Source: Ranitomeya imitator
Lineage: Eukaryota
DNA length: 64,000 nt
Assembly (NCBI RefSeq): GCF_032444005.1
Contig: NC_091283.1
Span: 739,660,001-739,724,000 of the forward strand
Direction: 5' to 3'
A model generated the notes under the pieces. The model did no database searches and was not told the DNA's origin. It saw only the letters and a list, made by a program, of their open reading frames with translations. Below, one piece after another: positions 1 through 64,000 of the stretch (within the stretch, counting starts at the first letter, position 1; each line of letters starts with the position of its first letter). The position numbers were made by a program, and so were the translations under genes.

Positions 1-399
1 TTTTGGGTTCAGTAACCCCACATCTCATCCTGTCACCTAAGTACTTGCCTTTGTGCTTCTGGTATCGTTTTCTCTGTACCCCCACGCGTGCCTCGGTGAC
101 TACTTCATGCTGAAACGCCGCGGTCTGCACTGGCACCACTGAGCATGCATCTGTATTACGTTGCACTTGAACCTGAGCCTCCCGAAACTGCTGTCTAATG
201 AGCTTTCTATCTATTTTACCCTGACTCCAGGCCACACCCTTGGCCGATGCCTGAGGGTTCCTCATGTGTACGTCCCCAGTCACCTCCGCGACCATATTCT
301 CCTGGTTCTTCCTGGCATTCTTTTTAGTTTCAATAAACTTTATTTGGTGTTAAACAATATATAACTGTTCAGAAATGATCTCCCTCACAGGGGAGAAAA

Positions 400-1640
400 G
401 ATTTTCTATAGTAATAAACAAAGAAAATATAATACCATACCTACACATGGGAAGCCGGCATTCTTTTTAAACCTGCGGTTTTTACTCATGCTTCTCTGCA
501 TGGGACCATGGAGCTGAGCTGTCCCGAACTTACAAGGTGACCTCTCCAGTTCGGGGTTCAGTGGGGTCTCCACAACCTCTACTGCCACAACCTCTAGGGG
601 GAGCCTATCGGGGTTACACTCTGTCCCTACGTTGGCGACCCCTGTGGCAGATATCTCTCACTTGAAATCTTCGAGTTCTGCTCCGGAAACAACAATTTTA
701 TCCTCCCTGCCGATACCTCTAGGGGAAACCTATCAGGATTACACTCTGTCCCTAGGTTGGCGACCCCTATGGAAGGTATCTCAACATCTTTGGGTTCTGC
801 ACATGGCACAACATTTTCCTACTCCCCTGCCAATACGTCTAGGGGGACCTATTGGGGTTACACTCTGTCCCTAGGTAGGTGAGCTCTATGGCAGGTATCT
901 CAACATCTTCGGGTTCTATGCCCAGCACAACCTTTATCGTGAGAGGGTTGACTCTGGTCTCCCACAGGGACCATAACAGGGGCAAGTCTCTCCCAACACA
1001 GACCCATATGGAAGGGTCTTCGTCGCTCCCACCACATATTTAAAGTTCCCAAATGGTGTGGAAAATTTAACCTCCGCAGTTGGATATTTACAGATTTTCC
1101 CATCGATATCCATCACCTTCACTTTTTGTCTTTTGGGGTTGTCCCAGGCAACAAGGGACCTATGGACCAAAGACACTTTGCTCCCCATGTCCAGGAGAGC
1201 CTCTGTTTGGCACCCATTCACAAGTACCTTGCAAAGTTGCGGTTCGCTGCTGGCAGTGCCCGTAGTGGTGGTACAGACTGGCTGGGCACACATAGATTCA
1301 TTGAGAGTGTTCCGCAGTCTATGGGCTCAGATGTCACAGAACAATTAATGTCTGGGCTCTTGACACTGCCAACACTCAAAAACTACTTTAGGGGAAATGG
1401 GAGTTTTGTGGAGTAATTTGTGGACTTTACCCATGGTCTGGTACAGCGTTCGGAGTGGGTTTATACTGCTCAATCAATCCTAACAGCAGGTCCAGGTTGC
1501 TCAGGTCCTTTGCCTGATGCAACGCTGCATGGCAGCCAGCAGAGCCTGCACCACCTGATCAACCACAGCTCTCTCCATCATCTCGATTGGGGACAAAAAC
1601 TCAGGCTGGAGCCACTCCTCCACCAACTGCAGTAAGTAAT
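400..1640 (-). pseudogene. Degenerate Gypsy (Gmr1-like) gag-protease remnant with SCAN-like gag domain
   Basis: Minus-strand translation at about 1635-1450 reads LLQLVEEWLQPEFLSPIEMMERAVVDQVVQALL, then after a frameshift DLSNLDLLLGLIEQY, which resembles SCAN. ORF 934-1293 has the retropepsin motif EALLDMGSKVSLV (DTG decayed). The remnant is disrupted by stops and frameshifts. Confidence 0.7.
594..945. repeat. Three tandem ~120-126 bp units inside the Gypsy remnant
   Basis: The motif CTAGGGG..CCTAT.GGG.TTACACTCTGTCCCTA recurs near 594, 719 and 839. Confidence 0.8.
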
Positions 1641-1853
1641 TTAAAACCAAAGAAAAGCAATATGTGCATATATCCTAATGAAAATAAATATATAAAAGAG
1701 CAAGTGGATTAAATAATTAACATAAGATACTTAGTAAACACTGTTTTTGATTAAAAAAGAATAAAGCTGCCCCACCGCGACAAGTTGTACCCAATTGGGG
1801 CAGTAACTACACTCTCTAATTTTAAAATCTACCTAGTATGAATAGTGGCAGAG

Positions 1854-2426
1854 AGTCACAGGGCACGCCGTACCAAAGTCTCTTACACACAGCTTCACTC
1901 CATTAGTTTGCACGGTACACAGCTTTAAATCACAGTCCCTAAACACGCCGGACTTCCCTGTGTCCAGTTTCCGTGGGCGACTGCACGCCATATCAAAGTC
2001 TGTCAGTGTTAGTTCTACTTCCTGGTTTGGCGATGAACGAGGGAGTTTAGAGTTTGGAGTTGGAGGTTCGAGAGTTTTCTGGAAATTGCTGGGCGGAGTT
2101 GGTTTGCTTATTTGTCCTTATCCTCTCACAATTGGTTTACCATTCTCTACCTCCTCTGTTTCCCACTTTGTTGTTTTGTGAGTGTGTCAGTATAATTATG
2201 GTATTCTTTTTTCGCTGTCTGTCTGGTTACAGTTTTCTTATACACTTCAGCCCCTCACCTCCCTGGGTGAGCGACAGATCAGAAATGGATTAAGTTAGGA
2301 GCATAGATAGGTACGAGAACCTGGCATCTCCACCTTCAGGAGTAATCCGAGGGACAAGGATATACAATGGCGCCCTTAGTTCGAGGGATCAGGTAGGTGC
2401 CCACAGTCCCTTGACACTACGTGACA
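1854..2426. mobile_element. Probable solo LTR
   Basis: Termini are (A/T)GTCACA...GTGACA and the size is LTR-like. No clean TSD was found. Confidence 0.45.
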
Positions 2427-3201
2427 CTCGATTTTTTTTCATTTTCAAAATAAGTTATAGGAACAAGTACCACTGTTACATTATGTCTCCTGAATAATGC
2501 TGAATCCAATATATGGTCATTAATACCATGACGTGCAATATATGAACATCATTTTACTACTGTAATATTTTATACTTTTGAGAATACTACTACTATGGGG
2601 GGAACAAAAGGGGGGTACAGTTACTGCGCAGGACACCAGGTTGATAGTATTGGATAATTCTTTATCTGAAACAGTGTAGAAGTGGAGGGGAAAAGTGTGG
2701 AGGGTGCTATAGAAGTGAATCAGTCATATACCTTTCTGTGTAAGGGTGCTTTTACACTGAGTATTGGCACCCGTTTGTTGATCTCATTAGGGCTTACGCC
2801 CGAACTCCCCACAAAATGGGTTTTTGTTGTATGAGCTGACTGGGCCATAAACAATAATGGTGCCAACGGAATGAACGTGCACTCTGTTGTTTGTCATTTT
2901 CGGGCATGTACTTCTAGTGGAGGCAGACACTCAGACAGAGTAGACTGCTTTGTTTGTGATATTAATGGTATACTGGTCTTGGTATAGTGCATTTTGTTCA
3001 GCAACAGGACGTTGCTTATACTCAGACACTATGTTGCAATGATTTATTCCCCTTTATTCAATTGTGAAGTACTGTGGAATATATTTGTGCCACATAAATA
3101 AAATTGTTCATATGACTTATAATGTAGTCTATTATTGGAATATTAGTTTTGGTATAGTGGACTTGTTCTGTAACAATATTTATTTGGTAGCTTTATGACT
3201 A

Positions 3202-3877
3202 CCCATATATACTCCTGAATAAGCCGAGTTTTTCAGCACTTTTTTATCAATTGTCCCAGAAGCCAGCAGGGGAGGGGGAGCTGCAGGTGACAGAGGCAGG
3301 AGCTGGTGGCTGTGGCTAAAGCCTGTGTCGCTGCTGTAATAGTGCACAGTGCCAGCCGCAGGCACTGGCTTCCAGCGCACATCGTACTCACCTACCAGCG
3401 AGCCCTCGCTGGCACTGCACCTCCTTCGTATTGGCACCAGCAGCTCTTCCTGTGCCGAGCGATCACGTGGCCCCGCTCATTAAGGTAATGCATATGCACA
3501 GCTCTCCACTCCCATAGGCGTGGAGTGCATATTCATTACCTTAATGAGTGGGGCCCTTTGATCGCTTGGTCAGAAGACAGAGGTGATGGCGCCAGAACGA
3601 GATGCATCAGGGCACGCAGGAAGGTGAGTAGGAGGTTTTTTTTTTTAATATGAAACATGCATGCAAGGATAGGGGAGCCATGCATACAAGGACAGGGATC
3701 GGGGAGCCATGCATGCAACCACAGGGACTGGGGAGCCATGCATACCAGGATGGGGATGAGGATGAGGGGACAATGCATACCCGACTTATACTTGAGTCAA
3801 TAAGCTTACCCAGTATTTTGTGGCAAAATTAAGTGCCTTGGAGCTACTCGGGTCGGCTTATACTTGAGTATATATGG
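3202..3877. mobile_element. Tc2/pogo-like MITE
   Basis: Degenerate TIRs CCATATATACTC..AATAAGCCGAG and TCGGCTTATACTTGAGTATATATGG, flanked by TA. Same terminus type as 22516-24102. Confidence 0.7.
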
Positions 3878-5319
3878 TAATATTTATTGCTGGGTTTTCT
3901 GTGAGATTTATATAGTTTATCTGTAGTCTTTATTTTATGGAGGAAGGAGCGAATACATATATCATTACAGGATCTAGACAGGGGTCTGTACATCTGACCA
4001 ACATACTGGAGGGAGCCCGACTTTTGCACCAGGGCCCGTAGGACTTTAGTTATGCCATTGTATGCACCTCTACTGTATATCCCTGGAAGATTTGACTTTT
4101 TTAGCAGTGTATTCCTATTCGGACATTCAGGATGTTACAGTGTAAAAAAAGGATATAGCTACTAAAGAATTCGGTGGAAAACTACACACAGAGTACAGTA
4201 TAGAAATGTTACTACACTTAATACAATAGCTAAAATGTAAGCTCCTATAAAGTCTTAGGCTAATGGGTTAAACATAGGGGTGATTCATTAAAAATTGCAG
4301 AGGGGTTTAGAGCAAATCTATTATTTTACCTTTAAAGATGTGATCTCTTCTTAAAATGTGCAAAATCTTCTGCCAAGGAGCAATCACACTGTCTCACTAT
4401 TTCCATTACATGAAAAATGAACGAAGGCGCAGATGTAAACCAATATAAACCACTTCACTTTTCTAAAGCATTTCCCCTTAGAGGTCACAGAAACATTTAA
4501 TACAATTTGCCTCCATGAAATGACTATTTTTCTATCTGTTGGATAAATAAAAGCTTTGTGTATGGCCGTGGTGTTAGATGCTTTATGGCTGTTATGTTTA
4601 TTTATGCAGCTGTGTGTATTTTCCACATATAGATCTGTGGGTTAGGAGTTATAGTTTTGGTCTCCTATAGTAATTCTTTTCACTTCTTCAGTGATCAGTA
4701 AATGACTTCTGTTTGTAGGAAAAAATGACTGGACTATGAATTGAATGAATTTTACCTAACAGATCAAAACAGATGGATTTCTATTTTTGAATGAGGAAAA
4801 TCGGCAGAATATTACTATACCAGCAAAATGTAAGAGATGTTGAGTACCGTATTTTTAACCTTTCTCGATCAGGTGATTCTTAGTTTTTGCATTTTAATTA
4901 TTTACTTCCCTTCTTCCAAGAACCATAACTTTTTACATTTTTGTTTCATGTAGTTTGTTTTTTGAGGGACACGATGTAGTTTTGAATAGTATCATTCATT
5001 TTACCATTCAATACATTGAAAAACGGAAAAATTCCATATGTGGTGAAATTGCTCAAAAACAACAATTTGGCAATTGTTTTATTTTTTTAATTTCCCTCTT
5101 ACAGCCTTTATTGTGCTTTAAAAATTACATGGCAATATGCTCAGTGCTATGTGAAACTTACATAACTTGGGTAATCATTTTCTGAGACCCATAACATTTT
5201 CGTATTTCCATCGACATATTCGTATGAGGGTTTGTTTTTTCTCCTTCTAATCTACAATGTCAAGCATAGTCTGTACTAAAAGTATAGCGTTGTGCAGTAC
5301 AGTACAAAAACACCTAAAT

Positions 5320-5790
5320 GTATCCACCAAGTCAGGCCATGAAGTATAAATTAATTAATAACCAAAAGAACCACTTCACACTGGGCCAATAAAATTAACC
5401 ATAAACTTTATTAGAAACAATAAAAACATTGTTAAAAGGTAGGTATATTAGCACAAGCACAGGTAAACACGGTGGGTAGCCCAGGACGTAACCCCAAATA
5501 AACAATGAGTATATATATAAATAGATAATGTGCTAAAGGTACTCTAGGCATAATATTACTGTGTGACCATGTACAAACAAGCACCAATAATATAAGTCAA
5601 TAAATATAATAATAATGATACAAGTGCATATCAAAGTAAATAAACATATAATTACCAATGAAGTACTCCTGGGGACCCACCACACCCGACGCGCGTTTTG
5701 CAATTAAATGCTTCATCCTGGAGAGGGGGTGGGCGGAGCTTCACGGAGGACGTACGTAGCCCTCCATCCGCAAATGTGAAACCAGCAACC
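5320..5790 (-). mobile_element. Penelope-like remnant with decayed hammerhead-like motif (5685-5722)
   Basis: The minus strand reads CCAGGATGAAGCATTTAATTGCAAAACGCGCGTCGGG, resembling CTGATGA-stem-GAAA-CGCG(palindrome)-GTC. Boundaries are approximate. Confidence 0.4.
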
Positions 5791-6492
5791 TCAGCCTTTT
5801 ACCAATCTAATATTGACATCTTTTTCCTAAGGAAAGAACTTGAATTTTGTGGATCTGGATAACTTCTTTAATAAAATCATGATTCAAAGAAGTCCGTTGT
5901 AGTGATTATGTCATAAAGGAATTAGTCACTTGGGTAATCAGAATTAAAATCTTACTATGTTTTCCCAAGAAGATTTATACTTTAAAAAATCCTCATCATC
6001 ACAAGGTACCTTCTGTTGAAACAAAGGAAATAAGTAGAGTAGTGATATCCAACCTTATTGCATGCTGAGAAGTAAGCTAGAGATGACTAAGGAATCTCTA
6101 CAGGCATTTAGATTCTCACTTATGCCTTTAGGTCTCAAGCTAGGTGACCACGATCCAGAACCAGCAGCGCTTTGGACACAGCACATGTCTGCTGCATCCA
6201 AAGTGCTGCCTTCTATTGTATGCAGGTGAATGCGCATGTGTTCACTGAACCGTGCAGATTTACCGTATTTAATACATTCCATTGATATAATTTCTCTGCA
6301 GAGACTAGTGTCTGCACAAGAGAAACTGAAATGCGGCGGTCTGGAAAGACGTGCTGCATGTGAGTCTCCGCAGGTGATCCGCAGGCGACTATGCGCGCAT
6401 AACGGACATGAGATTTCTTGAAATACCATCCACTATGCTATCACAGCTAGCCGATGCAGTTCCTGATAGTGGGCACATACCCTTAGATTTCA

Positions 6493-7408
6493 GGCTATGT
6501 GCCCATGTTGCAGAAATGCTGCGGAAATGTCCGGAGCATTTCCACAACTCCCTGCCACGGGTAAATGTATGCGTTTTTCAGCAAAACACAAGCATTTTGC
6601 AAGCATTTTTAGCTTGCAGAATGCTTGTGTTTTCCAAACGATTTGATGCCTCACTAAAATCCACAGCTTGTTCATTATTTCTGAGGAATCGTGGCGGTTC
6701 TGCAGCCAAAGGATTGTATTGAAACGCTCACTTTACGCATGAGGCTATGCCCACCATGTGTTAAGTGAGCACTTCATGTGCGGAAGGTACCCAGGGTCTG
6801 CAGGAGAGGAGACTCTCCTTCCGGCCCTGGGATCCATATTCATGTAAAAAAAAGAATTAAAATACAAAATAGGGATATACTTACCTTCTGATGGCCCCCG
6901 GAGTCCTCCCGCCTCTAAGCGGGGCACGTGGCAGCTTCTGTTCCCAAGGATGCATTGCACGAATCACCTGAAATTACGTCGCAGTCACGTGACTGTGACG
7001 TCACAAAGGTCCTTCACGCAAAGCATCCCTCGGAACGGAATGTACAGGGAGCGCCACTGAGGAGATTGGGGGCCACCGGAAGGTTAGAATAACCATATTT
7101 TTAATTTTTTTTATTATTTTTAACATTCTATCTTTTACTGTTGATGCTGCATAGGCAGCATCAATAGTAAAAAGTTGGTCACACTTGTCAAGCACTATGC
7201 TTGACAAGTGCGACCAACCTGCCAATCACTTTTCCAAGCAATTCTTCAAATCGCTTGTAAAGCGCAAGCATTCTGCAAGCTAAAAACACTTGCAGAACAC
7301 TTGTTTTGGGAGAAAACACATGCGAATTCCACGTGTGTTTTACCAGCGGCAGGGAGTTGCGGAAATGCGGACATTTCTGCAGCATTTCTGCAATGTGGGC
7401 ACATAGCC
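6493..7408. mobile_element. Harbinger-like non-autonomous element
   Basis: TIRs GGCTATGTGCCCATGTTGCAGAAATG and CATTTCTGCAATGTGGGCACATAGCC, with sub-terminal inverted repeats. Confidence 0.7.
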
Positions 7409-7419
7409 TAAAAGTATAA

Positions 7420-8695
7420 GGCCGGAGTCACATTGGTGTATAGTATGCATTGTGAGAGCATCTGATGCGATATGCTAATGACCCTCGGCTCCTGCTCTAC
7501 TGCGAGTGTGAGCTGAGTGTCCATGCTCTGTGCCCCGATCCTCTCTCATGACAAGATCGGAGGACAGCTGCAAAGGATACAAAGTAATTTTTCAATTTCC
7601 TCTGCTGCTGACGGCATATATTGCACTGCACTCGAGTAATATTCGAGCTCAGCGCAATGTTTCATTCGCACACATAGACTTGTATGGGTGCGAGTGAGCA
7701 GAATCTAGCTGCCAATCACAGCATGCTGTTATTGTTCTCTCATGCCTAACTGGCATGAGAAAATAATCACAGATCTGAGCTGCCCCATAGTATAATATTG
7801 GCCCAGTGCCATTGTAAGGAGGTTGCTTTCCCTGCTCCTTACCTGGAACCACTTAGTCAGACAGCTGGGTTGTCGGGGGAAGACTTTCTGCCCTGGACAG
7901 AAGGGACCATGTGACTGCTGGGGCAGAGAGGAAGAGAGGGGGGTGTGGTCAGAAAAGAGCGGGAGAGCAGAGCACGCGAGACAGGGGACAGTGCGCCAGA
8001 GAGAGAGCAGGCTGCAGTGCCATACTCACCATGAGAGTGCTCCCCGTGAGGGCACTGAGGCTGAGATACCAGCCGTAGTGGAGGCTAGATGTGAGAGTGT
8101 GGGCTTGGAAGCCTCCGTAATCAGAGATGTATCCCCTGACAGTGACCTGAGCGCGCAGCCCCAGTGACCGCACTGACAAGCCAGGACCCCTGAATGTGAC
8201 AAGTAAACTGCTCAGTGTGTGTGTTGCATTGCTGCTGCAGAGAGAGAGAGACTGCCAGCCTGATATACAGAGACTCGCAGCAGAGTGGCTGGGTTACTTC
8301 CTGCTTTCAGCTCCACTGGGAGAAAGACTGCAAAGACTTAACCCCGGAGTCTCCAGTTCCCAGGAGATAGAGGAGAGACTTCAGGATCTTCAAGCGCTGC
8401 TGGTGACTGTACCCACGTTGGAATAAGGACCCTCCAGTCAGGACCGCCCTGGACTGATAAGTTACAAGAACATTCGTTAACTGTTTCGATTCCGCTTAAC
8501 TGTTTACTGTTTGCTTTATCTCTATTAACGCCCTGTTTACTCCCTAAGAGGACAATCTTACTCCTGTTAATAAATTCCCCTCAACAGTTGGTCTGTCTGT
8601 TCCGTGGTGATATACTCAACCCTGCACCCCATTACACTATGAGATGCTTTATTGTATAGCATTCGGCCATGTTATACGGTAGTGTGACTCCAGCC
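7420..8695. mobile_element. Harbinger-like MITE interrupted by a solo LTR
   Basis: TAA-GGCCGGAGTCACA...TGTGACTCCAGCC-TAA. Confidence 0.7.
7813..8636 (+). mobile_element. Solo LTR (824 bp)
   Basis: TGTAA...TTACA termini, a 4-bp TSD CCAT/CTAT with one mismatch, and AATAAA near 8569. Confidence 0.75.
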
Positions 8696-8850
8696 TAACA
8701 GAAACATGTCACCACTTCTGCATTTATTACCCACTCCTGGTTTTGGCTTACAAATCCTGAGGTAAAATCTCACCAAATACGCTATTTGTTCATGTGGTCT
8801 AAAGAAGCACTGTGCGAATATACCCTAAGGCCATGTGCGCACGTTAAGTA

Positions 8851-10033
8851 CCGTATTTTTCGGACTATAAGACGCACCGGACTATAAGACACATCCAGGT
8901 TTTAGAGGTGGAAAATAGGGAAAAAAATATTTGAAGCAAAAAAATTTGGTAAAATATCTAATAACATAAATAACATACTATTATATGTGGTGTTATTATA
9001 TATAATAGTATGTTATTATGTTGGAAGCTGCGGGGCCAGTATGGTGTCTGTGAAGTACTATATGAAGATGCTGGAGGGTGAGTATAAGAATGGGGGCACA
9101 GGGCTTGAAAGCACCACTCCAGCACTGCAAAATAACACTGAAGTGCTGCTTTAAAATCCCATGGAAGAACTATAACTCCCAGCATTTCCTGCAGATCCTA
9201 TGACATGCTGGGAGTTATAGTTCACCAAAGGGGTGGCAGAGTGCTTTATTGTGTTTTGTAAAGACTAACCTATTAATTGTGGCAGCTAGCCAGGCACGCC
9301 GTGGTGAGGTAAAAAGCTGGAGAATCCCATGACCTCTCACACAGAGCCTTCCCTCTTGTTGCCTTTCCAGCACAGATGTGACAGCACAGGTTATAAGAGG
9401 AAGCCAGCAGATTCTAGTGGGGATTCTAAAGGACCTGTTATGATGTCAAGAAGAGGGAGGGCTCTGAGCTGCCATGTGATGCTCCAGCCCGCTCACTTCT
9501 GACATCACACAGGTCCTCCTTGTGCACAGCAGTCCAGCCTATGCAGGTATGCAGTGATCTCATCTCTCCCCTGCCACCCTGCTGCTGCCTCCTCCTTGTG
9601 CATAGCAGTCCAGCCTAGGCAGGTATGCAGCGATCTCATCTCCCCTCCCCTGCCACCCTGCTGCTGCTGCCTCCTCCTCCCCTGGACACACAGATCTCCC
9701 CAGCTGCTGCAGGAATCCAGCGCTGGGGAAACCATGTGTGTCCCTGCAAATGGAGTATTCATTTGCTGCTCCTGGCTCATGGCTCAGCTGATAGGTGGGC
9801 GGGGAAGCAGCTAATGAATATTCACTGCACTTAATCATCCGGACCATGTGGTTTCCCCAGTGCTGATTCCAGGCAGTGGGGACATTTTTCTGCCTCCTGA
9901 AGTGGGATAACAGTGCGATCCCACTTGCTGCTGCCCTCCTCCCCACATGCTACATCCCAACCATAAGACGCACCCACACTTTCTTCCCAAATTTGGAGGA
10001 AAAAAAGTGCGTCTTATGGTCAGAAAAATTTGG
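8851..10033. mobile_element. Tc2-like MITE nested in a small GGCC-ended MITE (about 8829-10199)
   Basis: Starts TA-CCGTATTTTTCGGACTATAAGACGCAC and ends GTGCGTCTTATGGTCAGAAAAATTTGG. It has internal GC-rich tandem duplications. Confidence 0.7.
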
Positions 10034-13000
10034 TGAGTTTTTTACCTCAGTATTTGTAAGCCAAAATCAAAAGTGGATAAAAATACTGAAGTGGTGACGT
10101 GTTTCTATTATACTTTTCCTCTGATTGTTCCACTCCTTGTTTTGACTTGCAGATACTGAGGTAAAATACTGACCAAATACTCAACTTGTGTATGTGGCCT
10201 AAGTCGAGTAAAAAGTGCGTATGTAAGGTGCGTTAGAGATACAATTTTCAGCCAAATGCTATGTGAGGTTAATGGGCACCTTATGGATTCTGGCAGCATT
10301 TAAGCATCTCTTAACATGGAAATAAGTGATAGAAAACTACCTTTATTATCTCACCCTGTCCCGTATGCCCTGAAGTAGAAGAGCATAGGAGACCTGACAC
10401 AGCCAATTAAAATAATTTAAGTATAGTCTGGGGCAACCATTACTTAAAGGTGAACACGATTCTAACATATTGCATGGATATTTAATTAATATATAACACA
10501 TGCTTTTCACAAAAAAAAAGAAAGAAACATTTCCGGACAATTTCCCAACAGTTAAGTTTGTTTTTTAAATGCATTATTAATGCTTCTTTGTCTCTCCTTC
10601 ATTCGTGAGGTCGCCTGGATGAAAAGTACACTAATGAAATTTTCTTGTAGAGGCGGACATCAGTTCAACAAAGGTCACAGGCTGACAATCACATATCAAA
10701 AGCTAAAAGGGCGACGCTAATCCCTTTATGCCATACAAATGATCTCCAGGAGGATCTAAGACACTCGCCCAGCTCTGTGTGCTCCAAAGCTTACTTACAG
10801 CAAGGCATCAGCAGTCACAACGAAGGGCCTTTTTGATGTAAAAGATGAAGTTTTATTTTACATGTCTGCATAGGAAATTAGTGGTTATGATCTAAAGGAT
10901 CCGCTTTATGCCATCAAGATATAGATAGGATTATATCCTCGCTAATTATCTGTTTACGGTATACTGTCAGAAAGTATTAGCTACATGTTTAAGACAGATG
11001 ATTATTTTCCAAGCGATCCTTGGATATAGAGAAATGCTCCAGACCTTATGACAGCGATACTTGAGAGGAAACATTCTAAACTCAACATATAATTATTTGC
11101 TGTTGCCTCATTTGCAAGTTTTTTATTAATGTTATTGGAATTGCCAGCATTACGCATCTAGTGGAGTTTTGTGAATTAGGGCTCGGCCACACAAATGATT
11201 TTCTTGAAAGAGTACTAATAGTGATTTTCATGGATAGCACTCATACCTTTGATATTCTATGAGCCTGTTTACATGTCCGATTCTTTCCTTGATCTGCGTA
11301 AAAAAATCAGAGACAGGTCCAATTTTGATCATGTTGGATCAAAATCACCAATTCAAGTCTATAGATTCATGAAAAAAATCAGACCTCACTCGGAAGACAT
11401 CCAAGTGCAGTCCAATTTTCATGGACTAACAGAGTCGAGAAACATAATATATTTTTTTTCCATGTATAAGAAAAACTGATGTCACTCTGATCAAACTGAG
11501 ATCGGAATAATTGGACCATTTTTCCTGCATGTGGGGAAAACGGTCGTGTGAACCTACCCTTGAGAAAATCTTTCCAGAGTCCTGTAAATTTTTCTTTTTC
11601 CAAAAGAGTTTGGAATTGGATTAAACAAATAAAAGAAGCAACACTCTTGTTCGTGTTCCACCTTGCTTGGTCTTTACTTTCAGAACCGAGAATGATGCCC
11701 CACCTCAGGGGTGTGGGACTGCTATAGACTATCCCCGGCTGGTCACAGTGTTGACTCGTTACGTGCAGTGATTGGCTGCAGTGGTCACATGTCCCTGGAA
11801 TTTAAAGTGAAAAAGAGGAATGATGATTCTCTAATGAAGCTTCACTATAAGATATCATACTCACTTGCGCGAAACTCGGATGAGTCTCGCACGGCAATAC
11901 CCGGCACTGCACCTGGCACAGAGGAGCGGAGCGTGCAGCTGCATGTATTCATATGCGGCCGCACACTCCGATCTGAGTGCTGGCAGCAGCGCCGGGTATT
12001 GCCGTGTGAGATTCATCCGAGTTTCGCACAAGTGAGTATGAGCCCTAACTCTAAATTTCTGAGATAACTTCTGAGATTAGTAATATCTGTCTTCAGCTTT
12101 TGGCTGAACATTAGAATGACTGCAGCTCACTATAAATGGAATGACATAGGCGGGCCGTTCATACAACAGGGGTCAATTTGTGCAGCTTTTATTTCTGTCC
12201 AGTGCTACATTAGAAGAGAAATACAGATGTGGCATGTGCTGGATTGTCGTCTAGTATAACACATTAATACAGCACCACTTGCTGGTGTCTATCAGGTTAC
12301 TGGGCTCTAAGCCTTGATTCACACGGCTGTATTACAGCTCCATGTGAACGCTATATATTTAGCAACAAAAATGAGATTGGAATCTGTCACGGAAAGCAGG
12401 GAAATGTTTCCCTAAAACCTTATCTTATATCTCTCCGACAGGATGTGAACATGTTTTTGATGCTAAATATATTGCTATCTGTTAGAGATGAGCAAATCAA
12501 TTTCATGTCAATTGAATTCGTTGCACCTGACAAATATGAACATTTTGATATTCAGCTCCTATGCCTCAACTTATGTGTCAGGCGCCATTTTACTCATTGC
12601 AAAACACTGCAATTGCCAAAGAAGGCTGATGCCTTGGAGCTCACATCATATAGTTATGTGCAGACTGTAAGAAGGTTATCATAACTTTATAAAAGCAGAA
12701 GCAGGAAATGCAGTTGCCATTTTGTGGTGAATCTGGATAGTGAGAGAACGTCACAACTCACAGTTTAGCCATATACTATAAAAGTGGAGAGAAAGCATAA
12801 AACAAAATAAACAAATTCTACAGATAATGTGTTGTAGCATAGCTTTACATCAGTATTTTTAAGCCAAAATCAAAAGCGGGTAGAAGTTGTGCATGTGTTT
12901 CTATTAGACTTTGATCCACTCTTGATTATGGCTTACAAATACTGATGTAAAATACTGACTAAATACTGAACGTGTGAATGTGACCTAAGGCTGTGTTTTC

Positions 13001-13612
13001 ATTAAAGAGCTTGAAAGGGGTTGTAATTAGTCCTATGAGACCTCAGAATGTTATACATGACAACTTAGGGCAATTGGAGAATTTGGTGAAGCAATTTTGT
13101 GAGGAAAGATTTGAATTTAGCTGTGATACAGAAATAGGTTTTTACAATAGAAAGCAGTGAATAGCTGTGCGATAAAACTGTATTTGGCAGCAGAGTAGAT
13201 GCAAAAGAGCAGCTCAGTGATAATCAATAAACCTTCCATATATATAATGCCCTACATATTAAAACACATAGGGTTTTACTTTACTCTGAGATTGTCTTTA
13301 GCTTAGCATTACCATTTGCACCATTTGTGCTTTCTCCTAGCAGCTAAGAATGCATTCTCCAACCAATTCACACAATGCAATACAGTAAAAAGAAAAGGAC
13401 AATTGCGCTACCTGGAAAAAAGAAATTGCCGTGCACTACAATATCTTTCATTAGCAATAAAAAGTGGAATTTCTAGACCTGAAAACGACCCTGCACGACA
13501 TCAATATATAGTGAATAATGGGGAAGTAATGGTGTAAACTGAATGGACAATGTACTCGCTTTGATCATTGCCATCTGTAAGGAGTCATTTTAGCTTATTG
13601 ATCCTTTAAAGA

Positions 13613-13892
13613 ATGTAAGCCCCCCCGCATAAACTGAAAATAAATAAAGCGGGGGTCTCATGTCCCCATGGACCTTGCTATGAGCTTAGTTTATTAGTTT
13701 TCCTCACTTTTTAGCAATGTAAATTTCAGTCAGAATCTATGTGATTCGTGACAGACTGTTTTTTTCCAGTTTTTGAGCGCTATTTTTCCCTGCATTTTCA
13801 TTGGTGGAGAGCGTTTTGGCGGTTTTTATTTATTTACAAATCTGACTGACAGCTGTCATTACCTCAGTTGCTGGCGCAAGAGCAACGAAGAG
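13613..13892 (+). repeat. Ngaro repeat A1
   Basis: Direct copy at 18616-18895, offset 5003. Confidence 0.95.
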
Positions 13893-13905
13893 GTACCACG
13901 CTGCC

Positions 13906-15393
13906 ATGGAGAAGCTATTCCAGGAAGTTTTAGCTAGGGCAGGTGGCCAGGATGGCTTAGGCTGGCTAAAAAGCTGCCTAGCAATGAAGGAAACGCCGGT
14001 GGGCACTGAAGTTATCCCTCCTCCTACCGAACCGGAGGCATTCCCCCCACTTTCAAGCCCGGTACCTGCCGCCCAGCCAGCGTCGAGCGCTGTATCGCGC
14101 TCCAGGAGGTCAAGGTCTGTCTCAGCGGCAGCGGCGGATTCTCCGGCGCCCAAGCGTAGCCAACGTGACGCCGGAAATAAACCGTGACGCTGCGCCTCAG
14201 CGAAGTCCCGCAGCCCGGCGAGAGATGTCGGCCGTCGCCCCTTAGATGAACCGGCGACGTCATCTCAAGCAGCCGGAAAGGCAGGAGTGGGGCAGGGCCG
14301 TAAAAGCGCTGCGGTCCCCTCCTGCTCTCTCTCCAGAGCGGCCATCTTTGCATCGGACCTGCAGGGAAGGTCGGCTCCAGCGGCTGCTGCACAGTCCTCA
14401 GAAGATGAAGAGGATCTTCAATCAAGTTCCTTCAGAGAGCCGCGCTCGCCTAATCCCATGGGCTTGAGCGCAAGCATTTCTGGTGAGCGTCGCCGGGAGG
14501 TACAGCCTGACAGGGGTGAGAACATTAATCAAATTTTACTTAATAGTGAATTGAGGGATTTTATCAAATCAGTAGTGTGTGAAGCTATGGGGGATGTTGT
14601 ACCCACTCCCCCTCCCCTTCCCTCATCCGTTCCTAAGATTACTATTGACTCTATGCGTATCGATACGCCTTCTATAGCTTCCATCCCATTAAATCCTTTT
14701 AAAGAGGCTCTAACTTGTGAACTGTCTCCACTTGGTTTCCATTTAAGTTCCTCGGTTAAGGAGCTTATTTGGAACAATAATTTTATCGATATATTTTCTC
14801 TTATCCCTCGCAGAGATCAGCCCCCGAAGTCTGATAAAAAAGAGGACAGAGCAGATTCTGAGGATAGTAGGCGTAACATTAGATCGTTTAACAACTGGAT
14901 ACAAGCCTTTGCTATATACGCTGCAGTTTTGGGGGAGAAATCCCCTAAGCTTTGCAGTAGCTTGTTTCAGCACGTCGATATTATCTTAGAAGCTTATAGA
15001 AATTTCGGCTGCTCTGCTTGGCTTCACTATGATGAGGCTTTTAGGCATAAGCTATCTGTTCACCCTGAGGTTAAATGGGGTACGAAAGATATCGGGTTGT
15101 GGATTAACCTCATGCTGCCGTCAAGACAAGTCGCGGGTAGGCAAACGGTTAATTCCTTTCCTAAAAGAGGCGTCTGCTTCGCCTTTAACGAATCCTTTTG
15201 CAAATGGAGTAATAATTGCCGGTTCAGGCACGAGTGCTCCTTCTGTGGTAATGCCCATCCGATGTCCAAATGCTTTAAGAAGCAGGCAGCCCAGCAATCT
15301 GCAAGTAAGGATCCTAACCCAAAAGGCCCGGACGCCAGTGAATTTGGAAAATATGGTTCACTGGCTAAACAGATTCCCAAACAAGGAGAGTAG
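13906..15393 (+). CDS. Ngaro Gag-like ORF1, interrupted by one in-frame TGA (14185-14187)
   Basis: ORFs 13906-14187 and 14287-15393 share a frame, separated by a single TGA (probably CGA>TGA). The C-terminal zinc finger CFAFNESFCKWSNNCRFRHECSFCGNAHPMSKC is C-x7-C-x5-C-x3-H followed by C-x2-C-x3-H-x4-C. Confidence 0.85.
14480..14488 (+). promoter_or_regulatory. Predicted 5' splice donor CTG|GTGAGC (phase 1) inside gag
   Basis: Close to consensus; falls after the first G of the Gly codon 14482-14484. Confidence 0.65.
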
Positions 15394-16907
15394 TCAGCTC
15401 TTGTTTGAGGGTTTTTATGATGGCTTTCATGTACCCCAGTTCAAAGGGAAGGGTTGCATTATAGTAAATAATTTATCCTCCATTTCTGCTTTTCCAGAAG
15501 TTGCTAGGGAAAAAATCCATAATGAGTTAGTATTAGGTAGGGTGGCTGGCCCTTTTATGTCCCCCCCCTTTTTAAATTTTCGCATCTCACCTCTGGGGGT
15601 CGTACCTAAAAAAGATTCCGGTTCATTTCGTTTAATTCACCATCTTTCGTATCCGCCAGGCCACTCTTTAAATGATGAAGTTGATAAGGAATGTTGTTCA
15701 GTTTCTTACTCTTCCTTTGACGGTGCATTGGATTTGCTAAGGAAATTCGGTTCCTTTGCATTAATGGCGAAATCCGATATTAAATCGGCTTTTAGGATTC
15801 TACCAGTTCACCCTATGGGTTTTAACTCATTAGGTTTCCATTTTGATGGCTGTTTTTTTTTTCGATAAATGCCTCCCAATGGGCTTTTCATTGTCATGCT
15901 TTTACTTCGAGACGTTTTCCGTTTTTTTGCATTGGATTTTACAATCCAACAGTAAGGAAGCAGGGATATTGCACTACCTGGATGATTTCCTTTTCATAGG
16001 TCCTCCTCATTCACTTGTATGTCAGGACACATTTTTTCGAATGTGCTCTCACTTTGGCGTTCCTATCGCGATTGATAAAACTGTTGGCCCTTGTAATCGA
16101 ATTGAATTTTTAGGCATCACAATCGATTCTGAAAAAATGGAAGCTATTCTCCCTGAGGATAAGGTTGCCAAGCTGCGTGCTTCTCTTTCTGAATTTTTGT
16201 CTAAGGATAAAATCTCTCTCAAAGATCTTCAAGCGCTTTTAGGCCTGCTGAACTTTGCTCTTCAGGTAATTCCAATGGGCCGAGTCTTTTCTAGGAGTTT
16301 GTACGAAGCCACCAAAGGTTTTTCTTCACCTAAATGCCATATTCGAGTTCGCTCTGAGCTCAAGGAGGACGCTAGAATTTGGCTGTCATTTTTGTCCGAT
16401 TTTAATTGTAAATCGGTTTTACAATCTCCTTTTATCAATGCGGATTCTATTCCTCTGGTTTTCTCCGCAGATATTTCCTTAGGTGTCAGCTTGGTATGTT
16501 CATCTCATTGGGTTCGCTTGAATTGGCCTGATGATTCCGATATTATCAGGGTCATGAATAATTCTCTGCTCTTAGAGCTTTTTGCAATTTTTTCACTTAT
16601 CTTCATCTGGGGCAAAAACTTGCAAAATTCAAGAATTCTGTTGTTCTCCTCTAACCAAGCAGTCGTTTTTGCCATCAACACCCTTTCTTCAAAGAATCGT
16701 CAGGCCGCAAAGATTTTGAGACAACTGGTTTTTCTATGTTTGAAAAACAACGTATGGCTGAAGGCGAAAGTGGGCTATAGCAAATTTAAATCGTTAACTG
16801 AGATGTTATTGAATAGTCAGTGGACTAATTTTTCCCAACAGGTTCCGCTAGCAGACAAGGAAGCGACCCATTGTCCTCCATCAGTTTGGGACGTGATCTC
16901 AGCCTAG
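15029..16907 (+). CDS. Ngaro reverse transcriptase / RNase H-like ORF, +1 frameshift in a T10 run (15853-15862)
   Basis: Motifs ISPLGVVPKK, FRLIHHLSYP, AKSDIKSAFR, CLPMG and HYLDDFLF. Removing one T joins ORFs 15029-15868 and 15843-16907. The frame overlaps the gag 3' end. Confidence 0.92.
16823..16841 (+). promoter_or_regulatory. Predicted branch point and 3' splice acceptor upstream of YR
   Basis: GACTAATTTTTCCCAACAG|G. The YR frame is closed by TAA 16826-16828 and opens here. Confidence 0.65.
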
Positions 16908-17794
16908 TTCCGCATTTTATTGAAAATTCCCTGTCCAAACGATCGTGGGCTGACTACTCGGCCGCATGGAAAAAATGGTCTGATTTTTGTGTTCTTCACG
17001 GGTTTAATGCATTGACTTCCGACCCTTTTGTTGCTCTGCAATTTGCGGAATCTTTACTTAAGAAGAATTTATCTTACTCTGCGTTAGCAAAATGCTTCGC
17101 AGGAGTCTCCTTTTTCCTGAAGGCCCACGGGGAATCTGCGTTGACTGACCTCCTTCTGGTTAAACAATTCTTGAAGGGCCTAAAACGAGAGAATTTTGTA
17201 CCAGCTCCAGACGTCCCATTTCCCTGTCGTTGCTAAGAAACATTTGTTCAGTGCTGATTAATGTCTGCTCAAACCCAGAGGAAGCACTGTTGTTTAACGC
17301 CATATTCTTAATTTGTTTTTTTGGAGCTCTTAGAGTCGGCGAGATAGTGTCTTATAAGAAAGCTGAGCCATCCGGGCTCAGGCTGGAGGACGTTAAAATT
17401 TTTGATTCCCTCCTTTTAGTGTTTATTAGAAGTTCTAAAACAGATCAAATGGGAAGAGGTAGTGAAATTTGTTTGAAATCTTTTGATGACAAAACTATTT
17501 GCCCAGTTTTTAATTTTTCCAAATGGATTGTGGTTAGGCCTGCGGTGCAGGGCTCGTTGTTTTTGCATAAAGATGAATCACCAGTCACTGTATTTCAGTT
17601 CAATTTTATTTTGAAAAAATGTCTATCTTTTTTGGGAAAGAGTCACCTCAGGATATCCTCTCATTCGTTTAGGATAGGTGCGGCTACGGAAGCCTCTAGA
17701 GCCGGCTTATCTGATGCCAGAATCAAAAAAAATGGGTAGATGGGAATCGAATCGTTTTAAACTGTACGTTCGACATCATTTATATGCTGACTAA
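16842..17794 (+). CDS. Tyrosine recombinase (two frameshifts: -1 near 17204, +1 in the A8 run 17725-17732)
   Basis: Catalytic motifs FFGALRVGE (R), RSSKTDQ (K), SHSFRIGAA (HxxR) and, after repairing the A run, MGRWESNRFKLYVR (W, Y). Stop TAA at 17792-17794. Confidence 0.92.
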
Positions 17795-17812
17795 TTATTT
17801 ATTTTCTTTTAG
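17787..17812 (+). promoter_or_regulatory. Predicted branch point and 3' splice acceptor upstream of the hydrolase
   Basis: CTGACTAATTATTTATTTTCTTTTAG|G. The hydrolase frame is closed by TGA 17788-17790. Confidence 0.7.
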
Positions 17813-18402
17813 GTCCAAATATTGTTTGGATTGTTGGCCATTCCTTTATTTTCTGGGCCCAGAAGAGGGCTAGTCAGCGTTGTTACTCGGAGAATCTGTC
17901 CTTTAACCCTTCCATTACGCAGGTCTACTGGCATAGCATCCGTGGACTGAAGTGGGCTTCTTTGGTGCATGAGCTAAATAATTGTTTGTTGAAATTTCCA
18001 TACCCGGATTTATTAATCATTCATCTTTCTGGGAATGATCTTGGGAAGATCAATACGCATAATTTATTAGCGGCCATGCGGTCTGATCTTATTTTTTTGA
18101 AACAAAAATTTCCATTTTCTTGTCTCGTTTTTTCCGAGATCATTCCCAGACTTTTTTGGCAGCAACAGCAGTTTGCTTTTATGGATAAAATTCGTAAAAG
18201 GGTAAACCGTGAAATGATGAAATTTTTTCCCCTTTTAGGAGGCTTTTCTTTTAGGCATGTGGATTTAGAGGGGTTTTTACCTGGTCTGTTTAGACAAGAT
18301 TTGGTTCACTTGTCCAACATAGGACTTGACATTTTTAATCTGAACTTGGGCAACATAGTTGAAAAATGGCTGTGTGGTTTGGGGGGGCCTCGACTCTGTT
18401 AG
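17813..18402 (+). CDS. SGNH/GDSL-like hydrolase domain, uninterrupted and lacking its own start codon
   Basis: Block I is VWIVGHSF (Ser codon 17842-17844), then IRGLKW, block III HLSGNDLG, and block V RQDLVHL (DxxH). The first Met lies downstream of the nucleophile. Confidence 0.85.
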
Positions 18403-18412
18403 TCTTGGCCTT

Positions 18413-18621
18413 GTGGGATAAATCACCCATGTATGGGTGGATTTGGACATTTGGAATTTTTGGAGAATTTTAAATATGTTATTTCGGAAGTTTATTTATT
18501 GGAAGTATTTTATGGTATTTTATGTAACCCTGAATAAAACCGCACGGCCATTTTATTCCACTTTAAATTAAATCTGTGTCCAGAGTGTTTATTTCGGCAT
18601 GGGTTCTATGGGGACATGTAA
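18413..18621 (+). repeat. Ngaro repeat B1
   Basis: Direct copy at 18948-19143. B1 has 14 extra nt (18598-18611). Confidence 0.93.
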
Positions 18622-18895
18622 GCCCCCCCGCATAAACTGAAAATAAATAAAGCGGGGGTCTCATGTCCCCATGGACCTTGCTATGAGCTTAGTTTATTAG
18701 TTTTCCTCACTTTTTAGCAATGTAAATTTCAGTCAGAATCTATGTGATTCGTGACAGACTGTTTTTTTCCAGTTTTTGAGCGCTATTTTTCCCTGCATTT
18801 TCATTGGTGGAGAGCGTTTTGGCGGTTTTTATTTATTTACAAATCTGACTGACAGCTGTCATTACCTCAGTTGCTGGCGCAAGAGCAACGAAGAG
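18616..18895 (+). repeat. Ngaro repeat A2
   Basis: Copy of 13613-13892. Confidence 0.95.
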
Positions 18896-18947
18896 CCCAC
18901 CCTCCCTCCCTTTATGTCATCGTTCCTCCTGTCGTGTGGTTTTAATC

Positions 18948-19143
18948 GTGGGGATAAATCACCCATGTATGGGTGGATTTGGACATTTGGAATTTTTGGA
19001 GAATTTTAAATATGTTATTTCGGAAGTTTATTTATTGGAAGTATTTTATGGTATTTTATGTAACCCTGAATAAAACCGCACGGCCATTTTATTCCACTTT
19101 AAATTAAATCTGTGTCCAGAGTGTTTATTTCGGGGACATGTAA
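18948..19143 (+). repeat. Ngaro repeat B2
   Basis: Copy of B1, ending GGGGACATGTAA. Confidence 0.93.
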
Positions 19144-19342
19144 ATGATCAATGTATGTATAAGGATTAATGATCGGGATAAATGGTTACATGACATGTCT
19201 TGCATCCTACAAAAGACCTAATAAATGTATGTTTGTAGAGCATCACAAAAAAAGAGAAACAAAGCATTGCAAAGTCAACATAGAATATTTTACGTACATA
19301 TAATAGCTCAAAACAGATTTCTACAATAAAGACCCCAAGTTA

Positions 19343-20341
19343 GGCCAGTCTCACACGTCCCAATAATTCCGGTACCGGAAAAATCGGTACCGGAATTATC
19401 CGTGTCCGTGTGCTTACCATGAACTTCAGTGTGGCACACGTGCGGCAGCGGTGTGCCGCCTGTGTGCCAACTGGGTACCACACGGACCATGCAGGAGACA
19501 GTGCTACAAGTAAGCGCTGTCCCCTGCATCTGGTGCTGAAGCCGCCATTCATATCTTCTCTCCAGCAGCGTTCGCTAGAGAAAAGATATGAAAAATCCTT
19601 TTTTTTTTTTTTCGTGTTTAAAATAAAGATCCCTGTCCCCTCCCCCCTCCTGTGCGCCCGGCCGCTGTTACTAAAATACTCACCCGGCTCCCTCGAAGCG
19701 TCCTCTCCGCGCCGCACCATCTCCTGTATGAGCGGTCACGTGGTGCCACCCATTACAGTCATGAATATGCGGCTCCACCTCTATGAGAGGTGGAGCCGCA
19801 TATTCATGACTGTAATGGGGGGCACCATGTGACCGCTCATACAGGAGAAGCTGGCGCTGAGAGGACGCTGTGAGGGAGCCGGCTGAGTATTTTGTTAACA
19901 GCGGGCGGGCGCACAGGGGGTGGGAGGGGGGTGGGGACAGGGATCTTTATTTTAAACACGAAAAAAAAAGGATTTTTCATATCTTCTCTCTAGCGAACGC
20001 TGCTGGAGAGAAGATATGAATGGCGGCTTCAGCACCACGCTGGGAGGACAGCACTTACTGTAGCGCTGTCTCCTGCACGGCACACGGACTGCACACGGAC
20101 AGCGTCCGTGTGCGGTACGTGTTTTACACGGACCCATTGACTTTAATGGGTCCGTGTAATCCGTGCGCTCCCACGAACACTGACATGTCTCCGTGTTTTG
20201 CACATGGACACACGGTCCGTGAAAACACGCTGACATGTGCAGAGACACATTGATTTCAATGTGTCTACGTGAGTCAGTGTCTCTGGTATGTGAGGAAACT
20301 GACACCTCACGTACCGGAGCCACTGACGTGTGAAACCGGCC
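19343..20341. mobile_element. Harbinger-like non-autonomous element with long internal inverted repeats
   Basis: TIRs GGCCAGTCTCACACGTC and GACGTGTGAAACCGGCC. Segment 19500-19760 is inverted at 19810-20070. Confidence 0.75.
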
Positions 20342-20350
20342 ATAGATATA

Positions 20351-20546
20351 GGCTGGGGTCACACTTGAGAGTGTGATGCAAGAAACTTATCAATACCCGG
20401 CACTGCCGCCAGCACTCAGACCGGAGCATGCGGCTGCATCTATGCAGCTGAACGCTACGTTACTGAGAGCTGGTAGTAGTGCCGGGTATTGATGCGAGAG
20501 ACTCGCGTGAGTTTCTCGCATCACACTCGCAAGTGTGACCCCGGCC
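20351..20546. mobile_element. Small Harbinger-like MITE
   Basis: ATA-GGCTGGGGTCACACTTG...CAAGTGTGACCCCGGCC-ATA. Confidence 0.75.
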
Positions 20547-22515
20547 ATATAGCGAGGATTGTCCTCAAATATCCCTTTCAAGTAATAAAAAGATCATTCC
20601 AAATCTGTACAAAGACAACCCTGGAGGAGCCCCACAAGGAGGAGCTCACCATAACTAAATCACTAGCAAACATCATATTACTTAAAGAAGTATTTTCAAG
20701 TTTGAAAGTTAGGGTACGTGCCCACGATCAGGAATAGCAGCGTTTTGGACGCAGTTCACCTGCACTGTGTCCAAAACGCTGCGTTCTAGGTTATATGGGA
20801 TTAATAGAAATCCCATGCCCTCTGTGCTTCTATTTAACGCTGCGCAAATTCACCTGCAGTTTGGGTTTACGAGCCTCAGCATGTCAATTATCTGCAGCGG
20901 AGATGCTAGTCTCCGCTGCATAGTTTCACCCATAACCATTTATTACATGTCAATTATTTGCAGTGGAGACACTAGTCGATGCTAGGAAATGCTAGTTTCC
21001 ACTGCGTAGTTTCACCTATAGTCATTCATTACATGCAATAAATCCGCATGGTTCACTGAACATGTTACATGCCGCTATCAATCACTGACAGCAGCATTTA
21101 TCATACCCGCGCCAGATTAGCGTCACTAGCTCTGCTCATCAGCGCCTCTATCACATGATTGCGGGTGCCGATGGGTTGGCATATGACAATCACTGTGGTT
21201 GTCATAGCTGGTATGCTATGACGGCTGCCTAGTGTTCATAGCAGATGAGCATTTCTGCTTGAAACAGCACAAGCAGTAGCACAAGCTATCAGAAGCTCAA
21301 AGCAAGTAAAAAGTGAAAAAAGTTTAAAAAAAATAAAAACATTTAAAAGTTTAAATCACCCCCTTTCAAAATATAACAATAAAAAAATACACATATTTGG
21401 TATCACCGCATTCAGAAATGCCCGATCTATCAAAATATAAATATAATTAATCCGATTGGTAAACGGCATAAAGAGAAAAAAAATCAAACCATCAAAATTA
21501 TGTTTTTTTTGGTTGCCACAACATTGCAATAAAATGCAATAACGGGTGATCAGAACATTGCATCTACCCCCAAATGGTAAAAAACGTCAGCTCGGAACTC
21601 AACAAAATGAGCCCTCATTCAGCCCCAGATCCTGAAAAAAGGAGACACTATAGGTCTCGGACAATGGCAACATGTTTTTTACAAATTTCGGGTTTTTTTT
21701 CACCACTTAAATAATAAAGAATCTATACATGTTTGGTATCTGTGAACTCATACTGAGAGAATCATCAGTTTTAGCATTTCGAAAACATTGTAAAAAAATA
21801 AATAAATAAAAAGAATTGTTGTGGAATTGCACTTTTTTGCAATTTCACCACACTTGAATTTTTTTTCCCCATTTTACAGTACACTATATGGTAAAGTCAA
21901 TGGTGTTGTTCAAACGTACGACTTGTCCCGCAAAAAACAAGCTCTCATTGACGGAAAAATAAAAAAAGTTATTGCTCTGGGAAGAAGTGGAGCAAAAAAA
22001 GAAAATGCAAATATGGAAAATCCCAAGGTGCTGAAAGGGTTAAAGGGAATGTATCATCAAAAATATTTTTATATTACTTATTATCCTGAAATCTTACAGT
22101 TGTCACTCTGACTTCTGAGCCTCTCAATAAACTGACACATCCTGTAGTAGAGATTGCTTTTCAACAGTTATCATCATTTCAGGTAGATTTACAATGACAG
22201 ACAACACCGTGATAGACAACACAGGGTCCACTATTCACAATAGGTGATGATCCCAGCATCCCCAGAAACCTCTCCTGGAGAAGACATTAAATATCTCCTC
22301 CTGTTCCTCCTACAGTCCCTGTGGCTACAATAAAGCATCTCAGGCAACATTGATGCCACTATAATTATGTACATGAAATACAGAAAATTGTCAAGAAATA
22401 AAAACAGTTAAAACAATATTCATATTTTTATTCTATTCAGTATATACAGCTCTGGCAAAAATTAAGAGACCACTGCAAAATGTTCTGTTTGTCTGTTTCT
22501 ACTCTTTTTTAGGTA

Positions 22516-24102
22516 CCGTACATACTCGAGTATAAGCCGACCCGAGTATAAGCCGACCCCCCTAATTTTGCCACAAAAAACTGGGAAAACTTATTGACTC
22601 GAGTATAAGCCTAGGGTGGAAAATGCAGCAGTTACCGGTAAATTTCAAAAGCAAAAATAGATACAAATAAAAGTAAAATTAATTGAGACATCAGAAGGTT
22701 AAGTGTTTTTGAATATCCATATTGAATCAGGAGCCCCATATAATGCTCCATAAAGTTTGATGGGCCCCATTAGATGCTCCATATTAAAATATGTCCCATA
22801 TAATGCTGCATAAAGGGTAATAAGGGCTTCATAAGATGCTCCATAGAGATATTTGCCCCATATAATGCTGCACAAGCGCTATGGCCCCATAAGATGCTCC
22901 ATACAGTCACTTGCCCCATATAGTGCTGTACAAGTGTTATGGCCCCATACAGATGCTCCGCACAGCTACTTGCCCCATATAATGCTGCACAAGTATGGCC
23001 CCATAAGATGCTATGCACAGCTACTTGCCCCATATAATGCTGCACAAGTGTTATGGCCCCATAAGATGCTCTGCACAGCTACTTGCCCCATATAATGCTG
23101 CACAAGCGTTATGGCCCCATAAGATGCTCTGCACAGCCACTTGCCCCATATAATGCTGCACAAGTATGGCCCCATACAGATGCTCCGCACAGCCACTTGC
23201 CCCTTATAATGCTGCACAAGTATGGCCCCATAAGATGCTCTGCACAGCTACTTGCCCCATATAATGCTGCACAAGTATAGCCCCATAAGATGCTCCGCAC
23301 AGCCACTTGCCCCTTATAATGCTGCACAAGTATGGCCCCATAAGATGCTCTGCACAGCCACTTGCCCCATATAATGCTGCACAAGTATGGCCCCATACAG
23401 ATGCTCCGCACAGCCACTTGACCCATATAATGCTGCACAAGTATGGCCCCATAAGATGCTCTGCACAGCTACTTGCCCCATATAATGCTGCACAAGTGTT
23501 ATGGCCCCATAAGATGCTCCGTACAGTCACTTGCCCCATATGCTGTGGCTGCCATAAAAAAAAATCACATACTCACCTGTCTTCGCTCAGGACCCCGGCA
23601 CTGTCACCTGCTCCTTGTGCGGCTCCGTCTTCGGCACTGACGCTCAGCAGAGGGCGCGCACTGACTACGTCACTGCGCCCTCTCACCTGAGCGTCACTGC
23701 TGAAGACAGAGCGACACCCGGACCGAGAAGCAGGTGACTATCGCGCAGCGCTCCCCCTCCCCGTATACTTACCTGGTCCTGGCGCTGCGTCCCTGCTTCT
23801 TCCCCGGCGCTGCATCTTCTTCCTGTATTGAGCGGGCAGCGTCACCGCTCATATACAGTAATGAATATGCGGCTCCACCTCTATGGGGAGTGGAGCCGCA
23901 TATTCATTACTGTATATGAGCGGTGCCATGTGACCACTCAATACAGGAAGAAGATGCAGCGCTGGAAGAAGCAGGGACTGCAGGGACCGCGCCGGGAGCA
24001 GGTAAGTATAATTACACAGCCCCCGCTCCCCCTCCCGTGCCGACCCCCGGGTATGACAAAAAAATGGGCTGAAAATCTCGGCTTATACTCGAGTATATAC
24101 GG
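22516..24102. mobile_element. Tc2-like MITE nested in the Tc1 element
   Basis: TA-CCGTACATACTCGAGTATAAGCCGA...TCGGCTTATACTCGAGTATATACGG-TA. Confidence 0.85.
22740..23545. repeat. Minisatellite, ~55-58 bp dimeric unit
   Basis: The unit GCCCCATATAATGCTGCACAAGTAT-GGCCCCATAAGATGCTCTGCACAGCTACTT is repeated about 13 times. Confidence 0.95.
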
Positions 24103-24679
24103 TATATTTTTGAGTAAAATTTAATTTTTTCTTTTATTCTATACACTACTGACAACATGTCCCCGAATTTCCAAGCAATACACTTTGTAATTTTTTTTCT
24201 GAAAAGGAGAAATGGTCACAATTAGAAAAAAAAAACCCCAGTGTTTTCAGACCTCAAATAATGCAAAGAAAACAAGTTCAGAATCATTTAGAAATTTAGA
24301 AACAACAATACTAATGTTTCAACTCAACAAAAGTTCAGAAATCAATATTTTGTGGAATAACCATGATTTTTAATCACAGCTTTCATGCATCTTTGCATGC
24401 TTTCCTCCAGTCTTTCACACTGCTTCTGGCACAAAAATGTAAGCAGTTCTTCTTTGATGGCTTGTGACTATCCATCATCCTCTTGATTACATTCCAGAGG
24501 TTTTCAATGGGGTTCAGGTCTGGAGATTGGGCTGCCCATGACAGGGTTTTGATGTGGTGGTCTCTTAATTTTTGCCAGAGCTGTATATATTTCATTTTTA
24601 AAAAAAAGAAAACAATATATGATGCATTGACAAGTCCACAACCTGCAGTAACCACCGAGCCACTAAACCGCAGCACGAC

Positions 24680-24860
24680 CAGCTCTGCCCTCACGTATTG
24701 TATCCTCACCCATCCCTTGTAGATTGTGAGCCCTCGCGGGCAGGGTCCTCTCTCCTCCTGTACAAGTCGTGACTTGTATTGATTAAGATTATTTTACTTG
24801 GTTTTTTATTATGTATACCCCCCATGGAATAAATGGCGCTATAATAATAAATAATAATAA
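24680..24860 (+). mobile_element. LINE (L2/CR1-like) 3' end fragment
   Basis: TAGATTGTGAGCCCTCGCGGGCAGGG...GGCGCTATAATAATAAATAATAAT tail. Confidence 0.55.
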
Positions 24861-25876
24861 TTCCTTCTAAAGGAGTAATTTCACGAAGAAGTCGGGAAAA
24901 CTGTGCCTTGCCTGACATTACAATTTCAGAAATCTTCTATTGATTAAGGACTATGGTTATCAAGATAAAGACAGTGTCTACTACTTCCAGACCTGTAGGT
25001 AATAATCAGTGATCCATAGAAAGGGGTCTTTTATTTGACTATGGGCTACATGGCTTCACATTTCAGTGCCACTTTATCTGCGTATCAGGCCTTAACAAAA
25101 ATTGTTTTGAGATGACGCAAAATATATTGCAGTACAGTCTATTAGTATATGCAAAGTGGATTCAATTACGGTACAATGCCAAATAACCAGTGAGAACGGG
25201 GAGATTTAGAATAAAGGTGAACTCTTGGGCACTTCACGAAGGATATATTTCGGCAACCTGCAGTGAAGATATGTTTTACAGACGCCTACCTCCCAAACAT
25301 TCTCTCTGCATGCCTTCAGAGATCTTCCTCATTTCCCCAGCTGAACCAACAGATTCAGGATTCTCTCAGACAACACCAGAGAAACATGATGAAGAAATTG
25401 TTGAAAACTAAACAAAACTTCAATGTTTTTGCAGTGTTTGCATATAGATAAGAAAGGCTGGATAATAACAACAAACACGTTGCCAAGTAAATCCCAATCT
25501 GATTGCCTCAGGCATTGCATTGTTTTATTTGGGGTTACATGGCTAAAACTAAAATTACATCTTGGCTTCCAAAAAAATATTTAAGTCCTAAGGGAATAGA
25601 AAACATGAGACGCAAAGGAGAAACTGGAGCAAAACTTTAATGCAAAATATTTTAAAAACACAACTAACTGCAATATCCCAGAAAGGTTTATTTGAGTAGG
25701 TTGTAGTGTTAAATATATTTTTCCCTAATGAGTGCCGAGACATTAACTTTTTATGAGCTGCAATTAATCTCAATAGCATAAAGGATATTGTATTGGGGTT
25801 GGCCACATTCAAAAACATTTTCTGTTTTACTATCAGAGGGCCAACACTCACAGTATCTTCAGAACGCTCCGATATG

Positions 25877-27010
25877 CAGTGGGTGAAAACAGTATTGAAC
25901 ACATCGCTAATTTTCTAAGAAATATATACTTATCAAAGTGCTATTGACATGGAATTCTCACCAGATCTCAGTAAAAACCCATCCAATCCACACAGAAGTA
26001 GAAATGAAATCATAGATGTCCATAAATTATGTGTAATAATGGGAAATAATGCAAGGAAATAGCATTGAATACATGAAGAAAGAGAGGTGCAAAAAGCCGT
26101 GGAAAGTCATGACACCAACTGAAATCTATCAGGAATTAGAAAGCAATCCAGCCATTTAGTGAAAAATAATATCAGCTGGTTCAACTGATGGCCCATAAAT
26201 AGGTGTCTCATTACCAAGGTGCCACACAAGAAACATCTCATGATGGGTAAAACCAGTGAGCTGTCTCAAGACCTTCACATCCTTCTTGATGACAAACATA
26301 CTGATGGGATTGGTTACAGAAGAATTTCTAAACTACTGAAGGCTCCAGTGAGCAATGTTGGGGTCATAATCTGGAAATATAAAGAACATCATTTCACCAT
26401 AAACCGGCCACAAACAGAGAGAGTAAAAATAATTATCAGATAAGATGTCCAAGAGCCAAGGGCCACTCGTGGAGAACTACAGAAAGACCTGAAATCAGGA
26501 GATGCAATTGTTTCAATGAAAACTAAAAGTAATGCACTAAACCTCCATGGCCTGTATGCACACTCACCAAGCAAGACTCCATTGCTGAACAAAAGGCAGG
26601 TTTAAGAGCATTTACGGTTTGCTCAACAACATTTAGACGAGCTTGATAAGTACTGGGAGAATATAGTTCTGTCAGATGAGACCAAACTTGAGCTCTTTAT
26701 GTGCTGTAATACACACCATGTTTGGAGCCAAACAGGCACTGCATACCACCCTGAAAACACCACGCTAACAGTGAAGTTTGAAGATGGGAACATCATGTTG
26801 GGGGGCTGTTTTTCAACACACAGCACTGCCAAACTTCATATAATTGAAGAAAGGATGAATGGACAGATATAACGAGACAGTCTGGATAAAAAGCTGCTGC
26901 CATCTAACGGGATGAAGAAGATGAAACAAGGGAGGACGTTTCAGCAAGACAATAATCCCAAAAACAATGCCAAAAAAACTCTCAGTTGATTTCAGATAAA
27001 GAAAATAAAG
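25877..27010 (+). mobile_element. Decayed, 3'-truncated Tc1-like transposon
   Basis: TIR-like CAGTGGGTGAAAACAGTATTGAACAC. Frameshifted transposase pieces MGKTSELSQDL, VLSDETKLEL and FQQDNNPK. Confidence 0.85.
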
Positions 27011-28912
27011 CATAAAGCTGAAAGTCTGTGTGTGTGTGCGTGCGTGCGTGCGCACGCGCGTATGTCCGGGATTGGCATCTGCACCGTCGCAGCTACAGCC
27101 ACAAAATTTTGCACAGTCACACGTCTGGACCCCGAAAGCATCATAGGCTGTGTTGTGAAGCAAAAGTTTAACCCCGCGCGTTCCAATTCACCAAACAAAT
27201 TTGCCCCATCTACATAATGGGGAAAAGTGAAAGGAAAAGTATTGGAGGCAAATTGACAGCTGCCAAATGTGAACAAGATGACAGCAATGGCGTCAAAGAG
27301 TATATACCGTACAGTTGCTAAGGTGGGGTCACAACATGGGATACTCACCACACACGGGGATATGAACACACACACAAGTTGCGCCACACACTACCACGTG
27401 CTTGAACACATATACCACCCTCAGCACACATTTCACCACACATACACCAACCTCGCCACATAAAAGTCGAAACACTAAAGTCGCCACTCCAAACTCACCA
27501 TGCACAAAATTCGCCACATGCAAAACTAGGCTCAGTCAAAACTCGCCACACGTGCAAAACTCACCTCATGGAAAACTCGCCACACGCAAAACTTGCACAC
27601 GTGGAAAAATTGCCACATGCCCAAAAGTTGCAACACATGCAAAAGTTGCCTCACACAAAACTTGCACCTACTCAAAACGCACCACACATAAAACTCGCCA
27701 CGCGCAAAACTCGCCATGCGCAAAACTTGCTTCACACAACTTGCTACACTAACCTGTCACATGCAACTCGACACACAAAAAGTTGCTACACGCATGTTGC
27801 CACACAAAACTCATCTCACAAAAGTCGCTACAAGCATGTCGCCACACGCAACTCAGCACACACAACTTGACACATGAAACTCGCCCTAAAATACACACAA
27901 GTCTGGTATTATCCTTTAAAAATAAAAATCTGATTAATAAGCAGACAAACTACAAGAGCAACAAATGTACCATATAGGAAACACGGCAGCTGTCAGTCAC
28001 ATGACGTGTCTATTATGTGCATGTGTGAGCTAATATATACTGCCAGGGGGAGGGCTTCCTGTTGGCTGGGGATTTATCAGGCTGCCAATTTAGCTTACAA
28101 ATACTGAGGCAAAAATACTGACACAATAACGAGTGAACGAGGTCTAATACAGGAGGAGATGACACACAGGTACATACTATATACAGGGGAGATGACACAC
28201 AGATATATACTATGTAGAGGAGCAGATGACACGCAGGTATATACTATATACAGGAGGAGATGACTTACAGGTATATACTATATACAGGAGGAGATGACAT
28301 ACAGGTACATACTATATAAAAGAGCAGATGACATACAGCAGGTACATACTATATACAGGGGAGATGACATACAGGTATATACTATATACAGGAGGAGATG
28401 ACATACAGCAGGTATATACTATTTACAGGGGAGATGACATACAGATATATACTATATACAGGGGAGATGACATACAGGTATATACTATATACAGGAGATG
28501 ATATACAGGTGTATACTATATATAAGGGAGATGACAAACATGTATATAATGAGGGGAAAATGAGAGGTGTGAGGTGAAAATGAGAGTTGTGAGGTGAAAA
28601 TGAAAAGGTGTGAGTGCAAAATGAGAGGATTGAGGGAAAATAGTGGAGTGATCGGAAAATGACAGATGTTAGGTCGAAATGACAAGTTTTAGGGGGGAAT
28701 GAGAGGAGTGAGGGGGGAATGAGAGGAGGGTGAAAATAAGAGGAGTGAGGGGGAAAATGAGAGGTGTGAGGGAGAAAATGAGAGATGTGAGAGGGAAAAT
28801 GAAAGATGTGAAGTGCTAAATGAGAGGCGTGATGGGAAAATAAGAGAAGTGAGATGCTATAACTAACCACAGATATTTACTATGCCCAGGCAATGCCGGG
28901 CTCTTCAGCTAG
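27010..28912 (+). mobile_element. Non-autonomous Helitron-like element containing three minisatellites
   Basis: A 3' hairpin GCCCAGGCAATGCCGGGC (28884-28901) is followed by CTAG|T (28909-28913). Arrays lie at about 27440-27880, 28140-28540 and 28550-28850. The 5' TC terminus is not seen. Confidence 0.75.
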
Positions 28913-29454
28913 TTTCAATATAAAATATAACAAAGGAACTAAAGTTCAGACTTCATAGAAGGAGTCCATGGATCCCACAGGATAAAAAGAGTGTTTTTGT
29001 GGAAGAATGGACCAAAATTACACATGAGCAAGGCATGCGACTGGTTTCTCCATACAGGAGGCATTTTAAAGTTGTAATCACCAACAAAGACGTTTCTACA
29101 TTATTTACATCACCTATGCAATAACAAGGAAATTCTGAAAACATGACTTGTCAGTAGTACTCAAGGACTGCCTGATATTTGAAGATAACACCTTTTCACC
29201 TTAAATACCCAGATACCCCATATGGGAGACAAACATTTCAGTACTTTTATACTTTGTGAAAATGTATATGGTAAATTAATAGTAATAGCACAGGTATGAG
29301 GGACACTTGTAAGTCATTTATTGTATTGCCTTTGTAATGTAAATCCAAAAAGATTCATGAAATCAAAGGATAAATAACATAATTAGGATACTGTGAGGTC
29401 AAATACGATGTGTAAACTGTAACCTGTCCCCTAAGTGTAGTTTTGTATTAAAAG

Positions 29455-29694
29455 TGGTTGGTTAGCACTGCAGCCTCGCAACACTGGAGTCCTGGGTTCA
29501 AATCCCACCAAGGACAACATCTGCAAGGAGTTTGTATGTTTGCGTGAGTTTTCTCTGGGTTCTCCGGTTTCCTCCCACATTCCAAAGACATACTGATAGG
29601 GAATTTAGATTGTGAGCCTCATTGGGGACAGTGATGATAATGTGTGTAAACTGTAAAGCACTACCGAATATGTTAGCGCTATATAAAAATAAAG

Positions 29695-29730
<36 letters not shown>
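29455..29730 (+). mobile_element. tRNA-derived SINE (V-SINE-like) with (ATT)n tail
   Basis: Box A TGGTTAGCAC, box B GGGTTCAAATCCC, core GGTTTCCTCCCACATTCCAAAGAC and an ATT microsatellite tail. A 5'-truncated copy lies at about 36420-36540. Confidence 0.85.
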
Positions 29731-29732
<2 letters not shown>

Positions 29733-30539
29733 AAAGAATAAGAAAAAACATAAGATGAAGAGTAACATTTTTCATATAAGCATAAAACTTCATATGGTAA
29801 CATTTAAAACTGAGGAACAAAATTAAATATATATGCTTAGTTAATATTGCTATAAAATAAAGAGGTTTTCGACAATTGCTTAATTATTAATTTGTCACTG
29901 GCTTTTTATGCTAGGAATCCCGATGGCACTAATGACCTGTGGAGATGAGAAACTCTTTGGAGTGTGCATTGGGAAGGGGGAAGGTTAAGGTGATTAACTG
30001 GTGCTAACAAGTTTAGGATGTGGAAGAACTATTTTCTTGGACGTCCATCAAAGGAAGGATAGAATGTTCCTGGGGGAGGGGTGGAAGGGAAGAAGCAGCT
30101 ATGTATTTAACAGATGATGATTCTCTGTGTACCCACTCTTCTCCCAGCACTGCTAAGCCTGTTTCTGTCCATCCCATCCCTGTCCATTACAAGCAGGCAC
30201 CAGACTAGAAACCTGGAGTCAAGAATACAGGCTGGCAGCTGATCTGAAAAGTGATCATACATAAGGAGAGTTCATTACCCTTCCTGTTGATCTCTACTTT
30301 GAGGACACTCAGCATAATTAAACCAGTGCATTGCTCATTCCCATTGACACCTCAGTGAGTCTGATCTAGTTTTTGGTCAGAGCAGGCAAAATGCCACAAT
30401 GCAAGGGAATATATTCTGTAAAAAGAGAGTCTGTGCCTAAATGTACTGAAAAAGAGGTACAAACGGTACAAACGGAATAGGATTTTATCCAAGTATGAAA
30501 AGGTGAAGTATATACAATATTGTATCATACAATTAGGTT

Positions 30540-30645
30540 CTGTAGAAGGACGTAGATCTGGGGATTTATTATGATGGAATATAGGCTGAACTGGATGGAC
30601 AAATGTCTTTTTTCGGCCTTACTAACTATGTTACTATGTTACTAT
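30540..30645 (+). mobile_element. CR1-like LINE 3' end
   Basis: GGCTGAACTGGATGGAC...(ACTATGTT)n tail. Confidence 0.7.
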
Positions 30646-31530
30646 AGGGTAGTGCGCTCATCTTATTGGGTTGTGTGTGACACAACCACTAGCGTATGGC
30701 ATCCGATGCAAGAGCATTGGAAGTGATATGCTGCTCTGCTGCAAGGGGAACCGAGTGTCATGCTACTGTGGTCCGATCCTCTTGTACAGAGAGGACTGAA
30801 GCACAGCTGCGGAGAAGGTGGAGAAAGTAATTTCTCCATCTCCTCCACTGCCAGCGTTGGCGTATATTGCACCACACTCGGATGATATCTGAGTGATGTG
30901 CGTTGTGTCACTGGCACCCATAGACTTATATGGGTGCAAGTGAGTCGAGACTCGGCCGAGTGTCGTTGCCAATCGCCTCATGCTGATTTGGCATGAGAAA
31001 ATAATTGTTGATGTGATCTGCCCCATAAATTAACCCTGGTCCGAGTGTTATGCAATGTTTTCTCACATAGCACTGGTCAGTATTCTACGCTAGTGTCACC
31101 CCGACCTTATACCGTGACTGTCAACTGTTGCAACATCCACAGAGAATAAAAATCGTGATACACAAATAGGATTAGTGGATTTCAAATGTGCCACTGATTG
31201 GGGTTGTCCTGAGGAAGGAGTAGCTATTGACTTTGAAATGTATTGACAATAAACCCCTTTCCAATATTAAAGGTAACCTGTCTGCAGGATTGTGCACAGT
31301 AACCTACACACAGTGTCACGTTGGTGCCATTATTCTGATTAAAATGATACCTGGGGTGATGTAATCCATCTTGTGGTTGTTGTTCAATCTTTATTTTCAG
31401 ATTTGAGTTAATGATATGCTCGTGTTCCGGGGCAGCCTGTGGAGGTCTTCATGGGGTGCTCTGATTAGGTATTTATACTGATAACGTCTGACAGGTTACT
31501 GATCCCTCACTAACCTGCCCCCTATTTTAA

Positions 31531-32786
31531 CCCCTTCACCCCCGGAGCTTTTTCCGCTTTTTCATTTTCGTTTTTTGCTCCCCTCCTTCCCAGAGCCATA
31601 ACTTTTTTATTTTTCCGTCAATATGGCCATGTGAGGGCTTATTTTTTGCGGGATGAGATGTACTTTTGAAAGATATCATTGGTTTTACCATGCCATGTAA
31701 CAGAAAACGGGAAAAAAATTCCAAGTGTGATGAAATTGCAAAAAAGTGCAATCTCACACTTGTTTTTTGTTTGGCTTTTTTGCTAGCTTCACCAAATGCT
31801 AAAACTGACCTGCCATTATGATTCTCCAGGTCATTACGAGTTCATAGACACCTAACATGTTTAGGTTATTTTTTATCTAAGTGGTGAAAAAAAATTCCAA
31901 AGTTTGCTTAAAAAAAAAAAAAAAAATTGTGCGATTTTCCGATACCCGTAGCGTCTCCAATTTTCATGATCTGGGGTCAGGTGAGGGCTTATTTTTTGCG
32001 TGCCGAGTTGGCATTTTTAATGATACTGTTTTGGTGTAGATACGTTCTTTTGATCGCCCGGTATTGCATTTTAATGCAATGTCGCGGCGACCAAAAAAAT
32101 GTAATTTTGGCGTTTTGATTTTTTTTCTCGCTACACCATTTAGCGGTCAGGTTAATCCTTTGTTTTTATTGATAGATCGGGCGATTCTGAACGCGGCGAT
32201 ACCAAATATGTGTAGGTTTGATTTTTTTTTAATTGTTTTATTTTGATTGGGGCGAAAGGGGGGTGATTTGAACTTTTATATATTTTTTTTTATTTTTTAC
32301 ATTTTTAATCACTTTTTTTTTTTAATTTTGGCATGCTTCAATAGCCTCCATAGGAGGCTAGAAGCATTCATAACTCGATCGGCTCTGCTACATAGAGGTG
32401 AAGTACAGATCACCTCTATGTAGCAGAAATGCAGGGTTGCTTTGAACGCCGACCACACGATGGCGCTCAAAGCAATCGGCCATCAACAACCATAGAGGTC
32501 TCAAGGAGACCTCTGGTTGTTATGGCAATGCACTGCTGACCCCCGATCATGTGACGGGGGTCAGCAGTGCGAGCACTTCCGGGAGCGCTAGTAAAATGCC
32601 GCTGTCAGCGCTTGACGGCGGCATTTAACTAGTTAATGGACGCGATTCCGCTCGCGCTCATTGGGCGCACATGTCAGCTGTACAAAACAGCTGACATGTC
32701 ACGGCTTTGAGGTGGGCTCACCGCCGGAGCCCACCTCAAAGCAGGGGATCTGCCAGCTGACGTACTCTTCAGCTGGCAGAAAGGGG
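31531..32786. mobile_element. piggyBac-like non-autonomous element
   Basis: TTAA-CCCCTTC...AAGGGG-TTAA. Confidence 0.75.
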
Positions 32787-32925
32787 TTAAATAAATTCAC
32801 AACGTCAAACCCGCAGCAATTACTGACTGTATGCACATACCCTAAAAGGTGTATTAATATCTAAGACATTTATGGCATGTCCACAGGATGTGCCATAGTA
32901 GTCTGGGATGGAAATACCCCTTTAA

Positions 32926-35900
32926 CCCCTTCATGACCCAGCCTATTTTGACCTTAAAGACCTTGTTTTTTGCAATTCTGACCAGTGTCCCTATATGAGG
33001 TAATAACTCAGGAACGATTCAACGGATCCTAGCGGTTCTGAGATTGTTTTTTCGTGACATATTGGGCTTCATGTTAGTGGTAAATTTAGGTCAATAAATT
33101 CTGTGTTTATTTGTGATAAAAACGGAAATTTGGTGAAAATTTTGAAAATTTCGCAATTTTCACATTTTGAATTTTTATTCTGTTAAACCAGAGAGTTATG
33201 TGACACAAAATAGTTAATAAATAACATTTCTCACATGTCTACTTTACATCAGCACAATTTTGGAAACAAAATTTTTTTTTGCTAGGAAGTTATAAGGGTT
33301 AAAATTTGACCAGCGATTTCTCATTTTTACAACGAAATTTACAAAACCATTTTTTTAGGGGCCACCTCACATTTGAAGTCAGTTTGAGGGGTGTATATGG
33401 CTGAAAATACCCAAAAGTGACACCATTCTAAAAACTGCACCCCTCAAGGTGCACAAAACCACATTTCAGAAGTTTATTAACCCTTCAGGTGCTTCACAGC
33501 AGCAGAAGCAACATGGAAGGAAAAAATGAACATTTAACTTTTTAGTCACAAAAATGATCTTTCAGCAACAATTTTTTGCTGGACCCCGAAATGAACTTAT
33601 CTAGATGTGAGGTGAGCACTTTGAACCCCCAAGTGCTTCACAGAAGTTTATAACGCAGAGCCGTGAAAATAATAAATACGTTTTCTTTCCCCAAAAATAA
33701 TTTTTTAGCCCAGAATTTTTTATTTTCCCAAGGGTTACAGGAGAAATTGGACACCAAAAGTTGTTGTCCAGTTTCTCCTGAGTACGCTGATACCCCATGT
33801 GTGGGGGTAAACCACTGTTTGGGCGCACGTCGGGGCTCAGAAGGGAAGTAGTGACTTTTGAAATGCAGACTTTGAAGGAATGGTCTGCGGGTGTCACGTT
33901 GCGTTTGCAGAGCCCCTGGTGTGCCTAAACAGTAGAAACCCCCCACAAGTGACCCCATTTTGTAAACTAGACCCCCCAAGGAACTTATCTAGATATGTGG
34001 TGAGCACTTTGAACCCCCAAGTGCTTCACAGACGTTTACAACGCAGAGCCGTGAAAATAAAAAATAATTTTTCTTTCCTCAAAAATGATGTTTTAGCAAG
34101 CAATTTTTTATTTTCTCAAGGGTAACAGGAGAAATTGGACCCCAGTAATTGTTGCGCAGTTTGTCCTGAGTATGCTGGTACCCCATATGTGGGGGTAAAC
34201 CACTGTTTGGGCGCACCTCGGGGCTCGGAATTGAGGGAGCACCATTTGACTTTTTGAATACAAGATTGGCTGGAATCAATGGTGGTGCCATGTTGCGTTT
34301 GGAGACCCCCTGATGTGCCTAAACAGTGGAAACCCCTCAATTCTAACTCCAACACACCCCTAACCCTTATCCCAACTGTAGCCGTAACCCTAATCACAAC
34401 CCTAACCCCAACACACCCCTAACCACAACCCTAACCCCAACACCCCTAACCTTAACCACAACCCTAATTCCAACCCAACCCTAACCCTAAGGCTATGTGC
34501 CCACGTTGCGGATTCGTGTGAGATTTTTCAGCACCATTTTTGAAAAATCCGCGGGTAAAAGGCACTGCGTTTTACCTGCGGATTTACCGCGGATTGCCAG
34601 TGTTTTTTGTGCGGTTTTCACCTGCGGATTCCTATTGAGGAACAGGTGTAAAATGCTGCGGAATCCGCACAAAGAATTGACATGCTGCAGAAAATACAAC
34701 GCAGCGTTTCCGCGTGGTATTTTCCACACCATGGGCACAGCGGATTTGATTTTCCATGTTTACATGGTACTGTAAACCTGATGGAACATTGCTGCGGATC
34801 CACAGCCAAATCCGCACCGTGTGCACATAGCCTAATTCTAAAGTTATGTGCACACGCTGCGGAAAACGCTGCGGATCCGCAGCAGTTTCCCATGAGTTTA
34901 CAGTTCAATGTAAACCTATGGGAAACAAAAATCGCTGTACACATGCTGCAGAAAAACTGCACGGAAACGCAGCGGTTTACATTCCGCAGCATGTCACTTC
35001 TTTCTGCGGATTCCGCAGCGGTTTTACAACTGCTCCAATAGAAAATCGCAGTTGTAAAACCGCAGTGAAATGCGCAGAAAAACCGCGGTAAATCCGCGAT
35101 AAATCCACAGCGGTTTAGCACTGCAGATTTATCAAATCCGCTGCGGAAAAATCCGCAGAGGACCAGAATATGTGTGCACATACCTAACCCTAACCCTAAC
35201 CCTAGTTCTAACTCCAACCTTAGTGAAAATAAAAAAAATTATTTTTTTTATTATTGTCCCTACCTATGGGGGTGACAAAGGAAGGGGGGTCATTTACTGT
35301 TTTTTTATTTTGATCACTGTGATAGGTTTTATCACAGTGATCAAAATTCACTCTGGAACGAATCTGCCGGCCGGCAGATTCGGCGGGCGCACTGCGCATG
35401 TGCCCGCCATTTTGGAAGATGGCGGCGCCCAGGAAAGAAGACGGACGGACCCCGGGAGGCTCGGTAAGTATAAGGGGGGGGGAGATCAGGGCACGGGGGG
35501 GCGTCGCAGCACGGGGGGGTGGATCGGAGCATGGGGGGGTGGATCGTAACACTGGGGGTGGATCGGAGCACGGGGGGGTGGATTGGAGCACAGGGGGGTG
35601 GATCGGAGTGCGGGGGGTGGATCGGTGTGCGGAGGGGGTGGATCGGAGTGCAGGGGGGGTGGATTGGAGCACGGGGGTGGGATTGGAGCACGGGGGAGCG
35701 GACAGGAGGACGGGGGAGCGGAGCACAGGACGGAGGGGAGCGGACCACAGATCATAGGGCTGGGGGGGCGATCGGTGGGGTGGGGTGGGGGCACATCAGT
35801 GTTTCCAGCCATGGCCGATGATATTGCAGCATCGGCCATGGCTGGATTGTAGTATTTCACCAGTTTTTTAGGTGAAATATTACAAATCGCTCTGATTGGC

Positions 35901-36132
35901 AGTTTCACTTTCAACAGCCAATCAGAGCGATCGTAGCCATGAAGGGGGGTGAAGCCACCCCCCCTGGGCTAAAGTACAACTCCTCCTGTCCCTGCAGGCC
36001 GGGTGAAATTGGAGTTAACCCTTTCACCCGGCCTGCAGGAGCCAAATCCGGCCATGACGCATATGCTGCATCACAGGTCGGATTGGCACGGGTTTTCATG
36101 ACGCATACGGTGCGTCAAAGGTCGGGAAGGGG
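32926..36132. mobile_element. piggyBac-like composite element with satellite units, CCCTAA repeats and nested Harbinger MITEs
   Basis: TTAA-CCCCTTCATGACC...GGTCGGGAAGGGG-TTAA. Satellite marker GAACTTATCTAG at 33593 and 33981. CCCTAA-like arrays at about 34355-34490 and 35182-35220. Confidence 0.75.
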
Positions 36133-38253
36133 TTAATGATCACCACACTATTGTCCTGTATTGTCCTAAAAGAAGCATTCTAATGCCAGTCATTCATAGT
36201 TCAGATGGGAATGTCCATCATTGTTCAGAGACTAAATTTGTTGGGACTATAGGAAAAGCTGAGTTTCTCTAACTCCCATTCACTTCTATGAAAGTTCTGA
36301 AAACAGCAACATTATTTCCATAATCTCAATCACCTGTGGCAGCCACATAAAGAAGGATATTACAATTTCAGCCATCGATCAAAAGACCAGAGGGACCCTA
36401 TATAACTCTCATTTCATATACATACTGATAGGGAATTTAGATTGTGAGCCCCATCAGGGACAGTGATGATAATGTGTGCAAAACTGTAAAGCGCTGCGGA
36501 ATATATTAGCGCTATATAAAAATAAAGATTATTATTATTATTTATTTATGATCTATGGAGAGTTCAGCCCATAAATGCAGCTTTTGCTGTAGTTTCTGAA
36601 CCAAATCAAATTTGTGTCGTTTTGTGGGAAAAACTCAAAAAGAAGAAAACTTTTATAATTACTGATGCCACGGGGTTTTTTAGGAGGCATTCATGTGTTT
36701 GGCAGAAAACAGTGAATAACAAATACTGTGTGAAAATCCCATGTGCTGAATATTTTTATTCTAAAGGTCAGAACAATTACGCGTATACCAAGCTGATGAA
36801 GTTTTGAATGTTTTACTACATTAGTTTACAAAGTCAGTTAAAAAAAATCAACACATTCTGAGACCCGTAACTTTTTAACATTTCATTTATTTTATAATAT
36901 GCGGTCAGGAAACCCATTAGACTCAGCAATATCATCATGGGGGCAAAGAGGTGACAGACGCAGTCGCTATTGAACAGACGCAGTCGCTATTGAACGCTAT
37001 TGTCCTTATAAAAATTCTTCCACTAGACTTACTTTTTTTTAATCGCTTCTAGGATAGCCAGAATGGATTAAAGGGGATCTGGCAGTAGGATCAAGTCTCC
37101 TATGGCATTTACATGGGCATGCAGGTCTAAAGAAGCTGAAAAAATTATTGTTTCATATCTGCAATCCAGTGTCTTATTCCAGAGAAATTCATTTTTTTTT
37201 CTTATTTTCAAATGAGCTGTCAAGTTCTATGGGCATGACATAGATCTCCCTGAGAATCTACCACCAGAGCTTATTTTAACCAAAAGTGTGAGTTACCAAT
37301 GTGAAATATGTAATGACTGACAATTTGCTCTCATAATCACACAGAGCTAATACAGTACAACAGATGTGATGTTTGTCTCATTACAAAAAAACCTTTACAG
37401 TGCTTCAGCTTCCATCGTTCTGGCAGCCAGTGTGGGGAAAATGCTCCCAGCTTTGTAAGAAGACAACTGCAAATGTGCTTGTAGTGTGTTAGCTATACAC
37501 AGGTCAGCAGAAGATGCCAGCACAGTGAGAAGAAAAGTGTTGCTGAAAATGTTTGTAATGAGACAAAGTTCACTTCTGCTGTACTGTGTTAGCTCTGATC
37601 TGACAGCAGAACTGTATCAGTTATTACTTGGTTCACACTTAGGCTAGGTTCACATTGCGTTAGGGCAGTCCGTTTAGCGCATAGCGCTATGGACTGCGCT
37701 AATGCAATGTTCTAAAAGGGATCGCGTTTGCCGATCCCGCAAGCACAGATACCCGATCTGTGCTAGCGAGGAAGGACCTCGGACGATGCAAGCAGCATCC
37801 GCGGTCCATCCAAAAATAGCATGCGCTAGCGATGCACTAGAGATCCGTTAGCACACTGCCGTCAATGGGTGCGCTAATGGATCCGTTGCATGGCGTTAAT
37901 GGCGACAATTTCGCCATGTAACAGAGTCCGCTAGCGTTAACCCATTAACGCAATGTGAACCTAGCCTTAGTTCCCCCTTTCATATAACATGAGCTTTGGA
38001 GGCAGATTCTCATACAGAGTAGTGTCCGGTCCATAGATCTCAACAGCTCATTTACATATAAGAAAAATGTGGATTTCTCAGGAATAAGACATCCAATCAC
38101 ATATATCAAATTATCTTTTCATTCAACTTTCTATGATGTACATAGCCACATAGACAGCTCAGAATGGTTGATGCTATTGCCAGATTCCCTTTAATACAAA
38201 GTACGGCTGAACATTTACAACAGTTACAACTCATTCTAATGATTGGTGATGAT

Positions 38254-38519
38254 TAGGGATGAGCGTACTCATGGAAGTTCGGATTCTGGTGCCAGACCCA
38301 AACTTTAGTCCAAAGTTCGGTTCAGGTACCATAACTGTACCCGAACTTGAACCAGAACCCGGACCCCATTGAAAACAATGAAGACCCAAACTTTCGATGT
38401 GGAAAAAATTCTCTCTCTCTGACTTGCCTTGGAATTCAGAACATTGCAACGGACTTCCAGGGAATGTCCGTGTTCAACGTTTAGCACTGGACTTTTAAAT
38501 TTGGGTTCGCTCATCTCTA
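38254..38519. mobile_element. hAT-like MITE
   Basis: TIRs TAGGGATGAGCG and CGCTCATCTCTA; 8-bp TSD GTGATGAT/CTGATGAT (7 of 8 match). Confidence 0.85.
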
Positions 38520-38871
38520 CTGATGATACAACCACCATGACATCCACATATGAAAATTTCTTACATGTCCCTCTAGTATATCAGAAAGTATTTTGATTAG
38601 TGCTATGCAGTGGAGAACATTTCTAAATTATACAAGGAGAGAATCAGAACACATGACGAAGTATTACATAATAAAATTAAGAAAATGACATTAGTGGGCC
38701 TTGATGTTTTTCAAAATGTAGCTTTCCTCAGAAGTAATTACGATCATCATCTAGATACAAGAAAGATATATATCTTGGTACCGTGTTAGCCAGTAGATAG
38801 AAACATATTTAGAATTGAGAGACCTCAGTGGTTGATACCTTTTAATGGCTAACTGAAAAGATGGTAACAAA

Positions 38872-38912
38872 TTGCAAGCTTTTGAGACTACACAGGTCTC
38901 TTCATCAGGCGA
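38872..38912 (-). ncRNA. Minimal type I hammerhead ribozyme motif, core G12 mutated
   Basis: TCGC-CTGATGA-A-GAGAC(CTGTGTA)GTCTC-AAAA-GCTT-GCAA. Confidence 0.65.
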
Positions 38913-39077
38913 AGACTAAAACAAATTCTGAAGAATCACATATTTATGCACAACATAGCACAGAGAAAAAAACCCACTGAGGACTCTCAATTCTAAATAT
39001 TTTTCTATCTACTCCCCCTTTTTTTTCCCTCTGTGCTATGTTGTGCATAAATATGTGATTCTTCAGAATTTGTTTAA

Positions 39078-39825
39078 AGATACCTTCACACATAACGATA
39101 TCGTTAACGATATCATTGCTTTTTGTGATGTAGCAACGATATCGTTAAGGAAATCGTTCTGTGTGACAGCGACCAACGATCAGGCCCCTGCTGGGAGATC
39201 GTTGGTCGCTGAGGAAAGTCCAGAACTTTATTTCGTCACTGGACTCCCTGCAGACATCGCTGGATCGGCGTGTGTGACACCGATCCAGCGATGTCTTCAC
39301 TGGTAACCAGGGTAAACATCGGGTTACTAAGCGCAGGGCCGCGCTTAGTAACCCGATGTTTACCCTGGTTACCAGCGTAAAAGTAAAAAAAACAAACACT
39401 ACATACTTACCTACCGCTGTCTGTCCCCGGCGCTCAGCTTCTCTGCACTCCTCCTGCACTGGCTGTGAGCGTCGGTCAGCCGGAAAGCAGAGCGGTGACG
39501 TCACAGTTCTGCTTTCCGGCCGCTGTGCTCACAGTCAGTGCAGGAGGAGTGCAGAGAAGCAGAGCCCCGGGGACAGACAGCGGTAGGTAAGTATGTAGCG
39601 TTTGTTTTTTTTACTTTTACGCTGGTAACCAGGGTAAACATCGGGTTACTAAGCGCGGCCCTGCGCTTAGTAACCCGATGTTTACCCTGGTTACCCGGGG
39701 ACCTCGGGATCGTTGGTCGCTGGAGAGCTGTCTGTGTGACAGCTCTCCAGCGACCAAACAGCGACGCTGCAGCGATCGACATCGTTGTCGGTATCGCTGC
39801 AGCGTCGCTGAGTGTGAAGGTACCT
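39078..39825. mobile_element. Harbinger-like element with nested perfect palindromes
   Basis: TAA-AGATACCTTCACAC...GTGTGAAGGTACCT-TAA. A 34-bp perfect stem spans 39301-39374. Confidence 0.8.
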
Positions 39826-39832
39826 TAAGTCT

Positions 39833-39873
39833 TTGCCTGATGAGGAGACCTGTGTAGTCTCGAGAGCTTGCAA
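39833..39873 (+). ncRNA. Minimal type I hammerhead ribozyme motif, GAAA mutated to GAGA
   Basis: TTGC-CTGATGA-G-GAGAC(CTGTGTA)GTCTC-GAGA-GCTT-GCAA. Confidence 0.7.
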
Positions 39874-41506
39874 TTTGTTACCATCTTTTCAGTTAGCCAT
39901 TAAAAGGTATCAGCCACTGAGGACTCTCAATTCTAAGTATTTTTCAATCATCATCTAATCATTTTCCAGGCAACTTTTAAGTAAATTCAATATATTATAC
40001 ACTATAATCTATTAGAAGCTATCACAGTGTAAATCAGTTATATATATCAAAATCTTAGTCTATTGCCATTCTCATGGCTTTTTAACCCCTTTCTGCCATT
40101 GGACGTAATATTCCGTCCATGTGGGGTGGGCCTTAATTCCCAAGGACGGAATATTACGTCCAGCGCGATCGGCCGCGCTCACGGGGGGAGCGCCGCCGAT
40201 CGCGGCCGGGTGTCAGCTGCTTATCGCAGCTGACATCCGGCACTATGTGCCAGGAGCGGTCACGGACCGCCCCCGGCACATTAACCCCCGGCACACCGCG
40301 ATCAAAGATGATCGCGATGTGCCGGCGGTGCAGGGAAGCATCGCGCAGGGAGGGGGCTCCCTGCGTGCTTCCCTGAGACCCCCGCAGCAACGCGATTTGA
40401 TCGCGTTGCTCTGGGGGTCTCCTACCTCCCTCCCTGCAGTAAGTCCCGGATCCAAGATGGCCGCGGATCCGGGTCCTGCAGGGAGGGAGGTGGCTCAGAG
40501 CAGGCACTTGGTAACGCTGCACTGCTCTCAGACAGATCGGTGATCTGTCAGAGTGCTGTGCAAACTGGCAGATCACCGATCTGTATTGTCCCCCCCCTGG
40601 GACAAAGTAAAAAAGTAAAAAAAAAAATTTCCAAGTGTGTAAAAAAAAAAAAAAAAAAAATCCTAAATAATGAAAAAAAAAATAAATATTATTCCCATAA
40701 ATACATTTCTTTATATAAATAAAAAAAAACCAAAACAATAAAAGTACACATATTTAGTATCGCCGCGTCCGTAACGACCCGACCTATAAAACTGGCCCAC
40801 TAGTTAAACCCTTCAGTAAACACCGTAAGAAAAAAAAAAAACGAGGCAAAAAACAACGCTTTATTATCATACTGCCAAACAAAAAGTGGAATAACACGCG
40901 ATCAAAAAGACGGATATAAATAACCATGGTACCGCTGAAAGCGTCATCTTGTCCCGCAAAAAATGAGCCGCCATACAGCAACATCAGAAAAAAAAATAAA
41001 AAAGTTATAGTCCTCAGAATAAAGCGATGCAAAAATAATTATTTTTTTCTATAAAATAGTTTTTATCATATAAAAGCGCCAAAACATAAAAAAAATGATA
41101 TAAATGAGGTGTTGCTGTAATCGTACTGAACCGAAGAATAAAACTGCTTTATCAATTTTACCAAACGCGGAACAGTATAAACGCCTCCCCCAAAAGAAAT
41201 TCATGAATAGCTGGTTTTTGGTCATTCTGCCTCACAAAAATCGGAATAAAAAGCGATCAAAAAATGTTACGTGCCCGAAAATGTTACCAATAAAAACGTC
41301 AACTCGTCCCGCAAAAAACAAGACCTCACTTGACTCTGTGGACTCAAATATGGAAAAATTATAGCTCTCAAAATGTGGTAACGCAAAAAATATTTTTTGC
41401 AATAAAAAGCGTCTTTCAGTGTGTGACGGCTGCCAATCATAAAAATCCGCTAAAAAACCCGCTATAAAAGTAAATGAAAAAAATGTATTTATTTCCATTT
41501 TCCCAT

Positions 41507-41950
41507 TAGGGTTAGGGCTAGGGTTAGGGCTAGGGCTAGGGTTAGGGCTAGTGCTAGNNNNNNNNNNNNNNNNNNNNNNNNNNNNNNNNNNNNNNNNNNN
41601 NNNNNNNNNNNNNNNNNNNNNNNNNNNNNNNNNNNNNNNNNNNNNNNNNNNNNNNNNNNNNNNNNNNNNNNNNNNNNNNNNNNNNNNNNNNNNNNNNNNG
41701 GGACTAGGGTTAGGGTTAGGGCTAGGGCTAGGGTTAGGGCTAGGGTTAGGGCTAGGGTTAGGGTTGGGGCTAGGGTTAGGGCTAGGGTTAGGGTTAAGGC
41801 TACAGTTAGGGTTGGGGCTAAAGTTAGGGTTAGGGTTTGGATTACATTTACCGTTGGGAATAGGGTTGGGATTAGGGTTAGGGGTGTGTCTGGGTTAGAG
41901 GTGTGGTTAGGGTTACCGTTGGGATTAGGGTTAGGGGTGTGTTTGGATTA
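41507..41950 (+). repeat. Interstitial telomere-like array (TTAGGG/CTAGGG) spanning assembly gap 41558-41699
   Basis: GGGTTA and GGGCTA hexamers lie on both sides of 142 Ns. Confidence 0.9.
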
Positions 41951-41959
41951 GGGTTTCAG

Positions 41960-43760
41960 TTATAATTGGGGGGTTTCCACTGTTTAGGCACATCAGGGGG
42001 ATCTCCAAACGCGACATGGCGACCGATCTCGATTCCATCCAATTCTGCATTGAAAAAGTAATACAGTGCTCCTTCCCTTCCGAGCTCTCCCGTGTGCCCA
42101 AACAGGAGTTTACCCCAACATATGGGGTATCAGCGTACTCAGGACAAATTGGGCAACAACTTTTGGGGTCCAATTTCTCCTGTTACCCTTGGGAAAATAC
42201 AAAACTGGGGGCTAAAAAATAATTTTTGTGGGAAAAAGAGAGATTTTTTATTTTCACGGCTCTGCGTTATAAACTGTAGTGAAACACTTGGGGGCTCAAA
42301 GTTCTCACAACACATCTAGATAAGTTCGTGGGGGGGTCTAGTTTCCAATATGGGGTCACTTGTGGGGGTTTCTACTGTTTAGGTATATTAGGGGCTCTGC
42401 AAACGCAATGTGACGCCTGCAGACCATTCCATCTAAGTCTGCATTCCAAATGGCGCTCCTTCCCTTCCGAGCCCTCCCATGCGCCCAAACGCTGGTTCCC
42501 CCCCACATATGGGGTATCAACGCACTCAGGACAAATTGGACAACAACTTTCGGGGTCCAATTTCTCCTTTTACCCTCGAGAAAATACAAAACTGGGGGCT
42601 AAAAAATAATTTTGAGGGGAAATTTTTTTTTTTATTTTCACGGCTCTGCGTTATAAACTGTAGTGAAATACTTGGGGGCTCAAAGTTCAAACAACACATC
42701 TAGATAAGTTCCTTGGGGGGTCTAGTTTCCAATATGGGGTCACTTGTGGGGGGTTTCTACTGTTTAGGTACATTAGGGGCTCTGCAAACACAATGTGACG
42801 CCTGCAGACCATTCCATCTAAGTCTGTATTCCAAATGGCGCTCCTTCCCTTCCGAGCCCTCCCATGCGCCCAAACGCTGGTTCTCCCCCACATATAGGGT
42901 ATCAGCGCACTCAGGACAAATTGCACAACAACTTTTGGGGTCCAATTTCTCCTGTTACCCTCAGGAAAATACAAAACTGGGGGCTAAAAAATTATTTTTG
43001 TGGGAAAAAATTTTTGTTTTATTTTTACGGCTCTGCATTATAAACTTCTGTGAAGCTCTTATTGGGTCAAAGTGCTCACCACACATCTAGATAAGTTCCT
43101 TAGGGGGTCTACTTTTCAAAATGGTGTCACTTGTGGGGGGTTTCAATGTTTAGGTACATCAGTGGCTCTCCAAACGCAACATGGCGTCCCATCTCAATTC
43201 CTGTCAATTTTGCATTGAAAGGTCAAACGGCGCTCCTTCCCTTCCGAGCTCTCCCATGCGCCCAAACAATGGTTTACCCCCACATATGGGGTATCAGAGT
43301 ACTCAGGACAAATTGTGCCACAACTTTTGTGGTCCAATTTCTTCTCTTACCATTGGGAAAATAAAAAATTGGGGGCGAAAAGATAATTTTTGTGAAAAAA
43401 AATGATTTTTTATTTTTACGGTTCTGCATTATAAACTTCTGTGAAGCACTTGGTGGGTCAAAGTGCTCACCACATCTCTAGATAAGTTCCTTAGGGGGTC
43501 TACTTTCCAAAATGGTGTCACTTGTGGGGGGTTTCAATGTTTAGGCACATCAGTGGCTCTCCAAACGCAACATGGCGTCCCATCTCAATTCCAGTCAATT
43601 TTGCATTGAAAAGTCAAATGGCGCTCCTTCCCTTCCGAGCTCTGCCATGCGCCCAAACTGTGGTTAACCCCCACATATGGGGTATCAGCGTACTCAGGAC
43701 AAATTGTACAACAACGTTTGGGGTCCATTTTCTCCTGTAACCCTTGGTAAAATAAAACAA
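41960..43760. repeat. ~385-391 bp tandem satellite, about 4.5 units
   Basis: Marker CTAGATAAGTTC at 42316, 42700, 43087 and 43478. Confidence 0.9.
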
Positions 43761-45929
43761 ATTGGAGCTGAAGTAAATTTTTTGTGAAAAAAAGTTAAAT
43801 GTTAATTTTTATTTAAACATTCCAAAAATTCCTGTGAAGCACCTGAAGGGTTAATAAACTTCTTGAATGTGGTTTTGAGAACCTTGAGGGGTGCAGTTTT
43901 TAGAATGGTGTCACACTTGGGTATTTTCTATCATATAGACCCCTCAAAATGACTTCAAATGAGATGTGGTCCCTAAAATAAAATGGTGTTGTAAAAATGA
44001 GAAATTGCTGGTCAACTTTTAACCCTTATAACTCCCTAACAAAAAAAAATTTTGGTTCCAAAATTGTGCTGATGTAAAGTAGACATGTGGGAAATGTTAC
44101 TTATTAAGTATTTTGTGTGACATATCTCTGTGATTTAATTGCATAAAAATTCAAAGTTGGAAAATTGCGAAATTTTCAAAAGTTTCGCCAAATTTCCGTT
44201 TTTTTCACAAATAAACGCAGGTAATATCAAAGAAATTTTACCACTATCATGAAGTACAATATGTCACGAGAAAACAATGTCAGAATCACCAGGATCCGTT
44301 GAAGCGTTCCAGAGTTATAACCTCATAAAGGGACAGTGGTCAGAATTGTAAAAATTGGCCCGGTCCATAACGTGCAAACCACCCTTGGGGGTAAAGGGGT
44401 TAAAGAGACATCAATGGTAACCATTACATGACCCTGCACAATCAACAATCGTGACCACAGATGAAAGTTTTTCCCTCTTCTATTCATCCAGTCATGGCAG
44501 TAAAGTCATCAGTACTTTCTAGAAGAAGTGAAAACAACAAAAAAGTTGCCAGTCATGAGTCTTAAATGAGCATTTTTTTTTTTTTTTACTTAATAACACA
44601 TAAAGTAATGAGAGGACAGGCATTGGCTAGGTACACACAGGCCAGGAGTGGATTTCTTGGGGAAGGAAACACATGCGGACACTATTTATTAATGGAAGAT
44701 TTGCTGCACAATTTCAGTGTCGGTTTGCAAATGAACATTTGTGTGGCTTGGATTGTGACACCTGAAATTTATTTTCTCCATCCTTGACTATTTGCCTACA
44801 TGTCCTGCTTGTATAAGCATTTGTATACCTTGCTAATAAAAAAAAAGACTCTCCAAGTCAATATATCTAGTGCCGTGTAATTAATACATACAGGCCTACA
44901 GGTTATATGCTAGCAGTGTACATGATATGGAGGTAATTGGAGATTTCCTGTATCGCAATTATTGTCTTACATAGTTTATTAGCGGCAGTAAAATAGGTAT
45001 ACGTTTCAGTTCTCATTAAGGGCTCATACAGATGTCAGTTTTTCTCATACAAAAGCTATCTTTGTTTTTCACAGATAGAATTTCTACCTATTATATTCTA
45101 GTGGACTGTTCACACATTTATGTATTTTTGCAGACCGAGTATTCCACATAGAATCATGGAGTCTTATCCAATCTTGACCTGATTCTTGGATCAAAATCGC
45201 CAATGCAAGTCAATGCAAGGTCAGTGAAAAAATCAAACAGTCTGGAAAAAAATGAAAAAAATGGACAGCACATGGATGGCATCCAAGAGCTGTCTGTTTT
45301 TGACAAACTGTTTGATATGAGAAGCTATAGAAACATCCATTTTTTTTCACCTGAGAAAGAATAATGATAATCTGACAAAACAGTGATGAAACTCTGATAT
45401 AACACACTGACGAAGCTCAGGCCAATTTTGCCTATGAGAAAAATGACTGGTGTCTGAATTAGGCCTAAGGCAGATACTTTAGATCGGCTGGAGGTCTTAA
45501 AGAGGTGGTTCCCTTTCAGAAAACTTTTGCCTATAAGCACAGTTGGTTGTAAAAAAAATTGTGCTCCCTCTCCGGGTCCAGCACCGTGTCTGCGCCGCTG
45601 CCTTTATCAGCATAAACCACTGGGCTCAGTGATTTGCTGTTGATGTGATGTCATGGCTGCACCCAACAACAGAGATCAGAGCAGTAGAAAGACCCAACAT
45701 TGGACCCGGGGAGACTAGGTAAAGTGTAGTTTGCTATTTTTTTACATAGATGCATGCATATAGGAAAAAGTTTTCTGAAAGGAAACAAACCCTGTAAAGC
45801 TGGGAAAATATTGAAACAAAATTATACTGAACCAGTAGTAATACAGTGACATGTAAAAGTTTGGCCAGCCCTGGTCAAAATTATGCTATTGTGAACAGTT
45901 AAGCGAGTTGAAGATTAAATGATCTCTAA

Positions 45930-46670
45930 GGCTATGTGCACACGATGCGGATTTTGCTGCGGATTCGCAGCGTTTCCGCAGCTGCGGATCCGCAGCAGTT
46001 TCCCATGCGTTTACAGTTCAATGTAAACGTATGGAAAAAAAAAAACGCTGTGCACATGCTGCGGAAAAAAACGCGCGGAAACGCAGCGGTTTACATTCCG
46101 CAGCATCTCACTTCTTTGTGCGTTTTCCGCAGTGGATTTACAACTGCCCTTATGGAAAACCGCAGTTGTAAATCCACAGTGGAAACCGCAGGAAAACTGC
46201 GGTAAATCCGCAGCGGTTTTCCACTGCGGATTTATCAAATCTGCTGGAATCCGCTGCGGAAAAATTCGCAGTGGACCCAGACTACGTGTGCACATAGCCT
46301 AAGGGTACGTGCTCATGATTGGGAAGAGCAGCGTTTTGGACACAACTCACCTGTGCTGCATCCAAAGTGCTGCATTCTACATTAGAAGCACAGTGCATGG
46401 GATTTATAGAAATCCTATGCCCACTGTATGTCTATTTAATACTGGGTAAACTATCCTGCAGTGGAGGTTTATGAGCCGCAGCATGTCAATTATCTGCAGT
46501 AGAGACGCTGTTTAGTTTAACCCATAGCCATGGGTGAATGATGCAGTAAATCCACATGGTTCAATAAACACATCCGGATTTAACTGCGCAATTAGAATGC
46601 AGCATTTTGGACGCAACGAAAATATGCTGCATCAAAAACACAGCTACTTCCTGGTCGTAGGCACATAGCC
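45930..46670. mobile_element. Two abutting Harbinger-like MITEs (45930-46299, 46303-46670)
   Basis: TAA-GGCTATGTGCACACG...CGTGTGCACATAGCC-TAA-GGGTACGTGC...GCACATAGCC. Confidence 0.8.
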
Positions 46671-46800
46671 TTAAAGACCTAAGGTTAAAGATGACACATT
46701 TCCTTTATATATTATGAAAGAAAAATATTTTCATTTTTTACATTTAAAAAATTACAAAAATGAAAATGGGCTCATGCAAAAATTTAGACGCCCTGTATGG

Positions 46801-48138
46801 TGTTAGGAGTCGAGTTCCCTCCGCTGCACAAGGGGAATCTCAATCCATGTCTGCTGCGGTCTCCCATTCTACATCAGCCATGGTGGAGCCTGCTCAGCAG
46901 AGACATCAGTATTAGCATCTCACTCAGTCTAACACTGTGCAAAGGGTAACTGCTGTCTTTCCAGGCTCTGCTGTTGTAGCCTGCACTGGTCAGCGGCGAG
47001 CCGGTTTTTTTGGGACTAAGTCCTGCTTTGCACACACTGAGCATGCCCAAGGTAAGACCTCTCATTGGAGGTCATGGGTTACATGCTCAAGTACTGCTGC
47101 AGCTCCCATTGGCCCTCTAGGAAGGTCCTGAAGTTGCTCTGGTATTGCAGCAACTTCCAATGGTTCCCTAGGTATATCCTGAAGCTGGTGCAGCTATAAA
47201 AGGTTTGCATGGCTGCACGGCCATGCGCAAGTATCGCCTCATGTCATGAGCTTGTTATTTGTGGTCATGCCTGTATGTGTGTATTCAGGGACCCGGCTGA
47301 AATAAGCCCCTAGAATACCGGCACCTACGGTGAGGAGTTTTGAATGTATGTATTCAGGGACCAAGCTGAAATAAGCCCCCAGAATACCGACACCTCCGGT
47401 GAGGACTGTTTGTGTGCTTTTCTGGTGAGTGACCACTGACTGCCTCCAGCTCAGCAGTTAGCTGTGTTCCCCTGTGACGCTAACAGGGCACAGCATCTTG
47501 TTTCTAGCAAATCTATGGAGTTAACAGAGTTCGCTTATACCGCCATATAGCGCCACCATTTGCCAGCAGCAGGTTCCTCTCCTGCACCGTGGACCCCGCG
47601 TTGCGAACGCACCTATTTATACATATATATATACTCGGTGAATTCCGCCAACCCTAACATAATACTAGCGCCAGGGTCTGGCTAGTAAATGGTGGACAAA
47701 AAGCAATCCTTGCGGTAAATCCAGCAGCTGGAGGGTAGGTTGGCGGCTCTTGAGCACATAACACCTCAGCAGTGGATGTTACCGCAGTTGCTGTTCAGGC
47801 TGCTAGCGTGGCTGCAGCAACTTGTCCACGGCCACCCCTGTTCCGACTCTATCTCACCTCCCGCTGCCAGAAAAAATTCCTGGTGATAGTAAATCTTGTA
47901 GGGGTTTCGTGAGCCAGTGCTCTATACACCTCGAGCTCCTGGCCTCACGTTTCCCCACAGAGCGGGCAAAGGTTGGATTTATTGTGTCTCTCCTGTCGGA
48001 CAGGGCGTTGGAGTGGGCTACACCGCTGTGGGTGCGTGGCGATCATGTCCGCTGTTCTTGAGCACTCTAAAACAGGTCTTTTTAGGGCCTCGAGTCACCC
48101 ATGATACAGCGCTCCAACTGTTGGCATTGACTCAGGGC
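46801..48138 (+). mobile_element. Truncated sister copy of the Gypsy family at 58146-63648: 5' LTR (46801-47659), PBS and decayed gag start
   Basis: LTR TGTTAGGAGTCGAG...CCTAACA, TATAAAA at 47195, and a gag remnant LPLPEKIPGDSKSCRGFVSQCSIHLELLA that matches the long ORF. Confidence 0.9.
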
Positions 48139-48863
48139 TGAGTAGGATGTAGGATTTTGCCTAAGAGTGCATTCATATTAGGCAGGTTCCCAGCAATGAG
48201 AATCACCTTATAGTGGCTACCGAGTACACATGAATTGGCCAATTTATGTGATAAATTTTCTCAATTTTTACTATTTTCTACAGCAGTAATGCAATGCAAA
48301 TTTTATATATTTCATGTTTGCATTCTATAGTGCATAGGGAGCATAATAAAAAGTTATGTCTCTGCACTATAACTAAGGGGGTACATGTCAGACTGCAACT
48401 GTATAAAATCTAAGTTTTTGAAAAATCAAGAAAGAACCTTAAATAATCAAAAATTCAAGTCAATTATTAGAATTATGTCACTTAAATAGTGTACCCAGCA
48501 TCTTTCACTTCTGCATCAGGGAAAAAAAAAGGGGTTGCTTGTCACAGGTATCATGCTTATGGCCTAATAATGTCTGTCTCATTATTAACTTATGTGTCGT
48601 TACTTTAAGAAAATGTAAATGCTTGTCCATTCAAAATATCTGCCATGCATGAGTTATACCTGTCAATAAATGGAAAGCAGCAAACTGATACTATATCAAA
48701 AGCAACTCTCACTTCCAGATGATATGATACTGCCACAGTAGTAACCTAAAGGTACTGCTATCAAATACCAGATTATCGGTAAAATGCTCTGAAAAAGACA
48801 TTTTAGATACTTTAACTATCAACATTAAAGGTGTTTGTCCCCGAAACAATATGTACAGTATTA

Positions 48864-49520
48864 AAGGGAACCTGTCACCAAATTTGTCCCATACACAGTA
48901 TGGCCAGCATGTGTAAGACCTCATTTTCAGCATTCTAGAATGCTGCATATAAGTCACCAATCCCCTCTGCAGAACAAAAAAGACCTTGTATTATACTCAC
49001 CTATTACGAGGTCCAGTCCGATGGGCATCCCATTATCTTGATCTGTGCCTCTTCTCTTCACAATTGCCATCCTCCTTTTTGCATTGTGTGAATAATGCCC
49101 CCGCCATCCACATAATGTCCTCCATCGCACTCCTGCACAGGTGTACCTCTCTCTGCCCTACCGAGGACAGAGCAAAGTACTGTAATGCGCGAAGAAAGGG
49201 CAAAGAGTGCCGGTGTATGCGCACTACAATACTTTGCTCTTCCCTCAGCAGGGCAGAGACATATGATGATGTAGGACGTGTCATCATCAACATTTAGCAG
49301 GAAAGGAGGATGGTATCGGAAAAAGAGAGGAGGCACCGGACTAAGACCACAGACGCGCATCTGTCCAGATCACACCTTAGGTGAGTGTAATAGAAGGTCT
49401 TTTTGTTTTGTACTGAGTGCATTGGAAACTTATATACAGTATTCTAGGAGACTGCATATGAGGGTTTGCAGGTGCTGGCCCTACAATATATGGGAAAAAC
49501 CTGTTGACAGGTTCACTCTA
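48864..49520. mobile_element. Kolobok/T2-type MITE
   Basis: TTAA-AGGGAACCTGTCA...TGACAGGTTCACT. Confidence 0.6.
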
Positions 49521-50707
49521 ACTATCCACAGGACAGGTGATAAATGAATACTCAACTCCTTAGCCTACTTTCACACATCAGGTTTTCAGTGTCAGGCTAA
49601 ATCCGGCTAATTTTCAAAAAAATGGATCAGGCGAATGTTGCCGCCGGATCAGGTTTTTTCCCCATAGACTTGTATTAGTACCTGATTGCACCTGATGACA
49701 TTGCATTTTGTCCGGTTTCTTAAAAAAAGTCCACTGCAACGTTTTTTTTCTCCGGTGAAAAAGCCTGAAGCGCCGGATACGGCGCTTCCGGCTGTTTGCT
49801 ACAATGAAAGCCTATGGGAGCCGGAAGGTGCAGGATCTGGAAAAAGGCGGATCTGTCGGCCTGATCTGGTGTTTTAAAATGAGCATGCTCCAAATTTTTT
49901 TTTTTCCAATAATCTAGATAGGCTGGCCGGATCCATCAAAAAAACGGATCAGTCGCATCTGTTTTTCACAATCTGCACCGGATACAGTTTTTCCAACATT
50001 CGCCGGATTTAGCTTGACAAAAGAGTCCACAAGAAAAGTCCAAAGTACATTGTGTGAGCAAAGGCAAAAAATGCTCTATTCACTGGATTTAGAAGCATAG
50101 GTTGCACATGCTTACTGTTGCTCCAACAGGGGACTTTGGAGTCCCCTATTCTTGTGATCAGTGGGGTCTAATATGCTGGACAATGAGTAATCAATAATTC
50201 AACTATCCCTCCCTTGGATAGGTGAAAAATAATGTTTATGAGACAATCTATTTAAAAATAGATTAGTAATCTTCAAAAAGTGTGAAAAATAAATTTTCCT
50301 ATGAAGTCAATCAAGCTCATGAAGAAAAGTCACTCATAACAGTACTGGAAAAACTTTTAGTGTCCGGTCTGACAATATTATTTTTTTCCAGGAGACATAT
50401 GGCGTTCTGTGTGTGTGCTACTGTGCTCTAGCTTTGAATTCTGGAGGGACAATGACTCACTAGTTATAAATAAATGACTCATTTATTATGACTGCTCTCT
50501 TGTAGTTATGGGATAGCTGCATCTGTACTTGTAGAAGCTATTTCCTACATCAAACTATTGAAATCAAGTCGAGTTTCTTTCATACGTTTTAAGATTCCAA
50601 AGAAAACACAAAAAGTTTCAAAAATATTATTTTAAGATTTCATTCCAATTTTTTTGTGGAAATATCTCTCCGTCAAATTATTAATTCACCTAATTTATTT
50701 TCCCATA

Positions 50708-51590
50708 CTGTCATGGCCAAAAGTATTCACACCCCTGCAATTCTGTCAGATAATACTCAGTTTCTTACTGAAAATGATTGCGAACACAAATTATTTGGTA
50801 TTATTATCTTCATTTAATTTGTCTTAAATGAAAAAAACACAAAAAGAACTGTCCTAAAGCCAAATTGGACATAATTCCACACCAAACATAAAAAAGGGGG
50901 TGGACAAAAGTATTGACACTGTTCGAAAAATCATGTGATGCTTCTCTAATTTGTGTAATTAACAGCACCTGTAATTTACCTGTGGCACCTAACAGGTGTT
51001 GGCAATAACTAAATCACACTTGCAGCCAGTTGACATGGATTAAAGTTGACTCAACCTCTGTCCTGTGTCCTTGTGTGTACCACATTGAGCATGGAGAAAA
51101 GAAAGAAGACTAAAGAACTGTCTGAGGACTTGATAAACCAAATTGTGAGGAAGCATGAGCAATCTCAAGGCTACAAGTCCATCTGCAAAGACCTGAATGT
51201 TCCTGTGTCTACCGTGCGCAGTGTCATCAAGAAGTTTAAAGCCCATGGCACTGTGGCTAACCTCCCTATAAGTGGACGGAAAAGAAAAATTGACAAGAGA
51301 TTTCAACGCAAGATTGTGTGGATGTTGGATAAAGAACCCCGACTAACATCCAAACAAGTTCAGGCTGCCCTGCAGTCCGAGGGTACAACAGGGTCAACCC
51401 ATATTATCCGTCGGCATCTGAATGAAAATGGACTGTATGGTAGGAGACCCAGGAAGACCCCACTTCTTACCCCGAGACATAAAAAAGCCATGCTGGAGTT
51501 TGCCAAAATTTACCTGAAAAGGCCTAAAACTTTTTGGAAGAATGTTCTCTGGTCAGATGACACAAAAGTAGAGCTTTTTGAGCAAAGGCA
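50708..51590 (+). mobile_element. 3'-truncated Tc1-like transposon
   Basis: TA followed by a TIR-like CTGTCATGGCCAAAAGTATTCACACCCC, then the transposase 5' half. Confidence 0.85.
51091..51590 (+). pseudogene. Tc1 transposase N-terminal half (HTH domains to the first catalytic Asp region)
   Basis: MEKRKKTKELSEDL...VPVSTVRSVIKKFK...GRKRK...WKNVLWSDDTKVELF, then runs into unrelated sequence. Confidence 0.88.
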
Positions 51591-53157
51591 TCTTACAGAT
51601 GCACCTTTTCTGGGGTGGCTGGGGGCAGATGTTTTTAGCCGGGGGGGCCAATAACCATGGTCCCTCTCTAGGCTATTAATATCTGCCCTCAGTCACTGGC
51701 TTTCCCACTCTGGAGGAGAAAATTGCACTGGAGCCCACACAAGTTTTTTCCGTGCTTTAACCCTTTATTTTAACACCTAGAGCTCCAAAGTTTTGCGCAC
51801 ACACACTACTAACATAATTAGTGAGGAATATGTACAAATATAATGGATATGAAATGGTTTACTGTATGTAAACCATGTCTCATATCCTGTCGGGTTTGAA
51901 AAGGAGTTAGCAAAAGCCGACAATTGAATTACCAGGTTTTATGCTGTCTAGCTCTTTATTAAATATAAATATATATATATATGTGTCTAGCTTTGGAGAA
52001 AATATTGCATCCTCGCATTGAATACAGATCACTGTTCAGGAACTTTTCTGCCTATCTCGGCCGTAAAAACGGACTGTATTTTTATATGTTAGGTCTGACC
52101 CCGGCCTAAAGCAGGAAAAGTTGTCAGCTGGCACAAGACCGTAACTATGCAAATTGCATACTTGTGGCCGCATGATCGCTTGCTTGATCAGACAACTGAG
52201 TGTAATCCTGACAGTGTGCACATAGAAGATTATTAGGATTTACAGTCACATAGCTTGACTAGAGAAATTAAGCTGAAGTCTGGTAAACTCCTTTAAATAA
52301 TACAAATTATATGATAAAATTATTTGTGCAACTATAAATGTCATGTTACATTGTATCCCAAAGTACTGCATTTATATGTTTAATGTGTGCAACTGAACTG
52401 TATGTCTGTATAATGTTTTATCTGCACAAAAATTAAAAGTAATTGACAGCAACACCCAACCATCATATTACAATAATGTACAGAGAGGACTGACAGCATG
52501 TGCTGCCGCTACTTAGAAACCAGTAGCATGTGCAGAACATGTGTATCTCAACATGATAACCCCATGATCGCCATGTATCTTAAGATGCTTTAAAGAGCTA
52601 CAGTGTTTTGTACATTTATAGGAACACCACGGGATATGGCATAAATGTATAATAGATGCAAATCTCACCAAGGGGTGTCGTATCTATCTAAAATACAGGG
52701 CTTCATTGCATGCTGCTTTTTAATGGAGCAGTGGTCAGAGTATGCATGCAAATGAATTGGAATTCTCGAACGTTTCCCCTATTTCAAGAACGACCTGTTC
52801 TTGAAATAGATGCATATTTGGCATATCCTTTGAATTTTCCATAGATTTACTGTAGATGTCAACAAAGATATAACTCTATGCCCCTCCATCTACACTGTGG
52901 CAATACTGGGTTTAATGAGATCCAATTGATGGAGAGTGATCGACTTCTCTGGTGCTGCTGTCCGGTTGGAATCCCGCAGGACAGTGACAGGAATGTGTTG
53001 GATGAATGAACTTTCTCACTGAAGATTTTATTAATCAGTGAAATAGTCTGTATTATCATTAGTTTGTTTTATTTATTATTATAAGAAATAACATGTGTAG
53101 GCACAGCATGTTTGCGAGCTGAGCCAACATCTTCATCAGATCCATACGTAAACATTA

Positions 53158-53467
53158 AAGGGGTTGTCCGGGCTTAGACTACAAGTCTTCACTCACTCTA
53201 TGTGAGGATTCTCCCCTGTCGGTGCAGTAGGAAGGGCGGTCATGTGGCTGCAAGTAGGTGATTTGAAGACATGTGCTGACTAAACGTGCGCGGTCTCGCT
53301 CAATGTAAATGTATTGAGTGAGGCTGGACGTGGCTAGTTGGAATGTGGCCGGCAGTATGCAAATTGCTGCGGGGAATCATCACAGTGCGCGCAATGTGAC
53401 AATTCACAAGTCTGAAGTCACATAGAGTGACAGCAGACTTGTAGCCTAAGGCCGGACAACCCCTTTG
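53158..53467. mobile_element. Kolobok/T2-type MITE
   Basis: TTAA-AGGGGTTGTCCGGGCTTAGACTACAAGTC...GACTTGTAGCCTAAGGCCGGACAACCCCT. Confidence 0.75.
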
Positions 53468-56400
53468 ATACTGTAATACCCCCAATTATTAGATTCGGGC
53501 ACATGAGTATTTGAATGACATCATGCATCAGGGACCAGTTGCAGTGCACAGGAGCATCACTATACATGAAAAATGCCTTTAGGAATCATAAAGATTAGAC
53601 CTTTACTATACGATAATGCTTATGGTATATTTGTGCAATATTCCATAACTATGTGTATGTAATAAGGAAAACAAGAGGTTGTCTGCATATGGCATTGGGA
53701 TCTGCAGGATAGGTCATCAATAGCAGTTCGGTAGAGGTGCAACACTCGATGCTCCTCATCGATTAGCTGTGTTTTGCTCAGACCCTGACCGGATGTAAAC
53801 ACGTTGAGCAAAGCTTCTCAGTACTGCTCTGATCACAGTGTAATGGCCGCTGCCAGGCATTATTGGCTATTGCACCACATTTCTTATACAACTGCCAACA
53901 GCTGGCAACTGCCGACAGAGACCGCTACACTTACATACGAGCTGCAATCAGCAGCTCCATTGAAAGTTTTTACATCCGGCAGGTGCTAGAGCAAAAAAAA
54001 CAGCTAATTGGTGGTTGTGCTGGATGTCACACTCTCTTCAATCTACTATTACTGACCTATCATGTAGATAGGTGCAGACAACTCCTTTAATGATCAAAAA
54101 CACCTTATAATTTAGCAGCTAAGAAATTTAATTCCAGTAAGTAATGAATGATCCTTTTGCATTGAAAATCTGAAAAATTCAGCCGTTTCGTTGGATTAGC
54201 TGGAGATTAGTGTAAATGGTATGGTTAATTTTAATTTTGCATATAGGAAAAAAATAATCTGTAGTCAGTGCAAAAATCAAATAACACAAAAAGATGAGAA
54301 AATGTAATTGACTCTTCTCTATGTTTGATTCTGATAAAGCTGATGAAGTAGAAAGATCTCTAGAATGGATGGACATCCAGAAGAAGGAATGCCTTCACAA
54401 TAATTGTCTGCTTTGTGTCATACACCCAATTACAGAAGACATAGCCAGGGCTACTGCTCAGTGCATTGTATGAACGCACTGACAGGTTGGATATTGTGGG
54501 GGCGCCTGCCATAGTTCATCATTTAAAGTCTAACTGGACGTCTGCCAGACGATCTGTAATTCATTTCTGCATCTTCCTTGTAAGTCGGCAGAAATATATC
54601 TTTAAATCTCGAGCAATTCCCGAGCTTCAGTTAAGACCTTATCCCACGATAATTGTATCACTCTGCAAAAGAGCTGCAGTTAGGAAAATATAGGGATTTT
54701 ACTAAAAAGTGCATTTCCATATTATTTTATATGAGGGCCACACACTGCAACTTTTACTAGATCTGATATCACCCTTCATGGTCAAGGTACTTGGAATACT
54801 TAACTATTTTTACCCACCAGGCAGGGAAAGAAAAATGAAGCAATGCAGTAGTATCTGTTAATGCATTTACATGGTGCTGCTTGCTATATAGAAATACAGA
54901 TTGAAAAAGTCACTACTTATGAGTACAGTTTGCCACAAGAGGGCTCTGTAAGAAAGCAAAATCTATTTTGTTCTCAAAGTAAACTGACTGCTTTAAAACA
55001 ATTGCAATTACTGTTTACGGGAAACCTTGCAAAAAAGTATGAGTCAGAAATAGTTTATTTGGACTAATTCATAATAAAACATATTTATTTCATATCCCTA
55101 ATTTACACCATATTTAGTAGTGACATCTTCTAGATCTAATCTTCTCTGACCAATTCTATTGCATGGCTCTGGTGCTCTCCACTGCTCACCAACCGGTGTT
55201 GGCTGACATGGCTGACTTCATGTCTACAGCATGTGATACCTGCAGTTAATTAATAGGCTCAGTGTAATGGTGCCATCTAGCTAGACGTGAACACCGAGCT
55301 TTGAAACAACTTTTTTGTATTATCTGACATTGGACTCCAGAGAGATAGTAGGCTTTTTTAGTTAATGTTAATTTTTATTGTCTTTACATTTCTCACAGTA
55401 TTTCCTGGGGCTTGTTTGTAGGCTGTTCTGCATTATTACCCTGTGAGCCATGGCCCAGTGGTAAATACCATAAGAATTAGTACTAAATAAAAAGGCAGGA
55501 CTGGCATTTCGGGGATGAGGGAACTTGGCAATCATCATGGGCCCCCATATTCATAAGGATCCCCATTGGTTACAAGCAGAAACTGAATTGATGATAGCAG
55601 TCCTGTGTTATCAGTGTAGTTTTTACTGTTAAAAGTGCAGCAAGACCTTTAGTGACATCTCGTTCATATGACCAAAGATCCTATACCTTGTGGGAGTCTA
55701 TATGAAATGACACTGAGGAGACAAGCTGCTCTGTGCATATATATGTGTGTCTGTGTTCTGTGTACACATGTGCTATGTATATACACGTGCTCTATGTATA
55801 CATGTGTGTATGTATGTGCTACGTGTATGCATATGTGTGTGAACATACTGTGTGTGTAACATAGTGTTTGTGTCACATATAATATGCGTGTTTGTTTAGT
55901 ATCCGCATTTAAAAGAAGCAGCAACACAATGAACGAGCAAAATGATGCCCATTGATGAGATGATTGGATTGTTTATGGCCGGAACAAAAGTAGTTGTTCT
56001 CAGAATCAAATAGCCCATTGTAAATAGGAGATGTGCTGTCGATAACATGATATGTATGGTGCAGAATGACCTATATAGTGATTGTTGTGATCCCACTATT
56101 ATTTGTCAGACTATGTAAAGAGGCCGATAAACAAGCGCCAAACACCTTCAATATAGTCAGCGGCATTCGTTTAATGGTTTGAAATCAGCTTGTGTAAACG
56201 CAACCTATTGATGGTGCAATATGTTAGCATTTGGAGCTCCACTTTTATCTTTTACCAAGGGAACCTCTTTGTCTTAACCTGGTCCTGTAAAAAGATTCAT
56301 ATCTCTTGAATTGTATGGTAGATTTAATAAAAATGACTACTCAGTATAGCGGCTGGTCTAAAATAAGTTGACCCCTTTTCATCTGGTGATTGACCCTCTT

Positions 56401-56699
56401 TATATAATAATATGCTTCTATGAATTTGTAAACCCTTTGGGTGTATGGAGTTGCATGGCATTCTTCTCTCGTAGTATAGTAACTTTTGGGGGAAATAAAA
56501 TCCAAAATTATGAGACTTCATATGGATTCCCTATTGTCTGAAGTATGTGTTGCATAAAGTCCATATCATTGGCTGCAAATATCCAGTCAAATGGAAAGAG
56601 TTCCAGTAGAGACCTTCAACCAACTCAAGTAGTACAGGAATATTCACTCAAACGAGGCCTCAGATATTCTGTAATAACTCTCGATAAGATAAAGCAATC

Positions 56700-57110
56700 T
56701 GACCCAAACAACGTGCTCCTCAGTATATGGCGCTTTAAACAAGCCAGGATTCCCACACATCAGAATCAGCAGATAAGCTGGATAGAGAGCTACCGGAAGG
56801 TTATTTCCAGAAAGATGGAGAAACCAGTTTGGCAGAAATAAAGTCCTTTTTCGGCAACATAGTAATTTCAAAGGGGCTTTGGCCACCATGGTCACTGGGC
56901 CTGACATCACCAGATATTTTCTTTGGAGTATGCTGAAAGGAAAAACCTATCCGAACAAGCCTCACACTGTATAAAATTTAAAGGAAAACATTCAATGTAA
57001 AATTTCTGCTATTTCTCCCAATGTACTTGCCGGAACATGCAGTAATATGGAGCGTCATGCTGAAATGTCTCTTGCAGAAAACAGGGATCACTTCCAGCAT
57101 CGCATGTGCA
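56700..57110 (+). pseudogene. Highly decayed mariner/Tc1-superfamily transposase C-terminal fragment
   Basis: Pieces KVISRK, LWPPWS.GLTSPDIFFGV and MLKGKTYPNKPHT resemble WPPRSPDLTPxDFFLWG-type transposases. Confidence 0.55.
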
Positions 57111-57537
57111 ATGCAATCAATTACACATATTTCAAGTATTTTTTTTATAGTCAGATTGCTTAATGGGAGCTACAATAGAATATTATGGGGCGTCTTTCTA
57201 ACAAATCTCCATTTATTATTAAAAAAGGGTGGAGATCTAGTGCTGCTATTATTTAGAAATGAAAATGTTAAAATACTGGAAAAGAAACAATTTCTAAAGG
57301 ACAGATACTGTAATACATAAACAAGATTAAAAAGATATAGGCTATGTTCACACGTTCCTGATTTCCCTCCTTTTTTTTCAGGACTAAAAACCGCAGCTCT
57401 TTGCAGAAAACGCAGGTCTTTTTTTGGTGCTTTTTTGGTGCTTTTTTGGTGCGTTTTTTGATGCGTTTTTTGATGCTTTTTTTATGCAGTTTTCTATGCA
57501 GAGTCTGTGTGTTTTCTAGGAAGTTTTTTAGGGTTAA

Positions 57538-57665
57538 NNNNNNNNNNNNNNNNNNNNNNNNNNNNNNNNNNNNNNNNNNNNNNNNNNNNNNNNNNNNNNN
57601 NNNNNNNNNNNNNNNNNNNNNNNNNNNNNNNNNNNNNNNNNNNNNNNNNNNNNNNNNNNNNNNNN
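57538..57665. other. Assembly gap (128 N)
   Basis: Run of Ns. The right flank 57666-58000 matches 35230-35580. Confidence 0.99.
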
Positions 57666-58285
57666 GGAAAAAAAAATTCTTAATTTTTTTTATTGTCCCT
57701 ACCTATGAGGGTGACAAAGGGGGGGGTCATTTACTATTTTTTTTATTTTGATCACTGAGATAGGTTATATCTCAGGAATCAAAATGCACTTTGGAATGAA
57801 TCTGCCGGCCGGCAGATTCGGCGGGCGCACTGCGCATGCGCCCGCCATTTTGCAAGATGGCGGCGCCCAGGGAGAAGATGGCCGGACGGACACCAGGAGG
57901 CCGGGTAAGTATAAGGGGGGGAGATGAGGGCACGGGGGGGCGTCGGAGCACGGGGGGTGGCATCGGGGCATGGGGGGGTGGGATTGGGGCACGGGGGGGC
58001 AACCACACTGCAGCGGTTCTGCACCACAAACCGCAGAAAACCCGCAGATATTTTTTTCGTCTGCGGGTTTTACTGCGGGTTTGACCTCACAATGGAGGTC
58101 TATGGGTGCAGAACCGCTGCAGTTCCGCAAAAAGAAGTGACATGGTGTTAGGACTGGCGGAACGCACCAAGAGAGATGATATAGATGCGTTCGCAGTCCG
58201 GGGTCCACCGTGCAGGTGAAACCTGCTGCTAGAAAATGACAGACAATATGGCGGTATTCAAAAGTATACATGCGTGGGTTAAACC

Positions 58286-61200
58286 TCACCCAGCGTGAAG
58301 AAAGGGATCCACTCGCTGCTGACCAGTATAGGCTTTACAGGCAGAAGCTGGAGAAGCAGCAGTCACACTTCTCACAGAGTCAGACTGAGCGAGACGCTGG
58401 GATCGACGTCCCTGCTGAGCAGGCTCCACTGCGGCTGGAGGAGAATGGGAGACCGCAGCGGAGACGGATCGAGATTCCCCCTGTGCAGCAGAGGAAACTC
58501 GACTCCTAACATTACCCCCCCTCCTAGGGCCCCCCCCTCCTTGGGCCTCGCTACGTTCGAAGGCAGCAATGAGCTGTGGGGCCCGAATGTTTTCAGCAGG
58601 CTCCCATGACCTGTTCTCTGGACCATAACCCTTCCAATCCACCAGATAGAACTTTTTGCCGCGTACCACCTTACACCCCAAAATAGCGTTCACCTCGTAA
58701 TCGTCCGTAGACGTAGACGAACCCGATGTCCCGGCAGATGACTCGGAAAACCGGGACATGTATACGGGTTTCAAGAGGGACACATGAAAGGTGTCGGTGA
58801 TACCCAAGCGTGGAGGAAGAGCCAGGCGGTAGACCACAGGATTAACCGGTTCGAGAACCTTGAAGGGACCCAAGTAGCGAGGCACAAACTTAGTGGACTC
58901 AACTCGCAGCCTGATGTTACGGGCGGAGAGCCACACCAAGTCGCCAGGAGCAAAGGTCGGAGTGGGGCGCCGATGAACATCGGCGGAGGACCTCATTCTC
59001 TCCTTGGAAGCCCGAATGGCATCCTGAGTGCGATCCCAAATGTCCCGTGCCTCCACAGCCCAGTCTGCCACCCTGGAATCGGCGGAAGACACGGGCATGG
59101 GCACAGGTACCCGCGGATGCTGACCATAGTTAAGGAGGAATGGGGTCTGTCCAGTGGAGTCAGCTACAGCATTGTTAAGAGCAAACTCCGCCCACGCTAG
59201 CAAAGATGCCCAGTCATCTTGTTTAGCAGAGACAAAATGTCGCAGATATGTGACCAAGGTCTGGTTGGCTCTCTCCACCAACCCATTCGTCTCGGGATGA
59301 TATGCCGAAGAGAGATTCAACTCGATACTGAGAAGGCGACAAAGCTCTCTCCAGAACCGAGACGCAAACTGGGGACCCCGGTCACTGACAATTTTGTCTG
59401 GCATACCGTGAAGACGGAAGATGTGTTTAACAAACAATGCTGCCAAGGCCCGTGCAGAAGGTAGCCGGGGAAGCGGCACCAAATGCACCATTTTAGAAAA
59501 ATGGTCGGTGATAACCCAAATGACAGTACAGCCACGTGACTTGGGCAAACCCACCACAAAGTCCATCCCGACCATCTCCCAGGGCCTGTCTGCCACTGGC
59601 AGAGGGTATAACAACCCAGCTGGCCGTTGACGGAGAGACTTATTTTTGGCACAAGAGACACATGCCCGAACGTAGTCTCCAACGTCACGAACCATATGTG
59701 GCCACCAATACATTCTCGCCAACAACTCAGATGTCCTCTTTGCCCCAAAGTGTCCACCCACTCTGGACGAATGAGCCCACGAGAGAACCTCCGGACGCAA
59801 ATTGATGGGGACAAAAGTCTTGCCCGGAGGCACAGACTCAAGCGAAACCGGAGCTACGGTTCTCAGACTCTCTGAAGGGACAATGAGCCGAGGCTCGTCC
59901 TCCTCCTCCACAGTTGACACCAGGGAGCGAGAGAGAGCGTCAGCACGAATGTTCTTCTCCCCGGCGAGATAATGTAGAGTGAAGTGGAACCGGGAGAAAA
60001 ACAAGGACCATCTGGCCTGACGAGAATTCAGCCGCTGGGCTGTCTGTAAATAGACCAAATTCTTGTGGTCCGTGAAGACTTGGAATGGGAACCGAGCACC
60101 CTCCAAGAGATGTCTCCATTCCGAAAAGGCCAACTTCATTGCCAGCAACTCCCTATCCCCGATGGAGTAATTTCTCTCCGCTGGTGAGAAGGTTTTTGAG
60201 AAGAAGAAGCATGGATGCTTCCGACCTTGAGCATCCTTTTGATAGAGGACTGCTCCTGCACCAACGGAAGAGGCATCCACCTCCATTAGGAATGGCTTAT
60301 CCACATCGGGATGATGTAAGATGGGAGCGCTAGCAAAGTGGGACTTAATAGAAGTGAAGGCCTTGGAGACCTCTTCGGACCACGATTTAGGATTCGCTCC
60401 CTTCTTGGTGAGGGATACAAAGGGAGCTACCAGGGTTGAGAAGTGGGGGATGAACTGACGATAGTAATTTATGAACCCCATAAAGCGCTGCACCGCTTTC
60501 AGAGAATGGGGTTCCTGCCAGTCCATCACTGCCTGTAGTTTAGCAGGATCCATAGCCAATCCCTGGGCCGAGATGATGTAGCCCAGGAAAGGTAAAGACT
60601 CCTGCTCAAACATACACTTCTCCAATTTGGCATAGAGGAAGTTTGCCCGTAGGAGGTCGAAGACTTTGCAAACATCTCTCCGGTGGGAGTCAATATCTGG
60701 AGAGTAGATAAGAATATCATCCAGATAGACTACGACCGAGGTGGAAAGCATATCCCGGAAGATATCGTTCACAAAGTCTTGGAAAACGGCTGGGGCATTA
60801 CAGAGCCCGAAGGGCATCACCAGATATTCATAGTGCCCATCCCTGGTGTTAAAGGCCGTCTTCCATTCGTCCCCCTCACGGATGCGAATCAGGTTGTAAG
60901 CACCCCGCAAATCTAATTTAGTAAATACCCTTGCTCCCCGAAGTCTATCGAATAACTCAGATATCAAGGGCAAAGGATACTTATTCTTAACGGTGATGGC
61001 GTTAAGACCCCTGTAGTCTATGCATGGGCGCAATTCCCCATTCTTCTTCTGCACGAAGAAGAACCCTGCCCCAGCAGGTGACACTGACTTCCTAATGAAT
61101 CCTCTTGCCAGATTTTCCTGGATGTACTGTGACATTGCCTCCATCTCCGGGAGAGATAGCGGATAAACTCGACCCCGGGGAGGCTCAGCACCAGGCAAGA

Positions 61201-62659
61201 GATCAATAGGACAGTCATAGGGGCGATGAGGCGGAAGGACCTCCGCCGCCTTTTTGGAGAACACGTCTGCATAAGACCAATACTGCTTGGGGAGAGAGGA
61301 TAGATCTGCGGGTACCTCAGTAGTAGCAACCTGAACGCACTCCCTCTGACACCTACCCCCACAAGATTCACCCCAACCCAGAATTCTGCCTGAGGACCAC
61401 TCGATATGAGGAGAGTGGTACCGTAGCCAAGGTATTCCCAACAGGACCTCATCAATTCCTTCCGGAATGACGAGCAGAGAAATTATCTCCTGATGAGATG
61501 GCGACATGGACAGAGTAAAAGGGATGGTCTGGTGTGTTATCTGTGAGGGCAATGTCGACCCATTCACCACTCGCACCGTTACTGGTTGAGCAAGCATAAC
61601 CAGGGGTATTGCGTGACGTTGGGCAAAGGCAGAAGACATAAAATTGCCCTCCGCCCTAGAATCCACGCAGAGCTCTACCGAGTGGGAGAATGAGTCAATA
61701 GTAATTGTCCCCTTAAAGGACAACTTAGAGGCAAACGTCGCCGTGTCTAGTGTACCTCCACCTACTACCACTAGACGCTGACGTTTCCTCGACCGCTGAG
61801 GACATCTGGTGGCTAGATGTCCTGACTGCTGGCAAACATGACAGACCCTGAGTGCACAAGCGGTCCGGGACTTAGATCCTGCTTGTGACACTTCCCTGGC
61901 CTCATGTGACTCAGGAACCAGGACCGGAAATTCCAGAGGTTTGGCGAAAGTAGAAGCCAGCCGAAACCTCTGCCTACACTGGGCTCGCTCTAACCTCCGC
62001 TCGTTAAAACGGAGGTCAATTCGAGTGGAGACAGTTATTAACTCCTCCAGTGTGGCAGGAATCTCCCTAGTGGCCAGAGCGTCCTTTACGTGGTGAGCCA
62101 AGCCCCTCCAAAATATGGGAATAAGAGCTTTATCCGACCAATCCAGCTCAGATGCTAAGGTGCGGAATTGGACGGCAAAATGACTGACCAAGGACTCACC
62201 CTGAGTTAATGCCAGCAATTGGAGCGCAGTATCATGGGTGACTTGAGGTCCTAAAAAGACCTGTTTCAGAGCGCTCAGAAACAGCGGAGCACTCTGCACC
62301 ACATGATCGCCACGCTCCCACAGCGGCGTAGCCCATTCCAACGCCCTGTACGACAATAGAGACAGAATAAATCCCACCTTAGCCCGCTCTGTGGGAAAAC
62401 GTGTAGCCAGGAGCTCGAGGTGAATAGAGCACTGACTCACAAATCCCCTGCAAAACTTGCTATCACCAGAAAATTTTTCTGGCAGCGGGAGGCGAGATAA
62501 TGTCGGAACAGGGGTGGCAATGGACGTAGTAGCTGCAGCTACGCTGGCAGCCTGTACAGCTACTGCAGTAACATCCACAGCTGAGGTCGCGCTCTCGAGA
62601 GCCGCCAACCTACCCTCCAGCTGCTGGATATGCCGCAGAGATTGCTGTTTGTCTGTCAT
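58286..62659 (-). CDS. Gag-Pol polyprotein: gag, CCHC knuckle, protease, RT, RNase H, integrase, chromodomain
   Basis: CHVCQQSGHLATRC; VDSRAEGNF (DSG changed to DSR); LRPCIDYRGLN; YLDDILIYS; DAS/ELLA/TDHKNL/ADALSR; HHCC and D,D,E integrase; YLGPFKV; YEVNAIL...YLVDWKGYGPENRSWEP. Confidence 0.96.
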   Translation of the reverse strand: MTDKQQSLRHIQQLEGRLAALESATSAVDVTAVAVQAASVAAATTSIATPVPTLSRLPLPEKFSGDSKFCRGFVSQCSIHLELLATRFPTERAKVGFILSLLSYRALEWATPLWERGDHVVQSAPLFLSALKQVFLGPQVTHDTALQLLALTQGESLVSHFAVQFRTLASELDWSDKALIPIFWRGLAHHVKDALATREIPATLEELITVSTRIDLRFNERRLERAQCRQRFRLASTFAKPLEFPVLVPESHEAREVSQAGSKSRTACALRVCHVCQQSGHLATRCPQRSRKRQRLVVVGGGTLDTATFASKLSFKGTITIDSFSHSVELCVDSRAEGNFMSSAFAQRHAIPLVMLAQPVTVRVVNGSTLPSQITHQTIPFTLSMSPSHQEIISLLVIPEGIDEVLLGIPWLRYHSPHIEWSSGRILGWGESCGGRCQRECVQVATTEVPADLSSLPKQYWSYADVFSKKAAEVLPPHRPYDCPIDLLPGAEPPRGRVYPLSLPEMEAMSQYIQENLARGFIRKSVSPAGAGFFFVQKKNGELRPCIDYRGLNAITVKNKYPLPLISELFDRLRGARVFTKLDLRGAYNLIRIREGDEWKTAFNTRDGHYEYLVMPFGLCNAPAVFQDFVNDIFRDMLSTSVVVYLDDILIYSPDIDSHRRDVCKVFDLLRANFLYAKLEKCMFEQESLPFLGYIISAQGLAMDPAKLQAVMDWQEPHSLKAVQRFMGFINYYRQFIPHFSTLVAPFVSLTKKGANPKSWSEEVSKAFTSIKSHFASAPILHHPDVDKPFLMEVDASSVGAGAVLYQKDAQGRKHPCFFFSKTFSPAERNYSIGDRELLAMKLAFSEWRHLLEGARFPFQVFTDHKNLVYLQTAQRLNSRQARWSLFFSRFHFTLHYLAGEKNIRADALSRSLVSTVEEEDEPRLIVPSESLRTVAPVSLESVPPGKTFVPINLRPEVLSWAHSSRVGGHFGAKRTSELLARMYWWPHMVRDVGDYVRACVSCAKNKSLRQRPAGLLYPLPVADRPWEMVGMDFVVGLPKSRGCTVIWVITDHFSKMVHLVPLPRLPSARALAALFVKHIFRLHGMPDKIVSDRGPQFASRFWRELCRLLSIELNLSSAYHPETNGLVERANQTLVTYLRHFVSAKQDDWASLLAWAEFALNNAVADSTGQTPFLLNYGQHPRVPVPMPVSSADSRVADWAVEARDIWDRTQDAIRASKERMRSSADVHRRPTPTFAPGDLVWLSARNIRLRVESTKFVPRYLGPFKVLEPVNPVVYRLALPPRLGITDTFHVSLLKPVYMSRFSESSAGTSGSSTSTDDYEVNAILGCKVVRGKKFYLVDWKGYGPENRSWEPAENIRAPQLIAAFERSEAQGGGGPRRGGNVRSRVSSAAQGESRSVSAAVSHSPPAAVEPAQQGRRSQRLAQSDSVRSVTAASPASACKAYTGQQRVDPFLHAG

Positions 62660-62675
62660 CACTAGCCAGACCCTG

Positions 62676-62686
62676 GCGCTAGTGTA
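62676..62686 (-). promoter_or_regulatory. Primer-binding site TACACTAGCGC (self-priming type)
   Basis: Lies 1 nt inside the 5' LTR end and is complementary to 63249-63239. Confidence 0.8.
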
Positions 62687-63238
62687 ATTTTAGGACTGGC
62701 AGAACGCACCAAGAGAGATGATATAGATGCGTTCGCAGTCCGGGGTCCACCGTGCAGGTGAAACCTGCTGCTAGAAAATGACAGACAATATGGCGGTATT
62801 CAAAAGTATACACGCGTGGGTTAAACCTCACCCAGCGTGAAGAAAGCGATCCTGTTGCGTCACAGGACCGCTGTACCGCACATAAAGCGCGAGCAAGTGG
62901 TCAGCGAACTAAACCCCAACAGGGATTATAGTCCGATTAGACCCTTGCTGGCACTACACCGCTACTGGGTGTGAAAGGAATTATAATTAAGGCACCGAAG
63001 TGCGAACTGTGCCGTGCTGGCAGGCACCACTAAGCACCCAGACGTGGGTCAGGAAGCGCACACTGGCGCGTGGCACCGCACTGGCGGTCACAGCAGTAGA
63101 CGCTGACACGTGTGTGACACGTTGAGTGATAAGTCGGGCGCTAGATAGCAGCCATACTCCATACGCGAACAAACATACAATAGGGTAGGGGTATTTAAAG
63201 AACGACTTGCACTCACAACAAACACACGTATTAAATTG

Positions 63239-63279
63239 TACACTAGCGCATGGCCGTGCGGTCATGCGCAGTTTATATA
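63239..63279 (-). promoter_or_regulatory. LTR TATA box (TATATAAA, 63279-63272) and predicted TSS at 63249
   Basis: TATA lies 30 nt upstream of GCGCTAGTGTA. The sister LTR has the same spacing (47195 to 47225). Confidence 0.7.
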
Positions 63280-64000
63280 GTTGCAGGACAGGAAGCGGCC
63301 ACAGAAACTTTGCCCTTCCAAGACCTGCCAAGAGGACCAATAGAATGCGCTGCAGAGTCTGAGCACATGACCCTCGATCTCCAACGGGAGATCTTGCCCT
63401 GGGCATGCTCAGTGTGCGCAGACAAGGACTTAGTCCCAGAGAAGTCCACTCGCTGCTGACCAGTATAGGCTTTACAGGCAGAAGCTGGAGAAGCAGCAGT
63501 AGCTCTTCTCACAGAGTCAGACTGAGCGAGACGCTGGGATCGACGTCCTTGCTGAGCAGGCTCCACTGCGGCTGGAGGAGAATGGGAGACCGCAGCGAAG
63601 ACGGATCAAGATTCCCCCTGTGCAGCAGAGGAAACTCGACTCCTAACACATGGTACTTCTTTTTTACCGCGGCTTTTTTCGCGATTTTCCGCAATGTGGG
63701 CACAGCAGTTCCTGTTTTCCATAGGGTACATTGTAATGTACCCTGCATGGAAAACAGCTGCGGACCCGCAGCGGGAAAATCGCGGCGATTCCGCATTAAA
63801 AAAAGGATGGTGGGAACATGGCCTTAACGTTTAGGCTAATCTCTGGAATAAAGTACTTTGTGGAGAACCCAGCAAATACTTAGTTAAAGTGGCATTATTT
63901 TCTCTTTAGCTAAATGATTGCATGCCTGTATGCAGGCTCAGAATAAACTTAATAATGGATTGAGATAAAAAGAAAAGTGTCAGTTACACATTTAGTTTCC

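Follow-up and report, generated by a model that had tools for sequence, protein, structure and literature searches.

Amphibian Ngaro elements, members of the DIRS order exemplified by Xenopus DIRS-53_XT, are described in the accessible part of PMC9210276 as having repeats arranged A1-ORFs-B1-A2-B2, with gag, reverse transcriptase/RNase H (RT/RH), tyrosine recombinase (YR) and an extra SGNH hydrolase ORF in overlapping frames. Among the internal ORFs of YR retrotransposons, some lack a start codon; the available portion of PMC13003380 quotes Poulter and Butler 2015 as favoring a ribosomal frameshift for the YR. The string 'splic' does not occur in PMC9210276, and neither a shared donor, nor leader-tagged enzymes, nor a processed derivative is described for Ngaro in the accessible parts of PMC9210276 and PMC13003380. 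Our search of the accessible literature found no published account of Ngaro splicing from a gag donor. Frameshifting thus stands as the quoted textbook guess for start-less ORFs, to which splicing offers an alternative.

Retroviral and gypsy env, foamy-virus pol and the accessory mRNAs of complex retroviruses are all obtained by using one 5' donor with several 3' acceptors, next to an unspliced genome. The scheme proposed here for Ngaro resembles them in its donor-acceptor layout, although Ngaro elements, unlike retroviruses, have neither LTRs nor a DDE integrase. Their donor lies some 200 codons inside gag, so that, in contrast to the retroviral systems, each product would carry a long Gag leader. 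Plant Ty1/Copia elements likewise use a conserved alternative splice that generates a subgenomic RNA and sets the protein balance, as reported in the accessible part of PMC5580714; there the spliced RNA gives Gag and the unspliced RNA the enzymes, whereas in the Ngaro scheme Gag would come from unspliced RNA and two enzymes from spliced RNAs by choice of the 3' site. The hydrolase product recalls ZfL2-1 ORF1p of a non-LTR element, in which an SGNH domain follows an N-terminal helical segment and a basic sequence (PMC3905857, accessible part; PDB 4C1B). ORF1p is encoded by one unspliced ORF, and its dimerizing coiled coil and lipid binding are proven (PMC3905857, same part), whereas the Ngaro hydrolase is known here from its sequence and a structure model.

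Anatomy of the Ngaro element

The window, the whole 64,000-nucleotide stretch of Ranitomeya imitator DNA analyzed, contains a Ngaro retrotransposon at 13613-19133; all features given below lie on the + strand. Its split direct repeats follow the order A1...B1-A2-B2, with A1 (13613..13892) 100% identical to A2 (18616..18895) over 280 nt and B1 (18415..18597) 100% identical to B2 (18951..19133) over 183 nt. The gag ORF (13906..15393) encodes a two-helix N-terminus, a linker and a Gag core with Cys/His motifs. The two-helix stretch is conserved over aa 1-27 (alignment A1), a structure model of the relative P0001 predicts helices at 2-12 and 17-26, and the linker that follows is rich in S, P, R and A. 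The RT/RNase H region (14990..16907) is in frame +1 to gag, overlaps its 3' end and falls inside both predicted introns; a YLDDF motif was read directly in it, and its two split pieces in the window had no Pfam match at E<=0.05.

The recombinase exon (16842..17794, with the stop TAA at 17792-17794) comprises 316 codons in uninterrupted relatives and follows RT/RH in place of a DDE integrase, as in other Ngaro elements; the near-identical relative L035 matches PF00589 (E=5.5e-07). The SGNH hydrolase exon (17813..18402) displays GHS, G, GND and DLVH blocks, putative catalytic blocks that are invariant in alignment A1. The window copy of the hydrolase had no Pfam match, the homologue P0005 matches PF13472, and a structure model of P0001 gives predicted SGNH fold matches; 4C1B was the top sequence match, non-significant at E=0.1, and a fold match to the model at E=1.1e-04. 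As the RNase H frame ends at 16907, its extent appears to leave no space for a methyltransferase domain, and the element thus has the amphibian Ngaro arrangement of a hydrolase ORF downstream of the YR without a methyltransferase. The window copy itself is decayed. An in-frame TGA interrupts its gag at leader codon 94 (14185-14187), so that the copy is unable to make either spliced product; its RT/RH frame is split near 15853 and its YR frame near 17204 and 17725. These interruptions, as well as the donor at 14515 described below, had escaped an earlier sequence-only reading of this locus.

The gag donor and the in-phase acceptors

That reading had proposed that YR and hydrolase, whose frames have no ATG before their catalytic residues, are each spliced to a common Gag leader. 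The observations behind it were borne out. The first Met of the YR frame is at 17449, past the GALRVGE arginine, and that of the hydrolase frame at 18076, past the GHS serine and the GND asparagine. The motifs named are present, namely a phase-1 donor CTG|GTGAGC (14480..14488, exon end 14482), a candidate branch motif GACTAAT that contains TAA 16826 and is followed by a pyrimidine tract and the YR acceptor CAG|G at 16841 (16823..16841, within RNase H codons), and a branch motif CTGACTAAT that contains TGA 17788 and precedes a pyrimidine tract and the hydrolase acceptor TAG|G (17787..17812, the AG ending at 17812). Joining 14482 to either acceptor is in frame and in phase 1.

The donor chosen, however, is not the conserved one. 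GT is found at the 14482-type site in 21 of 59 copies and 2 of 18 subfamilies, with GA in the 78% tier. A second phase-1 donor, GGG|GTGAGA (14513..14521, exon end 14515), lies 33 nt downstream of 14482, and its motif, scored with vertebrate frequencies, is present in 56/59 copies and 17/18 scored subfamilies. These and the following counts omit L125 and copies without the scored region (leaving 79 for the hydrolase, 59 for the donor and 69 for the YR out of 80), and, the copies being kin, they do not represent independent trials. All 16 representative copies spell the donor codons GGT GAG; among the other conserved columns, by contrast, each of the 7 for Gly and the 7 for Glu shows mixed codons (0/14 fixed). 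The donor retains its position, phase and wobble bases although the hydrolases of the subfamilies are only ~55-65% identical, and the homologous donor is used in the gene models P0001, P0003 and P0004 and at the L125 junction. The site at 14515 is thus probably the main donor in the window's subfamily; that at 14482, confined to young subfamilies, could serve locally as an alternative at best. The leader becomes 203 codons long and the hydrolase product 399 aa, instead of the ~192 and ~388 aa proposed earlier.

The AG of the hydrolase acceptor occupies the homologous position in 72 of 79 copies; another 6 copies offer an in-phase AG located 9 nt further downstream, and 22 of 23 subfamilies possess an in-phase acceptor. 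In one subfamily devoid of the original AG, the model P0001 uses the replacement 9 nt on. The mean pyrimidine fraction at -22..-4 is 0.75, and the gap between YR stop and AG is mostly 16-21 nt, across all three frames. The hydrolase frame occupies all three phases relative to the YR, yet the phase of the AG is constant. The YR acceptor is less fixed, as its location shifts between clades. Its AG is found at the window's site in 53/69 copies and 13/18 subfamilies, and an in-phase YAG within -30..+6 of it in 65/69 copies and 18/18 subfamilies, the latter a lax test since any YAG in 36 nt qualifies; CAG was counted in 14/14 representatives, which had been picked because the site was present. A conserved GT donor, branch-like motif, pyrimidine tract, AG and phase, as expected of U2 GT-AG introns, are thus found together.

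Processed copy, gene models and contig runs

Exact removal of the hydrolase intron is seen in a product, L125, a recent genomic copy from a sister subfamily. It retains all four terminal repeats A1-B1-A2-B2 (identities of 99.7% and 100%), lacks exactly the 3.3-kb GT-AG intron present in its relatives, and has a phase-1 junction of leader and hydrolase whose right breakpoint is exactly the hydrolase acceptor. The absent segment measures 3300-3304 nt and runs GTGAG...YAG exactly at the junction in 4 of the 5 relatives tested; for the fifth, L141, no donor-side sequence could be located. All 39 other matches end at query position 248 or begin at 246. L125 is a single event, with 3 nt of microhomology at its junction. 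Since the repeats are kept and exactly one GT-AG intron is gone, L125 looks like a retrotransposed spliced RNA. Such an RNA, copied back with both ends, is not fully separate from the template, contrary to the separation of subgenomic mRNAs that had been proposed. For the window's own subfamily, junction-pattern and protein searches found no processed copy and no database model.

The expected fusions of Gag leader and SGNH hydrolase do occur among predicted frog proteins: 11 of 13 longer hydrolase homologues, from 7 frog species, are leader-hydrolase models, and three of them, mapped in genome G000, are each explained by a phase-1 GT-AG intron at homologous sites with 0 mismatches. When the leader by itself was searched against proteins, nothing was returned at E<=1e-8. 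With the processed copy and the RefSeq models, the splice from the gag donor to the hydrolase is strongly supported and very probably correct.

For the YR, the evidence of intron removal consists of gene models, which are predictions. In 9 of 12 longer YR homologues, a low-complexity N-terminal part appears by eye to be joined to the YR without RT, and the joins of P0041, P0043 and P0044 agree with the donor and acceptor motifs of a distant clade in G000. In Hyperolius, the predicted isoforms XP_068106721.1 (X1, YR) and XP_068106722.1 (X2, hydrolase) share 321 identical N-terminal residues, and the contigs recorded for the two are equal in length. Acceptor conservation and these models lend moderate support to the YR splice, which we consider likely and less secure than that of the hydrolase. 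The earlier idea of a leader shared by choice of 3' site thus stands firmly for the hydrolase and moderately for the YR, once its donor is replaced. No processed leader-YR copy was found among 8 long-frame candidates checked from 126 scored YR matches. In L186, an in-frame gag-YR deletion ends on the right 2 nt from the YR acceptor; with no GT at the left end, it was not counted as a splice product; L058 is a leader-to-mid-YR deletion with ends away from splice sites.

This lack of a processed leader-YR copy would also be expected if the hydrolase were spliced and ribosomes reached the YR by a -1 shift out of the RT/RNase H frame. The YR is indeed in the -1 frame and overlaps the end of RNase H, and in the window's subfamily cluster, 6 copies have a T-TTT-TTC heptamer immediately behind the YR-frame stop. 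Nevertheless, a slippery heptamer at the overlap is not conserved: just 3 of 18 subfamilies have one and the window lacks it, whereas all 18 have the in-phase YAG; leader-YR gene models exist, including an isoform pair that shares the leader of the hydrolase. Frameshifting of the YR is therefore improbable, though it is the alternative that survives best.

Splicing of both enzymes from the gag donor might still be real and of no use to the element, if it were cryptic or host-driven and the gene models were over-predictions from noisy transposon RNA. RefSeq does hold other joins, from a donor inside the YR to the hydrolase (P0114, P0186, P0198), as well as YR-hydrolase fusions (P0038, P0095) and RT-YR models, and a single processed copy was seen. 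Noise would hardly preserve donor position, phase and wobble bases across such divergent hydrolases, nor would it account for a second clade (~40% identity; 14 loci, analyzed separately) having its own phase-1 donor and in-phase acceptors, which makes this explanation very unlikely. Least credible is expression from own ATGs by reinitiation or internal promoters, with splice-like motifs as by-products of codon constraints and AT-rich spacers: an early in-frame Met, which would speak for it and which the sequence-only reading had named as counter-evidence to splicing, does exist in at least one copy of 11/18 (YR) and 8/23 (hydrolase) subfamilies, but the positions scatter from -47 to +17 codons, several subfamilies, that of the window among them, lack such a Met, 7/18 have none near the YR start, and the fixed donor codons and the exact L125 deletion would be left unexplained.

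In four contig runs whose type was guessed or unknown, no joints were present at the predicted sites over 13600-18610; the donor region was almost uncovered, and some of their contigs pass each acceptor unspliced. The joints seen in them reflect the B1-A2 and A2-B2 repeat structure or are two non-GT-AG skips. Junction patterns had 0 matches in G000, where the unspliced control pattern had 21. Five matches from another junction-pattern search proved to be GT>GC variants, mostly in internal repeats, none of which continued into YR or hydrolase.

Proposed expression of the element

One gag donor used with alternative in-phase acceptors is thus likely to drive the expression of frog Ngaro elements. 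A single transcript would carry one conserved phase-1 5' splice site in gag (14515 in the window) and, unspliced, would serve as Gag mRNA and replication template. Splicing to the acceptor past the YR stop, demonstrated at the DNA level in the sister subfamily and presumed in that of the window, would give a Gag-leader/SGNH-hydrolase of ~400 aa. Splicing to the in-phase acceptor within the 3' end of RNase H would give a Gag-leader/recombinase of ~520 aa, as conservation and gene models suggest. Both enzymes would keep the two-helix N-terminus and the disordered basic linker, without the Gag core. The leader probably provides the start codon; its service as a tag that targets the enzymes to the ribonucleoprotein of the element is a tentative idea, to which we give somewhat less than even chances.

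If correct, this program specifies exact products (the junctions, a 400-aa leader-hydrolase and a 520-aa leader-recombinase), and the isolated 'YR ORF' and 'hydrolase ORF' would not be natural proteins, a point of importance to biochemical work and to the question of what the hydrolase does. It would identify a class of frog RefSeq genes listed as 'uncharacterized' as transposon transcripts, place host splicing as a control point on Ngaro elements and predict intron-less non-autonomous derivatives, of which L125 is one. More speculatively, alternative 3' splicing from one gag donor might be a general, overlooked expression code of Ngaro elements in frogs and lizards, the helix pair being a reusable tag that recruits both the recombinase and a membrane-binding esterase to Gag particles. 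Spliced RNAs might then found non-autonomous families, and the built-in phase-1 acceptor might explain the repeated capture of the hydrolase exon by host genes.

RT would be made from unspliced RNA by some route other than the two splices; no conserved acceptor was seen by eye at its 5' end. An ATG in the RT frame, arising from the gag 'RHE' codons, is common, if not universal.

The Ngaro copy and the proposed shared donor

The window carries at 13613-19133 the repeat plan that shows the element to be a Ngaro retrotransposon, with 100% identity between A1 (13613-13892) and A2 (18616-18895) and between B1 (18415-18597) and B2 (18951-19133). Between the terminal repeats, gag (ATG at 13906) precedes RT/RNase H, which is followed by the tyrosine recombinase (YR; PF00589 match on the near-identical copy L035) and lastly by an SGNH hydrolase, identified by its sequence and by fold matches for a homologue. 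An identical plan is described for amphibian Ngaro elements in a passage of one report (PMC9210276). Damage to the copy consists of an in-frame TGA in gag (codon 94) and of frame splits near 15853, 17204 and 17725.

The sequence-only reading had proposed that a gag donor at 14482 is joined to acceptors at 16841 for YR and 17812 for the hydrolase. All its motifs and coordinates are found in the window, both joins are in frame at phase 1, and neither enzyme frame of this copy has a Met ahead of its first catalytic residues. It overlooked a stop in the leader, i.e., the part of gag upstream of the donor, as well as another phase-1 donor 33 nt past 14482, at 14515.

Conservation of the splice sites

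Conservation was scored in 79 other loci of the same genome and the window, which group into 23 clusters when their hydrolase DNA is compared at 88% identity. The prediction of conserved splice sites held for a 14515-type donor, the hydrolase AG and an in-phase YR YAG, but not for 14482. There, of the 59 copies scored, 21 have GT (2/18 clusters), and the position reads GA in the 78% tier, whereas NG|GTGAG homologous to 14515 is present in 56/59 copies and 17/18 clusters. The conserved donor is 14515. Of these 59 copies, 52 have it in phase 1 with the gag core, four have it out of phase and three lack it. Its codons are GGT GAG in all 16 representatives, amid a poorly conserved linker, while seven other conserved Gly and seven other conserved Glu columns all have mixed codons. 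In a distant clade (14 loci, approximately 40% protein identity), 12 loci have a separate phase-1 donor, located 158 nt upstream of the gag core, and in-phase acceptors precede both YR and hydrolase.

The hydrolase AG is found at the homologous place in 72/79 copies; six copies of one cluster have lost it but offer an in-phase AG 9 nt further on, and in one copy the site is GG. The gap between the YR stop and this AG, mostly 16-21 nt, varies such that the hydrolase occurs in all three phases relative to YR, and therefore a single frameshift or readthrough cannot serve all copies. The YR AG is present at the homologous site in 53/69 copies (13/18 clusters), and by a lax test all 18 clusters have an in-phase YAG within -30 to +6 of it. 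Ribosomal frameshifting is favored for YR by a 2015 review, as quoted in a passage of PMC13003380; a slippery heptamer is found at the YR overlap in 3/18 clusters. As to in-frame ATGs in relatives, which speak against splicing, early Met codons do occur, at -47 to +17 codons of the YR acceptor in at least one copy of 11/18 clusters and before the hydrolase serine in 8/23 (two directly before GHS), but their positions are unshared among clusters and the subfamily of the window has neither. The donor and acceptors are conserved.

No evident acceptor was found for RT when its 5' region was compared among subfamilies. Relative to gag, RT is read in the +1 frame (window 15250-15270 and homologues); in many subfamilies, but not in the window, the gag 'RHE' codons yield an ATG in the RT frame, some 34-37 codons upstream of a conserved PV motif.

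Probable spliced products in databases and in the genome

Fusions of the Gag leader to the hydrolase, which the sequence-only reading had proposed looking for among frog proteins, account for 11 of the 13 longer hydrolase homologues, all frog RefSeq models (7 species) with a Gag N-terminus, a low-complexity linker and hydrolase. A phase-1 GT-AG intron (3291-3587 nt) with a 14515-type donor accounts without mismatch for each of three database proteins, P0001, P0003 and P0004; these proteins map to the genome searched at 99-100% and are therefore not independent of it. A crude, uncurated leader filter was passed by 53 of 150 hydrolase homologues from a large protein library. As judged by eye, 9 of 12 longer YR homologues, from frogs and two lizards, join a low-complexity N-terminal part to YR without RT, and in three the join falls where the distant clade has its donor and acceptor. 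XP_068106721.1 and XP_068106722.1, labelled isoforms X1 and X2, have 321 N-terminal residues in common, after which the former continues into YR and the latter into hydrolase. Labelled RefSeq isoforms are normally based on transcript alignments. Other joins in the databases, with a donor inside YR or as YR-hydrolase fusions, indicate that gene models can be noisy.

The gene models P0114, P0148, P0186, P0196, P0198 and P0199 join hydrolase to an initial portion of YR that ends at a 'YG' motif. For the distant clade, this points to a further donor within YR and to RNAs spliced twice. In the models P0038 and P0095, YR and hydrolase form one chain, by splicing, fusion or annotation error. P0084 and similar proteins of 900-2100 aa, P0012, P0091 and P0049 are host-type proteins that end in this hydrolase, possibly by exon capture or domestication; among them are a protein from fish with weak matches to cold-shock domains, one protein each of RING/B-box and UEV-domain type, and proteins with several hydrolases.

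Of 102 genomic matches to P0003, just one was contiguous, the locus L125, in which hydrolase is fused in frame to the gag leader and repeats A1, B1, A2 and B2 are kept (99.7-100% identity). All 39 other junction-region matches stop at query base 248 or start at 246. In L139, L142, L143 and L144 the segment absent from L125 measures 3300-3304 nt, begins with GTGAG and ends with YAG, exactly at the junction; for L141 no donor-side sequence could be located. One genomic copy has thus lost the hydrolase intron exactly, a single event in a sister subfamily of the window's. A DNA deletion via 3-nt microhomology is possible, but it would have had to hit both splice sites, roughly a 1 in 1000 chance among deletions detectable by the search. 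The simplest reading is that a full-length element supplied the proteins that copied a spliced RNA back into the genome. Neither a processed copy nor a database model was found for the window's own subfamily, and junction patterns and long-frame YR candidates gave no processed leader-YR copy in the genome. L186 (G000:C8:5923000-5931000; junction near 5009, reverse strand) retains terminal repeats, and a 1.5-kb deletion of RT/RH has put gag and YR into one open frame of 1291 codons. The right end of this deletion comes within 2 nt of the YR acceptor, but its left end has no GT donor, and the copy lies in a tandem-repeat array.

Proposed mechanism and related elements

The splice programme is real and probably functional, its hydrolase arm being close to proven and its YR arm likely. 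In the window's subfamily, hydrolase splicing would remove 3297 nt and yield a 399-aa product, and YR splicing would remove 2326 nt for a product of some 520 aa. The leader would supply both enzymes with a start codon and, behind it, with two N-terminal helices and a linker that is disordered; a structure model of P0001 has helices at 2-12 and 17-26 and low confidence at 30-195. These parts may target the enzymes to the Gag complex. In layout, the predicted leader-hydrolase is analogous to the esterase ZfL2-1 ORF1p, for which PMC3905857 describes dimerisation and lipid binding.

Retroviruses control their expression by splicing. A literature search, with the founding papers outside its reach, found no paper on splicing-based expression in Ngaro or DIRS elements. 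One founding paper reportedly mentions introns in some YR elements, and novelty is therefore provisional. The string 'splic' is absent from PMC9210276, PMC3266345, PMC3783388 and PMC8547959, and the passages available from PMC7192593, PMC6681497, PMC4495291, PMC9341512, PMC12477816, PMC13465315 and PMC4157794 treat other matters. Splicing controls the expression of Copia elements, according to PMC5580714.

Near-identical Ngaro copies are clustered at C1:1017.19-1017.59 Mb and C2:624-627 Mb of the genome, probably by segmental or tandem duplication. On both sides of the window's copy lie long inverted repeats, nested in the manner typical of miniature inverted-repeat elements (19509-20059, 11855-12041 and 20351-20546). 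The window also holds the 1466-codon open frame (58286-62689, minus strand) of a chromodomain-bearing Ty3/gypsy element (gag, protease, RT, RNase H, integrase, chromo) and an N-terminal fragment of a Tc1-type transposase (51034-51654, plus strand).

What the first reader, a model, noticed from the sequence alone, without database searches (positions are those of the whole stretch)
17813..18402. SGNH hydrolase cargo with intact S-N-D-H residues
This is the only undisrupted ORF in the element: GHS nucleophile, GND oxyanion block and DLVH triad block. Hydrolase domains are reported in some vertebrate Ngaro elements and in ORF1p of some LINEs (the ZfL2-1 esterase binds lipids), but their role in YR retrotransposons is unknown to me. 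Fusion to a basic, disordered Gag leader would mimic that LINE ORF1p layout and suggests particle-membrane or deacylation functions.
Basis: partly seen in the sequence, partly recalled or inferred. Interest (0 to 1): 0.7.

Follow-up and report, generated by a model that had tools for sequence, protein, structure and literature searches.

The report
Spliced esterase exon of a Ngaro retrotransposon
The stretch is the last exon of a frog-type Ngaro jumping gene and encodes a complete esterase of a kind already known in these elements; comparison with relatives suggests it is made by splicing it onto the start of the element's Gag gene.

Summary
Window 17813-18402 (+) is an open 196-codon stretch with all SGNH catalytic blocks intact: GHS, block II Gly, GND and DLVH. 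An AlphaFold model (pLDDT 88) matches PAF-acetylhydrolase, GDSL and TesA esterases. The stretch lies at the 3' end of a Ngaro tyrosine-recombinase retrotransposon (13613-19133) that has perfect split direct repeats.

An SGNH ORF after the YR gene is already described for amphibian Ngaro elements, with function unknown, so the object is a new member of a known kind.

What I add:
- The ORF has no ATG before the catalytic Ser and starts just after a pyrimidine-tract AG acceptor.
- Annotated models in five frog loci that I reconstructed, and about 17 in all, splice the first 125-200 Gag codons to this exon in phase 1. A second isoform splices the same leader to the YR ORF.
- The window keeps matching donors (14515|14516, 14482|14483) and both acceptors (16842, 17813).
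- The exon evolves under strong purifying selection (omega 0.06-0.11), as strong as for RT and YR.

This copy is itself defective: a stop in the leader and frame changes in RT and YR. The open SGNH exon is not significant here (P=0.63). Biochemical role and RNA-level splicing remain untested.

The parts
13613..13892 (+). Split direct repeat A1 (280 nt), the 5' end of the Ngaro element
   Evidence: 100% identical to A2 at 18616-18895
13906..14515 (+). Leader exon: the first ~193-204 codons of the gag-like ORF, from the ATG at 13906. It carries an in-frame TGA at 14185-14187 in this copy and an internal in-frame ATG at 14458.
   Evidence: The N-terminal helix MEKLFQEVLARAGGQDGLGWLKSCL matches the leaders of annotated leader-SGNH proteins. 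Pieces align along the ~200-aa leaders of Ranitomeya P0025/P0026. pI is 9.4-9.5 and 48-54% of residues are P/S/A/G.
14483..14521 (+). Two phase-1 splice-donor candidates: TTTCTG|GTGAGC (exon end 14482) and ACAGGG|GTGAGA (exon end 14515)
   Evidence: The 14482 donor is the best-scoring candidate in gag (9.0 bits). The 14515 donor scores 7.5 bits, third after one at 15304 (8.1 bits). 14515|14516 is the positional homologue of the annotated Ranitomeya donor GAGGG|GTGAGACT. All five reconstructed relatives use G|GTGAG in phase 1.
14516..15393 (+). Rest of the gag-like ORF (conserved core and C-terminal Cys/His-rich motif); intronic in the spliced mRNAs
   Evidence: Aligned with gag ORFs of L001-L004; tblastn 46-53% identity
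15029..16907 (+). RT/RNase H region in two frames, with the frame change inside a T10 run at 15853-15862
   Evidence: It is a single 567-593 aa ORF in intact relatives L001, L002 and L010. The Pfam RVT_1 model did not reach threshold on the window pieces.
16829..17739 (+). Tyrosine recombinase region. The frame opens at 16829, a candidate phase-1 acceptor aatttttcccaacag|GT gives an exon start at 16842, and the frame changes within 17189-17236.
   Evidence: Pfam Phage_integrase E=1.6e-5. The acceptor is homologous in position to those that give the 449 and 467 aa leader-YR isoforms of L001 and L002.
17791..17812 (+). Pyrimidine tract and AG acceptor just upstream of the SGNH exon
   Evidence: A pyrimidine-rich tract plus AG in the same phase lies 23-32 nt before the GHS Gly codon in 8 of 8 loci, three of them unannotated Logan contigs. 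In L010 it lies 14 nt before, still in phase 1.
17813..18402 (+). SGNH hydrolase exon (the finding): 2 bases completing a split Gly codon, 195 codons and a TAG stop
17836..17844 (+). Block I, G-H-S (Ser nucleophile)
17944..17946 (+). Block II Gly (oxyanion hole), within RGLKW
   Evidence: It aligns with the Gly of FPGARV in the ZfL2-1 esterase in the profile alignment. That paper gives G165 as an oxyanion residue (PMC3905857).
18031..18039 (+). Block III, G-N-D (Asn oxyanion)
18298..18309 (+). Block V, D-L-V-H (Asp and His of the triad)
18415..18597 (+). Split direct repeat B1 (183 nt), with AATAAA at 18533
   Evidence: 100% identical to B2; poly(A) signals
18616..18895 (+). Split direct repeat A2
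18951..19133 (+). Split direct repeat B2, the 3' end of the element, with AATAAA at 19069

Best explanation
The stretch is the 3'-terminal coding exon of a Ngaro (tyrosine-recombinase) retrotransposon of the tetrapod lineage that carries an SGNH esterase gene after YR.

Shown: the exon encodes a complete, catalytically equipped SGNH-fold domain, and the family keeps it under purifying selection as strong as for RT and YR.

Inferred from comparative sequence: the exon has no start codon of its own. It is probably expressed from a spliced subgenomic mRNA in which a donor in the variable part of the gag leader (14515|14516 or 14482|14483, phase 1) joins the acceptor at 17812|17813. The product would be a fusion of the Gag N-terminal leader (a short conserved helix followed by a low-complexity linker) with the esterase. 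The same donor appears to be joined alternatively to an acceptor at the start of the YR ORF (16841|16842). The element would then express its downstream genes as a complex retrovirus does. Gag, YR and the esterase would share one N-terminal module, which could bring them into the same particle.

Most likely biochemical role (inference by analogy only): a short-acyl or lipid esterase with a basic surface that acts at membranes or within the RNP, as proposed for the esterase of CR1/L2 LINE ORF1 proteins.

This particular copy is young, because its repeats are identical, but it is defective: there is a stop in the leader and frame changes in RT and YR. Its open esterase exon reflects youth and small size, not selection at this locus.
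For: Fold and residues:
- AF2 model pLDDT 88.4, pTM 0.85.
- Foldseek PDB hits 2hsj, 8ik1, 1wab/3dt6 (PAF-AH Ib), TesA and acetyl-xylan or sialate esterases, all at probability 1.00; 4c1b at rank 50.
- The profile of the family finds 4c1b (ZfL2-1 esterase) as its best PDB sequence hit, aligning blocks II, III and V.
- PF13472 is hit by 7 of 13 family members.

Element:
- Split direct repeats at 100% identity.
- Collinear gag-RT-YR-SGNH in L001-L004, L008 and L010.
- L001 and L002 carry the same repeat architecture.

Splicing:
- Exact two-exon reconstructions of database proteins in Bufo bufo, B. gargarizans, Eleutherodactylus coqui, Pelobates cultripes and Ranitomeya imitator, all phase 1 with G|GTGAG donors and YAG acceptors.
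- The introns contain the gag core, RT and YR.
- The acceptor is conserved in phase in three unannotated contigs and in the window.
- The window donors are in phase, and 14515 is homologous to the Ranitomeya donor.
- There is no ATG upstream of GHS in the window or in L001.
- Leader-YR isoforms are reproduced by the same donor, with the equivalent acceptor in the window, L003 and L008.
- The same leader appears on YR and on SGNH proteins in Rhinoderma and, with a different leader, in squamates.
- An SGNH exon of this type is annotated as an alternative terminal exon of a host gene in lacertids, in phase 1.

Selection:
- NG86 dN/dS is 0.10 for the Bufo pair, against 0.13 for YR, 0.13 for the gag core and 0.10-0.24 for RT.
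- Window versus Ranitomeya: 0.108, against 0.098 for YR and 0.095 for RT.
- ML omega is 0.058 and 2dlnL is 590 against omega=1.

Charge: pI of the SGNH part is 8.8-9.5 in all five lineages tested.
Against: - No RNA evidence could be examined. The spliced models come from annotation pipelines that always choose in-frame GT-AG pairs.
- The independent support is limited to site and phase conservation in the window and three unannotated contigs, and to the lack of a start codon.
- Donor and acceptor positions are not fixed. The window has two candidate donors 33 nt apart. The Ranitomeya acceptor lies 9 nt from the window's. No YR acceptor was found in the Pelobates copy.
- L002-L004 have an in-frame ATG in the open stretch upstream of the acceptor, so unspliced initiation is not excluded there.
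- The window copy itself misses Pfam PF13472 at E<=1.
- Some lineages have lost catalytic residues while the ORF stays open (L008/P0017: S, N and H all replaced; P0009: S and H; lacertid TSG101 exon: H). This hints that catalysis is not always the selected property.
- Synonymous sites are near saturation for most pairs, so omega values are approximate.
- The lipid or membrane role rests wholly on analogy.
Confidence: 0.75

Rival explanations
1. The SGNH ORF is translated from the unspliced genomic RNA, by reinitiation, stop-codon readthrough or frameshifting after YR. On this view the spliced gene models are annotation artefacts.
For: The Xenopus study describes four ORFs with overlapping frames and does not mention splicing (PMC9210276). 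In the window and in L010 the SGNH frame is the same as the YR C-terminal frame. L002-L004 have an in-frame ATG in the open stretch before the acceptor.
Against: In the window three stops (17737-17739, 17758-17760, 17788-17790) separate YR from the exon, and there is no ATG before the catalytic Ser. In L001 YR and SGNH are in different frames. A pyrimidine tract plus AG is conserved in one phase in every locus, although the surrounding sequence is not conserved. The donor G|GTGAG is conserved in phase 1 in a poorly conserved part of gag.
Confidence: 0.1
2. The domain works mainly as a non-catalytic binding module for membrane, RNA or protein, as the OSK domain of Oskar does. Esterase chemistry would be dispensable.
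For: Open ORFs with catalytic residues replaced occur in L008/P0017 (GNA, GAD, DEVT), in P0009 (GHE, His to Leu) and in the lacertid TSG101 exon (His to Leu). Liposome binding by the ZfL2-1 esterase did not need the active site (PMC3905857). The basic pI is conserved.
Against: Block I Ser is kept in 11 of the 13 sequences that reach it, and block III Asn and block V His in about 18 of 21, including the window and all the fully open elements examined (L001, L002, L010). That pattern is what is expected if catalysis is selected in active lineages.
Confidence: 0.1
3. This copy still yields a working esterase. The mRNA would be spliced and translation would start at the internal in-frame ATG at 14458, downstream of the premature stop, giving a short-leader SGNH protein.
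For: ATG 14458 lies 8 or 19 codons before the two donors. Bufo bufo models P0002 and P0064 start at an analogous internal Met 7 codons before the donor. The A and B repeats are identical, so promoter and poly(A) signals may be intact.
Against: The upstream ATG at 13906 has a good initiation context and would be used first, ending at the TGA after 93 codons. Nothing shows that this copy is transcribed. An open exon is expected by chance (P=0.63).
Confidence: 0.15
4. The ORF is a host gene or a domesticated copy at this locus, not part of a transposon.
For: Domestication of this exon type does seem to occur elsewhere, in the lacertid TSG101 isoforms.
Against: Here it sits inside perfect Ngaro split repeats, directly after the element's YR. 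Its nearest relatives are full elements.
Confidence: 0.02

Closest known systems
Amphibian Ngaro-like elements with a Hydro-SGNH ORF (e.g. Xenopus DIRS-53_XT and DIRS-54_XT; Goodwin and Poulter 2004 as cited in PMC9210276)
   Same: Split direct repeats A1...B1-A2-B2 at 100% identity, gene order gag, RT/RH, YR and then an SGNH hydrolase ORF, an anuran host range for the closest relatives, and a function described as unproven.
   Different: Repeat lengths are 280 and 183 nt here against 236 and 152 nt in DIRS-53_XT. The published description treats SGNH as a fourth overlapping ORF. The comparative evidence here points to expression as a spliced Gag-leader fusion, together with a leader-YR isoform. 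I did not find that in the papers I could read. The two founding reviews were not available.
Esterase domain of CR1/L2-clade LINE ORF1 proteins (ZfL2-1 ORF1p, PDB 4c1b)
   Same: An SGNH fold with S, G, N, D and H, carried by a retrotransposon. It is the best PDB hit of the family profile, aligning blocks II, III and V. The domain is basic. It is joined to an N-terminal non-enzymatic module of the element's structural protein. ZfL2-1 is an active acetylesterase and binds acidic phospholipids (PMC3905857).
   Different: The sequence link is weak (E=0.028). The structural match is only rank 50, with TM 0.43-0.54, perhaps because 4c1b is domain-swapped. The element class (YR, not LINE) and the gene position (3' end, not ORF1) both differ. 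The partner is a short helix plus a disordered linker, not a coiled coil. Fusion is by splicing, not by a continuous ORF.
Cytosolic PAF acetylhydrolase Ib catalytic subunits and bacterial GDSL/TesA esterases
   Same: They are the best structural matches (2hsj, 1wab, 3dt6, 8ik1, 4jgg; TM 0.6-0.7), with the same catalytic blocks. UniRef names some Xenopus relatives 1-alkyl-2-acetylglycerophosphocholine esterase.
   Different: Sequence identity is 8-18%. phmmer found no PDB match for the window protein. There is no evidence on substrate.
Env-type subgenomic splicing of retroviruses and some LTR retrotransposons
   Same: A donor near the start of gag is joined to acceptors in front of downstream genes. 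The full-length RNA would serve for gag and RT, and the spliced RNAs for the accessory genes.
   Different: The donor lies inside the gag coding region, so the products are N-terminal Gag fusions. The genes served are a recombinase and an esterase, with no signal peptide or membrane anchor seen. This is inferred from sequence, not shown on RNA.

Membership tests
SGNH/GDSL hydrolase superfamily | Block I Ser nucleophile in a G-x-S context near the N-terminus | tested here: met
   GHS at 17836-17844. The Ser is kept in 11 of the 13 relatives that reach the N-terminus.
SGNH/GDSL hydrolase superfamily | Block II Gly and block III Asn (G-x-N-D), the oxyanion hole | tested here: met
   Gly at 17944-17946 and GND at 18031-18039. 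They align to the FPG and GTND segments of the ZfL2-1 esterase (residues named in PMC3905857).
SGNH/GDSL hydrolase superfamily | Block V D-x-x-H (Asp and His of the triad) | tested here: met
   DLVH at 18298-18309. It aligns to DGLH of 4c1b.
SGNH/GDSL hydrolase superfamily | Three-layer alpha/beta/alpha fold with a five-stranded parallel sheet | tested here: met
   AF2 model pLDDT 88.4 with alternating strands and helices. More than 150 PDB matches at E<=0.001, and the 50 listed are nearly all SGNH/GDSL esterases or scaffolds of that fold.
SGNH/GDSL hydrolase superfamily | Match to a curated family model (Pfam PF13472 Lipase_GDSL_2) | tested here: inconclusive
   The window protein has no hit at E<=1. 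Seven of 13 aligned relatives hit it, best 1.2e-8.
SGNH/GDSL hydrolase superfamily | Ester hydrolysis activity | not testable with these tools
   Needs an enzyme assay.
Ngaro superfamily of YR retrotransposons (order DIRS) | Split direct repeats: A1 at the 5' end and B1-A2-B2 at the 3' end, with A1=A2 and B1=B2 | tested here: met
   A1 and A2 are 280 nt and B1 and B2 are 183 nt, both 100% identical. The definition is from PMC9210276.
Ngaro superfamily of YR retrotransposons (order DIRS) | Tyrosine recombinase gene in place of an integrase | tested here: met
   Pfam Phage_integrase E=1.6e-5, at 25.2 bits just under the 27.1 cut-off. Identity to the YR ORFs of relatives that carry PF00589 is 30-45%. 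The gene is broken by a frame change in this copy.
Ngaro superfamily of YR retrotransposons (order DIRS) | RT/RNase H gene | tested here: met
   There is no Pfam hit on the two window pieces. They align at 41-55% over their length to single RT ORFs of relatives, and the L008 RT ORF carries PF00078.
Ngaro superfamily of YR retrotransposons (order DIRS) | No methyltransferase domain (present in DIRS-like and PAT-like elements) | tested here: met
   No such Pfam hit in any piece. There is no room for an extra domain between RT/RH and YR.
LINE ORF1p esterase class (CR1, L2, RTEX) | Esterase is part of ORF1p of a non-LTR element, next to a coiled coil | tested here: not met
   The host element is a YR retrotransposon, and the domain is the last gene, after YR. 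The leader is a short helix plus a low-confidence linker.
LINE ORF1p esterase class (CR1, L2, RTEX) | Specific sequence relatedness to LINE esterases | tested here: inconclusive
   It is the best PDB hit of the family profile, but at E=0.028.
Spliced subgenomic expression (retrovirus-like) | Conserved in-phase donor and acceptor sites flanking the skipped genes | tested here: met
Spliced subgenomic expression (retrovirus-like) | Spliced RNA observed | not testable with these tools
   No transcript data were at hand. The database models may rest on RNA-seq, but I could not check this.

The most novel reading that the evidence does not exclude
Tetrapod Ngaro elements express their two downstream genes by alternative splicing from a single donor inside the gag leader. 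The recombinase and the esterase would both be made as fusions to the Gag N-terminal module, a packaging or targeting device not described for YR retrotransposons in the literature I could search. The same ready-made phase-1 acceptor has let a host gene capture the esterase exon: lacertid lizards annotate TSG101 (ESCRT-I) isoforms in which the UEV and proline-rich regions end in a Ngaro-type SGNH domain.
Probability: 0.4. Interest if true: 0.6.

Novelty: new member of a known kind. Interest (0 to 1): 0.42.

Why it matters
The hydrolase of Ngaro elements has been listed as 'function unknown' since the elements were described. Three results give concrete handles on it. The exon is as constrained as RT and YR. 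It has no start codon of its own. It is probably delivered as a Gag-leader fusion from a spliced mRNA.

The resulting tests are direct:
- look for the junction reads;
- test whether the shared leader brings the esterase and the recombinase to Gag;
- test esterase activity and lipid binding.

If the splicing is real, it would also explain how a eukaryotic element with four genes translates the last two. It would add a second, independent case, besides the CR1/L2 LINEs, of a retrotransposon joining an SGNH esterase to its structural protein.

For this window itself the result is ordinary: one recent, defective copy of a known element type.

Tried and rejected
- Single-sequence Pfam and PDB sequence searches of the window protein gave nothing useful. 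Only alignment-based and structure-based searches worked.
- The Rfam scan of the window found nothing.
- The BFVD fold search gave only generic phage and giant-virus SGNH domains. No viral haemagglutinin-esterase was among the 50 best matches, so I dropped an envelope or receptor-destroying reading. There is also no signal peptide or membrane anchor in the leader.
- A search for other copies in the window found only this one, so within-genome dN/dS across copies could not be done. I used inter-lineage comparisons instead.
- I first took 14482|14483 as the donor. Comparison with the closest relative showed that 14515|14516 is the homologous one, and both remain possible.
- The newt proteins P0062 and P0063 are a different, more distant SGNH family with another N-terminus, and I set them aside.
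- Goodwin and Poulter 2004 and Poulter and Butler 2015 are not held, so I cannot exclude that splicing is discussed there.
- P0006 and P0051 had no locus on record, so no lacertid dN/dS could be computed.
- I did not identify the host species. The nearest relatives are dendrobatid (Ranitomeya), at about 70% nucleotide identity.

Full report
**What is at the coordinates.**
The frame through 17812-18402 on the + strand is open from 17791 to a TAG at 18400-18402. It is therefore an exon start, not a codon boundary.

The encoded 195 residues carry the following motifs:
- GHS at 17836-17844;
- a block II Gly within RGLKW at 17941-17955;
- (S)GND at 18028-18039;
- DLVH at 18298-18309.

No ATG precedes the catalytic Ser. 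The first in-frame Met lies beyond block III.

**Is it an SGNH hydrolase?**
Pfam and a PDB sequence search with the single sequence gave nothing. A word search found 20 relatives. All those that carry a species name are from frogs, at 45-55% identity, and some carry PF13472. In the alignment the catalytic positions are invariant or nearly so.

An AlphaFold2 model built on that alignment has mean pLDDT 88.4 and pTM 0.85. Foldseek against the PDB returns only SGNH/GDSL-type proteins at the top: a putative PAF acetylhydrolase (2hsj), bovine brain PAF-AH Ib, EstL5, TesA, and acetyl-xylan and sialate esterases. The ZfL2-1 LINE ORF1p esterase (4c1b) is at rank 50.

A profile of the family finds 4c1b as its best PDB sequence match (E=0.028), aligning blocks II, III and V. 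Seven of 13 members hit PF13472.

**The element.**
Two pairs of perfect direct repeats frame the region:
- A1 at 13613-13892 equals A2 at 18616-18895;
- B1 at 18415-18597 equals B2 at 18951-19133.

This A1...B1-A2-B2 layout defines Ngaro elements (PMC9210276). Between the repeats lie four genes:
- a gag-like ORF from ATG 13906;
- RT/RH (15029-16907);
- a tyrosine recombinase (16829-17739; Pfam Phage_integrase E=1.6e-5);
- the SGNH exon.

All are collinear with full elements from Bufo bufo (L001), Eleutherodactylus coqui (L002), B. gargarizans (L003), Pelobates cultripes (L004), a Logan contig (L008) and Ranitomeya imitator (L010). L001 and L002 show the same repeat architecture.

In L001, L002 and L010 gag, RT and YR are each single open frames. 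In the window there are three lesions:
- gag has an in-frame TGA at 14185-14187;
- RT changes frame inside a T10 run at 15853-15862, and a homopolymer length error in the assembly cannot be excluded;
- YR changes frame within 17189-17236.

With three lesions in 3834 bases, an intact 590-base exon is expected 63% of the time. 'Only undisrupted ORF' is therefore true but carries no signal. The identical repeats indicate a recent insertion. The lesions were then either inherited from a defective source copy or are partly assembly errors (inference).

**What is already known.**
Published descriptions state that amphibian Ngaro elements carry an ORF with a Hydro-SGNH domain after YR, 'with no proven function'. 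Xenopus DIRS-53_XT and DIRS-54_XT are given as examples (PMC9210276; also PMC7192593 and PMC6681497). The object is therefore a new member of a known kind.

**How the exon is probably expressed.**
Five of the first hits are 320-350 residues long. They begin with a leader (MEELLRKLIQRAESSGGEAWLQRCL...) that matches the start of the window's gag ORF (MEKLFQEVLARAGGQDGLGWLKSCL).

I fetched the loci and reconstructed the models exactly. In Bufo bufo, B. gargarizans, E. coqui, Pelobates and Ranitomeya the protein is reproduced by two exons:
- the first 125-201 codons of gag, ending in phase 1 at a G|GTGAG donor;
- the SGNH exon, starting after a YAG acceptor a few codons before GHS.

The 3.3-4.8 kb intron holds the gag core, RT and YR. 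Because annotation pipelines always pick in-frame GT-AG pairs, I looked for independent tests.
1. The acceptor, a pyrimidine tract plus AG in the same phase, is present 23-32 nt before the GHS Gly codon in the window and in three unannotated Logan contigs, although the surrounding sequence differs.
2. In the window the best-scoring donor in all of gag is TTTCTG|GTGAGC at 14482|14483, and ACAGGG|GTGAGA lies at 14515|14516. Both are in phase 1 and so in frame with 17813. The second is the positional homologue of the Ranitomeya donor.
3. The donor lies in the poorly conserved linker of gag, between a conserved N-terminal helix and the conserved core, yet the GGTGAG is kept.
4. The window and L001 have no start codon for the exon.
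5. An SGNH exon of this type is annotated as an alternative terminal exon of the TSG101 gene in lacertid lizards, again in phase 1 and with a NAGNAG pair of acceptors. This is what a functional acceptor would allow.

**A second acceptor.**
The other products recorded for L001 (449 aa) and L002 (467 aa) are reproduced by joining the same leader exon to a pyrimidine-tract CAG acceptor 19-31 nt after the YR frame opens. An AG sits at exactly the predicted base and there is no internal stop.

The window has the equivalent site (aatttttcccaacag|GT, exon start 16842, 13 nt after the frame opens, phase-1 compatible). L003 and L008 have it too, but no such site was found in L004.

In Rhinoderma darwinii, leader-YR proteins (P0067-P0070) and leader-SGNH proteins (P0022, P0023) share the same leader. 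In squamates a different leader (MPPKK...) heads both SGNH proteins (Anolis) and YR proteins (Pogona, Eublepharis). Seventeen of the 40 SGNH-search hits of at least 300 residues carry the anuran-type leader helix.

I found no mention of splicing in Ngaro elements in the searchable literature. The two founding papers are not held.

**Handling of the spliced model.**
For the window I handled the spliced model exon by exon, by reference, and left out the joined step. No search or fold used window exon 1 joined to exon 2. The fold of a whole fusion used the natural database protein P0003. Inside scripts I did concatenate exons of the public loci. For four SGNH models this was to check that they reproduce the database proteins. 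For the two YR isoforms of L001 and L002 it was to check their recorded lengths.

**Selection.**
- For the two Bufo lineages (dS about 1), NG86 dN/dS is 0.10 for SGNH, 0.13 for YR, 0.13 for the gag core, 0.10-0.24 for RT and 0.25 for the leader.
- For the window against its nearest relative, Ranitomeya L010 (72% protein identity), it is 0.108 for SGNH, 0.098 for YR, 0.095 for RT and 0.42 for the leader.
- A codon model on eight sequences gives omega 0.058. Fixing omega at 1 costs 2dlnL=590.

Synonymous sites are near saturation for most pairs, so the values are approximate. Neutral evolution is nonetheless excluded. Within-genome comparison of copies was not possible, because the window holds one copy.

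**The leader.**
In the fold of P0003, residues 15-125 have pLDDT below 50, and only short N-terminal helices are predicted. This is consistent with disorder.

The leader pI is 9.4-9.5 in the window and 9.6-9.7 in Bufo, but 5.0-5.3 in E. coqui and Pelobates. 'Basic' is therefore not a conserved property. The SGNH part is basic in all five lineages (8.8-9.5).

**Function.**
Nothing here tests chemistry. The structural neighbours are short-acyl or lysophospholipid esterases. The ZfL2-1 esterase hydrolyses p-nitrophenyl acetate and binds acidic phospholipids through surface charge (PMC3905857). By analogy, I take a membrane- or RNP-associated esterase, brought to Gag by the shared leader, as the most likely role, with low confidence.

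Against a purely catalytic role, some lineages keep the ORF open with catalytic residues replaced (L008/P0017, P0009 and the lacertid exon).

**Housekeeping.**
- None of the fetched contigs looked human.
- The N runs at 41558-41699 and 57538-57665 were left as they are.
- The large representative-protein search was not used.

Noticed in passing
L009:15850-16440 (Podarcis raffonei TSG101 locus); proteins P0040-P0044, P0051, P0052: Lacertid lizards (Podarcis, Lacerta, Zootoca) annotate TSG101 isoforms in which the UEV domain and proline-rich region are followed by a Ngaro-type SGNH domain (about 39% identical to the window's). It is encoded by a single alternative terminal exon inside a TSG101 intron, with a phase-1 NAGNAG acceptor. 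Block V His is replaced by Leu. No gag, RT or YR remnant is detectable nearby. This looks like exon capture, possibly domestication. I found no paper on it.
   Followed up: partly
L008:3545-4120 (Logan contig) and P0009: An otherwise open Ngaro element whose SGNH ORF is open but has Ser, Asn and His all replaced (GNA, GAD, DEVT). P0009 has lost Ser and His. These may be pseudo-enzyme lineages or recent decay.
   Followed up: partly
window 16829-16842: A second candidate acceptor lies at the start of the YR frame. It matches the leader-YR isoforms annotated in Bufo bufo and Eleutherodactylus coqui, so the recombinase also seems to be made as a Gag-leader fusion.
   Followed up: yes
window 58286-62662 (-): An uninterrupted 1458-aa Ty3/gypsy-type gag-pol ORF (capsid, protease, RT, RNase H, integrase, chromodomain), apparently an intact chromovirus-like LTR retrotransposon.
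   Followed up: partly
window 51046-51654 (+): A 202-aa ORF with Tc1/Sleeping Beauty-type transposase HTH domains only. It is probably a fragment of a Tc1/mariner transposon.
   Followed up: no
window 41967-43793, 22830-23541 and 28147-28846: Tandem arrays: a 391-bp unit x4.7 next to an N run, a 55/111-bp unit x12.6 at 91% identity, and 33-bp and 20-bp units.
   Followed up: no
window 18598-18619 and 19134-19143: The 10-mer GGACATGTAA occurs at the B1/A2 junction (18609-18618) and again just after B2 (19134-19143). GTAA is also the first four bases of A1. This may mark the recombination site of the circular intermediate.
   Followed up: no
window 19568-20000: Nested long inverted repeats (arms of 40-77 nt, 88-98% complementary) lie just downstream of the element. 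They may be a hairpin-forming or foldback repeat.
   Followed up: no
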